64,000 bases of DNA from a plasmid. This document shows positions 1-64,000 of the stretch, one piece after another; positions within the stretch are counted from its first letter, which is position 1, and the number at the start of each line of letters is the position of its first letter. Where the stretch lies: sequence record NZ_CP023779.1; one strand, 5' to 3'. A model generated the notes under the pieces. It searched no databases. It had not been told where the DNA came from and saw only the letters and a program-made list of their open reading frames with translations. A program made the position numbers and the translations under genes.

Positions 1-276
1 GTGCGCACGGCCGCGGTCGCTGCGGCCCGGGCGCTGATGCAGGAGTGGAACTGGACGCGCACCCGCGCGGCGCGGGAGATAGCGGCGGGTATTCCGGTGC
101 ATCCGAACACGGTCAGCAATTGGCTGCGCGATGCGGAGCTCGCCGAGCCGGGCAGCACCGTGGCGGAGTTGCAACAGCAGGTACGCCAGCTCCAAGACCA
201 GCTGCGGGCCTCGCACACCATGACGCGCCAGCTCGTCGACGAGCGGCAGCGGCCGATCAGCAGGCGGCCGCTGTGA
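1..276 (+). CDS. hypothetical protein, possible HTH DNA-binding; 5' end may lie outside the window
   Basis: ORF opens at window edge (GTG at 1). Stop at 274-276 overlaps the GTG start of the next gene (GTGA). Basic, helix-rich sequence 'PNTVSNWLRDAELA'. Confidence 0.3.
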   Translation: MRTAAVAAARALMQEWNWTRTRAAREIAAGIPVHPNTVSNWLRDAELAEPGSTVAELQQQVRQLQDQLRASHTMTRQLVDERQRPISRRPL

Positions 277-1418
277 GCCGGATAGCCGCTGCGGCACTGG
301 CCGTTTCGGTGGCGTTCTTCTCCGTGGTCCTGCTGGCTGTGATCTTCCTGCTCGACGATGATGATTCGTCGTGCGGCGCGGGCGGCCCAGTCCTCGGGCA
401 GGGCCTCCCCGAGGTGAACGGCGTGACCTTCGCCGGACTGAACGCGAATCAGCTGCAAATCGCGAAGCTGACCGTGCAGGTCGGCGAGCAACGCCATGTG
501 TCCCAGAGCGGGATCATGGCCGCGCTGCTGGCCGCTGCCCAGGAGTCGGGCTTCAAGAACTGGGCCAACAGCAATGTCCCGGAATCGCTGTCCTATCCCC
601 ACGATGCGGTCGGGTCGGACTACGACAGCCTGGGCCCGTGGCAGATGCGCGCGAGCGTCTGGGGCAAGGACGGCATCGGCGCGCTGATGGACCCCGCGTA
701 TCAGGTGAACTGGTTCTACGACCAGGTGACCCGGCTCGACGGGTGGGAGACCCGCGCGGCCGACGAGCTGGCGGCCGATGTCGAGAACCCACGCGGTGAC
801 CTGCGGGGGATGTACGGACCGCACGAACAGATGGCCGCGCAGCTCTACCAGACCTTCACAGGTTCCGGCGGCGGATCCGCGGTGCCCGACGTTACCGGCG
901 GCTGCGCACCCGCGCCCGGAACCCCCACTCCGCCAGGTGATTTCAATACGCGAGTGCTGGCCGCCGCGCAAAAGTGGCTGGGCACCGAGTACGTGTGGGG
1001 CGGCGGAGACGAGACCGGCCCGACCGGTGGCGGGTTCGATTGCTCGGGCCTGGTCCTCTATGCGGTGGCCCAGGCGTCCAACGGCGAAATCAAGCTGCCG
1101 CACTACACCCAGTCGCAGCAGGACGATTCTCGCGGGCGCGTGATCACGCGCGACGAAATGGCGCCGGGCGACATCGTCTACTTCACCTCACCCGGCGAGC
1201 ACGACAGCCATCACGTCGGCATCGTTGCAGGTAACGGGCAAATTTTGCACGCTCCGGATACCGGAGATGTGGTCAAGTACTCGCCCTTGTCGGCGTTTGC
1301 GGGTGAGCGGTGGGACATCCGGCGCTTCGGCTCGGATTCGTCGTCGCCTTCCCCCATCGGCGCAGCGCCGTCGTCCATCACCATACCGGCTACGCCTCCG
1401 GGAGGCCCTCATGATTGA
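273..1418 (+). CDS. NlpC/P60 (C40) family peptidoglycan hydrolase with N-terminal TM segment; conjugation-associated cell-wall hydrolase
   Basis: C-terminal 'GTEYVWGGGDETGPTGGGFDCSGLVLYAV...HHVGIVAGNGQILHAPDTGDVV' is an NlpC/P60 Cys-His core. N-terminal hydrophobic helix 'AAAALAVSVAFFSVVLLAVIFLL'. Start chosen at GTG 273 overlapping the upstream stop. Confidence 0.8.
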   Translation: MSRIAAAALAVSVAFFSVVLLAVIFLLDDDDSSCGAGGPVLGQGLPEVNGVTFAGLNANQLQIAKLTVQVGEQRHVSQSGIMAALLAAAQESGFKNWANSNVPESLSYPHDAVGSDYDSLGPWQMRASVWGKDGIGALMDPAYQVNWFYDQVTRLDGWETRAADELAADVENPRGDLRGMYGPHEQMAAQLYQTFTGSGGGSAVPDVTGGCAPAPGTPTPPGDFNTRVLAAAQKWLGTEYVWGGGDETGPTGGGFDCSGLVLYAVAQASNGEIKLPHYTQSQQDDSRGRVITRDEMAPGDIVYFTSPGEHDSHHVGIVAGNGQILHAPDTGDVVKYSPLSAFAGERWDIRRFGSDSSSPSPIGAAPSSITIPATPPGGPHD

Positions 1419-1983
1419 CCGTCACATCCGCGGCCACCGCACGATCGCCATCGTGGCGGCCGCGCTCGCCCTTGTTGCTCTGGTCGCCGTGGCGGGCTGC
1501 GGGCGGCACGACCGTACGGCGCCTGCGACGACGACCTCGGCCGTTCCCGGTCCGGCCGCGCCGGCCGGAGTGGACGACCGTGATCCGGACCAGGTTCTCG
1601 CCTGGGTCGCCGCCCGGGTCTACAGCTGGCGGCCTGGCGAAGACTCTTCGCCCGCTGCGAGTTTCGACCGGGCGCGACCGCTGCTCGATCCCGTCTACAT
1701 CCGGCAGGTGGGTGCGAGCGCGGCGGGGCTGGCGAACGTCACCGGCGGCACTTGGGCGCGCTGGAGGGCCGACAAGGCTGTCGTCTCCGCGACCGCCCGT
1801 GTCACCGGTGACGATCATCCGGCCGATACCCCTACCAGCCGTCAACGGGTCGTCGCGATCGCCCAGCATGTCACCGATCCTGCCGCGCCGAGCGAACCGG
1901 ACCGGATGCTCGTCGCCTACATGATCGTCACCCGCCAGACGGGCACGGACCGGTGGCGGGTGTCGATGGTCGCTCCCCGCTAG
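1411..1983 (+). CDS. lipoprotein (signal peptide plus lipobox 'LVAVAGC')
   Basis: ATG at 1411 overlaps the previous stop (ATGATTGA). GGAGG at 1401-1405. Lipobox 'AGC' after a hydrophobic stretch. Confidence 0.6.
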   Translation: MIDRHIRGHRTIAIVAAALALVALVAVAGCGRHDRTAPATTTSAVPGPAAPAGVDDRDPDQVLAWVAARVYSWRPGEDSSPAASFDRARPLLDPVYIRQVGASAAGLANVTGGTWARWRADKAVVSATARVTGDDHPADTPTSRQRVVAIAQHVTDPAAPSEPDRMLVAYMIVTRQTGTDRWRVSMVAPR

Positions 1984-2007
1984 TCGCCTTCCAGGACAGG
2001 AGTTTTC

Positions 2008-2610
2008 ATGCATTCGTCCGCACCTGGCGCTTTTCGCGGTGCGCGGCTGTCGGCGCTGTTGTCGGGCACCGCGCGCGACGTGACCGCCGCCGAAGCCGTC
2101 GCCGCGGTGAACATGCTGCGCTGGCATGAGACATTGACCCGGTTGTTCGCCGAGCATGCCCGAATCATGGGCGTGACCACGCTCGACGCCGAGCGCAAGG
2201 CCGGATTGTCGCGCGAGCTCCTGGCCCAGGTCGACACCGTGGCACGCCTGAACCCGATCCAGCCGTATCCGCTGGTGCTGCCCTCATCCGCGCCGCCCGG
2301 TCTCGTCGATACCGCGGTGCGGGTGCTGGTGGCGCTGCTCCTCGCTGCTGGCGGTAGCGGCACAGCCGATCCGCTCACGAGCTGGCTGCGGGACGAGACG
2401 TTCACCGAGGCCGCCGCGTTCGTGGCGAGCAGTGACGCGGCGGTGCTGATCGAATTCGCCGCCGCTCCCGCGCCGATCCGCGAGGGCGCGCTCGACCTGG
2501 TGAAGGCGTGGCTGGCTGGAGCCGAGTCGTTCGTGGCGCCGGTGCCGCTCGGCGGACGGGCGAATGATGCAGCGGCACAAGGCTTTACCGCAGGAGGAGA
2601 GAACCAGTGA
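2008..2610 (+). CDS. hypothetical protein
   Basis: 200-aa ORF on the same strand as neighbours. GC3-rich. Stop overlaps the next start. Confidence 0.45.
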   Translation: MHSSAPGAFRGARLSALLSGTARDVTAAEAVAAVNMLRWHETLTRLFAEHARIMGVTTLDAERKAGLSRELLAQVDTVARLNPIQPYPLVLPSSAPPGLVDTAVRVLVALLLAAGGSGTADPLTSWLRDETFTEAAAFVASSDAAVLIEFAAAPAPIREGALDLVKAWLAGAESFVAPVPLGGRANDAAAQGFTAGGENQ

Positions 2611-3086
2611 TGCAGATCGTCGATATCGCCGCCGAGCACGTGGTCGATTGGGTAGTTCGTGAGTTGCCGGTCGCCGCGCTCCGGGGTGTAACGCGGGAGG
2701 ATCTGGCCTCGCCGATCATCTGTCAGCCGCCGATCACCGCCCGCACCGTGAACAGCCGCACCGGCCTGCGCCGCTACCAGCCGCCGCTACGGCGCGCCGC
2801 GCTCACGCTGAGCGACCCGATCGGCGACCACTGGGCATCCTCGTGGGAGCTTGAGGCGTTCATGTACGCCGAAATCGGTTCCGAAATCTGGGATTTCGCC
2901 CATGACATCGAGACCGCGATGCGACGCAACGGCGGACACCACGCGGGCTTCTGGGCCCTGCGAGTGGTGCGCACAGCGTATCTGCTCAACCCGGGCGCGA
3001 CCGCCGCGCATGTGCGCCTGTCTCATCAGGCGTTCGTCGACCGCGCGGTCCTCGACGGTCTCGGCCGACTGGAGCTGTGCAGCTGA
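2607..3086 (+). CDS. hypothetical protein
   Basis: 159-aa ORF. Start overlaps the upstream stop (GTGATG). Confidence 0.45.
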   Translation: MMQIVDIAAEHVVDWVVRELPVAALRGVTREDLASPIICQPPITARTVNSRTGLRRYQPPLRRAALTLSDPIGDHWASSWELEAFMYAEIGSEIWDFAHDIETAMRRNGGHHAGFWALRVVRTAYLLNPGATAAHVRLSHQAFVDRAVLDGLGRLELCS

Positions 3087-3132
3087 CCCGGCCCCCTGTC
3101 GACCCATCTACCAGCGATTACGGAGGCATCCC

Positions 3133-4068
3133 ATGCAACCTCAGCAGGAAGACGAGCAGATCGTCGCCGAGCATGCGGTGATCGTGCAGGCGGCCGCACG
3201 GGCACTCATCGCCGCGCGTCGCGCCGTCCAGCGACACATCCGCCAGCAAGAGGCCCGCGCCGAGGCCCTCGCCCGCGCCGCCCATCGGCACACCCAGCGC
3301 AGCAACCAGGCTCGCGCCACCGTCGATCGCGAACGGGCCCAACGCAATAAGGAAGTCACCGCGCAGCACGAGCGCGAAGCGCTCATCGCGCGATGGGCTG
3401 CGGCCGAGGCAGCGCGTGAGCACGCCGCCGACGTCGCCGATGCCTGGTCGGAACGACTGCGGGAGGCCGGTATCGACCCTGAGCAAGTCAAGACGGCGGC
3501 CGCCGAGATCGACGCGGCCGGTGTGGCCGCGCCCGACCCGGCCGCCGCGCACACTGCGGCCGTGCAGGCCGCCGACCTGGTGCAGGATGTCGTGGTCGAG
3601 CAGCTGGCCGAGGAATTCGTCGAACAGCAGCTCACCGCCGCCGAGGCCGCCGCCGCGCTTGCCGATCCCGGCCCCGATGCCGAGGTCGGCGACACCCCGG
3701 ATCCAGATGACGGGAAATCACTGACCGAGCGGCTGCGTGGCACCGTGCCCGATGCGTCACTCGATGCGCCGTTCGCAGCCTGGAAACTCGCCGACCATGC
3801 CTTCGAGGAACTGGTCGACAAGGGTGCCAGTCCTCGCGAACTCGTCGCGGCCGCACGGCACTGCGCCACCGGCCGAGAAGCGGTCATGTCGATGAACGAT
3901 CTGATCGAACAGAAGAAGGAACACGCCGAAGCGGCCGAGATCCGGCGGCTCATCGCCGCGACCAAGGTGAACCGGGGCACCGCCGAGCAAGCACCGGAGC
4001 AGACTCCGCGCCCGCTCCCGGTCGAAGTCGCCGCGGAGCGAAACATCGCCGTGGAGATGGGTCGATGA
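3133..4068 (+). CDS. Ala/Glu-rich coiled-coil protein
   Basis: ATG 3133 preceded by GGAGG (3123-3127). Strongly helical A/E/R-rich sequence. Stop overlaps the coupling-protein start (ATGA). Confidence 0.5.
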   Translation: MQPQQEDEQIVAEHAVIVQAAARALIAARRAVQRHIRQQEARAEALARAAHRHTQRSNQARATVDRERAQRNKEVTAQHEREALIARWAAAEAAREHAADVADAWSERLREAGIDPEQVKTAAAEIDAAGVAAPDPAAAHTAAVQAADLVQDVVVEQLAEEFVEQQLTAAEAAAALADPGPDAEVGDTPDPDDGKSLTERLRGTVPDASLDAPFAAWKLADHAFEELVDKGASPRELVAAARHCATGREAVMSMNDLIEQKKEHAEAAEIRRLIAATKVNRGTAEQAPEQTPRPLPVEVAAERNIAVEMGR

Positions 4069-5855
4069 GTAGCCACCGCACACAGGCCCCCGCCCACCAT
4101 CGGTCCGGATGGACCGCCCTCCTGATCCTGCTCTGCGCGGGGCTGGTCCTGGGCTCGGCCGCATACGGCGCCTGGTGGCTGGCGGCGTGGCTGAGCGGCG
4201 ATCCCACCCCCACGAACCCGCTGGCCGTCGCGATCGGAACCACGACGTTCCAGGCCCGCTGGTCACCGCTGGCGACGGCGTTCACGGTGATCACCGAATC
4301 GGCGCTGATCGGTGGCGCGATCCGGGCGGCGCGGTCGTGGCGCAGCGTTTCTCAACTCGACCAGCGCGCCACGGCGATGGCCACGCCGCGGGAACTGTCC
4401 GAGGTCGCTGGTCGCAGCGCGATCGACAAGGCGAAACGGCTACGCCCGGATGCCGATGTCTCCCAGCCCGGCGGCATCGGATTGGCGGTCGGCACGACGG
4501 TGCAGGGCGGCGTGGGGGTGTACCAATCCTGGGAGGACATGCTGATCGCCTTCGCCGGCCCGCGCACGGGCAAAACCGCGGGCCTGGCGATCGGCGCGGT
4601 GATCGACGGTCCCGGCGCGGTGATCGCGACCAGCAGCAAGCGCGATCTGCGCGACCACACCCGCGGCGTCCGGGAGGGCAAGGGCAGCCGCGTGTGGGAG
4701 TCGGATCTCCAGGGGGTCACCGGTGATCCGCATCAAGAGTTCTGCTGGAACCCGCTCGGTGCCGTCACCAGCCTGAAGGCGGCGCGGCGGCTCGCGGCCC
4801 GGTTCGTGGCGGCCGAGAGAATCGAAGACGCGCGCCTGGATGGCTACTTCGACGGGGGCGCGGCCGAGTTGCTGGCCATTCATTTCCTCGCGGCCGCTGT
4901 CGCCGGAGGCGACATCCTGCACGCCTATGCGCTCCTATCGCAGGAAGAGAGTCAGCTCGCCTACAAGCTCCTCGTCGACAGTGGCCAGCTGCCCGCCGCG
5001 ACGAAACTGCGCACCGCGCAACGGTTGTACCCCAAACAACGCGACGGCCTGTACGACGTGGCCCGCCGGAATCTCAATGTCCTGACCGACCCCGACTATC
5101 TGAGAACGGTGCTGCCACCCCGCCGGATCCAGATTCCCGGCGACACCACCGAACTGGGCGCCTGGATGCCGACGCACACTCTGCCCGAGTTCGACCCGGC
5201 GGCGTTCGTGCGGTCGGCCGATGTGCTCTACGCACTGTCGGAAGAGGGCGCGGACTCCGCGGCAGCGCTCACCACAGCGCTCGTGGGCCGGGTCATCGAC
5301 GAGGCCCGCGCGCTGGCGCGCCGCAGCCCCGGCGGCCGGATGCCGGTGCCGATGGTCGCGGTTCTCGACGAAGCGGCCAACTGCTGCAAATTGCCCGATC
5401 TGCCCATGTGGTACAGCACTCTCGGATCCCAAGGGATCCTGTTTGAGACCTATCTCCACTCCCCAGCCCAGGGCGCGCGCGTATGGGGCGCCAGCCAGCT
5501 CGACGAGATGGTGTCGGCCGCGAACATCCACTACTACGGCGGCAGCGTCAAAGACATGGCCTACCTGGAAACGATCTCCAAGGCCATCGGAGAGCACGAC
5601 GTGCCGCGGTGGGCCGCGAGCCACAGTGAGCACGGTGTCTCGCATTCGCAGTCCTGGAGCACTGAGCTCGCGGTGCCGGTGTCGATGCTGTTCCAGCTGC
5701 CCAAGGACCGCGCCATCGTCATGACCAGCGGCAACGCGCCGGTCCTGGTCCGTAAATCGTTCTGGACCGACCGGCCCGACGCCGCCGAGATCCGGAAATC
5801 GAACGCCAAGTACGGCGTGGACGCCGAAGAAGAATCCGCGAAGGAGTTGCTGTGA
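4065..5855 (+). CDS. type IV secretion coupling protein (TraG/TraD/VirD4 family ATPase)
   Basis: N-terminal TM helices. Walker A 'FAGPRTGKTAG'. Walker B-like 'MVAVLDEAANCCK'. Size 596 aa. Sits next to a DUF4913-like gene as in actinobacterial T4SS elements. Confidence 0.85.
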   Translation: MSSHRTQAPAHHRSGWTALLILLCAGLVLGSAAYGAWWLAAWLSGDPTPTNPLAVAIGTTTFQARWSPLATAFTVITESALIGGAIRAARSWRSVSQLDQRATAMATPRELSEVAGRSAIDKAKRLRPDADVSQPGGIGLAVGTTVQGGVGVYQSWEDMLIAFAGPRTGKTAGLAIGAVIDGPGAVIATSSKRDLRDHTRGVREGKGSRVWESDLQGVTGDPHQEFCWNPLGAVTSLKAARRLAARFVAAERIEDARLDGYFDGGAAELLAIHFLAAAVAGGDILHAYALLSQEESQLAYKLLVDSGQLPAATKLRTAQRLYPKQRDGLYDVARRNLNVLTDPDYLRTVLPPRRIQIPGDTTELGAWMPTHTLPEFDPAAFVRSADVLYALSEEGADSAAALTTALVGRVIDEARALARRSPGGRMPVPMVAVLDEAANCCKLPDLPMWYSTLGSQGILFETYLHSPAQGARVWGASQLDEMVSAANIHYYGGSVKDMAYLETISKAIGEHDVPRWAASHSEHGVSHSQSWSTELAVPVSMLFQLPKDRAIVMTSGNAPVLVRKSFWTDRPDAAEIRKSNAKYGVDAEEESAKELL

Positions 5856-6265
5856 CTACCGCCGAGGACACCGAACCCGAGGTCACCGATGTCTACACCG
5901 ACGCGGGCGAGTGGTTCGACCACTGGCTCGCGCCCGCGCTCGCCGACGGCAAATGGCAGGGCGGCGGCAAAGGCAAGCTGGTGTGCCCGCAGTGGTACCG
6001 GCATCGGATGGTGGCGCTACGCGTCGACGCCCTGTGGCAGGAATGGGAGAAAGCCAACCGCGAGGGCGCGATGTCGAGTTGGTGGGTGTACCACTTCGAC
6101 GCGCACGCTCGCGCCATTTTCGACGGCGAGACCGGCCCCATGTACCTGTGCTCGCCCGACAAGCACCACGAAACCCCCGATCCGCTCACACCACGCCCTG
6201 TCCCACCGGGCTGGTTCGACCAGTCGGGCACCGGCGGGCCCGATTTCCGCGTGCTCACCAACTGA
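5852..6265 (+). CDS. DUF4913-like protein (conserved partner of TraG in actinobacterial conjugative elements)
   Basis: AAGGAG at 5841-5846. GTG start overlaps the TraG stop. 137 aa 'WFDHWLAP...WYRHRMVALRVDALWQEWEKANREG' recalled as the DUF4913 pattern (not verified). Confidence 0.65.
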   Translation: MTTAEDTEPEVTDVYTDAGEWFDHWLAPALADGKWQGGGKGKLVCPQWYRHRMVALRVDALWQEWEKANREGAMSSWWVYHFDAHARAIFDGETGPMYLCSPDKHHETPDPLTPRPVPPGWFDQSGTGGPDFRVLTN

Positions 6266-6286
6266 CTGTCGAAAAAGGATTCGACC

Positions 6287-6439
6287 ATGCAAACCGACAC
6301 AGTTGAAGTTGCGGCCTGGTGGCGCACTGCCGGGATGAACGTCCCCGGCGGTCCCGCCGTCGCCCGGGTGGTGCATTCCTCCGGGCTATGCCTGGCGCTG
6401 GCGGTGCTGGCCGCCGACCCCGGAGAGACGCCGCTGTGA
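6287..6439 (+). CDS. small hypothetical protein (50 aa)
   Basis: ATG with an upstream AAGGA. Not in the ORF track (below its length cut-off). Weak call. Confidence 0.25.
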   Translation: MQTDTVEVAAWWRTAGMNVPGGPAVARVVHSSGLCLALAVLAADPGETPL

Positions 6440-6574
6440 TGGGGCGGCCGCGGGCCCGGGGCCCGCCTGTCGCGTCACGAGCGGTGCGTGAGACCGCTAC
6501 GGGCACAACGACATCCAACGCCCGTCACCGCTCGTGCCGAAGTTGTCCAACCATCCATTGCAGAGGGGAAATCA

Positions 6575-7186
6575 GTGATCACTCGTCGTCGCACCACCGT
6601 TCTCGCAAGCCGGGCTGTCGCACTATGCGCGCTGCCCGTGGCAGCAACGATGATGTGTGCAGTCGCGCAGGCCGCGCCGATCGAGCAGACTGCGGTCACC
6701 GCCTCGGCGGCGGCCGTCCAGCCTGCGCCGGTGCCGCCCGCGGCGACTCCGATCGACGGGCCCGCGCCGGGCCCGGACATGACGAAGGTGAATAACGCCG
6801 CGCTGGCTGGCGCGGGCATCGGCGCCGTGGCCGCCGGGGTTCCGGCGGCGGTCATCGGCGGTGTCGGCGGCGCGGTCGCCGGTGGCGTCGCCGGAGCCGG
6901 GGCCGGGTTCCTGGTGGGCATCGGCGCCCCGGCCGCCGCGACCCTCGGCGCTGCCGTCGCAGGCTGCGTGACGACCGGGTGCGTGATCGACGTGCCCGTG
7001 TTCGTCGCCGGGCTGGCGGCCGAGGCCGCCGGGGCGGCCGGTGGCATCGCGGCGGGCACCGCGATCGGTGCGGGTGTGGGCGGTGCGGCCGGTGCGGCGG
7101 CGCTGGGTCTGCCTGCGGCGGCCGTCGGCGCGGGCATCGGCGCCGCCATCGGCGCCGGAGCGGGTGCAGCCGGTGTGACCCCGTAG
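6575..7186 (+). CDS. secreted Gly/Ala-rich low-complexity protein
   Basis: GTG at 6575 after 'AGAGGGGAAA'. N-terminal signal peptide 'AVALCALPVAATMMCAVAQA'. Long G/A/V/I-rich repeats. Compositionally similar to the gene at 59872..61290. Confidence 0.55.
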   Translation: MITRRRTTVLASRAVALCALPVAATMMCAVAQAAPIEQTAVTASAAAVQPAPVPPAATPIDGPAPGPDMTKVNNAALAGAGIGAVAAGVPAAVIGGVGGAVAGGVAGAGAGFLVGIGAPAAATLGAAVAGCVTTGCVIDVPVFVAGLAAEAAGAAGGIAAGTAIGAGVGGAAGAAALGLPAAAVGAGIGAAIGAGAGAAGVTP

Positions 7187-7237
7187 GTTCAGCGCCTCCC
7201 CATCGCAGGGTGCCGGAATGATATTCCGGTCTAGCGT

Positions 7238-7268
7238 GATCGCGGCCCCGATCTGTCCGCAGGTCGGG
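7238..7268. terminator. GC-rich hairpin downstream of the Gly-rich gene
   Basis: 'GCGGCCCCG'-N13-'CGGGGCCGC' 9-bp stem. No T-tract, which is common in high-GC actinobacteria. Confidence 0.35.
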
Positions 7269-7384
7269 GCCGCTGCGCTGTCCAGGATTGTGCGTGCTCC
7301 GCCGCCTGCCGCGCTACTTCCCGAGCGGCCTCGCAGGTGAGATCCTGATCTTGGGAGGGGGGCAGGAAGGCGAAGGAGGTAGAG

Positions 7385-7567
7385 ATGTCGAAGTCCGGTG
7401 GCAAGGGTGGCCACACCGGCGGCGGCAAGATGTCCGGCGCCAGGGCCTCCGCGATCCAGAGTGCCGCAGCCCGCAATCCCAGTTCCAGCACCGCCAAATC
7501 AGGGTTCGCCAGCCGGGCACAGTCCGCGGCCGCGACCAACTCCAACAGCGGCGCAGGAAAGAAATAG
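7385..7567 (+). CDS. small basic Gly/Ser/Lys-rich protein (KGG-repeat stress-protein-like)
   Basis: Strong RBS 'GAAGGAGG' 6 nt upstream of the ATG. 60 aa 'MSKSGGKGGHTGGGKMSGARAS...' resembles KGG-motif repeat proteins. Confidence 0.45.
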   Translation: MSKSGGKGGHTGGGKMSGARASAIQSAAARNPSSSTAKSGFASRAQSAAATNSNSGAGKK

Positions 7568-8042
7568 CAACAGCCACAACCGGTTTCACGATGCCCTGAG
7601 ACTCAACCCCCAGGGCATCACTGCGTTAGCGCCGGATCCGGCCGGTTACACCACCACCGCTTTACCGCCTCGATCGCGGGTTGCAACGCGCTCTCGTCAC
7701 CCGGCCCGGACCGGCCGGGGGCCGGGATTCGAGCGTCTCGAGCAACCGGTCCAGCCGGGCACGGATCTGCTCCGGCATGGGGGGTGCACAATGCGCTCAT
7801 CGGCTCCGAGTCGGCGTAGAAGATCACTGATCTCGCTGGCTTCGTGCACTGACCTCGGTCGCACTGTTACCCCCTGTCTGTCACCGTCACCACTGCCTAT
7901 TGTCGGCGCACCGGCGGCCGGTCACGGGTCGGGGCCCGGTCGGGCCACCGCGGCGCGGTCTGCTCGTCGGGACGTGTGGTGTCGAATCCGCCGCTGACCG
8001 GGGCCGAGTGTGTAGCCACAGCGGCGCGTAGGGTGGGCGACC

Positions 8043-8333
8043 ATGCCGTACGAGCTTCCGGAGTGGGCCGCCGCGCGATTGCGCGGGGTGACCGTCGCCG
8101 AGGTGTTCCAGGTGCTCAGGGCGCGTCGCAAATGGGCGCGCCCGTCGACGGGGAGCGACCTACGGGTCACACTGATAGCAGGTAGGACCGACGCCGGTCG
8201 GCCGATCCTGGTGGCGGTGCACCAAGACGCACCGTTTCACTCGGTGATCATCGCCGCTGGTGAGCTGACCGGCGATAATCTGGATGCGTTCACGAGATGG
8301 GAGGCCGAGACCGATGAGCCGTTCGAAGGATGA
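8043..8333 (+). CDS. BrnT-like (DUF497) toxin candidate
   Basis: 96 aa. 'RVTLIAGRTDAGRPILVAVH...VIIAAGE' resembles the BrnT core. Followed by an overlapping RHH-type gene, as in BrnT/BrnA. Not verified. Confidence 0.4.
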   Translation: MPYELPEWAAARLRGVTVAEVFQVLRARRKWARPSTGSDLRVTLIAGRTDAGRPILVAVHQDAPFHSVIIAAGELTGDNLDAFTRWEAETDEPFEG

Positions 8334-8652
8334 CACGGCGGCGCTGTATGACGCGCTGGTCCAGGCCCATGGGCCCGATTTCGACATCGACAGCTTCGTG
8401 CCGGATCCAGAGGCCGCGCCGGTGGAGGTGCCGCCGCTGGAGAACCCCGACGAGCTGGTGATGACGCAGGCCGTGACGTTGCAGTTGTCATGGCCGGTGT
8501 TGCAGCGACTTCAGGCCCGCGCCGCACAGGCCGGTGCGAGCGTCGACGAGCTCGTGTCGGAATGGGTGACGGTGGAGGCGTCGGCCGAGGACACCGTGCC
8601 GCGCGATGCGATCTTGCACATGCTCGCTCAGCGTCAGCGGCGTTCGGCCTGA
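8314..8652 (+). CDS. ribbon-helix-helix antitoxin candidate (BrnA-like)
   Basis: ATG 8314 overlaps the toxin 3' end. C-terminal 'VTLQLSWPVLQRLQARAAQAGASVDELVSEWV' is an RHH-like motif. Confidence 0.4.
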   Translation: MSRSKDDTAALYDALVQAHGPDFDIDSFVPDPEAAPVEVPPLENPDELVMTQAVTLQLSWPVLQRLQARAAQAGASVDELVSEWVTVEASAEDTVPRDAILHMLAQRQRRSA

Positions 8653-8714
8653 GCGTTTCGGCTTCGTCGACCTCGAGGGCCCGGCCTGATGCCGGGCCCT
8701 CGGTCTGTCTGCGG

Positions 8715-9095
8715 TCAGGCCGCGTCGCGCGGGGCGCGGGTGACCTTGGCGGTCTGGGTCGCCAGGTCGACGGCCACCCTGGTGGCCCGCAGTTCGAGGG
8801 TGGCCCGCGGCTGGCCCTCGCGGTCGGTCCAGGCATCGGCGGTGAGCCGATCGCCCTGGACGGTGACCAGGGTGCCCTTGGCGAGGCTGTCGACGACGTG
8901 CTCGCCGAGCTTTCCCCAGGCGGTGACGCGGATGCTGGTGGTGTGGGCGTCGACCCATGCGCCGCTGTTCTCGTCGTAGCGGCGATCGTTGCCGATCACG
9001 ACGAACGAGGTGACGGTCTTGCCGGTGGGGGTGACGCGCAGTTCGGCCGGGTCGTCGGCGAGGTGACCGGTGATCTCGACAGTGACGGCAGTCAT
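8715..9095 (-). CDS. ssb: single-stranded DNA-binding protein
   Basis: 127 aa OB-fold 'MTAVTVEITGHLADDPELRVTPTGKTVTSFVVIGNDRRYDENSGAWVDAHTTSIRVTAWGKLGE'. AGGAG RBS upstream. Confidence 0.8.
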   Translation of the reverse strand: MTAVTVEITGHLADDPAELRVTPTGKTVTSFVVIGNDRRYDENSGAWVDAHTTSIRVTAWGKLGEHVVDSLAKGTLVTVQGDRLTADAWTDREGQPRATLELRATRVAVDLATQTAKVTRAPRDAA

Positions 9096-9331
9096 GATGT
9101 GCTCCTGAAGGTTTCGGCGGGTCCGGGCTGGTCCGGGTGGTTTCCCGCTTCCGGGGTTGGACGTGGGATGCGGGGCCCGGGGGCCGGCGGGAGGCCAAGG
9201 CTCGGAGCGCAGCGACGACATGTTTCGGCCTTGGCGTGCGGACGGTGCTCGGGCATCGTGGCTCGGGGCCAACTCGGGGGCGGGTGTGCCGCCGTGGCCA
9301 TTGCGGTACCCCGAAACCTTCAGGAGCACAT
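9096..9331. repeat. 22-bp perfect inverted repeat pair flanking ~190 bp, immediately upstream of ssb
   Basis: 9096-9117 'GATGTGCTCCTGAAGGTTTCGG' is the exact reverse complement of 9310-9331 'CCGAAACCTTCAGGAGCACATC'. Confidence 0.6.
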
Positions 9332-9488
9332 CATCACTCGGCGGCATCGGCGGATTCGGGCGTTGGGGTGAGGGCCCGGCCGAACTGCGCGTCACCCCAC
9401 GGCCGGGTAACGGCGTGGTGATCGGCGGCGAGCTGGTGTCACGCGCAGTGTCGCGGAGATGGGTGTGCCGTGCTCCGGCGGCGGCCGG

Positions 9489-12400
9489 TTACAGCTCGGG
9501 GCCGTGGTCGTGCTGGCGGTGGCGCTCGGCCTCGGCCTGGGCGGCGGCCTGTTGCTCGGCGGTCGGCCCAGCGCTGCGCGGGCCGGTCGCGGGGGCATGG
9601 GCGGCGCGGATGCGGTGTTCAGCGGCGGCGTCGACCGGGGACAGCGCGGTCCGGCGGTCGCGTTCGGCGAGCGCGGTCTCCAGATCGCGGGCAGCGCGGG
9701 CGGCGCGCTGGGCGGCCCGTTCGCGAATCTCCTCGTCGCGGGCGTCGTCGCGCTCGGCCGCTTCCATCTCGGCCGCCAGGGTGGCCCGGTCGGCGGCGCG
9801 AGCAAGCAGCGCCGCCCACTGCGGTTGCGGCGCCCCGGCGTCGCGGGCGGCGGCGGCCGCGACGCGAGCGGCGGCACGGGCGACCTCCACCGCGTCCTGT
9901 GTGCGCTGCTCGGCCGCAGCCCGCTGCTCGACGAGCTGCTGCGCCTCGCGGCGGGCCCCGGGACGGAGCGCGGAAATTCCAGCCAATGTTTGCCGGGCGT
10001 CGCGGGTCGCGGCACTGGCTTGCGCGGCCGCATCGGCGGCCTGGTCCGCGACGGACTCGGCGGCCTGGGCGGCTTCGATCGCTTCGACCTGCTCGGCAAG
10101 CCGGGCGTGATCCGCGCGTACTTGCTCGACGCGCGATTGCGCGGCGTGGAAGCCCTGCCATGCGGTCGGATCGTCGCGCCGGCTCGCGGTGCGCCGCAGG
10201 GTCCGAATCAGCAAGTCGAGCTCGGTGTCGCTGCGCATCCGGATCGGCTCGGCCTGCATCTGCTCGAGCATCAGCTGTTCGCGGGCGGCGGCCGGGTCCG
10301 CCGGGGCTTCGTCGACGGCCGGGGCCGCGTCCTGGTCGGCTTCGGCCTCGACGGCCTGCTCGGCTTCCTCCACCGGGCTGCGGGGTGACTCGGGTCCGAT
10401 CTCCGGCTCGCCCTCGTCGGCAACGGTGGTGCCCGCGGCGGCCCGGGCGGCGGCCGCCTCCTGATAGCGGTTTTCCAGCTCCCACACGGCTTGGCTGTGG
10501 GAGACACCGGTATCGGCCTGGAGTTCGTTGGCGGCCTGGTGAGTGGCGTGGAACGACAGCATTTCCAGGCGTTGCGCCTCGGCGCGGGCCGCGTTGAGCT
10601 CGGCGTGAACCAAATCGTCGGCCACTCCGCGCCAGGTGTGCACCTCGTCCTCGGTGGGGACGGGCTCCCCACCGGCGGCCGCATCGAGCGCCTCCTGGGC
10701 GGCCTGGATCTGCTCGCGCAGCTCGTCGGCGTAGGCGCGGGCGGCGGCGGCGTCCTGTTTGGTCCGGGCGATTTCTGCGGCGACGGCTCCGGCGGCGGCT
10801 TCGGCCGCCGCTGTCCGGTACAGCTCGAGTTGTTCGGCCAGACGCGCACGCAATGCCGGGTCGTCATCGAGTGCGTCGATCTGTTCCTCGACCGATGCGA
10901 TGAATTCTTCGTCGGCGGCCTCGGGGTGCGCGTGCAGCGCGGTTTGGTAGGCGTCTTCGGCGGTGATGGCGTCGAATTCGGCTTCTTCCCATTGCTGTTG
11001 AACATCGCGCACCGCGAGTACCAGCGGCCGCAGGGCGTCCATGCGCAACCGCATTTCCGCGATCTTGGGTTCGATCGCGAGTTGATGCGGATGCGTCCGC
11101 CACATGGCTTGCTCGAACAATCGCCCGACCCGTTCCCGGGCGGCGGTCAGTTCGGCGTGGATCCGCATTGCCCGCTCGGTTCGCGACAATTCGGGATACG
11201 GCAATTCGATCGGCCGCGCGCCCGCGGCCGTGAATTCCGCCCATTCGTCCTCCGGCTCCGGCTCCTCGGCAGCACGGTCGGTGTCGAATCCGGTTTCCGG
11301 TGCGGCGGCATGGAATTCGGGTTCGAATTCCCTCTCGAGGTCGTCGTCGGCCTCCTCGCCGCGTTCGGTGACCGCAGCGGTCTGCGCCGCGCGGGCGCGC
11401 CAGTCGGCTGCGTCGTCGGGCAGCTCGAGCAGCAGTCGGCGCAGCTCATCGGCGTAGTCGGCCATCGCCATGTCCATGCCGGGGAATTCCGGCGGGATCG
11501 GGCGCAGGCCGCGCGGTGGCGCCAGGTCGTCCAGGGCCCGCCAGCGGGCCGGGCGGGGCTGGGCGGCGAGCACGTCGGTGCCCGTGTTCACCGCGACCGT
11601 GAGATCGGTCAGTTCCGCGGCGTGGCCCTGGTCGTCGTAGCCGAGGGTGACCAGGCTCGCGGTGGCGGTGGGGGCGACGCTGGTGATCGCGTGCTCGGCG
11701 ATCCATCGGTCGGCGCGGGCCCGCAGGACGGCGGCCGCGTCCCGCGCGGTGATCAGCGTCCGGCCGTGGTCGGTGCCGTCGATGAGCGAGCCCATCAGCG
11801 CGTTGGTGTCGAGTCCGTGCGCATCCGCGAGCGCGATGGTGTCGAGCAGAGCCGGGTATCCGCGGCCGCGCTCGATCTGGCGGACCAGCGCGATGGGGAA
11901 CGCCCGGTCGAGCAGCCAGCGGCCGCGCTCGTGGCCGAGCTCGCGGACGTAGTACTCGTAGTCGCGCTGGATCTTCGCGCGACGCTCGACGGGGTTCGCG
12001 GCCTCGGCGTAGCTGTCGAGCACCGCCTCCTTCTCCTCGGCGGTGACCGGGACCGTGGGCCGGTTGTCGGCCAGACGTTCGGCGCCGGTCCCGAGCAGTC
12101 GGGCGCGCAGGCCCTCGGCGAATTCGGCGAGTTCGAGGTCCATGCCGGGGTAGCGGCTGGGCACCGGCGGCACGGCCGGGAGTTCGGCGTCGCGCAGCGC
12201 AACGAACCGGCCCGCGCGCCGCGTCGTCGACAGCACTTCCTCGCCGCTCAACGCGGCTGTTGCCGTGGTGAGCGCATCGGTGTCGCTGGTGGGGGAGTAG
12301 GCCAGCGTCTCGACCGCGGCGGCGGCCGCCGGCGGGACCGTGGTCGATTGCACGTAGTCGCCGATGAGGTGGTCGGCGCGGGCACGGAGGACGGCGGCCG

Positions 12401-15400
12401 CGTCGCGGGCGTTGATCAGGCTGTCGCCGAGGTCTTCGCCGCCATGGGTCGCGATGTCGGCGACCAGGGCGGCGCTGTCCATGCCGAGTGCGTCGGCGAC
12501 GGTGATCGTGTCGAGCAGCTCCTCGTAGCGTTCGGAGCGGCGCGCCTCGGTGTACAGCACGACCGGGAGGGACCGGTCGAGCAGGTACTCGGCGCGGGCC
12601 CGGCCGAGCAGCTCGGTGGCGTAGTCGTACATTTCCCGGGTGCGGGCCGGGTCGCTGATGCGGGCCTGTTCGGCGCGCATCACCTCGGTCGCGGTGAGGT
12701 TGTCGTCCTCGCGGGCCAAGACCCGCATGAACACGTCATGCTCGGCGGCCGGTTCGTCCGGTGCATGGTCGAGCGCCGGATCCGGAAGCGCATCGGTGGC
12801 CACGTAGATGCCGTTGAACTCCTGCCCGCGGCTGAGTCCCACGTAGGCCAGCGCCCGGCCGAGGGTCGCGTTCATCAACAGATGAGCACGCTTGACGGTC
12901 ATGCCCTGGGCGCGGTGCACCGTGCTGGCGTAGCCGAGCTCGGTGTGGTCGCGCACGTACCGGGCCGGGAGGGTGACCCGGCCCCGGTGGGTGGTGCCGA
13001 CCACCGTGAGCGAGCCGTCCTGGTGGACGGCGTTCACGCGCCACAGATCACCGTTATCGACCGGGGTCCGGGCGCGGGAGCCGCCGGTGATCCGCAAGCG
13101 GTGATTGTTCTTGCGGGTGACGAGAATGTCGCCGATGTAGCCCTTGTGCCCGTCCGCGAGCCCCGCGTGCGGGCCGTCGCTTTTGACCGTGCCGCGCAAG
13201 GCGTGCGCGGCCTGGGCGGCACCGTTGAGCGCGTACACGTCGGCGACGGTGGCCGCCATCATCAGGCTGGACTTGCCTGCGGCGGTGTCGGCGAGATGCG
13301 CGGCGAGGATCTTTTCGCGCAGCTCGTCGACCATGCCGGAGGTGACGCGGTCGTTGTTCTTGTAGAACTCCCATGCCCGCTCGGCGTCGCCGCTGCGCAC
13401 ATCCAGAGTGGCAGCGGCCTCCTCGGGGTTGGCGAACCGCACGACTTCGGTGAGTTCGGGTGCCTTGGTGTCGGCGGCGAGCAGGCGCAGCGCGCCCCCG
13501 GATTCCACGGCCGACAGCTGGGCGGGATCGCCGATCCAGCGCACAACCGCACCATGCTCGTCCGCGATGCGCTGAAGCTCATCGAGGTTGTGCGTCGACG
13601 CCATCCCGGCCTCGTCGACCAGGATCATGGTCCCTCGTGCGAGCCCCACATCGACACCGCTGCGAGCACGAGTGATGAGGCTGTCGATGGTGCGTGCGGG
13701 CACCCCGATCTCCTCGCCCAGCACGCGGGCCGCACTCATCTGCTGGCTGAGTGCGACCACGGTGCGGCCGTCGTTCTGCCAGGCTCGCACCACGGCTCGC
13801 AAGGCCGTCGTCTTGCCGGTGCCAGCAGGGCCAACGGCCACTGCGAGCCTCGCACCGGAGGTGCAGAAGTGCTCCACGATGCGACGCTGACCGGCCTTCA
13901 GCCGGCGCGGCTTGCCGCGTCGCCTTCCGAGGGTGCGGCCTCGGCTCTCCTCCTCGACCTGCGCGATGGCCTTCGCCACTGCGGACCTGGTGAGGAATTC
14001 AGCGGTGGGATCCTGCGCGGCGGTCTGCAACCGCTCCTCCGCGGCGAGCACGGCTTCGCTGCTGTACCGCACCGAGGTCGATGCGGGGGCGTTGAACACG
14101 CTCTCGCCGTTGCGTCGTGCGAGGGCCTGCGGCACGACATCCGGGTCGACGGTGAGCAGCACGCTGTGCTGGTCTCGCACCGCCGAAACGATCTGTTCGA
14201 CGGCGGCGCGATGGTCGTCGTCGGTGGCGAAATCGCAGACCGCGAGCCGATCCTCGACGGCGGCACGAATGTGAGTTTCGGCCCAGGTCGCACGGCGGCG
14301 GGAGACCTTCTCGGTCACTTCCTCCGCGATGCGCTGCGGGTCGTACTCGGTCCGCTCCCGGGCGGCAATCGCCTCCGTGAGCTCGTCGAGCAGATGGTCT
14401 TCATGCCCCGGTGACAGTAGGGTTCGCACCTCGTCAGCGGCGGCGGCACGGGTGGTCTGGGGGCCGAAGGTGCAGCCATCGAGCGCCCGCTCGATGGCCC
14501 CGGTCAGCTCGGATTCGTCTGCGGCGAGCACGGCGGCTTTGCCACCCAGCTCGAGACCGACCTCGGTCGCGATCCGCGCAGCCTCGTATGGCCGGGCCGC
14601 ATCGGGATTGTGACTCAGATACAGGATGTCGTCGACGAACTGTTCGGCGGTGCGGCCGTCGCCGAGGAACTGGCGGGCACGTTCGTCCCATTCGCCGATC
14701 ATTTCCCGCAGCGTCTTGGGGAGCGGCTTGTCCTCACGGGTGTCGAGCGTGGCTTGCTGAGCAAGTTTGATCTGCGTGGCCTTGCTCGGATCGCGGCCGT
14801 GCGTCTCCCGGTACTGCTTCACCAGTTCCTCGGTGCGGGCCATGATGTCGGCTCGCCGACTGAAGTGCTTGATCATCTCGTCGCTGACGCCGACGACCTC
14901 GAGCACCGGTTCCTTGCCGCGTCCTTTGGTTCGCTCCTCGAACCGCAGCCCGAGCTTGCGCTTGAGTTTTCCGGTCAGTGCCGCGTTGTACTGGCACGAC
15001 AGCGAGACGGTGGCCTGGATCAGTGCGTCGGCGCGCAGCGAGCTCCATTTCCCGTCGCTGCCGAGCACCCGTGATGAGACGACAACGTGCGTGTGGGGGT
15101 TCATGTCGCCGGTGCGATTGTCGTAGTGCTGGTACTGCGCGAACGTCAATCCTTCGGCGTCGATCAGGCGTGTTCCACCGCGTCCGCGGCGGGCCAGCGC
15201 GTAGTTGTCTTCCATGCGGGTCAGCACGTCCCGCATGGCCTCCTCGTGGCATTCCCAGATAGCGCGACGCAGCTCGTCATCACCCAATCCCCACAGAATC
15301 GACACCGATTTCTGCGGGGTGAACACACAGTCCCAGCCCACGACGGCCTGCCGGGCCTTGCGCTTCTCATCGTTCAGCGCTTTCGCGATCTCGTCGCGCG

Positions 15401-15884
15401 ATGGCTTGCGGCCGAGTTCGTTGGCGAGGTGTTCACGGCCGGCATCGGTGCGCAGCTCCAGCCACTCGTCCCGCGTGGGGGAGCGCTTCTCGGCGGTGAC
15501 GAACTCCGCCTTGCGGCGCTCGTAGATGCTCTGAATCTCGGTAACGCCGCCCTTGAAGGCGTAGAGACCGGATCCGAGTTTGGCCTCCTTCATCGCCGCC
15601 TCGGCGCTGGCGCCGTTCTCGATGGCGTCGGCAATGATCTTGTCGGCGTCCGGGTGCAGGCCCTCGCCGTACAGGGCACGCATCTGCCCTTCGGTTACGG
15701 CGCCGGATACGCCCATGAGTTCGGCACCCCGGCCCGCCCACCGGCCGGGCGGGGTGCCGTGCTCGTTGTAGTAGTCGGTGAGACCCTGGCCGCGCGCACG
15801 TTCGCGGTCGGCGGTGGCTACTTGACGTGTCAGATACTCGTAGCCATCCCCGCCGTGCAGCGCGTGGATGGTCATCACGATCAT
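9489..15884 (-). CDS. MobF-family conjugative relaxase-helicase (TrwC/TraI-like) with very long C-terminal coiled-coil extension
   Basis: N-terminal relaxase motifs: 'GYEYLTRQVA...DYYNEHGTPPGRWAGRGAELMGVSG', 'VFTPQKSVSILW', 'HTHVVVSSRV'. RecD-like helicase: 'GPAGTGKTT', 'ILVDEAGM', 'TVHRAQGMTV'. About 2130 aa. Start ambiguous (15905, 15884 or 15875). Confidence 0.9.
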   Translation of the reverse strand: MIVMTIHALHGGDGYEYLTRQVATADRERARGQGLTDYYNEHGTPPGRWAGRGAELMGVSGAVTEGQMRALYGEGLHPDADKIIADAIENGASAEAAMKEAKLGSGLYAFKGGVTEIQSIYERRKAEFVTAEKRSPTRDEWLELRTDAGREHLANELGRKPSRDEIAKALNDEKRKARQAVVGWDCVFTPQKSVSILWGLGDDELRRAIWECHEEAMRDVLTRMEDNYALARRGRGGTRLIDAEGLTFAQYQHYDNRTGDMNPHTHVVVSSRVLGSDGKWSSLRADALIQATVSLSCQYNAALTGKLKRKLGLRFEERTKGRGKEPVLEVVGVSDEMIKHFSRRADIMARTEELVKQYRETHGRDPSKATQIKLAQQATLDTREDKPLPKTLREMIGEWDERARQFLGDGRTAEQFVDDILYLSHNPDAARPYEAARIATEVGLELGGKAAVLAADESELTGAIERALDGCTFGPQTTRAAAADEVRTLLSPGHEDHLLDELTEAIAARERTEYDPQRIAEEVTEKVSRRRATWAETHIRAAVEDRLAVCDFATDDDHRAAVEQIVSAVRDQHSVLLTVDPDVVPQALARRNGESVFNAPASTSVRYSSEAVLAAEERLQTAAQDPTAEFLTRSAVAKAIAQVEEESRGRTLGRRRGKPRRLKAGQRRIVEHFCTSGARLAVAVGPAGTGKTTALRAVVRAWQNDGRTVVALSQQMSAARVLGEEIGVPARTIDSLITRARSGVDVGLARGTMILVDEAGMASTHNLDELQRIADEHGAVVRWIGDPAQLSAVESGGALRLLAADTKAPELTEVVRFANPEEAAATLDVRSGDAERAWEFYKNNDRVTSGMVDELREKILAAHLADTAAGKSSLMMAATVADVYALNGAAQAAHALRGTVKSDGPHAGLADGHKGYIGDILVTRKNNHRLRITGGSRARTPVDNGDLWRVNAVHQDGSLTVVGTTHRGRVTLPARYVRDHTELGYASTVHRAQGMTVKRAHLLMNATLGRALAYVGLSRGQEFNGIYVATDALPDPALDHAPDEPAAEHDVFMRVLAREDDNLTATEVMRAEQARISDPARTREMYDYATELLGRARAEYLLDRSLPVVLYTEARRSERYEELLDTITVADALGMDSAALVADIATHGGEDLGDSLINARDAAAVLRARADHLIGDYVQSTTVPPAAAAAVETLAYSPTSDTDALTTATAALSGEEVLSTTRRAGRFVALRDAELPAVPPVPSRYPGMDLELAEFAEGLRARLLGTGAERLADNRPTVPVTAEEKEAVLDSYAEAANPVERRAKIQRDYEYYVRELGHERGRWLLDRAFPIALVRQIERGRGYPALLDTIALADAHGLDTNALMGSLIDGTDHGRTLITARDAAAVLRARADRWIAEHAITSVAPTATASLVTLGYDDQGHAAELTDLTVAVNTGTDVLAAQPRPARWRALDDLAPPRGLRPIPPEFPGMDMAMADYADELRRLLLELPDDAADWRARAAQTAAVTERGEEADDDLEREFEPEFHAAAPETGFDTDRAAEEPEPEDEWAEFTAAGARPIELPYPELSRTERAMRIHAELTAARERVGRLFEQAMWRTHPHQLAIEPKIAEMRLRMDALRPLVLAVRDVQQQWEEAEFDAITAEDAYQTALHAHPEAADEEFIASVEEQIDALDDDPALRARLAEQLELYRTAAAEAAAGAVAAEIARTKQDAAAARAYADELREQIQAAQEALDAAAGGEPVPTEDEVHTWRGVADDLVHAELNAARAEAQRLEMLSFHATHQAANELQADTGVSHSQAVWELENRYQEAAAARAAAGTTVADEGEPEIGPESPRSPVEEAEQAVEAEADQDAAPAVDEAPADPAAAREQLMLEQMQAEPIRMRSDTELDLLIRTLRRTASRRDDPTAWQGFHAAQSRVEQVRADHARLAEQVEAIEAAQAAESVADQAADAAAQASAATRDARQTLAGISALRPGARREAQQLVEQRAAAEQRTQDAVEVARAAARVAAAAARDAGAPQPQWAALLARAADRATLAAEMEAAERDDARDEEIRERAAQRAARAARDLETALAERDRRTALSPVDAAAEHRIRAAHAPATGPRSAGPTAEQQAAAQAEAERHRQHDHGPEL
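11400..12740. repeat. intragenic tandem duplication (~670 bp x2) in the relaxase C-terminal region
   Basis: 'RDAAAVLRARAD' coding segments at ~11706 and ~12375. Flanking protein repeats '...LLDRSLPVVLYTEARRSERYEELLDTITVADALGMDSAALV...' and '...LLDRAFPIALVRQIERGRGYPALLDTIALADAHGLDTNALM...'. Confidence 0.6.
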
Positions 15885-16183
15885 CAACGATAGCCGCAAT
15901 TTCAAAGTTAGGTCACCCTAAGATTCACAATGGTGGAAGAGGTGTGTCCTCGGATTGGTGCTCTGGGGTGGTTCTTCGGTGAGCTCTCGCTGGTTTGAGG
16001 ATTGATGGGTTACGCGGACATGAGAACTGCTCGGATCGCTTCACGCTCGCAATAGGGGCTTGCATGATCGGTTACCGTGGATGCATTGCCCGCTTGTCGG
16101 ACGGGGTGATCCGCCCGGCTGGGACCGCCGTCGACCGCCCGGCGGGCGTTGGGAACCGCTAGGTGAGCGAGAGGACTTGAGAG
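15885..16183. promoter_or_regulatory. divergent intergenic region upstream of the relaxase; candidate oriT / promoters
   Basis: MobF oriT sites usually sit next to the relaxase gene. Region has lower GC. Contains 14-mer GGGAACCGCTAGGT (16151-16164), also found at 47728. Confidence 0.3.
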
Positions 16184-16699
16184 ATGGCAGACAAGAAGCC
16201 GGTGGCCGGTGCGGTGGGTGCGCGGAAACTCGCTCGCGAGAAGATGGCCGCCGCGATGGAGGCCCGTCGCAAACGCGAGGAGGCGAACACCAAGGATCTC
16301 GAAGCGTTCTATGTCCTGCTGAGCAAGGTTGACGCGGCGGCGTCCAAGCGGGACGCGGCCATTGCAGCGGCGAACGCTGCCTACGCTGCTGCCGAGACGG
16401 CCTTGCTCGATGAACAGGGCGCGGCGCTGCGCAGCATCCGTGACCGCAACACTCCGCAAGCTGAGCTGCTGGAAATGACCGGGCTTTCGCCCGGCGAGCT
16501 TCAGAAGTTGCTCAAGCGCTCCGCTCCGGCGGCCAAGTCGGCTCCGGCGGCCCCTGCGGCCGAGGCGGCCTCGTCGAACGTCACGCCGATTGGTGGCCGC
16601 GCGGCCGAGGCGACTCCGGCGGCGGCCGAGGTGAGTTCCGATGCCGGGGCCACGGAGCGGGAAGCGCTAGGCGAGTCGTCGCCGGTGTCGGCGTCGTAG
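16184..16699 (+). CDS. hypothetical protein, basic helical N-terminus then Ala-rich tail (possible relaxosome accessory protein)
   Basis: RBS 'GAGAGGA' upstream of the ATG. Divergent from the relaxase. Confidence 0.5.
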   Translation: MADKKPVAGAVGARKLAREKMAAAMEARRKREEANTKDLEAFYVLLSKVDAAASKRDAAIAAANAAYAAAETALLDEQGAALRSIRDRNTPQAELLEMTGLSPGELQKLLKRSAPAAKSAPAAPAAEAASSNVTPIGGRAAEATPAAAEVSSDAGATEREALGESSPVSAS

Positions 16700-16703
16700 C
16701 CCA

Positions 16704-17294
16704 ATGGCGCGGGACTCGGGGCCGGGAAGACTGCCCCGCAATGCGCCTCAACGGCTCGAGGTCGGGGACGTAGCCGAGATCGGGCGGTTCGAGGCCAAGG
16801 TGGTCCGCGGGCCCGGGCCCGATGACTGCTGGATATGGACCGGAGCAATCGGTGACGACGGGTATGGACGTTTCGCGATCCGGCGGGATGTTCGTGGCCG
16901 GTTTCCCCGGCGGCCCGAGGATGGTCGCGAGGTGATGGTGCGGCCTCCCCGTTATGCGGTGGCGTTGTACGTCGGGACCGTTCCGGCGGGGCTCTACGCC
17001 TTGCATGACCGATGCGACAACCCGATATGTGTCCGGGCCGCTGAGGTAGACGGTCGCCGGCCTCACGTGGTCCTCGGGACTCAGCAAGAGAATCTGACGA
17101 CCATGGGCGCTCGCGGCCGCTCGTACGGCGGTCGGCCGATATGGCAGCACGACGGGCTGACCCGTGCGCAACGAGTCGCCCGGTCGCGGGCCCTGCGGTT
17201 GGCGGTGCGCGGTGGGTGGGATGCCGAGGCCGTGCGCCGCGCGATGCTGATCGGCTCGCAACCGGCGCTGTTCGATCCGGTCGAGGATTCGTGA
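16704..17294 (+). CDS. HNH endonuclease (HNH_3/AP2-type)
   Basis: 'CWIWTGAIGDDGYGRF' and 'ALHDRCDNPICVRAAE...' are HNH_3 hallmarks. Confidence 0.7.
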   Translation: MARDSGPGRLPRNAPQRLEVGDVAEIGRFEAKVVRGPGPDDCWIWTGAIGDDGYGRFAIRRDVRGRFPRRPEDGREVMVRPPRYAVALYVGTVPAGLYALHDRCDNPICVRAAEVDGRRPHVVLGTQQENLTTMGARGRSYGGRPIWQHDGLTRAQRVARSRALRLAVRGGWDAEAVRRAMLIGSQPALFDPVEDS

Positions 17295-17389
17295 GCGGCG
17301 TCTGTCGGCAACCGCTAGGCCGCTGGATACAACTGATGTGATGATTTATCACGCCTGTGCGCGTGCACCGAGACGGGAAGGGGGCGGTC

Positions 17390-17722
17390 GTGCTGATGGT
17401 CGTTGGTGTGCTCGCGCTGGGTGCGTCGCTGCTCGGTGCGGCGGTGCTGCTGGCGCTGATTCTGTGGAAGTGGGGGGCCGGGCTCGCGCGGGTGCTGGGT
17501 CTGTTCCTGATTCTGAGCAATCTCTATCGGCTGATGTTGGCCGTGTTCGTGCCGTGGGTGCTGGGCTCCGCGGCGCTGTGGCTGGCGGTCGGTGTCCTGC
17601 TCTGGTTGTTCGGGCACTGGGTGCACATCGTGCGTTATCGTCGGGCCCGTTCGCCCCTCGCACAGCGCGTTTTCGCCCTGCCGGGCCTGCGCGCCCTGGT
17701 GCCGTCTGCGGCCCGGCCTTAG
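17390..17722 (+). CDS. small integral membrane protein (3 predicted TM helices)
   Basis: GTG start after 'GAAGGGG'. Hydrophobic 'VLMVVGVLALGASLLGAAVLLALILW...'. Confidence 0.4.
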   Translation: MLMVVGVLALGASLLGAAVLLALILWKWGAGLARVLGLFLILSNLYRLMLAVFVPWVLGSAALWLAVGVLLWLFGHWVHIVRYRRARSPLAQRVFALPGLRALVPSAARP

Positions 17723-17919
17723 CGCCTCGCACCGGCCGGGCGCAGGGTGGCGTCGCCTTCGTGTGCATTCCTCGCATCGCGGGCGACTCGGATAGTGCGA
17801 GATGGGCTCGCACTCTGGTTCGCACTGTCCCGCACTGGTCGCCGGTGCGAGGTCCGGAGTGATGGTGCGAGAGTGCGGCGGCAAGCGCTAGCCGGGACAG
17901 CCCGCATCGCGCTTTCGCG

Positions 17920-18165
17920 TCATGGGCATTGGCACGCTCCGTCTCGTAGCCAGCCGCATTCGGGGCACGGCGTGTCGAGCGTGAGCGGCTCGCCGGATGC
18001 GAGCCATTGATCGGTTGTGCGCCTCGGGGTTTTGACTTTCGGCGGTGTCGGGGCGTCCACCGCGATGATTCGTTGAGTGTCGCCTCGCCGGTGTGCGGCG
18101 GCGGCGAGATGGTCGAGCGCGGTGATAGGCGTCGGAATCGACGGCGGGTGCTCGGTCGCGGACAT
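17920..18165 (-). CDS. small Cys-containing (zinc-ribbon-like) protein
   Basis: GAGGAG RBS 7 nt upstream of the ATG. C-terminal 'CPECGWLRDGACQCP'. Confidence 0.35.
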   Translation of the reverse strand: MSATEHPPSIPTPITALDHLAAAAHRRGDTQRIIAVDAPTPPKVKTPRRTTDQWLASGEPLTLDTPCPECGWLRDGACQCP

Positions 18166-18324
18166 GTTGGGGGCTCCTCGGTGCGGCGGTGGGTGAGTTG
18201 CCCCGGGGCGGTCGTGCGCCGGGCCGGGCCGTCCACCCCGATAGAGCGGAGCGTGGGTGGACGGTGCGGCGCGGCGGGCGGCAGGGTGCGCGGGTGGCTC
18301 GGCTGCCGCTGTAGCGAGGTCGTG

Positions 18325-18672
18325 CTACCGGCTGACGGGCTCGACGTAGAGCACGTGGGTGGCACCATCGTGCCCGTGGATGTCGATCAGGTCCGGCACT
18401 GAGTCGAAATCGGTTGTCGAACTGGGCTTGCCGGGGACACACCATCGGATCGTGGCCCGGCCGTCCGGCCACTCGACGCCGTTGGCCACGATTCCGACGC
18501 CGGAGTACCCGGTGAGATCTTTGGTGCGATACAGGACGAATACCCGTACGTCGGTGGTGATGACGGTCGGCGTCTCCGCGCGCGGGTCGGCGATGGTGCG
18601 GCGGGAGTGGCCGGTTTTCGCTGTCGCCGTGGTCGGCTCGCCGGGCCTGTACGCGGTGGCGTTATCCGGCAC
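18325..18672 (-). CDS. hypothetical protein
   Basis: GTG start with AGGAGG 6 nt upstream. GTGA overlap with the upstream gene's stop. Confidence 0.5.
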   Translation of the reverse strand: MPDNATAYRPGEPTTATAKTGHSRRTIADPRAETPTVITTDVRVFVLYRTKDLTGYSGVGIVANGVEWPDGRATIRWCVPGKPSSTTDFDSVPDLIDIHGHDGATHVLYVEPVSR

Positions 18673-19105
18673 GGCGGGCCTCCTGGGCCGGGGCGGGCGG
18701 CAGCACGATGAGGTCATCGGCGCGTACGTCGCGCGGCACCGGGACACCCCACGGGTTGTCTTCGATGTCGACCTCGTACCAGGGTCCGGCGCGCTCAATG
18801 TCGACGCCGAGCGGGTGCACCTCGTTTCGCACGGTGCCGTGCAGGATGCCGAGCGGCTCGCCGTAGCTGGTGAATGCGGCATTGAGCCAGAGCACGCGGT
18901 CGCCGGGCTTGAGCGGATCGCACGGTTCGCCGGGCGCCACAGGCGCGGCCTGTAGCAGGGCCGTAGCAGCCTCTAGGGCGCGATTCCAGCGTTCGCCGGC
19001 CTCGGCTTCCCCCTCAGCTGTGGGCCCGTCTACGGCGCGTGTGTAGGCGGCGGCGGCCGCCGCGAGCTCGGCGGCGACGAGATGACGGTTTGCGGGGCTG
19101 GTCAT
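18662..19105 (-). CDS. hypothetical protein
   Basis: ATG (MTSPANRHLVAAELAA...) with AGGAG RBS. 147 aa. Confidence 0.5.
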   Translation of the reverse strand: MTSPANRHLVAAELAAAAAAYTRAVDGPTAEGEAEAGERWNRALEAATALLQAAPVAPGEPCDPLKPGDRVLWLNAAFTSYGEPLGILHGTVRNEVHPLGVDIERAGPWYEVDIEDNPWGVPVPRDVRADDLIVLPPAPAQEARRAG

Positions 19106-19137
19106 GGCGGGGCTCCTGGGGCTCGGGGTCGGGCGGG

Positions 19138-19539
19138 TCATGCCGCGGCGGCGGGGTCGGGGCCGGGGGCTCCGGCGGGGATGTAGGGGATTTGGCCGAG
19201 GACGACGGTCTTCGTCTCGGTCGTCCATGGCACGGTTGCGTTGTGGCGGTCGGCCCAGTGCTGGGCGTCGGCGGGGTCGGCGAATGCGGCTTTGACTTCC
19301 TGCGGAGTGTCGGAGGAATCGAGGTCGTTGCTGTCGCGTTCGATGGCTTCGATGCCGACCAGGTGGACGACGGCCGGACCGCGCAGTGCTTCGGCGGCGA
19401 GTTCGGCGAGTTCGGCCAGCGCGAGGGCTGCCTCGTGCTCATCGGTGCCCGCGAGTCCTTCGACGGCGGCCTCGCGCAACTCCGCGACGGCGGCGCGAAG
19501 GTCGGCGGCGAGCTTGTGCGCGGTGCGGGTGGTGGTCAT
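19138..19539 (-). CDS. hypothetical protein
   Basis: ATG (MTTTRTAHKLA...) preceded by AGGAG. Confidence 0.45.
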   Translation of the reverse strand: MTTTRTAHKLAADLRAAVAELREAAVEGLAGTDEHEAALALAELAELAAEALRGPAVVHLVGIEAIERDSNDLDSSDTPQEVKAAFADPADAQHWADRHNATVPWTTETKTVVLGQIPYIPAGAPGPDPAAAA

Positions 19540-19568
19540 GCTTTGCTCCTGAATGGCGAGTCGGGGTG

Positions 19569-19802
19569 TCATGCGGCAGGGTCGGCCATCGCTGTGATGC
19601 GGTCGGGCCGGAATCCTGACCAGTGATCCGACCCGGCGACGACGACGGGCGCGGTCAGATAGCCAAGGCTGAGAACGAACTCGCGGGCCTCCGGCTGTTC
19701 GGTGATATCAATGGCCGTGAATTCGATGCCCGCTTTGTCGAGTGCTCGATACGTGGCCGTGCATTGCACGCAACCCGGTTTCGTGTAAACGGTGACGTTC
19801 AC
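19569..19802 (-). CDS. NrdH-like glutaredoxin (CxxC redoxin)
   Basis: 78 aa 'VNVTVYTKPGCVQCTATYRALDKAGIEFTAIDITEQPEAREFVLSLGY'. CVQC active site. GGAGGGG RBS and GTG start. Confidence 0.7.
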   Translation of the reverse strand: MNVTVYTKPGCVQCTATYRALDKAGIEFTAIDITEQPEAREFVLSLGYLTAPVVVAGSDHWSGFRPDRITAMADPAA

Positions 19803-20050
19803 AATTCCCCTCCGCTCATCATTCCCCTTTTCCTGGTTAATTCTAACAATGCTGGCAGCGTCGAACAATGAATGTCGAATAATTTCCGCAGAGTAATTCA
19901 CAAGCGGGTTGCTGCCGTAACTTCTGTAATTACGAAATGGCGTTAGAGTGCCGCTGGCGGTGTAGTTCGGTGCGCCGAAACCGGCCGAATTCTGCGGAAT
20001 TCCACCGTCTCGGAATGGTGAAACGAGTATCCGGGAGAGTGCTGCCAACG
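19803..20050. promoter_or_regulatory. AT-rich island with recurrent GTAATT/GAATTC motifs; promoter or replication-type repeat region
   Basis: GC content drops sharply. Motifs at ~19876, 19893, 19926, 19985-20006 (two GAATTC) and 20057. On the minus strand at ~20070-20090, 'TTGCGTAGTACAG' resembles the shared operator/-35 'TTGCATAGTACTACG'. Confidence 0.4.
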
Positions 20051-20616
20051 GATGTCAGTAATTCTCGGATTATTTCTGTACTACGCAATCCCGGCGGCTC
20101 GGGAAACAACTCGCTCATATCGGCGCTGTCGGCGACGGCGCAAATGGCCTGCGAGAGCGGGAGCGCGCCCCGCCGGGTGGTCGCGTAGGTGCCTTCGAGG
20201 GGGCCGAACGTTCGGCCGTGCAGGTCGATCGGCGGCTCGACGTGAAGTGTGTAGGCGGCGCTCCAGTCGATTTCGCTGCCGGTGCGGGGCACGATGAGCG
20301 GGTACCGGCGTTCGAGCGCGTCGGCCACGATGCCGTAGCCGTTCGGGCTTATTTCGCGGGTGCTGAGCACGCCGTGAATGCCGTAGATGACGGGCCCGCG
20401 GGCGTCGTTGCCTGTTCCCATCGCCTCGTATCGGCGGGCCAGCTCGCGCACGGCGGCGTCGGGCGGGCCGTCCGTCCAGCCGACCATTACCCAGTTCCGC
20501 CACTCGGCGCGGCCGCCGCGCACGATGAACCGGACACCGGGCCAGCGGTCGGCGAGTTCGGCGCGGATGCGCCGGGTCACCTCCCGCGCCCCGAGGATCC
20601 GCACCGGCGGTGTCAT
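19930..20616 (-). CDS. hypothetical protein
   Basis: ATG 20616 overlaps the upstream stop (ATGA). The 3' end runs into the AT-rich island, so the true stop is uncertain. Confidence 0.4.
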   Translation of the reverse strand: MTPPVRILGAREVTRRIRAELADRWPGVRFIVRGGRAEWRNWVMVGWTDGPPDAAVRELARRYEAMGTGNDARGPVIYGIHGVLSTREISPNGYGIVADALERRYPLIVPRTGSEIDWSAAYTLHVEPPIDLHGRTFGPLEGTYATTRRGALPLSQAICAVADSADMSELFPEPPGLRSTEIIRELLTSVGSTLPDTRFTIPRRWNSAEFGRFRRTELHRQRHSNAIS

Positions 20617-21056
20617 CGCGCGCCCCCGGCGGTTGTCGTCAGCACCGGCCCGGCGGCGGCGTCGATCTTGCTGCGGTATCCGGCGACGCTGCGGCGCGGT
20701 TCGACGGCCTCGGCGTCGTCGATGAGCTTGCGCGCCCGGTCGAGTTCTCGGGCCTTGTATGCCTTTCCGGCGGCCTTGACCAGGCGGTCCCACTCTTCGG
20801 CGCGGGCCTGCGCGGCACGCTTGCGCTCGGCCGGGCTGCGGTGCAGTACCTCGGGGTGCTGGCGCAGGTAGGCGGCCACGGCGTCGGCGACCGGGCCCAG
20901 ACCGTAGGCGGCCTGAAGGGTGCGCAAGTGTCCCTCGGTCACGTAGCGCGCGGCGTCGTCGACGCCGAAGGCGAACGGTCCGCCGTAGTACTGGGCGGCG
21001 AAGTCGTCGGCGGCGTACTCGATGAGCTTGCCCTCGACCGGGGTGAATTCGGTCAT
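20613..21056 (-). CDS. hypothetical protein
   Basis: 147 aa. AAAGGA RBS. Promoter carries the paired palindromic operators. Confidence 0.5.
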   Translation of the reverse strand: MTEFTPVEGKLIEYAADDFAAQYYGGPFAFGVDDAARYVTEGHLRTLQAAYGLGPVADAVAAYLRQHPEVLHRSPAERKRAAQARAEEWDRLVKAAGKAYKARELDRARKLIDDAEAVEPRRSVAGYRSKIDAAAGPVLTTTAGGAR

Positions 21057-21090
21057 CGGAGATACATCCTTTCGGTCGATAAGTCAGTAC

Positions 21091-21118
21091 CATAGTACTA
21101 TGTCACCATAGTACTACG
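21091..21118. promoter_or_regulatory. paired palindromic operator (CATAGTACTATG ... CATAGTACTACG)
   Basis: 12-bp self-complementary CATAGTACTATG at 21091-21102. Second copy 16 bp downstream. Same architecture in four other promoters. Confidence 0.55.
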
Positions 21119-21189
21119 AGTAGGATAAGATCACCATGGGTGATCGGTGAGAAGGGGATCGGCGCGTATCACCCTCGCGCCGAGGGGTT

Positions 21190-21624
21190 TCAGTCTTCGG
21201 CTGCGGCGCGCTTCTTGTCCGCTATCTGCTGGTGCGTTACGACGCGCACCGCTCCGGCCTTGACCGGCTGCCACGGCTGGCCGCCGTTCTTCTCGCGCTC
21301 CAGGTTTTCGACATCGGCCAAGATGATGCTTTTGAGGTAGTCGGAGAACGATCCGGTGTGGTCCTGGAGCCAACCGAATTGGTAGGCGGCTCGCACCCGG
21401 TCGGCTTCGTCGGGGTCGAAGTATGCGCCGATGCGGCCCTTGTTCATGGTGGCGCTCTTGGTGTTCTTGGCAGCTTCGCCGCTGCTGCCCTTCCTCGCTC
21501 CCGGCATGGCCGCCTTTCCCGCGCTCCCGTAGTGCTGTGGTGCCATAGTACGGGCTCGACCGGGGCGGGCCGGGCGGTGCGCCGGCGCGCGGGTCGCGGG
21601 CTGTTCGGGCGTGGTGGCGGTCAT
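21190..21624 (-). CDS. hypothetical protein
   Basis: ATG 21624 with GAAGGAG RBS. ATGA overlap with the upstream small gene. 'CCATAGTAC' half-site near the internal ATG at 21546. Confidence 0.5.
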   Translation of the reverse strand: MTATTPEQPATRAPAHRPARPGRARTMAPQHYGSAGKAAMPGARKGSSGEAAKNTKSATMNKGRIGAYFDPDEADRVRAAYQFGWLQDHTGSFSDYLKSIILADVENLEREKNGGQPWQPVKAGAVRVVTHQQIADKKRAAAED

Positions 21625-21797
21625 GACGGGGGCTCCTTCGGGGTAGCGGCGGTGCGGCTGGCGGTGGGCAGGAACGGCCCGAATGCGGCGCGGCAGCGGT
21701 CGCACAGTTCGGCATCCGCGGCGGGCCGGGGGCAGATGGCGCAGCGGTCGAGCTGCTGCGCGGTGTACGGGCGGGGTTGGGTGGCGTGGGCGGTCAC
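21621..21797 (-). CDS. small CxxC...CxxC zinc-ribbon protein
   Basis: 58 aa 'QLDRCAICPRPAADAELCDRCRAAFG'. GTG start. Weak RBS. Confidence 0.3.
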   Translation of the reverse strand: MTAHATQPRPYTAQQLDRCAICPRPAADAELCDRCRAAFGPFLPTASRTAATPKEPPS

Positions 21798-21963
21798 CTC
21801 GTGGTGTCTTTCTGGTGTGGTGGCGTGCGCGGGGGAGCTCCGTTGCTCCCCCACTCGGCACCCTGTTGTGCCTGGCCTGGTGGGCGGATGGGTCCGGACC
21901 TGGGCGCGGGGAGCGTCGGCGATCCCCACTCGGCACGTCGTCGGGCCTGGTCGGTGGAGAGGT

Positions 21964-23001
21964 CTACTGCTCGTCGCTGCGCGTGCCGCTGGCGTCGAAA
22001 TCGACGCGCTGACCGGCGCTGTTGGTGAGGCCGGTGATTTTGTTGATGGGAAGTTTGTTGTTCCATCCGGGCTCGACATCGAGAGTCACCGTGGTCTTGT
22101 TGACCCGTAGCACCGCTTCCGGCCGGGGCCGCGATGACTGCCCGGTGTGCACGTAATCGCCGCGCCGGATCATGGCGGCGGTGAACACGACGGCACCGGC
22201 GGCGCGGGCGGCATCGAGTTGCGCACGCTCGTAGGCGATTTCGTCGGCGCGCTGCGCGATGGCGGCCTCGAGCCGTGCGCGGTATTCGCCGGTCGCGGGC
22301 GGGGTGGCCTGGGTGATCGGGTGGCCGGTCTGGCCGTTGATGCCGAGATTGCGGGTGTAGCCGTCGCGGGCCCGCTCGTCGGCGCGCTGCTCGGCCTCGA
22401 GCCGGGCTATACGCCGCTGGATCACTCCGGGGCATTCCGGGGCGGTCGCGGTGAATTCGGCGGTCTGGGCGCGCTGCTCGGTCGCGGCAGCCTTCGCCCG
22501 AGCCTCGCGGGCCTGCACGCCGGTACGGTCGGCGCACTCGTGCAGCCGTTCGTGACGACGCTGCGAATGATGGCCGATCTTGATCGGTTCGCCGCCGGGC
22601 GGCAAGGACTGGTGCGCGCGATCCGCGGCGGCCTCGGCGGCTGCGGCCTGGCGGTGGTGACGCTCGGCCTTGTCCCGCAACGCATCCGCCCGGGCCCGGC
22701 GCTGGGCCGCACGGTCGGCGGCGACCTCATCGGCGGCGCGGTGGCGACGGTCGATCCGCACGCTCACGCTGTGACCGGCTTCGCGCAGCGCCTCGGCCGC
22801 ACCGGTGATCGCGAGATTGTTCGGCTGGCGGTCGCGGGAATTGCGGACAATCCAGCCGCCCAGGCTGTTCGACCACTTCCAATAGCGGCGCCCGATGCGC
22901 CGCTCGACCGTGCACATGATCTCGTAGGTGCCATCGCCGCGGCAGTCACCCTCGAGCTGGGTGCCTTCGGCGGCGGTGTGGGTGATGGTCAGTTCGGCCA
23001 T
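21964..23001 (-). CDS. DUF3560-like protein
   Basis: 'MAELTITHTAAEGTQLEGDCRGDG...WSNSLGGWIVRNSRDR...GHHSQRRHER' recalled as the DUF3560 pattern of actinobacterial ICEs (not verified). GAAGGAGGA RBS. Confidence 0.65.
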   Translation of the reverse strand: MAELTITHTAAEGTQLEGDCRGDGTYEIMCTVERRIGRRYWKWSNSLGGWIVRNSRDRQPNNLAITGAAEALREAGHSVSVRIDRRHRAADEVAADRAAQRRARADALRDKAERHHRQAAAAEAAADRAHQSLPPGGEPIKIGHHSQRRHERLHECADRTGVQAREARAKAAATEQRAQTAEFTATAPECPGVIQRRIARLEAEQRADERARDGYTRNLGINGQTGHPITQATPPATGEYRARLEAAIAQRADEIAYERAQLDAARAAGAVVFTAAMIRRGDYVHTGQSSRPRPEAVLRVNKTTVTLDVEPGWNNKLPINKITGLTNSAGQRVDFDASGTRSDEQ

Positions 23002-23020
23002 TGTCGCGGTCCTCCTTCGT

Positions 23021-23066
23021 TTGCAGTACCGTAGTACTATGGCTTCATAGTACTGTGGTACTGCAA
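23021..23066. promoter_or_regulatory. 46-bp near-perfect palindrome with two TAGTACT operator cores, in the promoter of the DUF3560-like gene
   Basis: TTGCAGTACCGTAGTACTATGG-CT-TCATAGTACTGTGGTACTGCAA. Confidence 0.55.
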
Positions 23067-23085
23067 GGTTTGCCAAGGGGCGGTT

Positions 23086-23472
23086 TCAGAATCCGGTGAC
23101 GTCGGCAGCGTCTTCGATACGCCAGACGCGCACGGACACAGTGACGGGTCTGCGGTTGCGGTCGTCGCCGAAAACCCATGCCTCGCCGTCGATTCGGCGG
23201 CCGGTGTCGACCAGTCCGGCAACCATGGGGCCGTGCAGTCCGCCCGTGTAGACCAGGGTGCCGTCCGCATTCAGGTAGTAGCTGCCCGTCCCTCGGACGA
23301 GATGGAAACCGCCGGGGAAGACGTGACCGATGCGGCGGGGCCCGGCGGGGGTGTCGAGATAGTCGCCCGAGCCCGGGCGGGTGAATTCGGCGTGCCGCGC
23401 GATTCGTTCCAACACCGGCGTGCCTCGGTCGGCTCCGGCGCTGCGGCTGGCGGTGGTCTCGGTGCGGTTCAT
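23086..23472 (-). CDS. hypothetical protein
   Basis: ATG (MNRTETTASRS...) with GAGGAGGA RBS. 128 aa. Confidence 0.55.
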   Translation of the reverse strand: MNRTETTASRSAGADRGTPVLERIARHAEFTRPGSGDYLDTPAGPRRIGHVFPGGFHLVRGTGSYYLNADGTLVYTGGLHGPMVAGLVDTGRRIDGEAWVFGDDRNRRPVTVSVRVWRIEDAADVTGF

Positions 23473-23854
23473 AGCGGATAGTCCTCCTCGTCGTCGATGT
23501 ATTCCGGTTCCTCGTCGCGGAACCACTCCGGGTCTCCGGACGGGTATCCGGCGTCGGGTTCGTCGATGAGCTCGTACTCGAGGGCCCACCGCGGATGAGT
23601 GCCCAGCACCGCGCGGGACGTGATCAGGTGCTCGCGAAACGCCTGTTCGGTGTCCCGGCACCCCCGCACGAGCTCGGGAACCACTGCGCTGGGACTGATG
23701 CCCGAATCGGGAAAGCCATGTCCGGGTTGTTGAAAGCGGCCTCGGCGGCGCGCACGGCGGCCAGCAGCTCGAGCGCGCGGGCGTGCTCCGGGGACGAGTC
23801 GGCCGGATGCGGGTCCGGGTCGGGGGACATCCACGGTGCCGGGATTGAAGGCAT
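23469..23854 (-). pseudogene. hypothetical gene interrupted by a frameshift near a G5 run (~23700-23720)
   Basis: N-terminal piece 23624..23854 (AGGAGGA RBS, 'MPSIPAPWMSPDPD...') and C-terminal piece in another frame ending at 23469 ('...EYELIDEPDAGYPSGDPEWFRDEEPEYIDDEEDYPL'). Frames overlap around 'CGGGGGTGCCGGG'. Confidence 0.35.
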
Positions 23855-23960
23855 GACGCTTCCTCCTGGGGGCGCGGGACACGTCCGCGCGCTTGCGGGG
23901 CGGGTGATGACCCGGTGCGCGCGAGGACGCGGACACCCGCGCGCACCGGGGACTGTGGGG

Positions 23961-24395
23961 TTACCGCTCGTAGCGGTCGTGGACGCGCAGCACGTCGGGG
24001 GCCGGGTACTCCAGCAGGGCAGAAAGCACCTGCCGGAATTGGCTGGCACCATTGCCCGCGAAGTTGCCGCCGTGCGCGGTGCCGGGCCGGCGGTGGATCC
24101 GGCCGTCGTCGGTGAGCTCCACCGGCTCGAGGTGGGCCTCCCGTTCGCCGTTGCGCCAAATGCCCGCGCGCCGGACCACCACGACCACCGGCGGCGCGTC
24201 GTCGCGCACGGGGTTCGCTCGCCACTCGGCGACCGGCACGATGGTGCCGTTCACTCGGGGGTCGGTGGTGTTGAGCACGCCGACCACGGTTACTCGGTCG
24301 TACTTCGCGGTGATCCCGCCGAGTGTGAAATCGGCGTCGGCTTCCGCGGAGCGGTAGACGCTGAGGGTCAGGCCCTTGATGTCGCTGGTGGTCAC
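23961..24395 (-). CDS. hypothetical protein
   Basis: GTG start after 'GAGGCGGAG'. The longer ORF-track start falls inside the operator palindrome and is probably not used. Confidence 0.5.
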   Translation of the reverse strand: MTTSDIKGLTLSVYRSAEADADFTLGGITAKYDRVTVVGVLNTTDPRVNGTIVPVAEWRANPVRDDAPPVVVVVRRAGIWRNGEREAHLEPVELTDDGRIHRRPGTAHGGNFAGNGASQFRQVLSALLEYPAPDVLRVHDRYER

Positions 24396-24422
24396 TTTCT
24401 CCGCCTCTCTTCGGTATAACGC

Positions 24423-24450
24423 CATAGTACTATGGTGTCGTAGTACTATG
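24423..24450. promoter_or_regulatory. paired palindromic operator (CATAGTACTATG / CGTAGTACTATG)
   Basis: CATAGTACTATG at 24423-24434. CGTAGTACTATG at 24439-24450, followed by CAA (-35-like TTGCAT on the minus strand). Confidence 0.55.
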
Positions 24451-24482
24451 CAATGTTGGGCGGTGTGATCGGCGCCACAGAG

Positions 24483-24794
24483 CTATCGCGCACGGATCCG
24501 GTTTGTTCGGCGCTGCTGCTCGGCGTACCGGTCGATCTGGTCACGGTCGACATCGTGAATCGCCAGCTCGCGAATTGCGGCGGCGCGAGCGCTGGACGGC
24601 AGGGCCGCGATGCGCCACAGCTCGGCGACCCATTCCCGTTCGGCCTCGAAATGGCGCTCGGAGTCGGTGACCAGGCAGTACCGGGGGCGGTGTTCGTGGT
24701 AGTCGCGGCATTCCAGGCTCGCGGCTTCCTCGGGCGTCACGGGCGACAGTCGGGCGTATCGCTGCGGGCAGCGGGTCGTGGGATCCAGGGACAT
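24483..24794 (-). CDS. hypothetical protein
   Basis: ATG with GAGGAG RBS. 103 aa. Confidence 0.5.
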   Translation of the reverse strand: MSLDPTTRCPQRYARLSPVTPEEAASLECRDYHEHRPRYCLVTDSERHFEAEREWVAELWRIAALPSSARAAAIRELAIHDVDRDQIDRYAEQQRRTNRIRAR

Positions 24795-24841
24795 CGGGGC
24801 ATCTCCTCTCGGGGGCGGGCGGGGATCGGCTCGAGCTCCGG

Positions 24842-24884
24842 GGGAGGCGCGCCGGGTAGCTAGCGACTATCCGGCGCGCCTCCC
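24842..24884. repeat. hairpin element, 14-bp GC stem around conserved core CCGGGTAGCTAGCGACTATCCGG (copy 1)
   Basis: GGGAGGCGCGCCGG-gtagctagcgactat-CCGGCGCGCCTCCC. The core recurs at 27640-27672 with different stem arms. Confidence 0.55.
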
Positions 24885-24896
24885 GCTCTTGCTCGG

Positions 24897-25718
24897 TCAG
24901 CCCTTGTACTTGCGCATTTCCTCGGCGAGCACCCACAACGCGCGGTTGAGCTTCACGTTGCCGTCGATGCCGTTGACCGGCCGGGTCCGGGTGCGCTGGC
25001 CCTTGGCGGTGGTGCCACGCACTCCGCCCTTGGTCACCCGCTCCTGTACCCGGTTGAACACGCTCCACATGTCGTCTCCGGCGTCCTCGACCCGGCGCGG
25101 GGTGAGCAGCTGGCGGGCGGCGATCGGGGCCTTCTCTGGTTCGTCGTAGCGCAGCGCAAGGGCCGCCTTGGCGAAGGCGTGCTGTTCGCCCGTCTCCAGC
25201 GGCAGGGCCTTCATGTCGTCGCGTTCGGCCTCGACGAGCTCGAACTGATCGAGCACGGTGTACGCGCCTTCGATCACGTCGTCGACCACGTTGCCGGAGT
25301 GGCGAACTCGGATATCGTCGATCGTTTCGCCGCACACCATGCCGTTGGTGCACACGAATCGGAACATGCCCGCGAGCATCTGATACGAGCTGGTGCCGTC
25401 GTGCGAGTTCAACAGGATGATCTCGTTCGTCTCGTCGGCGCGGATCGCCGTTGCGTGACGCAGCCGGACCATGTGCTTGCAGAACTCGCGGCGGCTTTCG
25501 TCGCGCACCCGGCTTTGCGCCACCGCGAAGGGCTGGAATCCCTCGCGCTGCAAGCCGCGCAGCACGTCGATGGTCGGGATGTAGGTGTAGCGCGCGCTGC
25601 GGTCCGCGTGCGCCTCGGTCGCGAAGATGCTCGGCGCGACGCGACGGATCGCGTCGTCGGTCAGCGGGTCGTCCGAGCGAATCGAAACGGCGTTGCGGAT
25701 CTTCGATGCCAATGGCAT
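24897..25718 (-). CDS. DUF932-like protein (phage/plasmid-like, TIGR03299-like)
   Basis: 'IILLNSHDGTSSYQMLAGMFRFVCTNGMV' recalled as the DUF932 pattern (not verified). AAGGGAG RBS. Confidence 0.65.
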   Translation of the reverse strand: MPLASKIRNAVSIRSDDPLTDDAIRRVAPSIFATEAHADRSARYTYIPTIDVLRGLQREGFQPFAVAQSRVRDESRREFCKHMVRLRHATAIRADETNEIILLNSHDGTSSYQMLAGMFRFVCTNGMVCGETIDDIRVRHSGNVVDDVIEGAYTVLDQFELVEAERDDMKALPLETGEQHAFAKAALALRYDEPEKAPIAARQLLTPRRVEDAGDDMWSVFNRVQERVTKGGVRGTTAKGQRTRTRPVNGIDGNVKLNRALWVLAEEMRKYKG

Positions 25719-25800
25719 TGTGGCGACTCCCTTTTCGGTGTGGTTCCGGCGGTCTCTCCGTCGGTAACTCCATAGTACTATGGAGCCGTAGTACTATGCA
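25719..25800. promoter_or_regulatory. ~80-bp promoter/5'UTR module with paired operators, near-identical to 27995-28075
   Basis: 'CCCTTTTCGGTGTGGTTCCGGCGGTCTCTCCGTCGGTAACTCCATAGTACTATGGAGCCGTAGTACTATGCAA'. Confidence 0.6.
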
Positions 25801-25898
25801 ACTGGTCGGATTGTGATGGCTGCCACAGCAGCCGAGGCCGCGGCGCTCAGCCGGGAAACGGGTGGCCCCGGCGCTCGGGGCTGTGGGTCGTCGGCGGG

Positions 25899-26450
25899 CT
25901 ATTCTCGCCTGCCACCGGTGCCGGGCTGGTGGGCTTCCGGGTCGAACAGGGCGGGTTGGATCGGCGGTGTCGCTGCCGAAGGCTGTGCGGGCCTGCTACG
26001 GCTGCGAGCGGGGGCGCGTAAGGCCGGGGTGGTGCCGAACAGTTCGAGTTCGATCGGCGCGGGCGGTGTCTCGGATTCGGTGAGCCAGAATCGCCGCTTT
26101 CCGTGCGCATAGGCGCGGACATCGAGGCTGTACTCGAGGGTCGTCACCACAGGGTCGGCAAGCTCGGTGCGCTCGTAGCGCAGCGTCCAGGCGCGGCCGC
26201 GCGCGATGTCGTCGAGCTCCTCGCCGAGATGGGCACGGCAAACGCAAATCTCCCACGATTCGCGCGTCCCCCACGGGGTGTAGTCGAGCCGGATCCGGTG
26301 GGCTGCACGGACCTTGCACGCGAAACCGGTTCCGCCGGTGCCGGTTTCGGGGTCGGGTGGGGTCGTCCAGACAAAGCGCTCGCAGGTGGGTACCTGCCAG
26401 TTGCTCGTGATCGACCGGCGAGAGATGATCCGCGGCGCGTCGGTGGTCAC
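25899..26450 (-). CDS. hypothetical protein
   Basis: GTG start overlapping the upstream stop (GTGA). 184 aa. Confidence 0.5.
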   Translation of the reverse strand: MTTDAPRIISRRSITSNWQVPTCERFVWTTPPDPETGTGGTGFACKVRAAHRIRLDYTPWGTRESWEICVCRAHLGEELDDIARGRAWTLRYERTELADPVVTTLEYSLDVRAYAHGKRRFWLTESETPPAPIELELFGTTPALRAPARSRSRPAQPSAATPPIQPALFDPEAHQPGTGGRRE

Positions 26451-26857
26451 GAGTAGAGTCCGGCGGCTTCGCGCCGGTCGGCGCAGGTGCCGCAATAGCC
26501 GTCGTATCCCTCGCCGTCGTCCAGGAGTTCGGCGCAATCCGCGGTGGCGCAGTATTCGGGCCACTGCGCGGCTTCGAGGGCGTTTACTGCGCCGTCGCCG
26601 GGCTGGTAGGTCGTCTCGATCGGGTTGCCGTGCTCGTCGGCCGCCTCGGGCAACGCCCATACCTTGCGGAAGCTCGCCGATGTCAGTTTCACCGGCACCG
26701 GCAGGTCACAGACGTTGGTCAGCTCGACCGATCCGCCGGGCGTCGGATACATCTCCTGCCCGTCGTCGGTGTGCAGGAACTTGCGCACGTGGGCCTCGCT
26801 GTCGGCCCGGATTACGAGGGTGACGACGGCGTACACGTCAACGGTGTAGGTGTTCAT
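26447..26857 (-). CDS. hypothetical protein
   Basis: ATG (MNTYTVDVYAVV...). 136 aa. Confidence 0.5.
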   Translation of the reverse strand: MNTYTVDVYAVVTLVIRADSEAHVRKFLHTDDGQEMYPTPGGSVELTNVCDLPVPVKLTSASFRKVWALPEAADEHGNPIETTYQPGDGAVNALEAAQWPEYCATADCAELLDDGEGYDGYCGTCADRREAAGLYS

Positions 26858-27006
26858 TGGGCGCACCTTTCGGGCTGCTGAATAGGCGCACAGAGCCCCG
26901 AACCGGACTCGCCGGCCCCGGGGGGTGTGCGGGGGAGTGGTGGGCCCCGATTCGGGGCCGGGTGGCGGGCCGCGCCGGGTGGCTCGGCCCGCCGATTCGG
27001 GCGAAC

Positions 27007-27597
27007 CTATGCGGTGTTCGTCCCGCGCTGAATCGCCCATGCCTGCGGCAGGTGTCCGGCGCGGGCGAGCGTGTCGAGCCGCTCGGCCACTCCGGCGGCC
27101 TGCGCGTACAGCTCCGCGCGGTCGTCGACATACAGGCCGGTAGCGGCCGCGTCCTTCTCGTTGTCCGGGTCCGCGTAGTACTCCGCGGCGCGCTGCTCGG
27201 CCTTGCGCAGATAGCTACGGAACTCGGCGAGCAGCGCGTCCGGCTCGGCGGCCGCCGCTAGCTGGTCCTCGGCCTTGATCAGGGTGTAGCCGAACCAGTC
27301 GGCCAACATGTCGAGCACATCGCGCCCGGTCGGCAACGGCGTGGTCTCGGCCTGCTCACGCTCGGCCGTAGCCGCCTGGGTCTTGCACGTCTCGCAGTGG
27401 TTCGGGCATCCGCCGAACGTGCAGTCGAGCCCCTCGAGCCCGTCGAGCGGGTATCCGTCGACGCTGGTCGAATCCAGATGCCAGCGGCCCTCGTCGAAGT
27501 AGAAATAGATCTTGCCGTGGTCTTCGTAGCGATGCCCTTCGGCGTCCTGTTCGGCGGCTGCGGCGGCGTCGGCCTGGGTGTTTTCGGTGGTTGTCAT
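27007..27597 (-). CDS. hypothetical protein with Cys cluster (CTFGGCPNHCETC)
   Basis: ATG (MTTTENTQ...). 196 aa. Confidence 0.5.
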   Translation of the reverse strand: MTTTENTQADAAAAAEQDAEGHRYEDHGKIYFYFDEGRWHLDSTSVDGYPLDGLEGLDCTFGGCPNHCETCKTQAATAEREQAETTPLPTGRDVLDMLADWFGYTLIKAEDQLAAAAEPDALLAEFRSYLRKAEQRAAEYYADPDNEKDAAATGLYVDDRAELYAQAAGVAERLDTLARAGHLPQAWAIQRGTNTA

Positions 27598-27639
27598 GTC
27601 GGTGCCTCTCACCTAGAGTTCTGGGGGAGAGGCACCGGG

Positions 27640-27672
27640 TAGCTAGCGACTACCCGGTGCCTATCTCGTTGA
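27640..27672. repeat. hairpin element copy 2 (core CCGGGTAGCTAGCGACTACCCGG)
   Basis: AGGCACCGGGTA-gctagcgac-TACCCGGTGCCT. Lies between two minus-strand genes, like copy 1. Confidence 0.55.
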
Positions 27673-27727
27673 CGGGCTTACGAATTCCGGTCGGTGGGTG
27701 GTGCGCGCGCCGTGGGCTGCTGCGCCG

Positions 27728-27994
27728 TCACGCGAGGATGGTTGCGGCTGGGCGGCCGTGCTGGTCGACGCCGAGGATCATCACCATGTCGGCGGCACTG
27801 ATTACGCCGTTCTCGAATCGGTTGATGTGGAACGGAATTCGCGACGAACCGATCGGTGCGTACGCCACGGCCTCGCGGGCGGCGGTGAGCACCTGGGCCA
27901 CCTCGACGGCCGGGATGGCGTTCTCGACGCTGACCGGGCAGTGGTAGCCCATCGCGGCGGCGGTGTCGGTGACGTCGATCAGAGCGAAGCTCAT
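27728..27994 (-). CDS. hypothetical small protein
   Basis: ATG (MSFALIDVTDTAAAMGYHCPV...) with AAAGGGA RBS. 88 aa. Confidence 0.5.
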   Translation of the reverse strand: MSFALIDVTDTAAAMGYHCPVSVENAIPAVEVAQVLTAAREAVAYAPIGSSRIPFHINRFENGVISAADMVMILGVDQHGRPAATILA

Positions 27995-28075
27995 CGAGTT
28001 TCCCTTTCGGTGTGGTTCCGGCGGTCTCTCCGTCGGTAACTTCATAGTACTATGATACCGTAGTACTATGCAAAC
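27995..28075. promoter_or_regulatory. second copy of the ~80-bp promoter/5'UTR module with paired operators
   Basis: CATAGTACTATG at 28043-28054. CGTAGTACTATG at 28059-28070. Confidence 0.6.
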
Positions 28076-28099
28076 TCGGTGATGTGATCTGATACACAT

Positions 28100-28450
28100 C
28101 TACCCAGGTCAGCGGCGGTTTCCTTCCTCCTCCAGGCTGCTATGGTGACCGGCTCGCAAACGGTCGATCCGCACCCGACCGCCGGCGGGGAAGCGGTCGC
28201 GTCGGGACACTTCTCGCGAGGCGGGGAATCCCGGTGCCTCCCGGGACAGAGGGCCGAAAACACAAGCGCGACCGTGGTTTACGTGGCAAGCCTTCCCGCT
28301 GAGGGAAGGCGCGGCAGCCGGGGAACGGGCGCGGGCGGATACCCGGCCCGCGGGTCCTATCGGCCAACCCGCGACCCGTGCGCGCGGCCGAGTGCACATC
28401 GCTGGATGCTCATATCGCAATAGCGGCGCGGCTGAGGCTGCTGCGGGACA
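28100..28450 (-). other. ORF-poor, hairpin-rich ~350 bp segment; candidate non-coding RNA or leader
   Basis: No ORF with an RBS. Multiple perfect stems (e.g. GCCTTCCC-gctga-GGGAAGGC). Preceded on the minus strand by the 17-bp element at 28455-28471. Confidence 0.2.
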
Positions 28451-28454
28451 TAGC

Positions 28455-28471
28455 ATCCATATGGATACTTT
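28455..28471. repeat. 17-bp element ATCCATATGGATACTTT (copy 1), with palindromic core TCCATATGGA
   Basis: Exact match to 29366-29382. Confidence 0.6.
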
Positions 28472-28519
28472 TCTGTACAGGCTAGGTCTTCGCTGGTGGT
28501 TCGGGGGATTGGGGCGAGA

Positions 28520-29371
28520 CTATTGCCTGCCCATGTCTCTGCGGGCGCGATGATGCTGGAGGTGGTGCGCCGCCGAGTGGTCGACGGCGGCGGCCACGAC
28601 GGCCTCGGCGGACCGGGCGGCCCATCGGTCGACGGCCATGCGGGCGAGGGTGCCCATGGGCAGGCGGCGGGGCACGGCCGCGGTGAGCTGTTGGGCGGCG
28701 AGTTGGCCGAGAGCGAAGAGGGCGCGCTCCTCGGCCTGGTAGCGGCCGGGGAATCGGCGGGCGGCCTCGGCGCGCACCTCGTCGACGATGGCACGGTGCG
28801 CTTCGTGGGCCTCGGTGAGCAGGGCCTCGGCGTGCTCGGCGTGCGGCTCCGGAAGATAGAACGAAACGTGTTGTGCACCGGGGAATTTGGTGCTTCGGCC
28901 GTCGCGCTGTTCGGATCGGATCCATGCGGCGTAGCGGGCCACCTCGAGGGCCTGGGGCGGCGCGGTGTCGAGCAGGTCGACCACGGCGGCCGCGACGCAA
29001 TCGGAGCTGGAGGCGGGCGGGCGACCGTCGCGGGTGAAGTAGGTGCGACGGCGGGGGCGGTGCAGCTCGCGGCGCCAGGCGTTGACCGTCCGGGCCTGCG
29101 TGGCGGTCAGCTTTCCCGTGGAGTAGTGCCGGGCCGAGCGGGTGTCGGCGGTGGCCGGATCGTCGCTGTCGCTGGGCCCTTCGCTGTTCGGGCTGTCGCC
29201 GGACTCCGGAGCGTCGGCAGGCCGCCAGCGCATCGCGTCCGGGCTCACCTGGTGGTCCTCGAGTGCGGTGTCGATGAGCTCGAGGATCCGATCGGTTTCG
29301 TCGGGCGTGTGCTGGTCGGGGCCGCCGTCATCGGGGCCCGCGGCGTCGGGCTCTCCGGAGACAGAATCCAT
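28520..29371 (-). CDS. hypothetical protein with acidic N-terminus
   Basis: 283 aa. Start codon sits inside the second copy of the 17-bp palindromic element. The antisense 299-aa ORF is Gly-rich noise. Confidence 0.55.
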   Translation of the reverse strand: MDSVSGEPDAAGPDDGGPDQHTPDETDRILELIDTALEDHQVSPDAMRWRPADAPESGDSPNSEGPSDSDDPATADTRSARHYSTGKLTATQARTVNAWRRELHRPRRRTYFTRDGRPPASSSDCVAAAVVDLLDTAPPQALEVARYAAWIRSEQRDGRSTKFPGAQHVSFYLPEPHAEHAEALLTEAHEAHRAIVDEVRAEAARRFPGRYQAEERALFALGQLAAQQLTAAVPRRLPMGTLARMAVDRWAARSAEAVVAAAVDHSAAHHLQHHRARRDMGRQ

Positions 29372-29382
29372 ATGGATACTTT
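29366..29382. repeat. 17-bp element ATCCATATGGATACTTT (copy 2), overlapping the start codon of 28520..29371
   Basis: Exact direct repeat of 28455-28471. Confidence 0.6.
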
Positions 29383-29430
29383 ACAGTGCCGGTGACCAGG
29401 GCCCGCGTGGGTGTGCAGGTCAGATGGGGG

Positions 29431-29745
29431 TTAGCGGCCGAGGATGCGATGGGCTCGTGCTTCGGCGGCGACCGCTGCGGCGTCGGGGCCGAGGACGTTG
29501 CTCGGCACGGTGCCGGGGCGCGCGGGGCGGGAGTCGTCGACGAACAGCACGCCGGTGAGGCCGTGGGCGGCGGCGCAGCGCTGGGCGGTGCGTATGTCGT
29601 CGTCGGTTCGGTCGGTGAGATTCATGGTTATCTGGGCGTCGCCGAGGGCGTGCCCGGCGGCGCCCAGCTGGTCGGCCAAGGTGGTGAGGCTCTGCTCGAT
29701 GTGGTCGGCGAATGGCCGGGCGGGGTCGATCGGCAGGAATCCCAT
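29431..29745 (-). pseudogene. truncated serine-recombinase (resolvase) catalytic-domain remnant
   Basis: 'DRTDDDIRTAQRCAAAHGLTGVLFVDDS...AAVAAEARAHRILG' aligns to resolvase 'DRLGRS...GVRFRSLTEGIDTS...ALAEFERELIRERT'. Lacks the N-terminal nucleophile region and the HTH. Confidence 0.35.
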
Positions 29746-29775
29746 GCGCAGCAGGCTAGACCATTGCGGTGCTGG

Positions 29776-30912
29776 TCACTGGTGGTCGGGGCACGTCAGG
29801 CCCGCGGCCGTGTCGCGCCACCCGTGGCGGGTCAGCCACAGGTGCACCAGTTCGGGGAGCTGACCGCCCGATGTGAGCGTGGCTGCCGCGAGCTCGCCGC
29901 CGAGGATGGGCCCGTTCGCGCACAGCGGGTGTTCGCATTCGACCGGGAATCGCTGCGCGGGTTGGCATCTCGCGCAATGGTGGGTCACGACCAGGCCGCC
30001 GGGGTTGTCGGGGGCGGTGTCGGGCTCGAGCCAGCTCCACGCGAGATCGTCGAGCATGAGGCGGGGGTCGTAGTCGCGGCCGGGGCGGGCCTGACAGCGC
30101 GGGCACGGCTCGAGGCGCTTGAACCGCTTGCGGCGGAAGGATTCTCGCCGGACGGGTGGCCGCGCGGGCGCGGTCCGCTCGGCGGTGGGGGCCTCGGCGG
30201 GCGGTGCGTCGATCACGGCGACGGCGGCCGGGGGCATCACCTCCGCCTCGGCGGTAGGCGACAGTGCGGGTCTGACGGGCTCCGGGTTGCCGGTGGCGGC
30301 CGGGCCCGCCGCGCCGTGGCGGGCGCGGGGCCGTTTTCCGACAGTGGATCGGTCCAGGTAGCCGTAGACGGTGGCGCGGCCGACGCGCAGGATCTTGGCG
30401 ATTTCGGCGACGGTGTGGCCGCCCTGGTCGTAGAGCTGCTGGGCGTGTGCCTTCTGCTCCGCGGCGAGTTTGGAGGGGCGGCCGCCGGTGCGGCCCTCGG
30501 CCCGGGCGGCGTCGAGCCCGGCCCGGGTGCCGCTGGCGATTCGGCCGCGCTGGAAAACGTCGAGCTTGGCGAACATGTCGAGCTGGGCGCGGCCCTCGGC
30601 GGTATCGGTGTCGATTCCGTCGTCGAGCACGCGCAGACCCATTCCGGCCTCGCGCAGCGCGGCACCGAGGGCGACCAGGGGGCGCAGCCCGGCGGCGAGC
30701 CGATGCAGCCCGGTGACGGTGAGGGTGTCGCCGGGGCCGGCTGCCGCGCGGATCCGCTCGAGGGCGGGCCGGGGTGCGCGTTCGGCGGCCCGTGCGCCGG
30801 TCGGCACGGTGTCGACGTGGATGTCCGCGGTGGCCACACCGGCGGCCCGGAGTGCCGCGATCTGGTCGTCCGGGGCCTCGTCGGCCGTCACGGAGACATA
30901 CCCGATCAACAT
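29776..30912 (-). CDS. serine recombinase (resolvase/invertase family) with C-terminal Cys-rich extension
   Basis: 'MLIGYVSVTADEA...' resolvase N-terminal domain. 'GGRPSKL...HTVAEIAKILRVGRATVYGYL' HTH. C-terminal 'CPRCQ...HHCARCQ...CEHPLC'. Confidence 0.8.
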   Translation of the reverse strand: MLIGYVSVTADEAPDDQIAALRAAGVATADIHVDTVPTGARAAERAPRPALERIRAAAGPGDTLTVTGLHRLAAGLRPLVALGAALREAGMGLRVLDDGIDTDTAEGRAQLDMFAKLDVFQRGRIASGTRAGLDAARAEGRTGGRPSKLAAEQKAHAQQLYDQGGHTVAEIAKILRVGRATVYGYLDRSTVGKRPRARHGAAGPAATGNPEPVRPALSPTAEAEVMPPAAVAVIDAPPAEAPTAERTAPARPPVRRESFRRKRFKRLEPCPRCQARPGRDYDPRLMLDDLAWSWLEPDTAPDNPGGLVVTHHCARCQPAQRFPVECEHPLCANGPILGGELAAATLTSGGQLPELVHLWLTRHGWRDTAAGLTCPDHQ

Positions 30913-31130
30913 GTGTCGATAATACCAGCTAGACCCTTTTCGAGACACTCAATGTCGATCAAATTAGCAGACTGATAGGTCTGGTTCTAGCCTCCGATAA
31001 ACGACCGTTATCGGCGGTGAGCACACCCTAAGTACGAAAAGTGTCAAACCTGGCCGTTGAGTGTCCGAAACCCGATCGTTTTCCGACACTGGCCGTTGAT
31101 CCGGCACACAGGAGACGGTGTGCGCCCGCG
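30913..31130. promoter_or_regulatory. candidate res/recombination site and promoter for the serine recombinase
   Basis: Lower GC. Multiple GTGTC/GACAC inverted motifs ('GTGTCGATAATACC...CGAGACAC', 'AGTGTCAAACC', 'GAGTGTCCGAAA', 'CCGACACTGG'). Direct repeat 'CTGGCCGTTGA' x2. Confidence 0.35.
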
Positions 31131-31138
31131 GCGGGGGC

Positions 31139-31369
31139 TCAGATGATCGGGTTGGCCCATGTTTCGGCGGCGGTGAGCAGGAAGGGGCCGATGTCGTCGC
31201 CGGTGGCTGTCTGCTGCTCACCGCTGGGGGCGATGAGCGAGGCCACCCATCCGGCGGGTTCGGTGTAGTGGAGCAGCAGGTCTACGCCCGGGGTGAGTTC
31301 GAGGCGGTCGGCGGCATCGCGCTCGGCGGTCGTGAGACCCAGCATCGTGTCCGGGGTGATGTCGGTCAT
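31139..31369 (-). CDS. small hypothetical protein
   Basis: 76-aa ORF. Weak RBS. Confidence 0.3.
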   Translation of the reverse strand: MTDITPDTMLGLTTAERDAADRLELTPGVDLLLHYTEPAGWVASLIAPSGEQQTATGDDIGPFLLTAAETWANPII

Positions 31370-31499
31370 CGAGTCGCTTCCGTTTGTCGTCGCTCTCGGC
31401 GGGCGCGTGGCCGGGCAGATCGGCCACCAGTCCACGGTAGACAGCCTCGGTAGCCGTGAGAAGCGGAATCGGGGGTGTCGGTGACGAGCGGTTGACACC

Positions 31500-31721
31500 C
31501 TACGCACGATGTCGTCCTCGATATCGGTCGCGGTCGGCATCCAGGGAAGCGCCCGCCCACAGCGGCAGTTCGTCGGGGTCGGCGAGCGGGTGACGACGCA
31601 GGCGCTCGATGAACTCCTCCACGGTGTAGCCCGCAGCGGTGATCTGGGCCAGTAGCCGCACGGCGGGTTCGGCGAACGCCACCGGCCCATCATCCTCCGT
31701 CGCCGGGATGCCGATCATCAC
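31500..31721 (-). CDS. small hypothetical protein
   Basis: 73-aa ORF just upstream of the previous gene. Confidence 0.3.
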   Translation of the reverse strand: MMIGIPATEDDGPVAFAEPAVRLLAQITAAGYTVEEFIERLRRHPLADPDELPLWAGASLDADRDRYRGRHRA

Positions 31722-31738
31722 CCACCCCGGATGCAGTT

Positions 31739-32245
31739 TCAGTCACACAGCCGGGCGAGTTCGTCGTTGACCGCCGCCATGTCGAAGGCGGCCGGGTCGA
31801 AGCGGCCGGTACCGAGTTGGTCGCGGACTTCGTGGTAGCGCCAACCTTTTCGGGCACGGAGCGCTTTGAGCATGTCGTAGTAGCCGTGCGGGCCGCCGCT
31901 GTCCTCCGGTGGGCAGGCCCGCCGCCCCGCTGTGCACGTCGGGTACGAAGATCGGCGCGGGGCGGTGAAAATCTTCTCGACCTCGACGATGTGTTCCCAG
32001 TTGTCGCCGAAATCGTAGGTGTAACAGAGCATCTGACCAACCGAGAGCGTCGACACCGGCTGTTGCTCGGCCAGCGCACCGCCGTAGCGCCCCTCGAAGC
32101 GATACAGGTGGTAGTTCTCCCAACCCATCGCAATCTGAATCACCGCGTGCAGACGTGCAAGGGTGTCCGTCGACCGCACTTGCACCCTCCGCCACACGGT
32201 CGGTTCCACACCCACCAAGCTGATCTTCAACTGATGTACCGTCAC
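31739..32245 (-). CDS. plasmid pRiA4b ORF-3-like family protein (PRiA4_ORF3)
   Basis: 'HQLKISLVGVEPTVWRRVQV...LHAVIQIAMGWENYHLYRF...YTYDFGDNWEH' recalled as the family signature (not verified). Confidence 0.65.
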   Translation of the reverse strand: MTVHQLKISLVGVEPTVWRRVQVRSTDTLARLHAVIQIAMGWENYHLYRFEGRYGGALAEQQPVSTLSVGQMLCYTYDFGDNWEHIVEVEKIFTAPRRSSYPTCTAGRRACPPEDSGGPHGYYDMLKALRARKGWRYHEVRDQLGTGRFDPAAFDMAAVNDELARLCD

Positions 32246-32383
32246 GGCCTTGGACCGTAGACGGCCTCGACGGCGGCGTGTGGGTGAATTCGCCTGGGGG
32301 CGTCCGGAATTCGCCCCTCATCTAAGAGAGCAAAACCGGACACTTGTGCAGGTGAGGCGGCTGCGGAGCCTGGCCACCCGGAG

Positions 32384-32881
32384 CTAGGCACGGCCGTCGA
32401 GCGCTGGCGGGGCGGTGAGCTCGACTGCGGCGCGTACCCAGCTGGCGCGGCCTTCGGCGATCATGTCCAGGAAGGCGGCCGGTGCCGATGCCGCCGCACC
32501 GGTGATGACGACGATGCCGCGGCCGTGCTGCTGGTTCTCGGCTACTTGGCCGATCCATGCGGCGTTGACCGGCGGCAGGCTGCCGTCGTAGACCTCGCCC
32601 ATGACACCCGGGCCGGTAATGCGTACTCCGGCCGTCGTGTCGATCGACACCACCCAGTCCGGCACCGGCCCGCCGACGAACGGCAGATTGGTCAACGGCC
32701 GGGCGCCGTGGGCGCGAATGGCGGCCTCGAACGCATCCGCGGCGACGAGCGCTCCGTCTTCGTTGATCTGGGTCACGGTGAAGCGCGGGAGCAGGATCAG
32801 CACGGGCTCGTCGGCAATTGTCGCGGCGAACAGGTCGGCCTCGTCGATGTCCGGCGGTGGGTGGCCGCCCGGGCCGATCAT
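32384..32881 (-). CDS. hypothetical protein
   Basis: Long ORF. Start uncertain (no clear RBS). Confidence 0.35.
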   Translation of the reverse strand: MIGPGGHPPPDIDEADLFAATIADEPVLILLPRFTVTQINEDGALVAADAFEAAIRAHGARPLTNLPFVGGPVPDWVVSIDTTAGVRITGPGVMGEVYDGSLPPVNAAWIGQVAENQQHGRGIVVITGAAASAPAAFLDMIAEGRASWVRAAVELTAPPALDGRA

Positions 32882-32992
32882 GTACTCAGGAGTCGACACC
32901 TGTCCAAAGTAGTTCGCGGACCGGTGGATTGGGGCTCGAGATTGTCGCCGATCGACGCTACTGTGGTGGGTGACCTGCACGGATGGGGGCCC

Positions 32993-33242
32993 GATGGGGA
33001 GGGACATCGTGGAATTCGCGGATTGGGTTCGGCTTGCGGGCCGACGGCTGCCGCTGGCTGAGGTGCGTGCCGATCCGGATCGGCATGTGCGGCTGCTGGC
33101 GGCCGCCCGGTCGGGTAAGAACGCCGAATGCCTGTGCGCCGCAACGCCGTTGCGGCTGGTGACGCGGTGTACGCAGAACGGCCGTCATCATCTGGCGTGC
33201 TGGCCGGGTGTTCTATCGCCAGTTAGATCTGTTGCGGCTTAA
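32993..33242 (+). CDS. small hypothetical protein
   Basis: ORF divergent from the neighbour. Weak evidence. Confidence 0.2.
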
Positions 33243-33399
33243 CCTGATTGGGCTCAACTTCTCGCAGGTCAAGATCATGCCGTGTTGGTGGTGGGTTTGC
33301 AACAGTATCCGAGTGTGTCTGGAGACTGTTGCAGGTATGGGAAGCGGATCGGCCGGAGCCGATTTCGCGGCGCGGTGACGATCGGACCGGCTTCTCGGC

Positions 33400-33828
33400 T
33401 CAGCAGGGACCGATGGTTTTGGCTCCAGCGCGGCGGCGTCGTCTGGTGTCAATGTCGGCGACGCGGGCCTTGCCGGTGGCCGCGTCCTTCTCCAAGGTTA
33501 GTAGGTTGATCACCGAGGCGTAGAGCTTCACCTGCTCTTCCAGCTCGGCGCAGTGCACCAGCAGTTCGGCGTGTTTTTCCTTCAGCTTGTCGTAGTCGCT
33601 GGGCTCGGCCGCGGCTGCGTCGGCCTGGGCGGCTTTGGCGCGGGCTTGGAACTGTTCTTTGAGGTCGGTGTGCTGGTGGGTGAGTCTCCAGCGTTCGAGA
33701 CCTGCTTCGACCGCGAGTTGGGAAACGCTGAGCCGGCCGGTGGAACGCAGCGGCGTGCCGTCGAGCAGCCGGTCCATCGCGGCCAAGAGTTTCTTGCGGA
33801 TGGGGTCGGTCTCGGTCGTGGTGGTCAC
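33400..33828 (-). CDS. small coiled-coil protein coupled to the recombinase trio
   Basis: GTG start overlapping the upstream stop (GTGA). 142 aa. Confidence 0.5.
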   Translation of the reverse strand: MTTTTETDPIRKKLLAAMDRLLDGTPLRSTGRLSVSQLAVEAGLERWRLTHQHTDLKEQFQARAKAAQADAAAAEPSDYDKLKEKHAELLVHCAELEEQVKLYASVINLLTLEKDAATGKARVADIDTRRRRRAGAKTIGPC

Positions 33829-35951
33829 CGGTGGTTCTCCAGGATCGTGTCGAGGCGGTCGAGTTCGTTCTGTTCGCGCTGGTGGCGGATCGGTGGGGCG
33901 AGTGGGTCGCTGATGATTTCGGCGAGTTCGTCTCGGCGCGTGCGGATTTCGGTGATGTCGCGATCGGTGCGGGCAATGTTGGGGCATCGGGGGCGGCAGT
34001 CGCTGATGTCGGGGGTGGTCAGGGGGTCGTCGGCGCTGCCACGGAGTTGGCAGGCGGCCTTGGTGGCGTCGAACACGCAGGTCATGCCTTTGCCGTGGAA
34101 GATCTGGAGCAGCGGGTTGCCGAGCAGGTCGCGGGCGTGCTTGCCGGTGGTGAGCACGTGCCCGGCGAACTGCTTGTGGGCGGCGGATATCCGCAGCCGG
34201 TAGTTGTCGGCGGCGGGTCCGCTGACACGCTCGCCGGTTTGCAATGCTCGGTGGTCCTCGGCGAGTTCGTCGATGCGGGCCAGGAAATCTTCGAAGGCGT
34301 AGTCGTCGGGGAATCCGGAGGCGAGATCACCCGCGTATCCCTGGAAAATGCGGGTTTCGACATGCGAATACTGCAATGCGCCGGCCACCACGCCGCGCGG
34401 CCGCCGCCGCAGAAACCATGCGAGTGTGCGCCGGAACCGGGACATGCTGATGGATCCATGAGGATCGTCCGGGACGCCGGAGATCCCGCGTTCGAGGCTG
34501 TAAGCGTTGACCCAGTCGATGAATGCGGTCAGGTCGACCGCTGCCTGGACCGACGTGCGCGCCTGGCCGACGCGGGTGATGACGCTATATCGCTGATGGT
34601 CGAACTGGGTCGGAAACAGAACTTCGTGGTCGTGCATGCGCTCGAGGACTGCGACGGCCCGGGCGACCGGTTCAACGACCACCCAGGGATCGCGTCGCAG
34701 AGCACCTGCGGGAATCTTATTGCCGTCGTCCCCGACGGCGTTTTTGAAGTAGAGCCCGGACATGAGCCAGAGACCGGTGGCGCTGTCGTAGTCGATGCAG
34801 CCGCGGCGGAGATTGAGCACTTCACCGACGCGAGCGCCGGAAAGATACGCGATGATCACAGAACAGGCGGTGCTCAGATGCCGTGCCAGGACCAGTGATT
34901 CGGTGTAGGTGAGCGTCCGGTCGCGCCAAAGACGACCGTCGAGCCGGGCGGTGATGGGCGCCTCCAGATAGGCATCGTCAGCGATCGGAATGCCGGACTC
35001 GAGCAGGAATTTGGCCAGTCCCTTGCGCCTTCGCAGGCCCTGATAGGCGCATTCGAAGATCCGTCCGAGATGCGTCCAGTGGAGCCCTATGGTGCCGTCG
35101 GGCTCTTTCCTGCCCGGCAGCATGCCGCCGGTGCCGCGCAGCCGGTCGACGTATTCGGCGGCGAGCCGGTCGACTTGGCCCCGCGGTGAGCGGACGAGCC
35201 CGGCATCTCGGCGCGGCCGTAGATCTCTGCCCCGCAGGAACATTCGTTCCGCGTGAGCGGCGAGGATGTCCTCGGAGAGGTCTTCGACGAACCGCAGTGA
35301 CCACAACAGCAGCGATTGCATCGTGTTCTCGGTGATGCGAGGGGTGAGGTTGTGCCGGTCGCTGACCGACTTTCCGAACAATTCGGCGGCGCGGTCACCG
35401 CCCCAGGGCATCGGCGGCGGCAGCCGCATGGCTTCGGGGACCGTGCTGCGATACGACCACAAGCGCCGGATATCGGTGATCTGCCGGAACTTCCAGCGGA
35501 CCGGCATGTCGGCGCCGGCGATCTCGATCAGGTAGTCGTCGAGCAATTCGGCGGTGACCTGCCGCAGCTCCGTGATGTGGTGTTCGTGCAGCCAGATCGT
35601 GAATGCGAGCAGCCGCGACCATGCGGTTTTGATGGTGCGAATCGAATATCGGCTGACGGTCGCCCGGTTCATCGGCACCGGGCAGTCGGTGTTGATCATC
35701 TGCCAGATCAGGTGTTTCATCGTCAGCCGCAGCGGGGCGGGGACCATAGCGAAGTTGATGCTGATCGCTTGGGCGTCGGCTTCGAACACCGCCTCGTTGA
35801 GATGCCACCGGTCCTCGCCGAACCGGGACAACGCAGCGGGGTCGGTGCCCGGGACCAGTTCCCTGTCGAACAGCACCAGGGTGTCGTTGTGCGGCAACGG
35901 ATTTTCGATTGCCGGATCGGTGTGAGTGACGTTGTAGGCAAGGTGTGTCAT
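33825..35951 (-). CDS. tyrosine recombinase (third of trio, RitC-like)
   Basis: 'ARVGEVLNLRRGCI' (box I Arg), 'RFRRTLAWFL' (H/R-x-x-R), 'GALQYSHVE' (catalytic Tyr region). 708 aa. Confidence 0.65.
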   Translation of the reverse strand: MTHLAYNVTHTDPAIENPLPHNDTLVLFDRELVPGTDPAALSRFGEDRWHLNEAVFEADAQAISINFAMVPAPLRLTMKHLIWQMINTDCPVPMNRATVSRYSIRTIKTAWSRLLAFTIWLHEHHITELRQVTAELLDDYLIEIAGADMPVRWKFRQITDIRRLWSYRSTVPEAMRLPPPMPWGGDRAAELFGKSVSDRHNLTPRITENTMQSLLLWSLRFVEDLSEDILAAHAERMFLRGRDLRPRRDAGLVRSPRGQVDRLAAEYVDRLRGTGGMLPGRKEPDGTIGLHWTHLGRIFECAYQGLRRRKGLAKFLLESGIPIADDAYLEAPITARLDGRLWRDRTLTYTESLVLARHLSTACSVIIAYLSGARVGEVLNLRRGCIDYDSATGLWLMSGLYFKNAVGDDGNKIPAGALRRDPWVVVEPVARAVAVLERMHDHEVLFPTQFDHQRYSVITRVGQARTSVQAAVDLTAFIDWVNAYSLERGISGVPDDPHGSISMSRFRRTLAWFLRRRPRGVVAGALQYSHVETRIFQGYAGDLASGFPDDYAFEDFLARIDELAEDHRALQTGERVSGPAADNYRLRISAAHKQFAGHVLTTGKHARDLLGNPLLQIFHGKGMTCVFDATKAACQLRGSADDPLTTPDISDCRPRCPNIARTDRDITEIRTRRDELAEIISDPLAPPIRHQREQNELDRLDTILENHR

Positions 35952-37843
35952 CGCAGATCGAGCTCCCGGTTCAGGAACCGCTCCACCAGGGCGCGGTCGG
36001 CGTCACCGATGACGGCGCGGGCATCGGCGATATCGATGTCGTCGTGCTCGCCGAGGAGATCGGCGAGCTGGGCGTGTGGCAGCCCGTAGCGTTGTGTCCA
36101 GGCCAGCGGGGTCATCTCGGCTTTGCGGGCCTCGAGCTGATCGTGGACGAGGATCTGGACCGGCAGATGGTGCGGCATCGCCCGGGCGCAGGAGCAGCCC
36201 AGACATTGCATGAACGAGGCCCGGCATGGCCCGTCCGGCGAAGAGTGCGGGCCGGTGCCGTCATCGGTGCAGGCCGCCATCACCGTGTCCAGCTCCCGGG
36301 CGATCATGCGTTTGAGCATGGTCGCGTTCACGCCAAATTCGGCGGCGATCGTGTCCGGGTCGCGTGTGGCTCTGGCGAGATCGCCGCCGGTGAGGCGGGT
36401 CATGACGCCTCGAGTGCGGGCCTTGTCGACCTCCTCGGTCAGCGCCTTGGCAACGACCCTCTGGTAGTCGACGAGACTGGCGCGGTTGCGGGTCAGATAG
36501 TCGTTGACCAGGGTGGTTTCCTGGTGCGCGACGGGCTTTTGATGCAGTTCGAGGTAGGTCAACCGGATCCGGCGCATGTCGATCTGGAGAGGAATCGGGT
36601 TGCCGTCCTCGTCGGTCCGGTCGGACACGAGGTTGTGCTTGCGCGCCCAGGTGGTCAGACAGTTGCCCGGCTGGCTGACCCGCAGCCCGCGGCCCTTCGC
36701 CCGGCCGCCGGTGGCGTGGTAGGAGACGAAGATGCTGTTCGTGCCCGAGATCTCACGAGTGCGTGAGGTGAGCTCGGCCAGCAGCGCGTAGACCCCGAAC
36801 GGAGTGTGAAGCTCGTCGCGGGCCGACATCTGCCCGGCATGGTCGGGGACAGTGATCCAATCCGGGACGTCGGACAACGCCAGGTTCATGTAGGCGTGAC
36901 GGCCGCGGCGCGGTTTGACGGTGTCGAGGATGGCGGTAGGTGTCTGCCCGGTGTGCCCGTCCGCGCGGTGGTGGGCGACGGTGGTATTCAGGATCACGCT
37001 CGCGTTCTGGCCGGTCATCGCGGCCAGCAGAACCTCACCGGCGAACGCTTCCAACCCGGTCAGATGCAGCTGGCTGATGATGTCGATGATCGATCCGACG
37101 TGGAACACCCAGCCGAGCGCGGGCTCGAGCGTGCTGTTGTAGCTCGACGACACCGATTCCGGCGCCATGCGGCGCCGGGGGACGTCGGCGTGCTGGTCGA
37201 CGTAATCCAGCAACACCAGCTCGCGGGGATCAGTGTCACCCCAGTCCCCGGCGCGGTATCGCTGCAACACCTCCCGGTTGCCGCGGATCCGTGCAGCGGC
37301 AGCACGCAGATCCGCGCGAGCAGCATCGACGATGCGTTTGAACTCGGCCTTGGTGTAGCCAGCCTTGCTGGTCTTGCGGATCCGCTTGGGATGCCGCTCC
37401 TGCGCCTTGGCCACCACGGCATCGGTGACGCCGTCGGCGACCCGCAACAGCGCCTTGACCTGCCCCAAATCATGGCAGACCTCGACACCGGCGTTCAGAC
37501 GCGCGACGGTGAACCCGTCGATGTGCTCCGGTGCCAGATCGCTCATCGTCTGCGGCGGATCCGGCATCGCCGCCAGATAGCAGGCGAACGCCCGCACGGA
37601 GTAAAACGTGTGTTTGAACGTGCTGAGCGTCGTCAGCCCGTTGCCTGGCGCGGTGCGCCGCGCGAACGCGACCGCCAACCCTCGCTGGATCTGCGGTGCG
37701 ACCGGCAGGCGGCCGAGATCGAAATCGGCGAATTCGCTGCCGCCCTGCACGAAACAACGAACCACCAGGCCGCCCTCGAGAAGACCACGCGCCGTGCCGG
37801 ATCCGGTGCCCGGGAGAGCGGCCTTGCGCCCTCGCCGGCTCAC
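35948..37843 (-). CDS. tyrosine recombinase-like (second of trio, RitB-like)
   Basis: 4-bp overlaps on both sides. 'TGGRAKGRG...MRRIRLTYLE' motifs. 631 aa. Confidence 0.55.
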   Translation of the reverse strand: MSRRGRKAALPGTGSGTARGLLEGGLVVRCFVQGGSEFADFDLGRLPVAPQIQRGLAVAFARRTAPGNGLTTLSTFKHTFYSVRAFACYLAAMPDPPQTMSDLAPEHIDGFTVARLNAGVEVCHDLGQVKALLRVADGVTDAVVAKAQERHPKRIRKTSKAGYTKAEFKRIVDAARADLRAAAARIRGNREVLQRYRAGDWGDTDPRELVLLDYVDQHADVPRRRMAPESVSSSYNSTLEPALGWVFHVGSIIDIISQLHLTGLEAFAGEVLLAAMTGQNASVILNTTVAHHRADGHTGQTPTAILDTVKPRRGRHAYMNLALSDVPDWITVPDHAGQMSARDELHTPFGVYALLAELTSRTREISGTNSIFVSYHATGGRAKGRGLRVSQPGNCLTTWARKHNLVSDRTDEDGNPIPLQIDMRRIRLTYLELHQKPVAHQETTLVNDYLTRNRASLVDYQRVVAKALTEEVDKARTRGVMTRLTGGDLARATRDPDTIAAEFGVNATMLKRMIARELDTVMAACTDDGTGPHSSPDGPCRASFMQCLGCSCARAMPHHLPVQILVHDQLEARKAEMTPLAWTQRYGLPHAQLADLLGEHDDIDIADARAVIGDADRALVERFLNRELDLR

Positions 37844-39315
37844 CGGGCAGCCCCAACCGGGTCGCTGATCACCCTCGGATGCGTCGCCATCGCGTCGGCA
37901 ACGAACCTGTCGATATCGAATCCTTCGACATGGGCGAGCAGAACCTCCACCGACAAGCTCCGGAACGGCTCTAGGTATACGAGTCTGGTCGTCTCGACCC
38001 GGCGGTGGCCAAGGACGGTCTGCACGAGGTCCCAGGTGTCGCCGAACTGGTCACGGAAGTCCCGGGACTCCTCTTCGTCCAGATGACCAATCTGTTTGGC
38101 GTAGAACAGTTTCCCCACCGAGAACCATCGCAATGCCGCGCTGTGGCGCGCCATGTGCGCGGTGACGTGGAAGTTGTCCAGCCCCTGGGCGGCAATACGC
38201 TGATTCGCCGTCTCGAAGGTGTGATGCCACCCGTGCGGATCTCGCGGCACCCCGTCCTCGTTCAACCACAACCACACCGGCTCCAGCCCCGCAGCGGTCT
38301 GCCTGAACATCCGACGGCGCAGCAGCGGCGGCACCATCACCCAGTCCCGCACCACCCCCGCGCCGGCCTTCTCGTCAGGAATCACCACCGAGCCACGGCG
38401 CTTGCCGGTGCCGACCACCATCCGCCCCGGCAACCGCTCGTAAGTCCCGGCCGCCTGAGCATGCCGGACCGCCCGGGCCCGCGCCCCTTCGACATAGGAC
38501 CAGACCGCGCTCAACGCCCGCCGTGGAATCCAATACGGGTGCCCATATTCACCTTTCGCGCATTTACCCGCCAGCTCACAGGTGTAGTACCCGCGTCCGG
38601 CTTCCAACGGCGGCAACTCCGGCAAGACCACGCTCGCCCATTCGGTCAGCCGCAAGGCTGTGCCGTAGAGGCCATCGGCGAACGCCGCGTCACGCTGCTC
38701 GTTGCGGCCGCGCCACGACCGATCGTGGCGACCCGACAATTCCCGGCCGCGCAATCCGACATCGCGCCACCGTGCCCACGCTGCCGGATCCAGCCACTTC
38801 ACCGACGCCTCACGGCGTGCGGCCGGGAAGTCCACCTCGGCGAACACGTCGAGGACGTCGGTGTAACGCTGGGCGGCCCAGCCGTAGAACTTCTTGCAGG
38901 CCGCGACGTCCTTCGCGAACGTCGAGGTCCGCACCGTCGCCAGGTTCGCCGGATCGGTCAGCCGCCAGAATTCGAACGCCTCGGCATGCTCATCGTCAGC
39001 CTGCCACCAGGCACAACTCCGTGATTCCAGAAAATTCATCCACATCGCCAGCGAGTGGACGTAGGCGCGACGAGTATTCGCCGCTAGCACTCCGAACCTC
39101 GCCGACGCCAAGAACTGGTTCACACGGGGATCCGGAAACCCGTTCGGCCCCAACAAGAACCATTGACCGTGACGGACGCCCAACCTTCGGGCCCACGAAC
39201 CCACGTCTCCAGCGATTCCGAACTCGCCCGGCAACTCGGGCCACGGCCGCTCCAGACCGAACTGATGCACAGACCAATGTCCAGTGCTCAATGCACGCTT
39301 CCCCTCTCGGCTCAC
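37840..39315 (-). CDS. tyrosine recombinase (first of trio, RitA-like)
   Basis: 'HMARHSAALRWF', 'YAKQIGHLD', 'VLGHRRVETTRLVYLEP' (H-x-x-R ... Y). 491 aa. Confidence 0.7.
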   Translation of the reverse strand: MSREGKRALSTGHWSVHQFGLERPWPELPGEFGIAGDVGSWARRLGVRHGQWFLLGPNGFPDPRVNQFLASARFGVLAANTRRAYVHSLAMWMNFLESRSCAWWQADDEHAEAFEFWRLTDPANLATVRTSTFAKDVAACKKFYGWAAQRYTDVLDVFAEVDFPAARREASVKWLDPAAWARWRDVGLRGRELSGRHDRSWRGRNEQRDAAFADGLYGTALRLTEWASVVLPELPPLEAGRGYYTCELAGKCAKGEYGHPYWIPRRALSAVWSYVEGARARAVRHAQAAGTYERLPGRMVVGTGKRRGSVVIPDEKAGAGVVRDWVMVPPLLRRRMFRQTAAGLEPVWLWLNEDGVPRDPHGWHHTFETANQRIAAQGLDNFHVTAHMARHSAALRWFSVGKLFYAKQIGHLDEEESRDFRDQFGDTWDLVQTVLGHRRVETTRLVYLEPFRSLSVEVLLAHVEGFDIDRFVADAMATHPRVISDPVGAAR

Positions 39316-39418
39316 AACAACGACAGGTAGTTCGGAGCCACAACAGGAAAGTCGCTATAGAACGGGTGAGGGCCCGCGTCATGATCCGCGGTGTACGTTC
39401 CATCGGCTCGACCCGGAG

Positions 39419-40426
39419 ATGACCGGGCGCGGTGCCTGCGAGGCGGCGATCCGCGAGACGGACGCAGGGGTGTCGATCCGATTCGCCGCGCCGCTGGTCA
39501 GCAAGCCGTCCGAACCTCGGCAGGCGGTCGACGAGTCGGCCTATCCGGGGTTGGGTCGGCGGTCGCTGGGGTTGCTGGGCCTGCTGCATTTCCTGTGGGA
39601 GGGCGCGAAGTTGTCGGCCTGGTCGGCGAGCTCGCGCTCGCGTAGCTGGGCGACGGTGGCGCGGGCGCTGACCGACCAGACTTCGGGATGCACGATCAGC
39701 CGTCAGCCTGCCGAGAGCGTGCTCTACGTCGTGCCGCCGTACCGGGCCGAGCTCGCCGAGGCCAATCTCGCCGGGTTCGATGCCTTCATGGGCACCCTGC
39801 GGGCCGATCGGACGCAGATCCGGCGCGGTTTCGTGCTCGGCGAGCTCAAGGCCGTGCACCCGTCCAAATTCGGTGTGCGCTACCAGCTGGCGCAGCAGAG
39901 CCCGCAGCGACAGGTGTTCGTCGGCGAGCGGCTCGACGCCAAGCTCCGCCGGTCTTATCGCAATGCGTTCTCCGAGGCCGCGGCCGAGGCGGGCGGCCGC
40001 CGGGTCGTGCTGTTCTATATCGAGCGATCCTCGGGCGGGTTCGCGACGGCGGTCGACGCGGCGGTGATGCTGACCAGCGGCGACTACATCCCCGCTGATT
40101 CGTCGTATGAGGTGCGGATGGCCGATGCGCTCGCGGCCGCCGGCCGGAGCTACGTCAAGCCGCTGGCCTTCGACGGTGCCAGCGGCGACGCGGTGACCTC
40201 GGCCGTGTTCCCGGACTTCGTGTTGATCGACCAGCCGAATGCCTACGTCGAAGTGTGGGGCCTACCGGGCCGGGAAAGTTACGAGCGCCGCAAGGCTGAG
40301 AAGCTGGCACACTACCAACGCACGGCGTCCACGCTGGTGGAATGGATCGTGACCGGCCCGATGCCGGTGCTGGAGCAGGCTTCTCCAGCGAGCTCGGCGC
40401 GGCCCGCGTGGGCCATCGCGCACTAA
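39419..40426 (+). CDS. hypothetical protein (possible PD-(D/E)xK-like nuclease fold)
   Basis: Long GC3-rich ORF. Start uncertain. 'PDFVLIDQPNAYVEVWG'. Confidence 0.35.
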   Translation: MTGRGACEAAIRETDAGVSIRFAAPLVSKPSEPRQAVDESAYPGLGRRSLGLLGLLHFLWEGAKLSAWSASSRSRSWATVARALTDQTSGCTISRQPAESVLYVVPPYRAELAEANLAGFDAFMGTLRADRTQIRRGFVLGELKAVHPSKFGVRYQLAQQSPQRQVFVGERLDAKLRRSYRNAFSEAAAEAGGRRVVLFYIERSSGGFATAVDAAVMLTSGDYIPADSSYEVRMADALAAAGRSYVKPLAFDGASGDAVTSAVFPDFVLIDQPNAYVEVWGLPGRESYERRKAEKLAHYQRTASTLVEWIVTGPMPVLEQASPASSARPAWAIAH

Positions 40427-40469
40427 AAGGCCGGGTGGATCCGGTGCAGCGGCGAGCAGAATCGAAGGC

Positions 40470-40709
40470 GTGAGCGAGACCTCGGCCGCCGACGAGCGCG
40501 CCATCCTGACCCGATCACGCGCCGCGCAGGCCGCCTACGCCGCTGGCGACCATGCCACGGCGCACGCGCTCCATGATGACCTGGTGGCCCTCTACGGGCT
40601 GACCGCCATCGCCACGGTCATGGCGGCGCGATATGACCGTGAGCAACTCGGCATCGAGGCACAGTTGCTCGGCATATTCGGACCGACGCTGTACGGCGAG
40701 AACCGCTAG
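40470..40709 (+). CDS. small hypothetical protein
   Basis: GTG start after GAAGG. 79 aa. Confidence 0.35.
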   Translation: MSETSAADERAILTRSRAAQAAYAAGDHATAHALHDDLVALYGLTAIATVMAARYDREQLGIEAQLLGIFGPTLYGENR

Positions 40710-40760
40710 CTCTCGAGCTCTCGCGCGTCCGCTCGAGTCGGCGGCTTAGACTTCCCTGCT

Positions 40761-41504
40761 ATGACCTCAGAGCCCACGCCGGGATTTGATTCATTCGTCA
40801 CGCGGTGTCGATATCCCGGTCGCGGCATTGCACTCGGTCGCGACGCGGCGGGGGCCGGGTTCGCCGCGTACTGGCTGACCGGGCGCAGCACGGAATCGCA
40901 AGAGCGCCGGATCATCGTCGGCGTAGATGCCCTCGATGTCAGCGACACCGCGTCAGACCAATCCGACCCATTGCGCCACTACACCGCGATCATCCGCCTC
41001 ACAGACCGGATCATTGTCGGCAACGGCACCCAGGTGGGCGAAGTTGCTGGGGATTTCGGCGGCGGTGTTTCCGTATGGGAGGCGCTGAGCAGGCTCGAAT
41101 ACGAGCCGGATCCGCCGATCTTGACACCCCGGATCACCGCAACCGCGACGGTGACCGGTGATGAGGTGAGGGACGTAATCCTGTCCGGCGCAGTAGCACA
41201 CCCTCGGTGGCCGAACACCGCTCAGCACAACATGTTTCACACTCACCGCCTCGAGGTGGGGCAATGCCATGCGATGACGACCTACAACGGGGACACCGCA
41301 GCGGTGTCGACGAGCGGGCAACCGGCCGCCGTGCAGGTCGATGCGCTGTGGCCGACATTGGCTGAACGCATCTGGGACAACCTCGATCCCGCGCTGCGCG
41401 TGGCGGTCGCGGTTGTCCCGCTCGTCGGAGACCTGCGCGAAGGCCGGTTTATCGGCGTTCACGAGCCCCACATTCACGCAGGCACGGGGCGCAGCACGAC
41501 GTGA
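40761..41504 (+). CDS. IMP cyclohydrolase (PurO)-like family protein
   Basis: 'YPGRGIALGRDAAGAGFAAYWLTGRSTESQER' parallels PurO 'YLGRILAVGRN...AIAYRVSSRSFPNR' (recalled, not verified). Convergent with, and overlapping, the methyltransferase 3' end. Confidence 0.45.
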   Translation: MTSEPTPGFDSFVTRCRYPGRGIALGRDAAGAGFAAYWLTGRSTESQERRIIVGVDALDVSDTASDQSDPLRHYTAIIRLTDRIIVGNGTQVGEVAGDFGGGVSVWEALSRLEYEPDPPILTPRITATATVTGDEVRDVILSGAVAHPRWPNTAQHNMFHTHRLEVGQCHAMTTYNGDTAAVSTSGQPAAVQVDALWPTLAERIWDNLDPALRVAVAVVPLVGDLREGRFIGVHEPHIHAGTGRSTT

Positions 41505-42331
41505 GAGCCGAACCCGAGGCGTCCCGTCACCGCCTCGGGAAGCCAACGCTGCGCGGTGCGGGAGAACTCGATAGCGCGGTTGCTCCACGGGATCGCCAGG
41601 CTGTCCGGGCTGATCCGTTCGACGTGGAAGCCGGACCATTCGAGCTCCCGCAGCACCACACCGGGGAAGAACCACCGATGCACAGTGTCGACGCCGAATT
41701 CGTCGACGGACTCGGTAACCGACACCCGACCCTGTATCCGCGCTGCCACGGTGCGAACCAGACCGCGAGCGGCCGAGGGCAGCGAGCCACGACCGAAGAC
41801 GTAGGGGTCGGTCCCACCACCCATCCGCACCCATGCGGTCGGATTCAGACATGAGGGGAATGCGACGACGCACCGGTCGATGGTGTGTTCTCGCAGGAAT
41901 CCCAGCAGGGCCCGAGGATGGGGCGCGTGCTCTAGGATGTGCAGCGCGGTGACCACCTGGGCCGGTTCGACGGGCAGCTCCTCGAACCGGCGATTTCCAC
42001 TGTGCACGAACTCGATTCGACCAGCGTCGACGCCGTTGACCTCGGCGAAGCGTTCCAGTGCAGCGATATGATTGCGCGAGGGGCTGATGATGGTCACCTG
42101 TTTGCCCAGACCAGCGGCAAGGACTCCGAGCACGCCGTCGACCGATGCACCGCGGGTGACATCCATGATGCGGGTGTAGCCATCGAGCAACGGCAGGATG
42201 TTGCCGATCTTCTGCCGGTGGCTGAACTGGTGTATCGGTCGTTGCGACCACCACCGCGATTCCAGTCGTTGCCAAGCATGGTCGGCGGATTCGGCGTCGA
42301 CGGCCGCGCCGAACGCGGCGAAGTAGTTCAT
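41474..42331 (-). CDS. class I SAM-dependent methyltransferase
   Basis: 'RIMDVTRGASVDGVLGVLAAGLGKQVTIISPS' Rossmann/SAM motif I-like. Last gene of a coupled four-gene operon. Confidence 0.6.
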   Translation of the reverse strand: MNYFAAFGAAVDAESADHAWQRLESRWWSQRPIHQFSHRQKIGNILPLLDGYTRIMDVTRGASVDGVLGVLAAGLGKQVTIISPSRNHIAALERFAEVNGVDAGRIEFVHSGNRRFEELPVEPAQVVTALHILEHAPHPRALLGFLREHTIDRCVVAFPSCLNPTAWVRMGGGTDPYVFGRGSLPSAARGLVRTVAARIQGRVSVTESVDEFGVDTVHRWFFPGVVLRELEWSGFHVERISPDSLAIPWSNRAIEFSRTAQRWLPEAVTGRLGFGSHVVLRPVPA

Positions 42332-42924
42332 GCGTGGCCTTCTGATTCGAGTATCCAGTCGATCACTTCAGTGATCTGCGCCGGTTGATTGTCGTGGATG
42401 GTCAGCACGCCGGGACGGTCGGCGAGCTCGGCGAACGCCTGGTGCAGGGTGGTCAGGAATTCGGGCTGATCCTCGCGGCGGAACACCGTGTCGCGATCAC
42501 CCCGGACCCGCTGGGCGATCCGGCCGTCGAGTCGCTGCTGATTGAGGTCCAGGTCCGGCAGTAGCAGCAGCGTCGGCGGCTGAGCCGGGAGGTGGTCGAT
42601 GATCTGCCGCAACCTCTTGTGCTGGTCACCGGAGATCCAGCCCAGCCGGGCGTATGCCTCGATGTAAGCCTCGGAGTCCGCGGCGCCACGGCTGACCAGC
42701 ACACAGCGACCCGGAACGGGCTCGATGAGCTGGGGCATGACGATGCGGTGGTACAGCCGCAGCAGGCTGCGCTCCCAGTCCTCGAGCGCGCGGAAAGAAC
42801 CGAACTCACTCAGGAAGTCGATATCGACAGCCGGGTCGGTGAACCGGTCGTCGGTCAACAGTTTGTCGATCAGATACGTTTTGCCTCCGCCATGCGGGCC
42901 GGAAACACAAACACAGTGCTTCAT
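42328..42924 (-). CDS. P-loop NTPase, (deoxy)nucleoside kinase-like
   Basis: Walker A 'VSGPHGGGKTYLIDKLL'. About 200 aa. 'LLLLPDLD' Walker B-like. ATGA overlap with the methyltransferase. Confidence 0.6.
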   Translation of the reverse strand: MKHCVCVSGPHGGGKTYLIDKLLTDDRFTDPAVDIDFLSEFGSFRALEDWERSLLRLYHRIVMPQLIEPVPGRCVLVSRGAADSEAYIEAYARLGWISGDQHKRLRQIIDHLPAQPPTLLLLPDLDLNQQRLDGRIAQRVRGDRDTVFRREDQPEFLTTLHQAFAELADRPGVLTIHDNQPAQITEVIDWILESEGHA

Positions 42925-43637
42925 CGTGAAACCTCCTGGAAGAACTCGTATTTCGTCTCGGTGGTGGGTTCCAGTGGCACCGGGGAGTGATGTTGGATCC
43001 GTTGCGCGGCCCGGCGCACCTGCTCGGCGACCTCGACGAGTGATCCTGGGTCGCGGGCGGCCTCGGAAGCCTCGTATTCGATCTCCAACTGCCGCTGAAC
43101 GCGGTCACCGGCCACGCACACTGTGACCGCGACCGTGTAACAGAACCCGTCCGCGTCGTACGCGAGCACTTTCGACCTGCGCTTTTCCAGCGGCTCTGAC
43201 AGTCCGCCGCCGGATTCGGCGGCCCACTGTGCCGCGTCCTGGTCGTAGCGGAAACGCTCGGTGGACACCATCACCGGTGCGCCGACGGTGTCGACCGTGT
43301 GCTGTTTGATCTTCAGCAGGGGCGCGTTGCGCCACGTGAAGTAGGAATACTCCACCTCGGCGCCGGTGTCGTCGCTGCCGATCAGGTAGCGGGGGTACAC
43401 GGTGGTTTCACCGTTACTGACACGGTCGATGAGCAGCGGCGGCAGCTCGCCGAGGATGCGCCACAGCAGTGCGGTGGGGTCGGTGTCCGGATCGGTGATG
43501 GCGAGTTTCGCCTCGACCTCCCAGTCCGGATGCCAATCCCGGTAGCGGCCGGACTGCTTGAGCGTGGTGGTCAGCGTTCCGGCGACGGCGTGCGCAGCCA
43601 GAGCCGGGTCGAGAGCAGGGTTCAGGGCGGTGCTCAT
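42921..43637 (-). CDS. CYTH-like (triphosphate tunnel metalloenzyme) domain protein candidate
   Basis: N-terminal 'WEVEAKLAI' (ExExK). Later 'RFRYD' and 'LEIEYEASE' acidic motifs. GAGGA RBS. 4-bp overlaps on both sides. Confidence 0.4.
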   Translation of the reverse strand: MSTALNPALDPALAAHAVAGTLTTTLKQSGRYRDWHPDWEVEAKLAITDPDTDPTALLWRILGELPPLLIDRVSNGETTVYPRYLIGSDDTGAEVEYSYFTWRNAPLLKIKQHTVDTVGAPVMVSTERFRYDQDAAQWAAESGGGLSEPLEKRRSKVLAYDADGFCYTVAVTVCVAGDRVQRQLEIEYEASEAARDPGSLVEVAEQVRRAAQRIQHHSPVPLEPTTETKYEFFQEVSR

Positions 43638-44332
43638 GGCTTTGTCCTCGAATCGGTTTCGGGCATGGGATGAAATACGCCGTTGCGGGCCCGCAGACAT
43701 TCGAGGGCGCGCCGCACCTGGCGGGCAGGGCTGTAGGTGTCGTAGAACTCGCCGGTTTCCTCGTTGAAAATGCGCGCGTGAGGTTGGAGGGAAGGCCCGC
43801 GTACGAACAGCGTCGTGCACGGCTCGTCTGCGCTGGGGACGTGCACCTGATGAGGGACGCGGGCGGCCAGCGAGCTCGATCCGCCAGCCACTCTCACATC
43901 GCGACTACGTTCGGTGACAACGGCGCGGCGAGTGAGTTCGGCGCATTCGGTGATCTCGAAGCGCCGCTCGACATACGAGCCGGTGAGGATGATCGTGCTC
44001 ATATGCCATTTGTGATAGTGGACTTTCTCAATCGCGTTGCCCGCGATGCATGTCGGCCAGAATCGGTGCAGCCGAACCCGGAACATATCGTCGGGATGGA
44101 CGTAGAGGGTGAACTTGTCCATGAGAGTCCGCGGATACTCGGTGTAGGGCTCGAGTGCGCGGTACAGGGGGTCATCGTTGAGGATTTCGTCGATCCGTTC
44201 CGCCACGATGGAGTAGTCGCGGTAGGCACTCTGCAACAACGCCTCCACGGCGGCCGCTTCGGTGTCCATGAATGTTGGTGAGTTCCAGCTGACATCGCGC
44301 GTGAGCGCGGCGACGAATGCATTCCAGCTCAT
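43634..44332 (-). CDS. cupin-like protein (possible oxygenase)
   Basis: 'YVHPDDMFRVRLHRFWP...EKVHYHKWHMSTIILTGSYVERRF' His-rich beta-barrel-like motifs. First gene of the coupled operon. Confidence 0.35.
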   Translation of the reverse strand: MSWNAFVAALTRDVSWNSPTFMDTEAAAVEALLQSAYRDYSIVAERIDEILNDDPLYRALEPYTEYPRTLMDKFTLYVHPDDMFRVRLHRFWPTCIAGNAIEKVHYHKWHMSTIILTGSYVERRFEITECAELTRRAVVTERSRDVRVAGGSSSLAARVPHQVHVPSADEPCTTLFVRGPSLQPHARIFNEETGEFYDTYSPARQVRRALECLRARNGVFHPMPETDSRTKP

Positions 44333-44401
44333 AGGGTTTCGCTTTCCTGGTAGAGGTGTTGTGGTTGCGCGGCCTCTCGCACTTGGACGGCACTCCAATC
44401 G

Positions 44402-44995
44402 TTAGACGGCCTTGGGTCGGCGGAGGCGTTGCAGAACGGCTCGGTTGCGGGTGGCGTCCTGGGTGATCGCCGCGGCCCATACATGGGCGGACACAACACC
44501 GGCGTCGAACCGGCCGATCCACTCGTCGATAGAGGCGCTGTCTTCGAGGGTGTCGTCGTGCCAGCTGGTTACGCCCAGCTCGGGCATGTGTACGTACATG
44601 ACCGCGTTGTACGACCGACCGCGAGCATCGAAAACCATTGCGGCGCAGAGTTCATCGGCGGTCGGGCGGTCCTTCATCCGGCCCTCGGCCATAGCGCGTA
44701 GCGCGCCTTCCGGCACTTCACCGTTCCCGGTGAACAGTTCGCCTACCATCCAGCAGGCGAGCCCGAACCCCCAGAGCTGACGGCCGGGGAGCCGGTTGAT
44801 CAATCCGGCGGCCGCGTTCAGGATCGGCGACTTCACCGGGTCGGAATCGAGATCGACCACCGTATAGGCGACACCGGAGGCAGTGTTGGCATCGGTGCAG
44901 GCGAGCCCCCACAGGTGCACGGTGCGCGCCGCGCTCGCATCACGAACCATGTCGATGCTGCGCTTGGCCATCATCGCCGGAAGTATCGCGTCCAT
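44402..44995 (-). CDS. hypothetical protein
   Basis: ORF with uncertain start. No clear RBS. Confidence 0.35.
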   Translation of the reverse strand: MDAILPAMMAKRSIDMVRDASAARTVHLWGLACTDANTASGVAYTVVDLDSDPVKSPILNAAAGLINRLPGRQLWGFGLACWMVGELFTGNGEVPEGALRAMAEGRMKDRPTADELCAAMVFDARGRSYNAVMYVHMPELGVTSWHDDTLEDSASIDEWIGRFDAGVVSAHVWAAAITQDATRNRAVLQRLRRPKAV

Positions 44996-45120
44996 GATCG
45001 TCGACCGGCGCGGGTAGCTCAGGGTGGCTTCGATGGGCGCCCGCTTGCGAGCCGTCCGTCGAGCGCGGCGGTTCTGGTATGGCTGGTCCGATCGGTTCGG
45101 CACATCGCCTCCTTCGGCGC

Positions 45121-45897
45121 CTACGCCGAGTGGACGGGCCGGGCCCGCCGGCTCGGCACGGCGCACGCATCGACCGCGGCGAGCACAACGACCCCGGAGG
45201 GTCGGTATGCGCCGGTCGGTGCCTGCGACCAGCAGCGGAATCCGCTATGACGGCGAACCGGGGACGGCAACGCGATTTGCGTACCTGTCCGGGACACAGC
45301 TATCTGCATCCGAAACAGGCGCGCGAACGTTGCCGCATCGTCGGGGATGTCCGGCCGGACAAGAAAGGTCCACCGCGATGAGCGCGGGTGCGAGATGACC
45401 GGCCCGAGGCGTTCGCCTTGGCGCTGCAAGTGGAGCCGGACTCGGGCGGCGAGTTCCGCGGGCATGGTGATCGACCCGAGGCTACTGTTCGCGATCACGA
45501 TGATGGCTTGCAGCTCCGGTTGTACGTGGGCGTCGAGCTCACATGTCCGCCGGTAATACTCGCACCGCGAGGTGAGGGTATCGGCCGGAATGCTCGGCAG
45601 AATCGCGGTGACCTCTGCGGCCGTCACGACGCGCTCCTGTGGTCGGTAGCGTCCATTCGTAGCTTCATCTCCAATGTTGCTGTCAGGCAGTAGGTTTCGA
45701 TCATTCGAAGAGAGCACGATGTAGTTCCGGCGACGGTGTGCAGCGGCCCGCGGAAATGAGGGTCTTCCACGCCTCACGGACGCATTCGCAGTCCGCAGGA
45801 GTGCAGGTGCAATGCGTCTGCGTGGCGATATGCGCGGACGCGACGGTGAACCCTTGAGCGGGGGCCGGGTGATGAACTCCGGAATCAGTTGGGCCAC
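45121..45897 (-). CDS. hypothetical protein
   Basis: Long ORF. Start uncertain. Confidence 0.3.
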   Translation of the reverse strand: MAQLIPEFITRPPLKGSPSRPRISPRRRIAPALLRTANASVRRGRPSFPRAAAHRRRNYIVLSSNDRNLLPDSNIGDEATNGRYRPQERVVTAAEVTAILPSIPADTLTSRCEYYRRTCELDAHVQPELQAIIVIANSSLGSITMPAELAARVRLHLQRQGERLGPVISHPRSSRWTFLVRPDIPDDAATFARLFRMQIAVSRTGTQIALPSPVRRHSGFRCWSQAPTGAYRPSGVVVLAAVDACAVPSRRARPVHSA

Positions 45898-45967
45898 AGC
45901 GGAACACGGCCGCGATCAGGCCACCAATCAGGGCCGAGAAACCAATCGCGAGCGCGGGCCAAGGCAT
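45701..45967 (-). CDS. small membrane/Cys-rich hypothetical protein
   Basis: N-terminal TM helix 'WPALAIGFSALIGGLIAAVF'. Cys cluster 'CTCTPADCEC'. Confidence 0.25.
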   Translation of the reverse strand: MPWPALAIGFSALIGGLIAAVFRCGPTDSGVHHPAPAQGFTVASAHIATQTHCTCTPADCECVREAWKTLISAGRCTPSPELHRALFE

Positions 45968-45975
45968 GATCCGAC

Positions 45976-46269
45976 CTAATCTTCGGTGTCCTGCTGACCG
46001 AATCCGTAGGCCATGGCCGCGAGGAACGGGCGGCAGCCGGGGCCGTGGCCTGCGTGAGTCTTGTAGACGAATTCGGCCTCAGCACCGCTCGCGAACCCAC
46101 CGGGATCGGTGTTGCAGTCGCGATAGACCGCCAAGCAAAGATCACTGTCGATCCCGCCGTTCACCGATGCCTCCAGACGCGCGATCGTCGAGTGGAACGG
46201 TGCGCTCGGTGCCGAGGACGCTGCGCGGGCCGCGGGCGCGTATCCGAGTGAGGTGCAGAGCTCTCCCAA
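45976..46269 (-). CDS. small hypothetical protein
   Basis: 97-aa ORF divergent from the XRE regulator. Confidence 0.25.
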   Translation of the reverse strand: MGELCTSLGYAPAARAASSAPSAPFHSTIARLEASVNGGIDSDLCLAVYRDCNTDPGGFASGAEAEFVYKTHAGHGPGCRPFLAAMAYGFGQQDTED

Positions 46270-46472
46270 ACCTGCCTCAGCTCCATCCGCCGCTGCGGGG
46301 CGTCGTGCTCATCGCGAGGGGAAGATGAGCAATGAACTCAGCACCGAGTGCACTGGATCACAGCTTGGCAGGCTCAGGGACAGGCTTTGTTCGCCAGACG
46401 AACACATGCAATGCCAGAATCTGCGCATACCATGGGGAGTGGCCACCCCGCTGTTCCGAAGGGGAACTCACC

Positions 46473-47711
46473 ATGATCGAAACCGAAGATCGCTACATCG
46501 GCCGCCAGGTCGCCACACTCCGCAACCGCCGAGGAATGACTCAGCAGGTCCTTGCCGACCTCCTGGGTATCAGTCGATCGCAACTCGCGAAATACGAATC
46601 CGGCCTGCAACCACTCGACTCTCGCAAGATGCTGTATGCCATCGCGGAGGCGTTGCAAGTCTCGATCGCTGATCTGACGGGACACGCGGAGGACAAGCAC
46701 CTGTCGTCCGCTTCGGTCTTCCACGCTGCTGTTCCGCGCATCGAAGCCGCGCTGCTGTCGGCGGGACATGTGGACGATGTTCGGGCGCCGGCCACGGTGG
46801 CTGTGCTCGCTCAGACCGCCGATCTCGCACTCGATCTGCGGATGGCGGGTGACCTGTCGAAACTTGGTTCGCTGCTGCCTGACCTGATCACCGATTGCTA
46901 CCGGCGGACAGTTGACGGACCGGAACCCGACCGAAACGTCGCGTGGTCGGCACTGGCTCGAGCAGCGTTCGCGACGGCTCTAGCCAGCAAAGGACTGGGC
47001 TACACGTCGCTCGCTTGGAACGCCGCACGAGTAACCGCCGAAGCAGCAGGCATCATCGGCGACAAAGTCGCGCTGGCGGCTTCTGAATTCGTCTCATCAC
47101 AAGTACTGCTCGCGATGCCCGGTAGCCTTCCTGCGGCACTGGGGCGGATCCAGGCCGCCACCGACCGGATGCAGACCGACCTGAGCGGCACACCGGAGGG
47201 CCTCCAACTGTATGGAATGTTGAACTTGCAGGGCGCTCTCACTTCGGCGGCATTGGGTCGCGACTCGGCCGACCATCTCGCCGAGGCACGGGAAACAGCA
47301 TCTCGCACAGGGGAATCCGACGAATCTGCTTTCCGTCTGGATTTTGGCCCATCCAATGCCGCCATCTGGGGGATGTCGGTCGCGCTCGAAGAAGGCCGAG
47401 GCGGCGCGGCCGTTGCACTCGCCACTGAAGTCGATCCGACTGCCATCGGCACCGCTGAACGGCAGGCGCGTTTCTTCATCGAGCAGGGTCGCGGACATGC
47501 GATGGAGGGCCAATATGCTGAAGCAATGGCGGCTCTCCTGCGTGCGGAGACCATAGCTCCGCAGTACGTTCGCTCACGTGTTGTTGTTCGTGAACTCGTT
47601 GGCTACATGCTGCGGAAGGCTCGCCGCGATCTCACCGCCGGGGAACTCGGCAAGCTGGCCCAGCGCGTAGGGGCCATTCCCGCTCCGGCCGGTTTGTCGC
47701 ACCTGTCCTAA
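46473..47711 (+). CDS. XRE-family HTH transcriptional regulator with long helical (TPR-like) C-terminal domain
   Basis: 'MTQQVLADLLGISRSQLAKYESG' HTH_XRE. GAAGGGGA RBS. 412 aa. Confidence 0.75.
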   Translation: MIETEDRYIGRQVATLRNRRGMTQQVLADLLGISRSQLAKYESGLQPLDSRKMLYAIAEALQVSIADLTGHAEDKHLSSASVFHAAVPRIEAALLSAGHVDDVRAPATVAVLAQTADLALDLRMAGDLSKLGSLLPDLITDCYRRTVDGPEPDRNVAWSALARAAFATALASKGLGYTSLAWNAARVTAEAAGIIGDKVALAASEFVSSQVLLAMPGSLPAALGRIQAATDRMQTDLSGTPEGLQLYGMLNLQGALTSAALGRDSADHLAEARETASRTGESDESAFRLDFGPSNAAIWGMSVALEEGRGGAAVALATEVDPTAIGTAERQARFFIEQGRGHAMEGQYAEAMAALLRAETIAPQYVRSRVVVRELVGYMLRKARRDLTAGELGKLAQRVGAIPAPAGLSHLS

Positions 47712-47727
47712 ATCCAGAGAGCTCCCG

Positions 47728-47773
47728 GGAACCGCTAGGTAGGTCGATTCCCTCCCGCCACCTAGCGGTTCCC
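47728..47773. terminator. perfect 14-bp-stem hairpin GGGAACCGCTAGGT-N18-ACCTAGCGGTTCCC, 17 bp after the XRE stop
   Basis: Stem and loop read directly. The stem 14-mer also occurs at 16151-16164. AACCGCTAGG also at 17309-17318. Confidence 0.5.
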
Positions 47774-47808
47774 GTCTGTCTACGCCATGGCTGGCTGTCC
47801 CTGCTGAT

Positions 47809-49497
47809 TTATCGAACGGCTCGGACAGGTACCTTGACCTGTTCTGCGGCGGCCGCGATGGCCTTGATCGTTTTGTGGTGAACTCCGCCGGTGTACGAGT
47901 TGGGTGCGGTCGCTCGGGTGATCGCGGCGTGCGATTCGCCTTCGTCGAGCATCCGAAGAACGGTGGTGATCTGCTCGACCGTGGGTTTTGTGACCAGTCC
48001 GGCGGCGCGGATCCGGCCCGCGAGCACCTCGTACTGATCGGGTCCGTTCTCGTCGGCGCGAGATGCGGGCAGGGCTCGCACTACCGCACTCGCACCGGCG
48101 GCGCCGCTCGCATTGCTCGCACTTGGGGTCGCACTCGGTGCGGGCGGTGCGGGCCGACGCGACCTCGCATCGGCAAGTGCGGGCTCCTGCGCGGCCTGGG
48201 CCGGTGCTAGGTCGACGTGGTGCGAGGCCGCGCTCGCACCGGTGCTGAGTGCGAGGCTGGTGCCCGCGGCGGACGGTGCGAGGGCTTCCTCGGTCGGCGT
48301 GGGTGCGGCGGCGGCCGGTGCGGGGGCCGCGGAGTGGTCTTCGAACGGGCCCGCATCGGGGCTCGCACCGGCGGGTGCGGTGGGGGCGGCGGTCTCGTGG
48401 TTGTCCTGGTCAGCTGCGGTGCGAGCTGGTGCGTCGGCCGCCTGGTCGTTGCGCTCGGGTTCGGGCTCGACTGGTGCGGGCGCAGCGGCGGCCGGGCTCG
48501 CATTCGGGCTCGCACCGGTGGGTGCGGGCTGTGCGGGCGTGGCCGGTGCGAGGGGTACTTCGGGAACTGCGAGGTGCGGGGTGCGGGGTGCGAGGGCTGC
48601 CGTTGGTGCGAGGGTGTTGTGGTGCGAGGTCAGGCTCGCACCGGCGAGTGCGGGCTCGCACCTGTCGGCGGCCGCGGCGGTTGGTGCGAGGCGTTCCAGG
48701 GTCGCACTCGCACCGGCCTCGGGAGCGTTAGCGGCGGCCTCGAGGGTTTTGCTGATCAGTCGCGCGTAGCGGTTGGACAACCAGGCGTGTAGCCAGATGG
48801 CGACGCCGATCATGACCGGGGCGGCGGAGAATTCGAGGCCCTTGCCGAGGTCGCCGGTGAAGTAGTGCGGCCCGGCGTTGAGTGCGATCGACCCGCCGAG
48901 TAGGGCGACTTCGAGCAGGACGATCGTGCCGCGCTCGGTTTCCTCGCCGAGCTCGGCGGCCGTCTGCGAGTGCACCATGATCAGGATGAGGGGCACCGAA
49001 AACATGGCTTCGATGCCGAAGCTGATCCACCACAGTGGGTTGCTGGTGTCATGGTTGGGCACGAGATTCGATTGCACATTGATTGCCGCCCAGGTCATTC
49101 CGAGCAGCACGACGCCGATGAGTACCCGTGCGGTGACGGTGCTGCGTCGGAAGACCCGGGCCAGCTGCGCGTCCGGGGTCAGCGCACGGCGGCGCGCGGA
49201 CAGGGCTCGTTGAAGCCATTGCCGATCCTGGTGGGCGGCCTTGGCCAGCTGGGCGGCGGTGCGCTGTTCGCGGCGCTCGGCCCGGTCTTCCAGTTTGAGC
49301 AGTCGACGGCGGCGCGTACGTTTCTGGTCGCGTTCCCACTCGGCGAGGTCGCGGTCGGCGTCGCGTTCACGCTGCGAGGGCGCGGTCATGAGCGTGCTCG
49401 CGGCCGGTTGACGCAGGAGTTCGGTTACCTTGGCGCTGCGCTCGATCGCCTCGCGCAACGCGGTCGGGTCGCTGACTTCCGGTTTCTTTCGCAGCAT
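47809..49497 (-). CDS. membrane protein (DUF2637/Spd-like N-terminal TM domain) with Ala/Pro-rich low-complexity middle and helical C-terminus
   Basis: TM helices 'VLIGVVLLGMTWAAINV', 'WWISFGIEAMFSVPLILIMV', 'MIGVAIWLHAWL'. Start at ATG 49497 (MLRKKPEV). The upstream ORF extension is Arg-rich repeat noise. Confidence 0.5.
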   Translation of the reverse strand: MLRKKPEVSDPTALREAIERSAKVTELLRQPAASTLMTAPSQRERDADRDLAEWERDQKRTRRRRLLKLEDRAERREQRTAAQLAKAAHQDRQWLQRALSARRRALTPDAQLARVFRRSTVTARVLIGVVLLGMTWAAINVQSNLVPNHDTSNPLWWISFGIEAMFSVPLILIMVHSQTAAELGEETERGTIVLLEVALLGGSIALNAGPHYFTGDLGKGLEFSAAPVMIGVAIWLHAWLSNRYARLISKTLEAAANAPEAGASATLERLAPTAAAADRCEPALAGASLTSHHNTLAPTAALAPRTPHLAVPEVPLAPATPAQPAPTGASPNASPAAAAPAPVEPEPERNDQAADAPARTAADQDNHETAAPTAPAGASPDAGPFEDHSAAPAPAAAAPTPTEEALAPSAAGTSLALSTGASAASHHVDLAPAQAAQEPALADARSRRPAPPAPSATPSASNASGAAGASAVVRALPASRADENGPDQYEVLAGRIRAAGLVTKPTVEQITTVLRMLDEGESHAAITRATAPNSYTGGVHHKTIKAIAAAAEQVKVPVRAVR

Positions 49498-49532
49498 GAT
49501 GTGTCCTGTTCGAGGCAGGGTTGTGCGGCTGA

Positions 49533-50429
49533 TCAGTCGGCCGCGATAGCGGTGCGGACCGATTCGGGGATGTCGGTGTAGCTGGTGCCGTTCTTGCGGG
49601 CGATGCCGCGCAAGGTGTCCTCGAGGTGCTCGCCCTCGACGCCGCTGGCCTTGGCGTCCTGCACCGCGAGCACGGCTTGCTCGACCCATTCGCGCAGTTT
49701 CGCGATGCGGGCCACGAGCGGCAGGAACGTCTGTTCCGCGGTCCTGGCCGCGAGGCGGGCTCGCGCCGGGTCGGCTGATGCACTCGTGCTGTCCTCGGCC
49801 GCGATGGCGTCGCGGACCGATTCGGGGATGTCGGTGTAGGCGGTGCTGTTCTTGCGGGCGATGCCCCGCAAGGTGTCCTCGAGGTGCTCGCCGGTCACGC
49901 CGGCGGTCTTGGCGTCGGCGATGGCCATGACGGCCTGCCCGATCCAATCGTTGAGTTTCGCAATGCGGGCCACGAGCGGCAAGAACGTCTGTTCCGCGGT
50001 CCTGGCCGCGAGTCTCGTCCGCGCTGCGTCGACCGGCCCGCCAGTCCTGCGCGGGCTCGACTCGATCGCCGGGACCTTTGGCGCGGTCTGCTGCTGCGGT
50101 GCGGCCTTGGCTTTCGACTCGTGACGCTTCGGCGACTCCTCGGCGGCAGGAACGCTTTCGGGCCGAGGCGTGGTCGCTGCTGGAGTCGCAGTCGGTGATT
50201 GAGCAACGGTCGGCGTCGACGTGGAAGGCGTCGCTTGCGCCTCTGGTTGGCCCGTAGACGGCTTGGTCTCCGGTTCGGCGACTCCGGTACTGCCCGAGCG
50301 TTGTTCGGCCGTCTGCGTTCCTTGCTGACCGGGTTGCTTGGGAAGGTTTCCTCGGTTGGCACGAGGGCGGCCACGCTCAGCAGGGGCGGCCAGTGCCTTG
50401 GCGGCTTTTTCAGCATCAATTGTTGACAT
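49533..50429 (-). CDS. protein with two ~86-aa tandem repeats (possible partition/centromere-binding partner of ParA)
   Basis: AGGAGA RBS. Repeat 'RLAARTAEQTFLPLVARIAKL...GEHLEDTLRGIARKN.T.YTDIPESVR.AIAA' x2. Immediately downstream of ParA. Confidence 0.6.
   Translation of the reverse strand: MSTIDAEKAAKALAAPAERGRPRANRGNLPKQPGQQGTQTAEQRSGSTGVAEPETKPSTGQPEAQATPSTSTPTVAQSPTATPAATTPRPESVPAAEESPKRHESKAKAAPQQQTAPKVPAIESSPRRTGGPVDAARTRLAARTAEQTFLPLVARIAKLNDWIGQAVMAIADAKTAGVTGEHLEDTLRGIARKNSTAYTDIPESVRDAIAAEDSTSASADPARARLAARTAEQTFLPLVARIAKLREWVEQAVLAVQDAKASGVEGEHLEDTLRGIARKNGTSYTDIPESVRTAIAAD
49540..50060. repeat. ~260-bp tandem DNA duplication inside 49533..50429
   Basis: 49561-49640 and 49821-49900 are near-identical ('GATGTCGGTGTAG..GGTGC.GTTCTTGCGGGCGATGCC.CGCAAGGTGTCCTCGAGGTGCTCGCC'). 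Confidence 0.6.
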
Positions 50430-50476
50430 CGGGTCTTGGTCTCCTGTGGTTCGGAGTAATCCTGGGCCGGAAAGGA

Positions 50477-51154
50477 TTACGTGGTTTCGAGTTCCTCGAC
50501 TACGGCTTCGTAGCCGAACAGTCGGACAGGCACGGAATGTGCTGCACGAGCGACGAGCGTGTTCTGGCGAATCTGCGCCTTCATCACCGGAATACCGACC
50601 GCTTCCAACATGTCCCTGGCCTGCTTTGCCAGGGCAGTATTCGGGTCAACTCGAACGAGTAGGACACGAGTGTCGATCTTCCTGCCTTGTTCCTGCTCGA
50701 TCTCCCCCACTAGGTCGAACGCAGGCATTATTTGCTCGGTAGTGAGATATCCCGGCTCGGTGGGCAGGATTACCACATCGGCCAGGCGAGCGATCAGTTT
50801 CAGGCTTTCAGGGTCGGCAGGTCCCCCATCGACAATCTTCCGGGATGCCGTGCTCCCGTGTATCAGGCCGTACAGATCGTCTTCGTCCTCTGCACCCTCG
50901 ACGACGAAGTTATCGGGCCATAGCCGATGGGCAGCACCACCCAGTCCCACACCTTCGTGTGCCTTGTCAGCCCAGCTGACCGCCGAATGGTAGCGGTCCC
51001 AGGACACCAGGGTGACATCTTCTCCACGGCGTATGTAGGCGTGACCCATCATCATCGCAGCAGTCGTTTTGGTGGTCCCTCCACCTTTGACGTGAGTACT
51101 AGCGATTGTTTTGCCGGAGTCCGGCGGTCTCCATCCGGAGTACTGATCTTCCAT
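50477..51154 (-). CDS. parA: ParA/Soj-family partition ATPase
   Basis: Deviant Walker A 'HVKGGGTTKTTAAMMMGHA'. About 225 aa. Start uncertain (ATG 51154). Confidence 0.7.
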   Translation of the reverse strand: MEDQYSGWRPPDSGKTIASTHVKGGGTTKTTAAMMMGHAYIRRGEDVTLVSWDRYHSAVSWADKAHEGVGLGGAAHRLWPDNFVVEGAEDEDDLYGLIHGSTASRKIVDGGPADPESLKLIARLADVVILPTEPGYLTTEQIMPAFDLVGEIEQEQGRKIDTRVLLVRVDPNTALAKQARDMLEAVGIPVMKAQIRQNTLVARAAHSVPVRLFGYEAVVEELETT

Positions 51155-51254
51155 GACCGACCACCGTACTGGACAAGTGTCGGTGCCGCCCGCTAAAACG
51201 CGGCGAGTCGCGGAATGCCGCTGCGTCGCGTGCTCACACGCGCTGGAGCGCATA

Positions 51255-51278
51255 CGCGCGGTACGCGCGTACCGCGCG
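51255..51278. promoter_or_regulatory. 24-bp perfect palindrome CGCGCGGTACGCGCGTACCGCGCG upstream of parA (operator/centromere candidate)
   Basis: Self-complementary over 24 bp. Confidence 0.5.
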
Positions 51279-51589
51279 CAAATACCACACAAGAATTCGA
51301 TTGTCCATACATAGGCGCCTTTTCGTGTCGCTGCTGGCGATAGTCATCACGTGACAAAAGTGCCGTCCTTGCCGAGGCTACGTGAGGTCGAATCTCGACC
51401 TGGCCGCCCGTGCTGGGCGGCCGAAATCGGGGCATTCTGCCGGCCCGCGCGCCAGCCGTTCGCGGATGACCAGTGGGAGCGGGCTGCGCTCCGAGCAACG
51501 TACACCCGCCGACCGGTGACGGCCCAGCTTCAGCCCCGGCCCGGCCCGGCGGGGCCGGTCGACTTTCTTGTCCGTGAATACTTGTCCGA

Positions 51590-51652
51590 CAAGCTAAAAA
51601 AATAAAGAAAATAAAGATACGAAAATCGGATACGAAATGATAGAATCGAGGC
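51590..51652. promoter_or_regulatory. extremely A-rich promoter region with direct repeats (AAATAAAGA x2, ATACGAAA x2)
   Basis: 'CAAGCTAAAAAAATAAAGAAAATAAAGATACGAAAATCGGATACGAAATGATAGAATCGAGG' immediately upstream of the ATG at 51653. GC is far below the window average. Confidence 0.45.
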
Positions 51653-52804
51653 ATGACCAGCGCGAACGGCCCGGCGGCCAAGGTCGAGCCGAAGATCTGC
51701 AAGTACCCGGGGTGCACCCGGCACGCCAAGCCGGGTAAAGGTCGCGGGGCACCGAACGAGTACTGCCACGAGGCCGATCCCGGGGGCGGCCCGGTCCACA
51801 ACGGGCCGAATGCCTGGAAGGCGAAGCAGAAGACCGCCGGTGACGGTCCGGCCCCGGACGCGACCGAGCCCGCCGCTCGGGTGTCGCTTGCGCGGGCCAG
51901 TCTCGAGGTGCAGCTCGAGGACATGCGTAACCAGTTCGCAGGCATGGGGGAGCGGCTGACCCAGCTCTCGGAGACGCTGCGGGTGTCGCGCGACGACGAA
52001 GCTCTCGCCGCCGAGCTCAAGCACCGCCAGCAGCAGGCGGACGCCGATGTCGCGGCCGCGAACCTGCGCGCCGACGACGCCGAGGCCGCGGCTCGCGCGA
52101 TGCGAGAGGACCTGGAGGACGCGAACGACGCAGCGCGGGAAGCCATCGCCGAGTCGGAAGAGACCGCGGCCGTTGCGCGCTGGCTCGTCGCGGAAGCCCA
52201 GTGGCGCACCGACCGGGCCGAGGCGGCCGCTCGCGCGGCAGAACAGCGGATCAACGAACATCAGGCGCAGGCCGAGGCCGCAATCGCCACGGCGCGCCGC
52301 GAGGCAGACGCGAAGGTCGAACAAGCCAAATCGGAGGCCGCGCAACAGATTCGGGCCGCCTCGGCCGCCGCAGACGAACGGATCGCGGAAGCCGAGGCCC
52401 AGGCCGCCGAGGCCGATTCCCGCCGCGCGGCCGCCGAACGGGCGGCCGAGCGCAGCGATCAGGCCCGGCAGGACGCGGTGGCGGCGGCCGCCGAGGTCAA
52501 GCAGACCGCCGAGGATCTGCGCCAGCGGCTCGACCAGCTCCGCGCCGAGCACGATGAGCAGGTGCGGGCGCTGCGGGTCGACATCGACGAGCTGCACCAC
52601 ACGCACCGCGCCGAGCTGACCCGCCTCACTGCGGAAGCCCGAGCGGACCGGACCCAGCTGGAGACCAGCTACCGGAGCGAGCTGGCGCGCGTCCGCGATG
52701 AGGCCAACGCGCGGGTAGCGGCCGCCGAGGAAGCGCTCGCGCACGCGCGGCGAGCACCCGCGACCCGGGCCCGCGGCGGCGGTCGACGACGACCGGCGGT
52801 GTAG
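51653..52804 (+). CDS. Zn-finger (CxxC...C.H) N-terminus plus long Ala/Glu-rich coiled-coil protein
   Basis: 'CKYPGCTRHAKPG...NEYCHE'. RBS GAGG. 383 aa. Confidence 0.55.
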   Translation: MTSANGPAAKVEPKICKYPGCTRHAKPGKGRGAPNEYCHEADPGGGPVHNGPNAWKAKQKTAGDGPAPDATEPAARVSLARASLEVQLEDMRNQFAGMGERLTQLSETLRVSRDDEALAAELKHRQQQADADVAAANLRADDAEAAARAMREDLEDANDAAREAIAESEETAAVARWLVAEAQWRTDRAEAAARAAEQRINEHQAQAEAAIATARREADAKVEQAKSEAAQQIRAASAAADERIAEAEAQAAEADSRRAAAERAAERSDQARQDAVAAAAEVKQTAEDLRQRLDQLRAEHDEQVRALRVDIDELHHTHRAELTRLTAEARADRTQLETSYRSELARVRDEANARVAAAEEALAHARRAPATRARGGGRRRPAV

Positions 52805-52842
52805 CCCAATGCCCCAGGCCCGCAGAAAGGATGGTTCCCCCG

Positions 52843-53480
52843 TGACCAACCACCGCAGTTCAGCAACCAAGGTCGCGACAACAGCGCGTCGTCGACAGCA
52901 ACCCGCGCCGCCCGGGGCGGCCCGTAACCTCGGTAACGTGCGTGTTGATGTTGTGGGCTTGGTGAACGAGACGGCAGAGCAGCTCGAGAACCTGCCGCCG
53001 GACACCTCACCGCAAGCCGCGCTGTGCCATGCGCACAGCGGCATCGCCGCGCTGAATCTGGGTGTCGTCGTGATGAGCGGGAACGTCGATCAATCCCGCC
53101 TGGACGAATTCACGGCCGCCACGGTCCTGGCGCACGAAGCTCATGAGGAAATCACCGAGGTCGTCGACGACGACTTGTTCGGCGAGCTGCTCGACATGCG
53201 CGTGATCGAGCTGCTCGACCAGGCCGAGCAGCTACGCCGGATGCGGGTCTCGGTGCGCTGGCTGCGCACGGCCATGGCCCGCGCAGCCGAGGCAACGCAT
53301 TCCGTTCTCGCCGGCCTGGCCACCTCCGACGATCCGCCGTCCGACATCCGCGCGGCCGCCGAGACCACCGCTGCCCTCGTCGCCGATATGCGGATGCTAA
53401 TCGACGGGCCCGCTCGTGAACGGGCAGCCCTGGCCGAGCTCATCAAGCGGCAAGCGGTCATCATCAAGGTCGACGAATAA
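52843..53480 (+). CDS. hypothetical protein
   Basis: GTG start after AAAGGA. An alternative ATG at 52809 is possible. Confidence 0.4.
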
Positions 53481-53508
53481 AGGTTCGGGCGGGGCCAATC
53501 CGCGCTGA

Positions 53509-54966
53509 TCAGGACTCCAGCGGCGGCCTCTTGTGCGCGGCCTGGGTCAGCCGACGCCAGTGCGCGCGGTGGTCGAACGCAGTGCCCTCTTGGCGCCGCC
53601 GGGCCGCCGCGTCAGCGGCCGCCTTCGCCGCCTGGCGGCCCTCACCGTTGAGCGCGGCCTCGCGCACCTCCGCCCGGCGCTCCTGCACGGCTTCTTTTGC
53701 GGCCGCCACCACGGCGTCGAGGGCGGCTTTCTCCTCGGCCGCGCGCCGTTGCTCGATCTCACGCACGACATGCGGCGGGAACGGCAGATCGACCTTCTCC
53801 AGCATCGCCCTGACGTAAGCGAGCGGGTGCCGCACTTCGGCGGCCGGACGCAGCTCGTCGTTGATGTCGTCGGATGTCCAACCGTTCTCGGCTGCGGGCG
53901 CTAGAACCCTCGCCCACGCATCGGCCCTATTCCGACGCGCCCAATCCGGTGTTCGGGCATCTCCGAGCCATTTGAGGGCCAAAATGAGGGCATTCTGAGG
54001 CGGCGGCGTAGTCTTCCGGTCACCCCCCTTTTTGTCTGGGCGGCGCGAAGCGCCTCGATTTCCACAACCCTGCGCTACGTAAGAACCACTAGAAGTCTCT
54101 TTTACGGGGGGAACCTGACCCCGAAGGGGGTGGGTAGCCATTTTGTTCTGACCTGCGCAAATCCGGCCCGAGTTATTCACGCGGTTGTCCACAGATCCAC
54201 GATTGCGCGGCGGGTGCAGCGCCCACACCGAGGCCCAGCCACGGGCCTTGTCGCCGACTCGCCAGCTCGCCATCCGCTCGGCCCGGGTCCGTTGCCGCCC
54301 ACGAATCACCTCGGTAGCGACGCCCATGAGCAACATGGCAAGGCGGACGCGCGTCACAGTGGTTTCCGACAAGCCTGACCGCTCCGCGATCCCGGCATTC
54401 GAGAGCCTGCAATTGCGGCCGGTCAGGTCATCCGCGGCGGCCGCCATGACCTCAGCGACCTTCATGTACGTTTTCTTGGCGACACCGCCGCCGGTGTTCT
54501 TCCGGCCGCCGCGCTTCCTGATGAGGATCGGCCGAATCGTGCGGTATTGCCGGTCGTAGGTGTTGCTGGCGGATTCGAGGTAGCTCTCGCGGGTGAACCA
54601 GCAGGCCACTCCGCGATAGGCGTTGTCGTCCTCGTCCTCGCGCGGATCGAGCTGCACGCGGCACAAGCGGCGGCAGGCTGCTTGCTGGCCACCCCACAGC
54701 GCGATCAGGCGCGGGGAGACGGCGGTGCACTGATGGCCGCACACGTGACCCCGGGTGACGGTGTGGGGGGCTTTCGCCCGGCCGCGCCGAGGGCGGCTCG
54801 GGCTGGATCCGCGGTAGGGGCCGCCGATAGCGGCTTCGATGGTGGCGCGCCACTCGTCGACTTCGGCAGCTGAGGGCGGGCTGAACGGTGCGGGCGAGAG
54901 GACACGTTGCCGATCAGTTGTTTCGCTTTCCGGGCGTGCGATATCCTCGGACCAGTGGTTCGTCAT
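53509..54966 (-). CDS. replication-initiator-like protein (RepSA/RepAM-type, tentative) with internal HTH
   Basis: 486 aa. HTH 'LSNAGIAERSGLSETTVTRVRLAMLLMG'. Cys cluster 'HVCGHQCTAVSPR...CRRLC'. Preceded by an RHH gene, as in copG-rep modules. Confidence 0.4.
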   Translation of the reverse strand: MTNHWSEDIARPESETTDRQRVLSPAPFSPPSAAEVDEWRATIEAAIGGPYRGSSPSRPRRGRAKAPHTVTRGHVCGHQCTAVSPRLIALWGGQQAACRRLCRVQLDPREDEDDNAYRGVACWFTRESYLESASNTYDRQYRTIRPILIRKRGGRKNTGGGVAKKTYMKVAEVMAAAADDLTGRNCRLSNAGIAERSGLSETTVTRVRLAMLLMGVATEVIRGRQRTRAERMASWRVGDKARGWASVWALHPPRNRGSVDNRVNNSGRICAGQNKMATHPLRGQVPPVKETSSGSYVAQGCGNRGASRRPDKKGGDRKTTPPPQNALILALKWLGDARTPDWARRNRADAWARVLAPAAENGWTSDDINDELRPAAEVRHPLAYVRAMLEKVDLPFPPHVVREIEQRRAAEEKAALDAVVAAAKEAVQERRAEVREAALNGEGRQAAKAAADAAARRRQEGTAFDHRAHWRRLTQAAHKRPPLES

Positions 54967-55205
54967 CAAAAGGAGTCCTGTTCCTTTGGTCTGATGAGGG
55001 GCCCGGGTGGGGGCGAGGTAGCGCTCGCCTCCCCACAATCTTTCGAGGGCTCCCGGAGATCCAGCCGGGGGCCCTCGATCCGTTTGGGGGTTCCAAACGG
55101 GCCCGATGGGGGTCGTATTCACTTGCTGGGGTACTTCAGAGTCCTGCTCGGATTACTCGGTCAGTCCTTCGTCGATTAGCTTCACCCCTTGGAGGGCAAA
55201 GGAAT

Positions 55206-55439
55206 TCAGCTCGCCTTGAGGTTGGCGCGGTGCGCCCGTACATCGAGCAGCGCCGGTTCGTCCGCGATCGGCGTCGGCACCTTGGGGAGACCCTCGCGCA
55301 GCGCTTCTTCGACGACCTCCCACTTGTTGAGGCAACGCGCTTCCATCTCGTGGTTGATCCGGTTCACGAGGGTCTCGTCGATCCGCACGAACAGCTCGGT
55401 CACGTTCTGTCTGCCTCGATGACGCTTTGCCGCACCCAT
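55206..55439 (-). CDS. ribbon-helix-helix (CopG/Arc-like) DNA-binding protein
   Basis: 'TELFVRIDETLVNRINHEMEARCLNKWEVVEEALREGL' RHH motif. 77 aa. Confidence 0.5.
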   Translation of the reverse strand: MGAAKRHRGRQNVTELFVRIDETLVNRINHEMEARCLNKWEVVEEALREGLPKVPTPIADEPALLDVRAHRANLKAS

Positions 55440-55544
55440 ACCGATATCAATATCACTCGAGATGGTCTTGTTGGTCGCGACGCGCCGAGGATTCGCCACG
55501 GATTGAGCGGCCCTTGGAAGGAGCTCATGCCCACCGCCCGGTGG

Positions 55545-56579
55545 TCACCGTAGGGTGGCGGCGGCGCGGCTGTCGGGGCGTGCACGGCGGGCTGTGTCGC
55601 GGGTGTCTCGGATGGTGGCGCGGCGGGCTTCCATGGCGGCGGCGGGGGAGGTTCCGGCGCGCAGGGCCTCGGCGACGGCGGCGGCGTCGAGGAGTGCATC
55701 GCGGGCACCGGAACCGGCGGCGGGTGTGACGGCGTGGTCGGCGTCGCCGATCAACAGCAGCTCATCGGTTTGCGGCAAGGCGGCCTCGAGCGGCACGGTG
55801 CGGGCGTTGGTGATGTGCACGGTATCGGTGGCAGCGATGAGAGCGTCGAGCACCGGGGCCGCAGCGTCGGTGGCGATGGCGCGCAGCCGGGGAATCCATG
55901 GCCCGATCGGTTGCGGGCCGACCTCGCCGGGGTCGAGCTGGTCAGCATTGAGTCGGGCGAACCAGAAGGTATCGGCGGCCTCGGTGTGATGGATGTGGCC
56001 GATCGTGCCGCCGGGGCGTGTGCCGTCGGGGACAAGGGTGTCGAATGCCGCGGTGCGGTCCGGGGTGGGCAGCTCGACACGGTTCGCGACGGCGTAGAGG
56101 GCGATCTGGGCGGCATAGACGGGGGTGCGGGCCGGGTCGAGCTGGGCGCGGATGGGTGAGTCGATGCCGTCGGCAGCGATGATGGGGCCGGTGAGTGCAC
56201 GGCCCGCGGCGGTGATGCTGAGCCCGGCCGGTGTCGGAGTGACGTGGACCGGGGTGTCGTAGTGCACGGTGGCGCCTGCTGCCGCGGCGCGGTCGGTGAG
56301 CACGTCGAGTAGGTCGTGGCGGTGGTATGCGCGGTATCCGGGGGCGGGCTGGTGGTGGCCGTTGATCTGGATCTGGTCGATCGGTCGTGAGGCGTCGAGC
56401 AGGCGCGCGCGGTCGACTCCGAGGTCGGTGAGCAGATCGTGAACGGCACCGTCGAGAGCCAGGAACGCGCCGTTGCGATGGCGGGGGCCGCGCTCGTAGA
56501 CGGTGGCGGGGATGCCTGCGGCCGCTAACGCGCCCGCGAGGGCGCTACCGGCGATACCGGCACCGATAATGGTGACCAT
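55545..56579 (-). CDS. FAD-dependent monooxygenase
   Basis: 'MVTIIGAGIAGSALAGALAAAGIPATVYER' dinucleotide-binding motif. 'LIGDADHAVTPAAGSGARDA' GD motif. Confidence 0.8.
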   Translation of the reverse strand: MVTIIGAGIAGSALAGALAAAGIPATVYERGPRHRNGAFLALDGAVHDLLTDLGVDRARLLDASRPIDQIQINGHHQPAPGYRAYHRHDLLDVLTDRAAAAGATVHYDTPVHVTPTPAGLSITAAGRALTGPIIAADGIDSPIRAQLDPARTPVYAAQIALYAVANRVELPTPDRTAAFDTLVPDGTRPGGTIGHIHHTEAADTFWFARLNADQLDPGEVGPQPIGPWIPRLRAIATDAAAPVLDALIAATDTVHITNARTVPLEAALPQTDELLLIGDADHAVTPAAGSGARDALLDAAAVAEALRAGTSPAAAMEARRATIRDTRDTARRARPDSRAAATLR

Positions 56580-56587
56580 CTGCTCTC

Positions 56588-57679
56588 CTACTGCTGTGTG
56601 GTGTGGCGGGCGTACGCGCGCGCGAGGGCGATGATGTCGGCGGCACGGTTCGTGAGGATCGGTTGCGGCCCTTGACCTTTGCGGGGCCGCAACCGGTCGT
56701 CGCGGTGCAGGCGCGCGATGGTGACCGCGACCTGCTCGGGGTCGTTCCAGTGTGCCGGGTCAAGCTCGGCGGCGACGACGGGGCTGATGGTGACCAGCCG
56801 GTCCCGGAGTTCGATGGCCGATTGGTAGCGGGCGGCGTGGGCGCGCAGCAGCAGCGCCGGGCGGCCGGTGCGGGGGTAGGTGTATTCGGGAATCGCGTCG
56901 GAGAGATCACGGCTGAGCGTACGGGCGGCGCGCACGTCACGGTATGCGGGCACGATGGACCCGACCTGACGGATGCGATGGGCGGCCGCGACTGTGGCGA
57001 GCGAGGCGGCGAACAACGCGGCCGCGCCCAGGAACCCGACCTTGAACGCGCTCTGGACGACGGCCGGGGCACGGTGGTCGGTCCATGTGGTCAACGCGTA
57101 TTTGATGGCCCACCAGAGGGTTTCGGCGGTGAACAGCGCCAGCGCCAGCCACGCCAGGTGCAGGCCCCACCGCAGGACGCCGCGGGCGCGGCGGGCGGCG
57201 CGACCGGCCAGGACACTGCTCACGGCGGTGGCCACGGGGAACGACCCCGACTCCGCGAGGGAATACGTCTGCGCCCGCCAATTGTGCTGCGCATACAGTG
57301 ACTCCGGGGCAGCGGGCAGCGTGATCAGCACGGCCGCGATGACCAGTGCCGCCACCGCCGCCCAGCAGCACACCACCCGCAGCAGCGACCAGGCCAGGGC
57401 GCTGCCGTCGGCGGCAGCGTAGTAACCGATCATGGCGCACAACATGATCTCCAACCCTGCCGCGGCGATGGTTGTTGCCCAGTAGGTCATGGCGAAATGG
57501 CTGCGCTGGATGCCGTCGAAGACGAGGGCGACAGCCAGCGCGGTGATCGCGGCAGTGATCATCCGGGATTCGGTCGTGGGTTTCACCTGGCGAATCCGCC
57601 ACACCGCGATCACCGTGATGACGACGACGCGGACCGACCACAGCAAACCGTCGTCGGAATGCCCCATGCCCAAGTACAT
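56588..57679 (-). CDS. integral membrane protein (multiple TM helices)
   Basis: Hydrophobic N-terminal two-thirds. Downstream of the ImmA/ImmR-like pair on the same strand. Confidence 0.5.
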   Translation of the reverse strand: MYLGMGHSDDGLLWSVRVVVITVIAVWRIRQVKPTTESRMITAAITALAVALVFDGIQRSHFAMTYWATTIAAAGLEIMLCAMIGYYAAADGSALAWSLLRVVCCWAAVAALVIAAVLITLPAAPESLYAQHNWRAQTYSLAESGSFPVATAVSSVLAGRAARRARGVLRWGLHLAWLALALFTAETLWWAIKYALTTWTDHRAPAVVQSAFKVGFLGAAALFAASLATVAAAHRIRQVGSIVPAYRDVRAARTLSRDLSDAIPEYTYPRTGRPALLLRAHAARYQSAIELRDRLVTISPVVAAELDPAHWNDPEQVAVTIARLHRDDRLRPRKGQGPQPILTNRAADIIALARAYARHTTQQ

Positions 57680-57691
57680 GATCGTCCCCGC

Positions 57692-58210
57692 CTACCAGCC
57701 GATCGTGTCTCGCAGCGCGGCGTCGAGCCGTGCGGCCCGCTCATCGGACTGTGCGGGCAACGCAGCATCGGCGCTGGCATGAATCCAGACGCCGACCTCG
57801 CGGGCGAAGAACTCGGCGTCACGCTCATCGATATTGGCGTAGTTGCCGGTGCGGTGGGTGGCCAGCTGCCCCGGCCCGGCTGGCTCGAACGTGCCGAAGA
57901 CCAGATGCGCGAGCTCGTGCAGGACGAGGTGGCGCTGATGCGCGCGGTCGGTTGCTTCCTGCACCGCGATCACGTAGCCGCCGTCACCGTCGACCATGAT
58001 GGCCGAAAACATCGAGAGCACAGGGAGGGGGAGCCTGTGCAGTTCGATCGTGCGGCCGGTATGGACTCTGATCGCAGCCATGATGCCCGCCACACCGTCT
58101 TCCGGACGTACCCGCAACTGCCGCAGGAACCGACGGATGCGCCGCCGCAACAACCACCAGCGCAGCCGTGTATCCGGTGCGGGCGCAGTGATCAGCGGAG
58201 CAGACGGCAT
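57692..58210 (-). CDS. ImmA/IrrE-family metallopeptidase (anti-repressor protease)
   Basis: HEXXH 'HELAHLVFG'. Tight TGAATG junction with the upstream XRE repressor. Confidence 0.7.
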   Translation of the reverse strand: MPSAPLITAPAPDTRLRWWLLRRRIRRFLRQLRVRPEDGVAGIMAAIRVHTGRTIELHRLPLPVLSMFSAIMVDGDGGYVIAVQEATDRAHQRHLVLHELAHLVFGTFEPAGPGQLATHRTGNYANIDERDAEFFAREVGVWIHASADAALPAQSDERAARLDAALRDTIGW

Positions 58211-58645
58211 TCATCCGAGTATGTCCGAGTCAGGGTCCGCAGGCAGCCCCCGGCTGCGCCGCAGGCTCTGCAAGATGCCGGTGATCGCCGCAATGTCCTC
58301 GTCATCGAGATCGGCCATCCGCCACGCCGCCGCCTGGATGTTCTTCTCGCGGCGAAGCTGCTCGTACATCTCCCGCACATCCTGATCAGGGCGGGGACGC
58401 TCGGTGTAGAGGGCTTTGGGATCGCCACCGTGGTACGCGCGTTCCGCGCTGCCGGGCTCCCACCCCAGCGCGGTATCCAGACGCTGAAACGTCGACGGCC
58501 GCAGCGGATGATCGGCCACGTTGCGCTCGATCTTGGACACGGTCACGAAACTCGGGCCACCAGCGGCGGAGACGTCGGACTGGGTCATCTTCAGCTGCTG
58601 ACGACGACCTTTGACGATCACGCCGAATCGCTCGTGGTTGTCCAT
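58211..58645 (-). CDS. XRE-family repressor (ImmR-like)
   Basis: 'LKMTQSDVSAAGGPSFVTVSKIERN' HTH_XRE. Paired with the ImmA-like gene. Confidence 0.75.
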   Translation of the reverse strand: MDNHERFGVIVKGRRQQLKMTQSDVSAAGGPSFVTVSKIERNVADHPLRPSTFQRLDTALGWEPGSAERAYHGGDPKALYTERPRPDQDVREMYEQLRREKNIQAAAWRMADLDDEDIAAITGILQSLRRSRGLPADPDSDILG

Positions 58646-58774
58646 GAAACTCAGGTCCTATCGGGAGGCCCGATGGCCTCTGTCAGCGTAAACACCGGCG
58701 TCTACTGCATAAATCATATGCGAAGCGAGCCCGGCAGGGAGCTGGGGCCCTGCGCAAGCCGACAGTAGCACAAC

Positions 58775-58835
58775 TTCATGGTAGATATTTTAAAAATTTG
58801 GTATGCAGTTTAAAAAATCTGGTGTAACTTCTACC
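58775..58835. promoter_or_regulatory. AT-rich direct repeats (TTTTAAAAATTTGGTATG / TTTAAAAAATCTGGTGTA) in the immR-upstream intergenic region
   Basis: Two ~18-bp near-repeats 21 bp apart. Confidence 0.4.
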
Positions 58836-59095
58836 GCACGCCGCCCGTATGCGTCACCGCTGCCGCCGGATACGGGCTGGACGGACGTTCGGTTCTCGGC
58901 AGCGCCAGGGAGGGATCTGGTGACAGGAGAGGGGAAGGTGTCGATGCCGCGATGGCAGATCGCTCATCGGCTGCCGTCGCGAACGGGGACGGCCCGCAGA
59001 AACCCGGTGTCCCCATCCCCCCGGCCTCGGTCGAGGCCATAACGCGAGGGAAGCACATGTTTTCAGGCGGCCGTTTTCCGACACTCACCAGCGGG

Positions 59096-59548
59096 TTACG
59101 CCGGCGAGCCCGGAGGCCGCTGGCGCGCGCGCTCGTAGGCGGCGCGCACCTCGTCCACGGAGAGGCCGAGGCCCTCGGCCAGGCCCGTGGCGCTCTCGCG
59201 CGACAGCGCTACCTGGCCGAGCTCCAGGCGGTGAACGGTCGGCGCGCTCAGACCGGCCGCGGTGGCGAGCTCTTGCTGAGTCATGCCCCGCAGCACCCGC
59301 CAATCGCCGAGGTAGCGCTCGGTGACAGGGATCGGCACGAGCACGTCCATCGGAACGCCGAGCGCTTGTGCGACGCGCCAGAGCAGTTTGACCGAGGGGG
59401 ATTTCTCCTCGCGTTCCCACTGTTCGACTGCGCTCTTGCTGACGCCCGCGACGCGGGCCAGTTCGCCGGTGTGGTGCAGGGTGGGGTGGTTCTCCCGCAC
59501 GTGCCGCAGCGCTGCGCCCTTGAATCCGCGCGTGACCTTCCTGGTCAT
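59096..59548 (-). CDS. XRE-family regulator with two tandem HTH domains
   Basis: 'TGELARVAGVSKSAVEQWEREEK' and 'MTQQELATAAGLSAPTVHRLELGQ'. Confidence 0.7.
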   Translation of the reverse strand: MTRKVTRGFKGAALRHVRENHPTLHHTGELARVAGVSKSAVEQWEREEKSPSVKLLWRVAQALGVPMDVLVPIPVTERYLGDWRVLRGMTQQELATAAGLSAPTVHRLELGQVALSRESATGLAEGLGLSVDEVRAAYERARQRPPGSPA

Positions 59549-59871
59549 CCGCGTACCTGTTTGCGCTGGTCATTCATCGGAACACACCATGCCACACCGT
59601 CCGATGAGAGCTCTCATTGTCTGAAAATAGAGTGTGAAAATAGAGTACACTCGGCGGGGAGGCTTTAAGACGGACGCAAGGACGAGACGAGGAAGCGGTG
59701 AGACCGTCAGGTTCGTGATCATGAAATTCCCTGCTCACAGCCTGACCTGGTGATCCCTGGTGATCGAAACGAAGAACCTTCCCCTCCGTTGCACCGGAGG
59801 GGAAGGCCCGAAGTCGCTCCAGCACGGTTGCACCCGTCCTGGAGCTGATGCAGAAACTAGGAGAGCTCTGC

Positions 59872-61290
59872 ATGAACACAGTAGAACGCGAGCCAGGTTC
59901 CGCGCGCCCCGATGTTTCGGGGCCGCGCATTCCGGCCGGTCGTGACCGGGGTGCCGGTGGGCACCGGGCGGCCCGCACGGCGGGCAACGCCGCGCGGGCC
60001 GCGGCCGCCTTCACCACCACGGCCGCTGTCGTGCTCGGTGCGGCGGGGTGGGCGAACGCAGCTCCCGGCGAGCAGCAGCCCGGCGTCACGGGCCCGTCGC
60101 AGCAGCCCGGCGTCACGCCGAGCCCGGCGACCGATCAGCCGGGGGTGTCGACTGCACCAACACCGCCGCCGCGTCCGGAACAGCATTCGCCGGTGGGGGA
60201 CCTGATCCCGGATCCGCCCACGTACGCGCCGAGTGAGTACCGCAATCCGCCGAGCCACTCGAGCGGCGGCAGCGGTGGGTCGCAGACTCGTCCCGCCCCG
60301 GCACCGAGTTTGACGCAGGATCTGCCCAACCTGCACGCCCCGGAACCGGTTGCGCCGCCGAAGGTGATCGTGCCGCCCGCGCCCGACAAGCTCGGCCTCG
60401 GCGACGCGACGATTCCTCGGCCCGACTGGGTGCCGGTCGACGCGGCATGGAAGATCAACGGCCAAATCGCGGACATGCAGCGTGGAACCAACGCGTTCAT
60501 GCAGTCGACCGGCATCAACGCCGATCGCGCCGATCTGATGTCGGCGGCCATGGTGCTGGGCGGCGTCTCGGGCTTCGCTGTCGGCGCAACGACTGTCGGT
60601 GTCCCACTGGCGGTGGTCGGCGCGGTCGGCGGAGGGTTGATCGGCGGCACGATCGGCGGTATCGCCGGGGCCGCTGTGGGCACGGTGGTGCCGGTGCCGG
60701 TGGTCGGCACGGTGACCTCCGGGGTTGCCGGGACCGCGATCGGCGCGGCCGCTGGCGCGGCGATCGGCGCGGCGGCGCTCGGCATTCCGGGTGCGCTGGC
60801 CGGTGGCGCGGCGGGCGCGGCCATCGGGGTGACGACCGGTGCAGTTGCGACTGCCGGTGACGGCTCGGATTACGTTGCACCACCGCAAGATCCGTCGAAC
60901 CCCGGTGCTCCGTCCCCCGCTCCGGGCCCGTCGCTGCACGATCGGATCGCCGCGCAGGCGGCGGCTGCGATCGGGACCGGTGAGCAAGCCTCGCGCTGGG
61001 TGCAAGCTCAGCCGGGCGGGCAGCAGGCGGCCGACGCCGCGCTGTCGGCGGGCGCTGCGGTCGGTGCGGCGGTGCAGGCTCAGCCATGGGCCGCGCCCGC
61101 CGGTGCCGCCGTCGACCAGGCCGCACGGAACGTGGTGGCGGCCGCCAAGTCCGCCCCGCCGACCTCCGAGGTCGCTACCGCCGTGGCCGACGTGATCAGC
61201 GAGCAGAAGCCGTTCGCTCCGGGGCAGTTCGGTGCCTTCACCGATGCCGCGAACGGCGCTCTCGCCGCTGTGCAGGGGGTCGTGCGATGA
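59872..61290 (+). CDS. secreted Pro-rich / Gly-Ala-rich protein
   Basis: AGGAGAG RBS. Signal peptide 'AAAFTTTAAVVLGAAGWANA'. 'QQPGVTGPSQQPGVTPSP' repeats. Gly/Ala block like the gene at 6575..7186. Stop overlaps the cutinase start. Confidence 0.6.
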   Translation: MNTVEREPGSARPDVSGPRIPAGRDRGAGGHRAARTAGNAARAAAAFTTTAAVVLGAAGWANAAPGEQQPGVTGPSQQPGVTPSPATDQPGVSTAPTPPPRPEQHSPVGDLIPDPPTYAPSEYRNPPSHSSGGSGGSQTRPAPAPSLTQDLPNLHAPEPVAPPKVIVPPAPDKLGLGDATIPRPDWVPVDAAWKINGQIADMQRGTNAFMQSTGINADRADLMSAAMVLGGVSGFAVGATTVGVPLAVVGAVGGGLIGGTIGGIAGAAVGTVVPVPVVGTVTSGVAGTAIGAAAGAAIGAAALGIPGALAGGAAGAAIGVTTGAVATAGDGSDYVAPPQDPSNPGAPSPAPGPSLHDRIAAQAAAAIGTGEQASRWVQAQPGGQQAADAALSAGAAVGAAVQAQPWAAPAGAAVDQAARNVVAAAKSAPPTSEVATAVADVISEQKPFAPGQFGAFTDAANGALAAVQGVVR

Positions 61291-62807
61291 ATCCGCTCCT
61301 GCGTGTGAGCGCGGGGGCGGTGACCGTGGCGACGGCGGCCGTGCTGGTCGCCGTCCCCGGTACCGCCGCCGCCGACCCGTCCTCTGCGACCGATTGCCCG
61401 GCGCTGTACGCGCTGGGGGTGCAGGGCACCGGCGAGTCGTCGCCGGATGCGCCCGCCACGACCGACACCGGCATGTTGTCCAACGTGTTCACGCCGTTCC
61501 AGGCCGACGCCGAGGCGGCGGGGGTCAAGGTGGCCCGCGAGTATGTGGCCTACGACGCGGGGTTCGCCGGGTTCGTGCCCGGCGGCACCCAGCCCTACGA
61601 GCAGTCGGTGACCGGCGGCAAGGATCGGCTGTCGCAGACCGTGAGCGATATCGCACAGCGGTGCCCGACAACGGATTTCGCGCTCGCTGGCTACAGCCAG
61701 GGCGCGCATGCGGTGTCGTTGTTCGCCCAGGATGTCGGGCAGGGCCGGGGCCCGATCCCGGCGGACAAGGTGGCGGCGGTGGCCCTGTTCGGTGATCCGA
61801 CCCGCAATCCCGGTGCCGCGCCGTTCCCGGGAGCGACCGATCGCGAGTCGCCGAAGGCTGCTCCGGGCACCTCGGGCGCCGCGATCCAGACGGTAGCCCA
61901 GCTCGTCCCGGCGAAGCTCAGCGGCGGCGGCATCGGCCCCCAGCGCGATATCGCATCAAATTTCGGTTCGCTCACGGGCCGGGTGGCGAGCTTCTGCGCC
62001 TCGGGGGACTTGTCCTGCGACGCACCCGATCACGCGCCGCTGCTGCACGCGGTCGCCAATATCGCCGGGCAGACCGAGTTCGGCGGTGACCCGCTCAAGG
62101 CCCTGGGCTCGATCACCCAAGCCCTGGCCATGACCGGCATCAAAACCGCGACGAACGTGGTCAACCAGGATATCTCAGGGAACTCGCTGGCCTCGCTGAG
62201 CCTGAACCCGCGCAAGTCGATCAGTGCTCGCATCGCCGAGGCGTCGGATCCCCGCACGCCGGTGGAGCCGGGGCAGGTCATCCAGGCGCTGTTCAAGGTG
62301 GCCACGATCGGCATCAACTCCGCGGTGACCGTCGTGCGCACCCTGCTGACCCCGGCCAACATTGCCGAGATCGCCGCGGCCGGGCTCGCCGATCCCGTTG
62401 CGGGCCTAGCGGTTTTCGGCGGCAAGCTGATTGGGGCGCTGCCGCAGCTGATCCCCCCGGCGACGGCGAGCCGCCTGGTACAGCAGACCTTCAACGCGTT
62501 CGTCGGCAATCTGACCGACAACCAAGACATGTTGCAGGCGGCGACGTGGGTCAAATACTCCGATGTCATCCAGCGGCACGGGTCGTACGCGAACGATCCG
62601 GTGACCGTCGATGGCAAGTCGGCGACGAAGTTCGTGGCCGATTGGTTCGTCGCGACTGCGAAGGATGTCGCCGCTAGCGGCGGTGCCCCTGCCGCGTCGG
62701 TGCCGTCGACCACCGCGCCGCACTCCACGGTCGCGCCGACGACTTCGCGTGCCCCGTGGACGTTCTCGCTCGACTCGTCCAGCGCGCCGACCACTTCGGC
62801 CCGGTGA
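61286..62807 (+). CDS. cutinase-family serine esterase with C-terminal extension (secreted)
   Basis: Signal peptide. 'CPALYALGVQGTGES'. Catalytic 'GYSQGA'. 'FCASGDLSCD'. Confidence 0.75.
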
Positions 62808-62933
62808 CTTCGGTCCGCCCGGTGGACCGGACCGGGTGGCCCGAACCGTGGCAGGGGCCGGAGGTAGCTCTCCTAGCCCGGCCCCTGCCTTCCCCTCTTC
62901 TCCAACGGACACAGCTCGCATGGGAGGTGAGCA

Positions 62934-63731
62934 ATGTTGTTCCCGAACAACGGTTCTGACGACGGCAATGCCGTGTCCGGCCCGACGGCGGGATGGGGCG
63001 ACTGGCTGCGGCCCGAGCCTGCCGACCCGGCGGCGGGCCCCGTTCCGGCGGCCGAGGTGATGCAGGCCGCGCCCCGCAACGGTGCCGAGGTGGCAGCGGC
63101 GGCCACGGACTCGGCGTGGTCGCAGTGGCTCGAGGACTCGGGACCAGCTGAACAGGACACCGCCGCCACGGCCGCGGCGGCTCCGGCGCAGCGGCGGCGG
63201 CCGCTGGTGTTCGCGCTCGGGGGCGCGGTCCTGGCCGTGGGCGCGGTGATCGCCGGTGCGGTCGCGCTGATGTCGACGACGAGGACACCGGTCCCGGCAC
63301 TGCCGACACCGGCGGTCACCCCGCCCTCGGCCTCCGCGACCGATCCGGTGCTCGGTGGCGGCCCCGGCTGCGACGCGACCCGCGCACCGAATCTGGTGCG
63401 CGGCAACGGAACCGGTGGCACCGCCTCGGGGCCGGACGCAATTCTGGCGTTCCAGCACGGTTACTACGCGGCACGATCCGGCGCGGCGGCGTGGTCGGTG
63501 GTCGCACCGGGCGCACAGGTGTCGCCGGTGGAAGCGATCGACGCGGGGATCGCGACCGTCCCGGCCGGTACCCGGTACTGCGTCACGATCACCCCGGCCG
63601 CGGACAGCGAGTACCTGGTCGTGATCACCGAGACCCGCCCGGACACCTCGGTGCGCACCTGGCAGCAGCGGGTCACCGTCGCGGCGCAGGGCGGCAAGAC
63701 GCTCATCACCCGGATCGGACGTGTCGAATGA
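62934..63731 (+). CDS. membrane-anchored hypothetical protein (single TM)
   Basis: RBS 'GGGAGGTGAG'. TM 'LVFALGGAVLAVGAVIAGAVALM'. Confidence 0.5.
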   Translation: MLFPNNGSDDGNAVSGPTAGWGDWLRPEPADPAAGPVPAAEVMQAAPRNGAEVAAAATDSAWSQWLEDSGPAEQDTAATAAAAPAQRRRPLVFALGGAVLAVGAVIAGAVALMSTTRTPVPALPTPAVTPPSASATDPVLGGGPGCDATRAPNLVRGNGTGGTASGPDAILAFQHGYYAARSGAAAWSVVAPGAQVSPVEAIDAGIATVPAGTRYCVTITPAADSEYLVVITETRPDTSVRTWQQRVTVAAQGGKTLITRIGRVE

Positions 63732-64000
63732 CCAGCGTGGACGCCCACACGGGTGAATTCGTCGAGACCCACGGCGCAACGGCCGAGACGGCACAGCCCG
63801 CGGGCCCGGTTCCCGCGCCGCCGCTGCTGCATATGCCGCGCAGCGGAAACCTCTCGTTCGCGGCGGCGGTGGCCCCGCCCCTCGATCGGCGGGCCCCGGC
63901 GTGGGAAACGCCCGTGCAGCACAACGAGCGGCGGGCCCCGGCGGTGTGGTTGCTGGGCGCACACGGCGGCGCGGGGGTGTCGACCCTGGCGCAGATGCTC
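63728..64000 (+). CDS. partial CDS, possible MinD/ParA/CpaE-like P-loop protein (3' end outside the window)
   Basis: ATGA overlap with the upstream stop. 'WLLGAHGGAGVSTLAQML' P-loop-like motif. Confidence 0.35.
   Translation, partial: MTSVDAHTGEFVETHGATAETAQPAGPVPAPPLLHMPRSGNLSFAAAVAPPLDRRAPAWETPVQHNERRAPAVWLLGAHGGAGVSTLAQML

What the first reader, a model, noticed from the sequence alone, without database searches (positions are those of the whole stretch)
21081..28075. A self-complementary 12-bp operator (CATAGTACTATG) paired with CGTAGTACTATG in at least five promoters of the small-gene block
Exact or near-exact pairs occur at 21091-21118, 23021-23066, 24423-24450, 25771-25798 and 28043-28070. 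Each pair is 16 bp centre-to-centre. Each lies immediately upstream of a minus-strand gene start (20613..21056, DUF3560-like gene, 23961..24395, DUF932-like gene, 27728..27994). Read on the minus strand, each region gives 'TTGCATAGTACTACGG-N-CATAGTACTATG'. The first site overlaps a -35-like TTGCAT and the second provides a TACTAT -10-like hexamer about 18 nt later. This is the classic arrangement for a single dimeric repressor silencing a regulon of transfer, establishment or anti-defence genes. No annotated regulator is assigned. The ImmR-like XRE repressor (58211..58645), the two-HTH XRE (59096..59548) and the XRE/TPR protein (46473..47711) are candidates.
Basis: seen in the sequence. Interest (0 to 1): 0.7.

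Follow-up and report, generated by a model that had tools for sequence, protein, structure and literature searches.

The report
Shared repressor sites in plasmid promoters
Five promoters in the probable early-entry gene block of a Nocardia conjugative plasmid carry the same pair of 12-bp palindromes, most likely binding sites for a small ribbon-helix-helix repressor encoded in that block; this is a clean but conventional plasmid control circuit.

Summary
Ten sites form five pairs, always 16 bp centre to centre, against zero expected by chance. Each pair sits just upstream of a minus-strand gene. The window is most of a ~71-kb Nocardia terpenica conjugative plasmid. The block lies upstream of the TrwC relaxase gene and holds DUF932, DUF3560, glutaredoxin and small acidic proteins. 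In 596 Gb of genomes the double site occurs almost only in Nocardia plasmid-like contigs. There it is part of a conserved promoter cassette: CRP-like box, TTG, operator 1 over the -35, operator 2 supplying TACTAT, then a conserved leader. Two are absent from a complete N. farcinica plasmid that carries the same operators. The two-HTH and 58211-type XRE proteins have homologues on a complete Nocardia plasmid with no such sites. The best candidate is a basic ribbon-helix-helix protein of the pCXC100 ParB family (21190-21624), encoded inside the regulon. It is present in all nine motif-bearing elements examined. Two relatives lie next to parA; one has 9-bp-phased ACTATSG iterons, the other related CTATCG repeats. 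Binding, repression and start sites remain untested. New member of a known kind.

The parts
28043..28070 (-). Operator pair of promoter P5. Minus strand reads TTG-CATAGTACTACG-GTAT-CATAGTACTATG. It drives the 88-aa gene and the genes after it.
25771..25798 (-). Operator pair of promoter P4, which drives the DUF932 operon.
24423..24450 (-). Operator pair of promoter P3, which drives gene 23961-24395.
23021..23066 (-). Promoter P2, which drives DUF3560 followed by the RHH gene. The operator pair is 23030-23057, inside a 46-bp extended palindrome. GTAC-centred boxes fall at -8, 0, +16 and +24. The scan finds TTGGCA-18-TACTAT.
21091..21118 (-). Operator pair of promoter P1, which drives gene 20613-21056 and probably the glutaredoxin gene beyond it. 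There is an extra GTAC box at +24 and no clear -35.
21190..21624 (-). Candidate repressor: a basic ribbon-helix-helix protein of the pCXC100 ParB C-terminal family. It is 144 aa from the ATG at 21624. The NCBI start is 21546 and a third SD-preceded ATG is at 21507. The beta-strand NKGRIGAY is encoded at 21421-21444. It is the second gene of the P2 operon.
21528..21555 (-). Degenerate operator pair (GCCCGTACTATG-GCAC-CACAGCACTACG) in the 5' part of the RHH gene. An equivalent is present at seven other RHH genes examined (L002, L003, L004, L006, L008, L010, L016); L011 has a single non-coding site instead. Its role is unresolved.
21964..23001 (-). DUF3560 gene, the first gene of the P2 operon.
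24897..25718 (-). DUF932 gene, the first gene of the P4 operon. Gene 24483-24794 follows it.
27728..27994 (-). 88-aa acidic protein, the first gene after P5. Its homologue is a first gene after an operator pair in seven of the other elements. Acidic proteins follow at 27007-27597 and 26447-26857.
23961..24395 (-). First gene of the P3 operon, with a GTG start. The L016 gene at the syntenic position, 76% identical in DNA, is annotated DUF8317.
19138..21056 (-). P1 operon: gene 20613-21056, a glutaredoxin-domain gene (ORF 19569-20048; true start not fixed) and gene 19138-19572.
24464..24479 (.). TGTGA-N6-TCACA-like (CRP/FNR-type) box, 13 nt upstream of operator 1 of P3. Equivalent boxes lie at 25812-25827 (P4) and 28083-28098 (P5).
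25746..25764 (-). Conserved leader element CCGACGGAGAGACCGCCGG, which starts 7 nt after operator 2 of P4. The twin for P5 is at 28018-28036.

Best explanation
The palindrome pairs are operators of a plasmid-encoded repressor. This repressor keeps five promoters of the gene block upstream of the relaxase gene switched off in an established host. In three promoters, operator 1 overlaps a TTGCAT -35 and operator 2 contains the TACTAT -10. A conserved A lies 6 nt after that hexamer and is the likely start site. Bound protein would therefore exclude RNA polymerase. The most likely repressor is the 144-aa basic ribbon-helix-helix protein at 21190-21624, an orphan relative of type Ib centromere-binding ParB proteins. 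One dimer would read each compact palindrome through its beta-ribbon, centred on GTAC. The gene lies inside the regulon, as the second gene of the P2 operon, which gives negative feedback. When the plasmid enters a naive recipient there is no repressor. The promoters would fire in a burst and then shut down as the protein accumulates. That is the overshoot described for R388. Shown here: the motif, its position, its conservation, its co-occurrence with the RHH gene, and similar half-sites as iterons at the parA operons of two relatives. Inferred: binding, repression, start sites, timing, and that this block is the leading region.
For: The double site is restricted to Nocardia plasmid-like contigs across 596 Gb. 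In a complete 65-kb N. farcinica plasmid all five operator pairs, plus the degenerate pair at its RHH gene, lie in one 5-kb block. Across the tabulated promoters with full flanks, TTG directly precedes operator 1 in most, and a TA follows operator 2 at the spacing expected for a start site. The RHH protein matches Pfam PF18064 (E 1.4e-4, 22.4 bits, below the 27-bit cutoff). It matches pCXC100 ParB 3NO7 at E 0.017. All seven database homologues carry PF18064, and some are named ParB family protein. The AlphaFold model has the two helices at pLDDT 75-88, and 3NO7 is the top Foldseek hit. It is the only clearly basic small protein in the block. It is also the only block protein with a homologue in every motif-bearing element. 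Its beta-strand NKGRIG-Y is invariant across the seven aligned Nocardia-type homologues. In a metagenomic parA-RHH operon with the beta-strand NKGRIGPY, four ACTATSG iterons lie 9 bp apart just upstream of parA. In Gordonia p3 the homologue follows parA, whose upstream region carries CTATCG and TAG-NN-CTA repeats. Where the upstream region was read, the RHH gene lies downstream of an operator-bearing promoter. A complete Nocardia plasmid that has the XRE-type candidates but no RHH has no sites at all. R388 gives the precedent: ArdK and the segregation protein StbA repress PardC, Porf7, Porf12 and Porf14, with overshoot after transfer (PMC3937220).
Against: No binding, transcription or start-site data exist. 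The family assignment rests on weak scores: Pfam below cutoff in my scan, PDB E 0.017, Foldseek E about 1. A 16-bp spacing puts two dimers on opposite faces of the helix, which is unusual for cooperative RHH binding (7-11 bp in omega, MetJ, Arc and pCXC100 ParB). The Gordonia homologue has a different beta-strand (RRVRVGPY) but similar iterons, so there is no clean protein-DNA covariation. Promoters P1 and P2 do not share the -35/-10 register of P3-P5. oriT was not located, so 'leading region' is inferred from gene content, uniform orientation towards the relaxase gene, and analogy.
Confidence: 0.6

Rival explanations
1. The sites are repressor operators, but the binding protein is something else. 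It could be the two-HTH XRE (59096-59548), another plasmid regulator, or a Nocardia chromosomal factor.
For: The two-HTH protein has homologues (36-38%) in the operator-bearing N. farcinica plasmid. No experiment links the RHH protein to the sites. Only 32 kb of the 175-kb NBC_01503 plasmid was examined.
Against: The closest two-HTH homologues (55%) lie on Nocardia plasmids that did not match the cassette query. NZ_CP031419, read in full, has both the two-HTH and the 58211-type XRE but no TAGTACTA at all. XRE 58211 and XRE/TPR are absent from NZ_CP086601. The two-HTH gene has its own conserved 30-bp palindrome beside it. Half-sites only 6 bp apart are too close for a classical HTH dimer (general knowledge). 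No other protein in the block looks DNA-binding.
Confidence: 0.15
2. The palindromes are mainly a dispersed centromere. The ParB-family RHH protein loads there to segregate the plasmid with ParA (50477-51292), and promoter occlusion is secondary.
For: The protein family is defined by a centromere-binding protein. Relatives sit in parA operons with iterons. No partner gene for the window's ParA was identified; only a long low-complexity ORF follows it. Omega, KorB and StbA combine both roles.
Against: Every pair sits in fixed register with a -35/-10 and a start codon. This points to selection for transcriptional control. There are no contiguous iteron arrays and no sites near parA, which has its own GC-rich palindromes. 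pSM19035 needs at least four contiguous sub-sites for ParA activation.
Confidence: 0.1
3. The repeated sequence is a positive promoter element. It would be recognised by an activator or a dedicated sigma factor rather than by a repressor.
For: The sites coincide with the -35 and -10 themselves. One related plasmid has a sigma-70 family gene close to its sites.
Against: The same perfect palindrome sits at both the -35 and the -10, which is not how sigma factors read promoters. At P2 the pair is shifted 16 bp relative to the promoter hexamers. No sigma gene appeared among the window ORFs scanned against Pfam.
Confidence: 0.05
4. The palindromes act as single-stranded DNA structures on the entering strand. 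They would be Frpo-like promoters or priming signals rather than protein operators on duplex DNA.
For: The block looks like a leading region, and leading-region genes elsewhere use ssDNA promoters. Operators 1 and 2 can pair into a 10-12-bp hairpin, and P2 folds at -17.4 kcal/mol.
Against: Folding 150-nt stretches gives only separate local hairpins. None forms a fold-back that would present a duplex -35/-10 at the right spacing. Pairing operator 1 with operator 2 would destroy the promoter geometry. Variation at the inner positions (ACG with CAT, ATG with CGT) breaks complementarity between the two sites instead of preserving it.
Confidence: 0.03

Closest known systems
ArdK/StbA-controlled maintenance regulon of IncW plasmid R388
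   Same: Several promoters (PardC, Porf7, Porf12, Porf14, Pssb) share operators and are repressed by plasmid proteins in negative feedback, with a transcriptional burst after transfer. StbA is a segregation protein that also acts as a repressor (PMC3937220).
   Different: ArdK and StbA are helix-turn-helix proteins in a proteobacterial plasmid, and their operators are unrelated. Here the candidate is a ribbon-helix-helix protein in an actinobacterial plasmid, and nothing has been tested.
ParB of Leifsonia plasmid pCXC100 (PDB 3NO7, Pfam PF18064)
   Same: It has a homologous C-terminal RHH domain behind a disordered N-terminal half, on an actinobacterial plasmid.
   Different: pCXC100 ParB binds nine contiguous, non-palindromic 9-bp direct repeats upstream of parA and serves partition. 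The window protein is not next to parA. Its presumed sites are palindrome pairs in five separate promoters.
Omega (ParB) of pSM19035
   Same: It is an RHH dimer that reads short sub-sites in direct or inverted orientation at several promoters, and it is both a global repressor and a centromere-binding protein (the target genes are from my own knowledge).
   Different: Omega binds arrays of contiguous 7-bp heptads and needs four or more for ParA activation. It controls copy number, partition and toxin-antitoxin genes in Firmicutes, not a leading-region block.
CUP-controlled regulon of IncN plasmid pKM101, and KorA/KorB of RK2 (from my own knowledge, not checked here)
   Same: A repeated promoter-operator cassette sits in front of leading-region or backbone operons and is controlled by autoregulated plasmid repressors. 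KorA's operator is also a 12-bp palindrome.
   Different: The protein families and hosts differ. CUP repeats are several hundred bp long, whereas this cassette is about 100 bp.
MetJ met-box arrays (from my own knowledge)
   Same: An RHH dimer binds each 8-bp palindromic box, and boxes follow in 8-bp register. Extra GTAC boxes at -8 and +24, and half-site-plus-palindrome variants, fit an 8-bp register here too.
   Different: Here the box between the two consensus boxes is not conserved. MetJ is a chromosomal, corepressor-dependent regulator.

Membership tests
Ribbon-helix-helix DNA-binding proteins, pCXC100 ParB C-terminal family (PF18064) | Sequence match to the family model or to the solved member | tested here: inconclusive
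   My Pfam scan gives E 1.4e-4 and 22.4 bits, below the 27-bit cutoff. PDB 3NO7 matches at E 0.017 over the two helices. All seven database homologues carry a precomputed PF18064 hit, and NCBI names some ParB family protein.
Ribbon-helix-helix DNA-binding proteins, pCXC100 ParB C-terminal family (PF18064) | Strand-helix-helix fold that forms an intertwined dimer | tested here: inconclusive
   The monomer AlphaFold model has helices 71-88 and 93-112 at pLDDT 75-88, preceded by the conserved NKGRIGAY stretch. The strand is not formed in a monomer. Foldseek's top hit is 3NO7, but at E about 1. The dimer could not be modelled.
Type Ib plasmid partition system (ParA plus a small RHH centromere-binding protein plus iterons) | The RHH gene lies directly downstream of parA | tested here: not met
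   In the window parA is at 50477-51292, about 29 kb from the RHH gene. The feature is met in the relatives L012 (Gordonia) and L015 (metagenome).
Type Ib plasmid partition system (ParA plus a small RHH centromere-binding protein plus iterons) | An array of contiguous iterons upstream of parA | tested here: not met
   There are no TAGTACTA or phased ACTATSG arrays near the window's parA. Different GC-rich palindromes are found there. L015 has four 9-bp-phased iterons.
Autoregulated global plasmid repressor regulon (ArdK/StbA, KorA/KorB, omega type) | One operator shared by several promoters of backbone operons | tested here: met
   There are five promoters in the window, and 31 were tabulated across eight Nocardia elements, with further promoters in a ninth.
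Autoregulated global plasmid repressor regulon (ArdK/StbA, KorA/KorB, omega type) | The operator overlaps core promoter elements | tested here: inconclusive
   TTGCAT-18-TACTAT lies within the pair at P3-P5, and TTGGCA-18-TACTAT is found at P2. Start sites are not mapped.
Autoregulated global plasmid repressor regulon (ArdK/StbA, KorA/KorB, omega type) | The regulator gene is itself under operator control | tested here: met
   This holds if the RHH protein is the regulator. Where the upstream region was read, its gene lies downstream of an operator-bearing promoter. Eight of the nine elements also carry a degenerate pair at the gene's 5' end.
Autoregulated global plasmid repressor regulon (ArdK/StbA, KorA/KorB, omega type) | Demonstrated binding and repression | not testable with these tools
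   This needs EMSA or footprinting and reporter assays.
Frpo-type single-stranded DNA promoters | A long fold-back that presents a duplex -35/-10 on the transferred strand | tested here: not met
   Only separate short hairpins form. There is no Rfam match.
CRP/FNR-dependent promoters (for the upstream box) | A TGTGA-N6-TCACA site at an activating position | tested here: inconclusive
   A box matching at least 8 of 10 positions occurs in 19 of 31 cassettes. In 17 of these it ends 12-13 nt before operator 1; in two it ends 23-24 nt before. The window has three hits, all at P3-P5. The motif agrees with CRP consensus sequences. The estimated centre, about -54, matches neither -41.5 nor -61.5.

The most novel reading that the evidence does not exclude
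An orphan copy of a type Ib centromere-binding protein has been recruited as the master switch of the early-entry genes of actinobacterial conjugative plasmids. It would act through a portable ~100-bp cassette made of a host CRP box, a dual operator and a 5' leader hairpin, which has spread in front of unrelated establishment or anti-defence genes. The same sites might also serve as a dispersed centromere. The operator pair inside the repressor's own coding sequence might act as a roadblock that tunes feedback.
Probability: 0.2. Interest if true: 0.6.

Novelty: new member of a known kind. Interest (0 to 1): 0.4.

Why it matters
The regulation of establishment and anti-defence genes in actinobacterial conjugative plasmids is little characterised. 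Nocardia plasmids can carry resistance genes; the related N. farcinica plasmid has sul1 and qacEdelta1. This regulon gives a precise, testable handle: a 12-bp operator, five promoters, and one candidate repressor. It also marks out a set of uncharacterised genes (DUF932, DUF3560, several small acidic proteins) that are probably expressed in a burst on entry and are worth screening for anti-defence activity. If the RHH assignment holds, it is another case of a partition-type DNA-binding protein being reused as a global plasmid repressor.

Tried and rejected
- **Close relatives:** No near-identical plasmid or phage was found for 20500-28200.
- **Cassette in PLSDB:** A blastn search with the 64-nt P4 cassette finds only NZ_CP086601. 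That search would miss bare operator pairs.
- **Protein annotation:** Pfam and NCBIfam give nothing for most block proteins.
- **The 88-aa first gene as repressor:** It is acidic (pI 5.0). A profile search of the PDB finds only chance hits. The single-sequence AlphaFold model is poor (pLDDT 59) and shows a beta-alpha-beta fold with no HTH or RHH. The homologue search returned only the protein itself, so no alignment could be used. Rejected as a candidate.
- **Distant RHH homologues:** Those in Paenarthrobacter (next to glutaredoxin and ssb) and Rhodococcus plasmids showed no clear shared palindrome.
- **Fold search:** Foldseek on the RHH model was not significant.
- **Leader hairpin:** 91% of cells pair and two pairs show compensatory changes, with only 4 of 500 shuffles reaching the observed values. 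However, the commonest variant has an A-C mismatch, and the folding energy does not differ from shuffles (z -0.5 to -1). I treat it as inconclusive.
- **Frpo-like structure:** Rejected.
- **Rfam:** Only a spurious microRNA hit on the P2 palindrome.
- **L001:** The one non-Nocardia match, a 45%-GC contig binned as Janthinobacterium, has no RHH homologue. About four chance matches are expected, so I treat it as chance.
- **Literature:** A search for ATAGTACTAT found nothing relevant.
- **oriT:** Not located.

Full report
**1. Observation**

The degenerate 12-mer YRTAGTACTAYG occurs at 9 distinct positions, where shuffles give none. CATAGTACTATG with up to two mismatches occurs at 10 positions against 0.18 expected. 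These form five pairs: 21091-21118, 23030-23057, 24423-24450, 25771-25798 and 28043-28070. Every pair is exactly 16 bp centre to centre.

Allowing three mismatches adds four matches, at 20984, 21528, 27174 and 57742. This is close to the 3.7 expected by chance. 20984 and 27174 lie in coding sequence at Tyr-Tyr codons, 21528 is the RHH-gene site discussed in section 5, and 57742 was not examined.

Read on the minus strand, each pair lies 27-52 nt upstream of a start codon with a Shine-Dalgarno sequence.

Three details in the finding need correction:
- The interval 23021-23066 is a 46-bp extended palindrome that contains the pair 23030-23057.
- TTGCAT is present at only three of the five promoters.
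- At 23030 the promoter scan finds TTGGCA-18-TACTAT, with the -10 in the first site.

**2. Context**

The window is about 69% G+C. Two of its proteins are 100% identical to Nocardia terpenica proteins, one of them labelled as plasmid-borne, and both lie on a 71,380-bp contig.

The window encodes the following:

| Feature | Coordinates |
|---|---|
| NlpC/P60 protein | 45-1418 |
| Coupling protein | 4065-5855 |
| DUF4913 | 5852-6265 |
| SSB | 8715-9395 |
| TrwC relaxase, 2138 aa | 9489-15905 |
| Resolvase | 29776-30948 |
| ParA | 50477-51292 |
| Three XRE-type regulators | 46332-47711, 58211-58645, 59096-59548 |

The operators lie in a run of minus-strand genes at 19138-28099, all transcribed towards the relaxase gene. 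These genes are DUF932, DUF3560, a glutaredoxin-domain protein and several small, mostly acidic proteins of unknown function. The gene content and the uniform orientation resemble the leading regions of other conjugative plasmids. I did not locate oriT, so calling this the leading region is an inference.

**3. Distribution**

The double site TAGTACTAYG-N4-CRTAGTACTA was scanned against one genome for each of 185,579 species (596 Gb). It matched eight stretches. Seven are in Nocardia: N. africana, N. veterana, N. salmonicida, N. higoensis and Nocardia sp. NPDC058499, on contigs of 6-87 kb. The eighth is a 45%-GC contig with no related genes. I treat it as chance, since about four chance matches are expected.

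The loci share little DNA with the window apart from the promoter cassettes, but they carry homologous genes in shuffled order.

- A complete N. farcinica plasmid (NZ_CP086601, 64.9 kb) has five operator pairs, plus the degenerate pair at its RHH gene, all within one 5-kb block.
- N. rhamnosiphila has a block syntenic with the window at 70-80% identity, with pairs in the equivalent places.

**4. The cassette**

I aligned 31 promoters from eight elements. The conserved layout is as follows:
- An upstream TGTGA-N6-TCACA-like box. It matches at least 8 of 10 positions in 19 of the 31 promoters. In 17 of these it ends 12-13 nt before operator 1; in the other two it ends 23-24 nt before.
- TTG directly abutting operator 1, so that TTGCAT forms a -35.
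- A 4-nt variable spacer.
- Operator 2, which contains TACTAT 18 nt after the -35.
- A conserved TA about 5-6 nt further on, which is the likely start site.
- In about half the cassettes, the leader CCGACGGAGAGACCGCCGG.

In the window the CRP-like pattern has three hits, all at P3-P5. It agrees with published CRP motifs.

P4 and P5 share 72 nt at 93% identity.

The leader hairpin shows two pairs with compensatory changes, and only 4 of 500 shuffles reach the observed values. Its energy does not differ from shuffled sequence, so I leave it as inconclusive.

**5. Which protein binds**

The block contains one protein with a DNA-binding signature. The gene at 21190-21624 matches the C-terminal ribbon-helix-helix domain of the pCXC100 centromere-binding protein ParB:
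- Pfam PF18064 at E 1.4e-4, which is below the cutoff.
- PDB 3NO7 at E 0.017.
- All seven database homologues carry the domain, and several are named ParB family protein.
- The AlphaFold model has a disordered N-terminal half and two helices at pLDDT 75-88. 3NO7 is the top Foldseek hit, though not a significant one.

Several further points single this protein out:
- It is the only clearly basic small protein in the block.
- It is the only block protein with a homologue in every motif-bearing element.
- Its predicted DNA-reading strand, NKGRIG-Y, is invariant across the seven aligned Nocardia-type homologues.

Two relatives sit in ordinary parA-RHH operons:
- In a metagenomic contig, four ACTATSG repeats lie exactly 9 bp apart just upstream of parA. 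This is the same half-site as ACTATG in the operator, and the same 9-bp phasing that pCXC100 ParB uses.
- In Gordonia p3, the parA upstream region is full of CTATCG and TAG-NN-CTA motifs.

So the family appears to read this half-site. In Nocardia the half-sites are arranged as palindromes inside promoters.

Where the upstream region was read, the RHH gene lies downstream of an operator-bearing promoter. In the window it is the second gene of the P2 operon. That arrangement gives negative feedback.

A compact palindrome, with half-sites only 6 bp apart, suits a beta-ribbon inserted into one major groove. It does not suit a helix-turn-helix dimer. This last point is inference from general structural knowledge.

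**6.

- XRE 58211-58645 and the XRE/TPR protein have no homologue in NZ_CP086601, which carries the same operators.
- The two-HTH protein has 36-38% homologues there. Its family is found on 398 plasmids across many genera, and its closest relatives (55%) are on other Nocardia plasmids.
- One of those, NZ_CP031419 (96.7 kb, complete), has the two-HTH gene and a 58211-like XRE next to its secretion genes. It has no RHH homologue and not one TAGTACTA site.
- The two-HTH gene also has its own conserved 30-bp palindrome beside it.

The operator therefore tracks the RHH gene, not the XRE genes.

**7. Other readings**

- **Single-stranded promoter.** Folding shows only separate local hairpins. The two operators do not covary so as to preserve pairing with each other.
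- **Centromere role.** This cannot be excluded, because the protein family is a partition family and no partner gene for the window's ParA was identified. However, the sites are in strict register with promoters, they are not contiguous arrays, and parA has different palindromes upstream.
- **Sigma or activator element.** This is unlikely, because the same palindrome sits at both hexamers, and at P2 the pair is shifted by 16 bp.

**8. Unresolved points**

A degenerate operator pair (21528-21555) lies in the 5' part of the RHH gene, with an equivalent at seven other RHH genes examined. It encodes RTMAPQ(H/Y)YG in a long reading frame with a good ribosome-binding site. It contains the annotated start codon. 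It also precedes a third in-frame ATG that has its own ribosome-binding site.

Differences between elements fall on the 4-nt spacer. In the NBC_01503 plasmid the equivalent site is clearly non-coding. This favours a DNA-level role, perhaps a roadblock.

The 16-bp spacing puts two dimers on opposite faces of the helix. Extra GTAC boxes at -8 and +24, and half-site-plus-palindrome variants, hint at an 8-bp register like MetJ.

**9. Comparison and verdict**

The circuit works like the R388 ArdK/StbA regulon. There, several maintenance promoters are held down by autoregulated plasmid repressors and overshoot after transfer. It also resembles omega of pSM19035, an RHH protein that is both a partition protein and a global repressor.

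The protein is related to pCXC100 ParB, but it fails two defining tests of a type Ib partition system in this window: it is not next to parA, and there is no iteron array.

I found no paper that describes this operator.

The finding is real and tidy. Its mechanism is conventional. The main new point is the identity of the likely repressor, and that still needs a binding experiment.

Noticed in passing
window 24464-24479, 25812-25827, 28083-28098: TGTGA-N6-TCACA (CRP/FNR-type) boxes lie 12-13 nt upstream of operator 1 at P3-P5. They are the only three such hits in the window. A box matching at least 8 of 10 positions occurs in 19 of 31 related cassettes, at this distance in 17 of them. This suggests input from host CRP or from a second plasmid regulator.
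   Followed up: partly
window 25746-25764 and 28018-28036 (minus strand): A conserved leader, CCGACGGAGAGACCGCCGG, lies close to the predicted 5' end of the mRNA. Two pairs show compensatory changes across elements, but the folding energy is no better than shuffled sequence. It may be a 5' stabilising hairpin.
   Followed up: partly
window 24830-24877 and 27613-27660 (minus strand): A 48-nt repeat (83% identical) forms a very stable GC-rich stem-loop just after the first gene of the P4 and P5 operons. It is also conserved in N. rhamnosiphila (L016 3513-3550). It could be an intra-operon attenuator or a 3' stabiliser.
   Followed up: partly
window 21528-21555: A degenerate operator pair lies inside the 5' part of the RHH gene, with an equivalent at seven other RHH genes examined. 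It overlaps the annotated start codon and encodes RTMAPQHYG in the long frame. Whether the constraint is on the DNA or on the peptide is unresolved.
   Followed up: partly
window 59777-59806; L009 23826-23857: A 30-bp palindrome, CCTTCCCC..GTTGCA..GGGGAAGG, lies next to the two-HTH regulator gene. It is conserved between the N. terpenica and N. farcinica plasmids. It may be that regulator's own operator or a hairpin.
   Followed up: partly
window about 51255-51285 (upstream of parA 50477-51154): GC-rich palindromes (GCGCGGTACGCGCGTACCGCGC) precede parA. A long low-complexity ORF follows parA, and no recognisable small ParB was seen. The partition partner and centromere of this plasmid are unclear.
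   Followed up: no
L015 819-852; L012 4000-4300: Two canonical parA-RHH operons have iterons upstream of parA. The metagenomic one has four ACTATSG repeats in 9-bp phase. Gordonia hongkongensis p3 has CTATCG and TAG-NN-CTA repeats. These share the half-site of the Nocardia operator.
   Followed up: partly
window 33825-39315 (minus strand), plus 39284-40426: Three consecutive large ORFs (708, 631 and 491 aa) lie here. Only the last matches a tyrosine-recombinase domain. A DUF1173 gene sits beside them. This may be a recombinase-in-trio type element.
   Followed up: no
L001 1210-1233: This is the only non-Nocardia match to the double site. It is a perfect 24-nt palindrome in a 45%-GC, 3.8-kb contig binned as Janthinobacterium, which also has several other TAGTACTA copies. 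No RHH homologue was found, so it is probably chance in AT-rich DNA.
   Followed up: partly
L013 6005-7285 (Paenarthrobacter ureafaciens plasmid pA): A distant RHH homologue closes a glutaredoxin-ssb-RHH gene cluster about 2.4 kb from the MobC/relaxase genes. This suggests the family is linked to early-entry genes in other actinobacterial plasmids as well.
   Followed up: partly
window 20984-20995 and 27174-27185: Operator-like 12-mers lie inside coding sequence. They arise from Tyr-Tyr codons (TACTAC, in AQYYG and EYYA) and are not paired sites. They would be false positives in motif scans.
   Followed up: yes

Follow-up and report, generated by a model that had tools for sequence, protein, structure and literature searches.

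The window analyzed here comprises 64,000 nt of the plasmid sequence record NZ_CP023779.1, the cassette lies on a Nocardia conjugative element, and all positions are given in window numbering. The presence of genes for a TrwC relaxase, a T4 coupling protein, a resolvase and an integrase bears out the mobile-element cargo setting suggested in a preliminary description of this DNA. The locus encodes a cupin-like protein, a triphosphate tunnel metalloenzyme (TTM), a P-loop kinase, a methyltransferase (MTase) and, on the opposite strand, a PurO-like protein (Table 1). All five open reading frames were recovered at the coordinates of that description by an ORF check of the window, and the motifs WEVEAKL, LEIEYE and VSGPHGGGKT were all found in the window proteins.

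Table 1. Genes of the cassette and its flanks, in window numbering.
Feature	Coordinates	Strand	Basis or remark
XRE-family HTH + TPR regulator	46332..47711	+	Pfam HTH_31 1.1e-12, HTH_3, TPR_2
Small protein, 88 aa, first gene of the string	45701..45967	-	hydrophobic N-terminus, Cys-rich stretch
p176-like protein	45121..45627	-	GTG start 45627 after AGGAG
p230-like protein	44402..45103	-	GTG start 45103 after AAGGAGG
Cupin-like, cysteine-dioxygenase-like protein	43634..44332	-	weak profile matches, conserved His
Putative divergent TTM (CYTH-fold)	42921..43637	-	structure prediction
Predicted P-loop nucleoside/nucleotide kinase, TMPK/dNK type	42328..42924	-	Walker A, family profile
Predicted class I SAM-dependent MTase	41474..42331	-	family profile, Pfam domains of orthologues
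PurO-family, IMP cyclohydrolase-like protein	40761..41504	+	Pfam IMP_cyclohyd; convergent with MTase

Organization of the operon and its mobile setting

Four minus-strand genes are joined by ATGA junctions (43637/43634, 42924/42921 and 42331/42328), which confirms the coupled four-gene operon described before; however, upstream genes had been overlooked, and the co-directional string runs further upstream of the cupin gene through genes for a p230-like, a p176-like and a small membrane protein. The cupin gene has an ATG start at 44332 with AGGAAAG just before it. At the other end the MTase gene stops at 41474 and the convergent PurO-like gene at 41504, so that the two overlap by 31 bp. The cassette ORFs appear to be coding and are under purifying selection: GC3 is 0.76–0.82 compared to a GC2 of 0.40–0.53, a pattern that overlapping alternative frames do not show, and dN/dS is 0.14–0.41 for the window genes and their orthologues from two other loci.

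The upstream genes are shared mostly with one related locus, L002. The small 88-aa protein has a 107-aa homologue encoded by the first gene in L002 (phmmer 8.9e-9; tblastn), and a family search with it returned no match. The p176-like protein (74% identity to a 176-aa protein of L002; dN/dS 0.21) had no Pfam match even at E=1 and was not found in locus L001 or in any distant locus, while the p230-like protein (81% identity to a 230-aa protein of L002; dN/dS 0.20) is common to the window and L002 only and had no match in Pfam, NCBIfam or PADLOC. A homologous XRE regulator with 31% identity lies in the matching divergent position in L002, and in L001 this position is occupied by a TPR protein; the divergent XRE-TPR protein likely regulates the operon. 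The three closest copies (window, L001 and L002) are all located on mobile elements, and the copies on Nocardia plasmids or ICEs, including the window, consist of the five-enzyme core with two uncharacterized proteins and an XRE-TPR regulator.

Protein families encoded by the cassette

The convergent gene had been assigned to the PurO family, and both this assignment and the overlap with the MTase 3' end hold: Pfam IMP_cyclohyd is matched with 81.7 bits at a gathering cut-off of 28.1, which makes the protein a member of the same family (PF07826) as archaeal and bacterial PurO. The family profile retrieves PurO of M. thermautotrophicus (MthPurO, 2NTK; Kang et al., 2007; PMC6486802) at 2e-25, while pairwise phmmer of the window protein against the PDB did not. 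Invariant columns of the PurO-like family are Y18, G20, R21, R42, Y74, N88, G89, E115, D117 and T122-P123-R124-I125, and the N-terminal YxGR, R-S, Y, NG and E-x-D..TPRI motifs align with MthPurO; at the position of Tyr56 in MthPurO there is a Leu, as has been reported for bacterial PurOs. However, the protein scores far below the cut-offs of the NCBIfam PurO equivalogs TIGR01922 and NF003167 (33 and 37 bits versus 158 and 150), and it does not lie in a pur-gene context, as neither the window nor the related loci contain pur genes. Its activity could differ from that of PurO.

The kinase is placed among TMPK/dNK-type P-loop kinases by its Walker A motif, GPHGGGKT, and by matches of its family profile to S. 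aureus thymidylate kinase (1.8e-8) and dAK/dCK (8e-5), in line with the earlier P-loop kinase-like call. It also matches the thymidylate kinase family PHROG 761 at 1.7e-5, and the Paenibacillus orthologue shows weak dNK, AAA_18 and AAA_28 matches; as a single sequence, every Pfam and NCBIfam match of the window kinase stayed below cut-off. In L002 the kinase and the MTase are apparently fused. The MTase is predicted to be a Rossmann-type, class I SAM-dependent methyltransferase, as had been proposed: the window protein shows weak Pfam Methyltransf_23/12 matches below the cut-offs, its family profile matches CmoM, UbiG and MitM at 1e-7 to 1e-6, and orthologues contain Methyltransf_11/12/25. The family is rare (about 40 clusters among 5.8 billion proteins) and has a distinctive D-x-x-R-G-x-S-V-D-G motif, a motif I variant of the form D-x-(T/G/C)-R-G-(A/G)-S-V-D-G.

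The cupin gene product can be assigned weakly as a cysteine-dioxygenase-like cupin. The cupin-like call of the preliminary description is backed by a match to the 'cysteine dioxygenase' family PHROG 4786 (4.6e-10), by weak Cupin_2 matches in 15 of 24 family members, by the invariant H89, H105 and H107 and the nearly invariant H161, and by source annotations as cupin or cysteine dioxygenase, but not by Pfam, which does not recognize the window protein; a sequence search against the PDB returned no match.

The CYTH-like call stands at the level of the predicted fold and of the motifs, but not in Pfam. Structure prediction and fold searches give a beta-barrel tunnel fold, and across 36 sequences ten charged residues (E40, E42, K44, K109, K111, K152, R154, K156, E185 and E187) show full or at least 90% conservation. 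Like the known TTMs YgiF, ThTPase and the class IV cyclase CyaB, the protein combines the tunnel fold with an N-terminal ExExK motif and strands of alternating basic and acidic residues. Pfam CYTH, however, matches none of the 36 family members even at E=1, and the family profile retrieved no TTM from the PDB by sequence. We therefore predict a fold-level member of the CYTH/TTM superfamily outside the Pfam CYTH family, with approximately 13% identity to solved TTMs, additional N-terminal helices and conserved Cys174, His113 and Q181/Q183 peculiar to the family, which numbers 36 representatives among 1.84 billion proteins. Arabidopsis TTM1 (7z67) was matched in both fold searches; it is a kinase-TTM tandem and the window TTM is likewise partnered with a P-loop nucleoside-kinase-like protein, although the two are separate genes here.

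Distribution and gene neighborhoods

Fifteen non-redundant loci contain TTM, kinase and MTase together; one further locus combines TTM, MTase and cyclohydrolase. The cluster is thus conserved as a unit at about 16 sites in three bacterial phyla, as a neighborhood check of the proposed unit shows, and HMM searches did not place the ORFs in unrelated housekeeping families. Module loci belong to Actinomycetota, Bacillota and low-GC (30–49% GC) metagenome contigs, with Nocardia, Paenarthrobacter, Streptomyces and Paenibacillus as named hosts; the cupin gene is present in 8 of them and absent from several others. Ten loci have the PurO-like gene next to the module, in five of them in the same direction, which supports the functional link proposed for the convergent gene. 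Proteins of the PurO, MTase, kinase, TTM and cupin classes travel together across phyla, and since gene order differs between loci, their linkage is selected rather than inherited as synteny. The module is rare, with only 2 loci found among 185,579 species genomes. No copies were found in phage records and viral contigs, and the cassette had no matches in a plasmid database. It had been put forward as an undescribed system; in agreement, no description was found in the literature, and eight proteins searched against PADLOC-DB 2.0 gave no significant match (best E 0.045–0.069).

In two loci (L028 and L022) PurO is missing and a stand-alone MGS-like domain is present instead, matching the IMP cyclohydrolase domain of PurH at 1.6e-23 and ForH at 3.6e-12. 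This displacement of PurO by a PurH-type domain argues that the module needs purine-nucleotide cyclohydrolase chemistry. An inosine-uridine nucleoside hydrolase gene lies between kinase and MTase in L020, L024 and L025, the last of which also contains an inositol-monophosphatase-family protein. Nucleotidyltransferases, some of them PqqD-fused, were found in 8 module loci, PqqD in L007, L017 and L018 only, exporters (ABC/ABC2, MatE or MFS) in 9 loci, and NRPS-like AMP-binding, PP-binding and condensation genes in L015 and L028. Many copies reside on chromosomes, within biosynthetic-looking clusters. The copies of the window, L001 and L002 come with neither nucleotidyltransferase nor exporter.

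A proposed nucleotide pathway and alternative explanations

We propose, with a probability of roughly one half, that the five enzymes form the core of a biosynthetic cassette, rare and horizontally mobile, for the synthesis or tailoring of a non-canonical purine ribonucleotide of the IMP/FAICAR type. A small nucleoside- or nucleotide-derivative pathway was one of two options raised before, and it is favored by the neighboring exporter, nucleotidyltransferase, PqqD, NRPS-like and nucleoside hydrolase genes and by the PurH-type replacement. The apparent kinase-MTase fusion of L002, the purifying selection on all genes and the lack of matches in defense models, phage records and viral contigs add to this support. 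The cyclohydrolase would act on an AICAR/FAICAR/IMP-like nucleotide by closing, or opening, its six-membered ring, the MTase and the cupin, presumably a non-heme-iron oxygenase, would decorate this nucleotide, the kinase would raise its phosphorylation state, and the TTM would release pyrophosphate from the triphosphate so formed, cyclize it or hydrolyze it; this order of steps is conjectural. In many relatives the product may be passed on to a nucleotidyltransferase of the Pol-beta or NTP_transf_5 type, in some cases joined to, or located next to, a PqqD peptide-recognition domain or a carrier-protein domain, and exported through ABC, MatE or MFS pumps. The hand-over and export steps cannot apply to the window, L001 and L002, which lack these genes. 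The cassette encodes no formyltransferase or other AICAR-modifying enzyme, which leaves the substrate of the cyclohydrolase unexplained. The low equivalog scores of the PurO-like protein and the weak assignment of the cupin, which several loci lack, likewise count against the proposal.

A role in resistance or conflict would also be compatible with five enzymes on a conjugative element beside an XRE regulator. A self-resistance or detoxification cassette would inactivate a toxic nucleotide or nucleoside analogue by methylation, phosphorylation, oxidation, triphosphate hydrolysis and ring opening; the toxin would stem from neighboring biosynthetic genes in some genomes or from competitors, and the plasmid copies would be orphan immunity cassettes. 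TTMs and P-loop kinases can serve as house-cleaning or drug-modifying enzymes, the module adjoins exporters in larger clusters, and a lack of nucleotidyltransferase and exporter, as in the three closest mobile-element copies, is often seen for orphan resistance genes. We nevertheless regard this explanation as unlikely: four to five co-conserved enzymes far exceed the usual need of resistance and resemble a pathway, two loci have an analogous enzyme in place of the purine-ring cyclohydrolase, some loci have a nucleoside hydrolase and a phosphatase inserted into the module, and searches of Pfam and NCBIfam showed no resemblance to known resistance families. The other earlier option, anti-phage defense or abortive infection, in which infection would lead to depletion or alteration of the purine pool or to synthesis of a chain-terminating or signaling nucleotide, is not supported and is rated slightly lower still. 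PADLOC models match none of the eight proteins, phage records and viral contigs lack the module, no effector or sensor is recognizable, the nearest neighbors are not known defense genes, and many copies are chromosomal among exporter, NRPS-like and PqqD/nucleotidyltransferase genes; these points outweigh the location beside recombinases and an XRE-type regulator on a conjugative element, the nSTAND NTPase encoded a few kb upstream in L011 and the resemblance of nucleotide-modifying enzymes plus a kinase to viperin-type systems.

A modified purine (deoxy)nucleotide might instead be supplied for modifying the nucleic acid of the mobile element itself, e.g., for restriction evasion, analogous to those phage base-hypermodification routes in which a nucleotide kinase works alongside a triphosphohydrolase. 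The combination of kinase, triphosphate-acting enzyme and methyltransferase recalls the way in which several phage nucleotide pathways are built, and the mobile-element copies lack exporters; however, exporters accompany most of the distant copies, the module has no polymerase, transglycosylase or DNA-modifying transferase linked to it, and its absence from phage and viral sequences counts here as well, which renders this reading improbable. That ordinary purine salvage or de novo genes came together by chance has hardly any probability left. The purine-pathway role of the PurO family and the housekeeping nature of TMPK-like kinases speak for it, but this reading is already contradicted by rarity and context, i.e., by the extremely rare TTM and MTase families, the scarcity among species genomes, the sub-equivalog PurO scores, the missing pur genes and the location on a mobile element.

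Comparison with known nucleoside and peptide-nucleotide systems

Formycin and pyrazofurin C-nucleoside pathways offer a precedent for the proposed purine nucleotide cassette, as they employ a dedicated IMP-cyclohydrolase-type enzyme (ForH, PDB 6NKO) in a specialized nucleoside pathway, and the stand-alone cyclohydrolase of L028 matches ForH. The window enzyme, in contrast, is PurO-type rather than PurH-type, and the window lacks the PurA/B/C paralogues of these pathways. To our knowledge, TTM, cupin and the module MTase have not been reported there. Microcin C-type peptidyl-nucleotide RiPPs resemble the relatives' module in its linkage to nucleotidyltransferases, a PqqD domain and exporters, and by analogy these partners suggest a peptide-nucleotide conjugate. 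However, a ThiF/MccB-like enzyme is missing, no RiPP precursor peptide was identified in the window or its relatives, and neither a PqqD-like RiPP recognition element nor the other microcin C-like partner genes occur in the window.

In the nucleocidin cluster of Streptomyces calvus and S. virens, orf(-3), orf2 and orf3 are fluorination genes; Orf2 (WP_142191278) and Orf(-3) (WP_233452298) have no informative sequence annotation, resemble a TTM and a three-His cysteine/thiol dioxygenase, respectively, in AlphaFold models, and are both required, by genetic evidence, for a modification, itself unexplained, of a nucleoside derived from adenosine (Wojnowska et al., 2023; PMC10946740). In the window, too, an orphan TTM occurs together with a His-rich, cysteine-dioxygenase-like cupin in a nucleotide-related setting, an apparent resemblance at the level of the fold only. 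A bolder and rather doubtful extension of our proposal is that the product is a new modified purine nucleotide, joined to a peptide or carrier in the fuller forms, and/or that TTM and cupin correspond to the nucleocidin 4'-fluorination duo. In the fuller forms, PqqD-linked or carrier-fused nucleotidyltransferases would attach the nucleotide to ribosomal peptides or carrier-bound substrates, and the resulting peptide-nucleotide natural products would constitute a class of their own that is new; if the duo were the same, the module would provide a tractable model for 4'-fluorination chemistry. Short peptides deduced from the published nucleocidin primers are absent from the family members collected here, and the nucleocidin set contains a histidine phosphatase, which the window lacks, but no PurO-like gene, adjacent TMPK-like kinase or module-type MTase. 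The spacing of the histidines also differs, with positions 105/107/161 in the window cupin compared to 115/117/200 in the nucleocidin protein.

Gene Organization

The DNA of the window is high-GC, and the proteins it encodes match Nocardia terpenica entries at 100% identity. A check of the reading frames recovered all five ORFs of the preliminary description: the minus-strand genes for a cupin-like protein, a divergent triphosphate tunnel metalloenzyme of CYTH fold (TTM), a TMPK/dNK-like P-loop kinase and a SAM-dependent methyltransferase (MTase), and the plus-strand IMP cyclohydrolase-like (PurO-like) gene. The cupin-like gene starts with the ATG at 44332, with AGGAAAG just ahead, and ATGA stop/start overlaps connect cupin with TTM (43637/43634), TTM with kinase (42924/42921) and kinase with MTase (42331/42328). 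The MTase gene ends at 41474 and the PurO-like gene at 41504, resulting in a convergent overlap of 31 bp. This overlap is of equal length in three Nocardia loci, the window, L001 and L011 (L numbers denote loci of other genomes or metagenomes carrying the module or its members); in genera other than Nocardia the PurO-like gene is co-directional.

All five genes follow the order GC3 > GC1 > GC2 of genuine actinobacterial genes, with GC3 values of 0.76–0.82, a pattern that the overlapping alternative frames lack, and dN/dS ranges from 0.14 to 0.41 for the window genes versus orthologues at other loci. Codon-position pattern and dN/dS together argue that the five-gene arrangement is real rather than a product of chance. 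As first outlined, the cluster comprised real genes and was incomplete, since comparison with the metagenome contig L002 revealed that the same-strand string runs further upstream. A family match was sought for the upstream-string proteins and none was found. In two loci an XRE-HTH/TPR regulator lies divergent to a small protein whose N-terminus resembles a signal peptide or membrane segment, a conserved layout that recalls, by analogy, peptide-sensing RRNPP-type regulators. Between its small-protein gene and its p176-like gene, L002 has an additional aldolase-like gene that is not found in the window. Scans for promoters and terminators yielded nothing exceeding chance.

Features of the window and of selected related loci
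Feature	Location	Strand	Remark
NlpC/P60 hydrolase	45..1418	+	
TraG/TraD-type coupling protein	4065..5855	+	
TrwC relaxase/AAA_30 helicase	9489..15905	-	2138 aa
Serine resolvase	29776..30948	-	
Three consecutive overlapping large ORFs	33825..39315	-	708, 631 and 491 aa
Tyrosine recombinase	37840..39315	-	
DUF1173 protein	39284..40426	+	115 bits; between recombinase and PurO-like gene
PurO-like	40761..41504	+	
MTase	41474..42331	-	
Kinase	42328..42924	-	
TTM	42921..43637	-	
Cupin	43634..44332	-	
p230-like protein	45103..44402	-	233 aa; upstream in string, seen by comparison with L002
p176-like protein	45627..45121	-	168 aa; upstream in string, seen by comparison with L002
Small hydrophobic, Cys-rich protein	45967..45701	-	upstream in string, seen by comparison with L002
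XRE-HTH/TPR regulator	46332..47711	+	divergent from the string
MTase/PurO-like overlap	41474..41504; L001:12128..12158; L011:12081..12111		31 bp
Small protein and regulator	L002:6790..7113 and 5037..6254		pair as in window
HpcH/HpaI aldolase/citrate-lyase-beta-like	L002:7162-8025	+	
Kinase-MTase	L002:10705-12105	+	466 aa
Cupin and TMPK-like kinase pair	L009:7247-8684	+	
Stand-alone MGS-like (PurH-type) cyclohydrolase	L028:3820-4524; L022:3-584	+	low-GC metagenome loci

Conservation and Distribution

Neighbourhoods were collected via the TTM, cupin and MTase families. The conservation as a unit that the preliminary description had proposed to examine was found: TTM, kinase and MTase occur together in 15 non-redundant loci, and a 16th combines TTM and MTase with a cyclohydrolase. 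Loci with the module stem from three further Nocardia strains or contigs, Paenarthrobacter nicotinovorans (L007), Streptomyces sp. NBC_00280 (L015), Paenibacillus thailandensis (L016), a genome-scale ENA contig (L017) and low-GC metagenome contigs (about 8 loci, 30–49% GC). A PurO-like gene lies beside this core in 10 loci and a cupin gene in 8. Gene order and strand differ among the loci, with PurO co-directional in L007, L016, L017, L018 and L021 and the cupin downstream of the MTase in L015 and L021, which argues for a functional association rather than inherited synteny. In L002 (also L004) kinase and MTase read as a single protein, an apparent fusion; this metagenome relative was seen in several independent assemblies, and a possible frameshift lies close to the MTase C-terminus. 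The Paenibacillus locus looks like a decaying copy: a DDE transposase (IS element) is inserted between kinase and MTase, splitting the module, and the cupin is broken into two fragments (insertion/cupin coordinates 11416-12996 and 14068-14480).

The module is very rare, with only two loci among 185,579 species genomes in a GTDB-species scan. Tblastn of TTM and MTase gave no match in PLSDB plasmids or GenBank phages, a scan of the IMG/VR viral contigs found no copy, and an exact look-up of the window proteins in the contig index returned no match. A weak blastn match to a Nocardia plasmid (H1) turned out to be unrelated.

Protein Families

The PurO-like protein scores 81.7 bits against Pfam IMP_cyclohyd (cut-off 28.1), and a profile built from seven orthologues, in which the motifs YxGR, R(S), Y, NG and ExD..TPRI are invariant, matches PurO of M. 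thermautotrophicus at 2e-25. It stays well under the NCBIfam PurO equivalog cut-offs and no pur gene is located nearby; judged by sequence and gene context, it is a member of the PurO family, yet no housekeeping PurO. For the kinase, which carries GPHGGGKT, the family profile gives matches to thymidylate kinases at 1.8e-8 and to deoxynucleoside kinases at 8e-5. The MTase belongs to class I, has a motif I of unusual form and is nearest to CmoM and UbiG by family profile; its family comprises only ~40 clusters among 5.8 billion proteins. The cupin, the least secure of these sequence-based assignments, matches the PHROG "cysteine dioxygenase" at 4.6e-10; 15 of 24 relatives match Cupin_2, and His89/105/107/161 are conserved. 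For the TTM, AF2 gave a model of low quality with 3 sequences (pLDDT 51), and one built on 36 sequences was used instead. Single-sequence PDB searches with TTM, cupin, kinase and PurO-like protein gave nothing informative.

Displacement of the Cyclohydrolase

L028 and L022 lack PurO and have a stand-alone MGS-like domain in its place, with matches to the IMP cyclohydrolase part of PurH at 1.6e-23 and to the formycin-biosynthesis enzyme ForH at 3.6e-12. By these sequence matches, PurO is replaced by non-orthologous displacement inside the module. As two unrelated folds with the same predicted activity alternate, there is strong indirect evidence that closure or opening of the ring of an IMP/FAICAR-like nucleotide is a step the module requires. 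The alternation constitutes a clean natural experiment that hints at the chemistry.

Partner Genes and Proposed Function

Nucleotidyltransferases of NTP_transf_5 or Pol-beta/NTP_transf_2 type are present in 8 loci, fused to PqqD in L017 and to a carrier domain in L015, and adjoining a PqqD gene in L007 and L018. Nine loci have exporters (ABC/ABC2, MatE or MFS). Both L015 and L028 carry AMP-binding and condensation genes, and L007 an ATP-grasp gene. An inosine-uridine nucleoside hydrolase lies within the module in L020, L024 and L025, the last also encoding an inositol-monophosphatase-family protein. An NRPS-like cluster of Actinacidiphila (L009) contains a pair of a TMPK-like kinase and a cupin from this cupin family without TTM, MTase and PurO, together with ACP, 2-oxoacid dehydrogenase E1/E2, AMP-binding and NTP_transf_5 genes.

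The analysis shows which enzyme classes are present, that they are inherited together, that the cyclohydrolase is displaced and that partners of biosynthetic type occur. On the best-supported reading, given a probability of about one half, the module would be a compact cassette that makes or tailors a non-canonical purine nucleotide. The cyclohydrolase would act on a modified substrate, making or opening its purine ring, MTase and cupin oxygenase would decorate the nucleotide, and kinase and TTM would establish or exploit its triphosphate state. In the fuller clusters, the nucleotidyltransferase may hand the nucleotide to a peptide or carrier-bound acceptor, followed by export. The same genes might serve resistance or detoxification, which we consider unlikely, or act as an anti-phage system, which is less probable still and for which PADLOC gave no match. 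A supply line for nucleic-acid modification appears improbable, and housekeeping salvage very improbable.

Relation to Known Systems

The module is real and conserved and apparently undescribed: literature text searches for the gene combination, PF14907 and peptide-nucleotide RiPPs returned no description of this gene set, in agreement with the initial view of an undescribed system. Dedicated cyclohydrolases of the ForH type, PurO proper, classical CYTH enzymes (the kinase-TTM tandem of plants among them) and peptidyl nucleotides of the microcin C type each have one aspect in common with the module and differ in the rest. A specialised nucleotide pathway is of a known kind, and the composition of the module and two of its protein families are new. 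Two families that hitherto had no context, the TTM family absent from Pfam and the His-rich cupin, receive one here, and bacterial PurO homologues would gain a non-housekeeping role. If a new purine nucleotide derivative is made, the module would be an unrecognised, very rare biosynthetic cassette moving between Actinomycetota, Bacillota and other phyla, and a fresh source of nucleoside or nucleotide antimetabolites. Peptides deduced from nucleocidin Orf2/Orf(-3) primers gave no match; a link to nucleocidin fluorination is possible and, if confirmed, would supply a homologue set for that long-standing problem.

Mobile-Element Setting

The window is a segment of a conjugative plasmid or ICE, which also encodes DUF932 and DUF3560 proteins, and the five-gene copy is its cargo. 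The two closest relatives of this copy likewise reside on DNA resembling a plasmid or ICE, where FtsK/SpoIIIE, WhiB and ParA genes occur, and all three copies are without nucleotidyltransferase and exporter genes. Beside the cassette, three large ORFs overlap by 4 bp at 35948-35951 and 37840-37843. This three-gene unit was considered as a recombinase trio; on the Pfam searches it is no classical trio, since only the last ORF is integrase-like and the 708-aa and 631-aa ORFs had no Pfam match even at E=1. The 5' end of the annotated DUF1173 gene overlaps the 5' end of the recombinase gene on the opposite strand by 32 bp.
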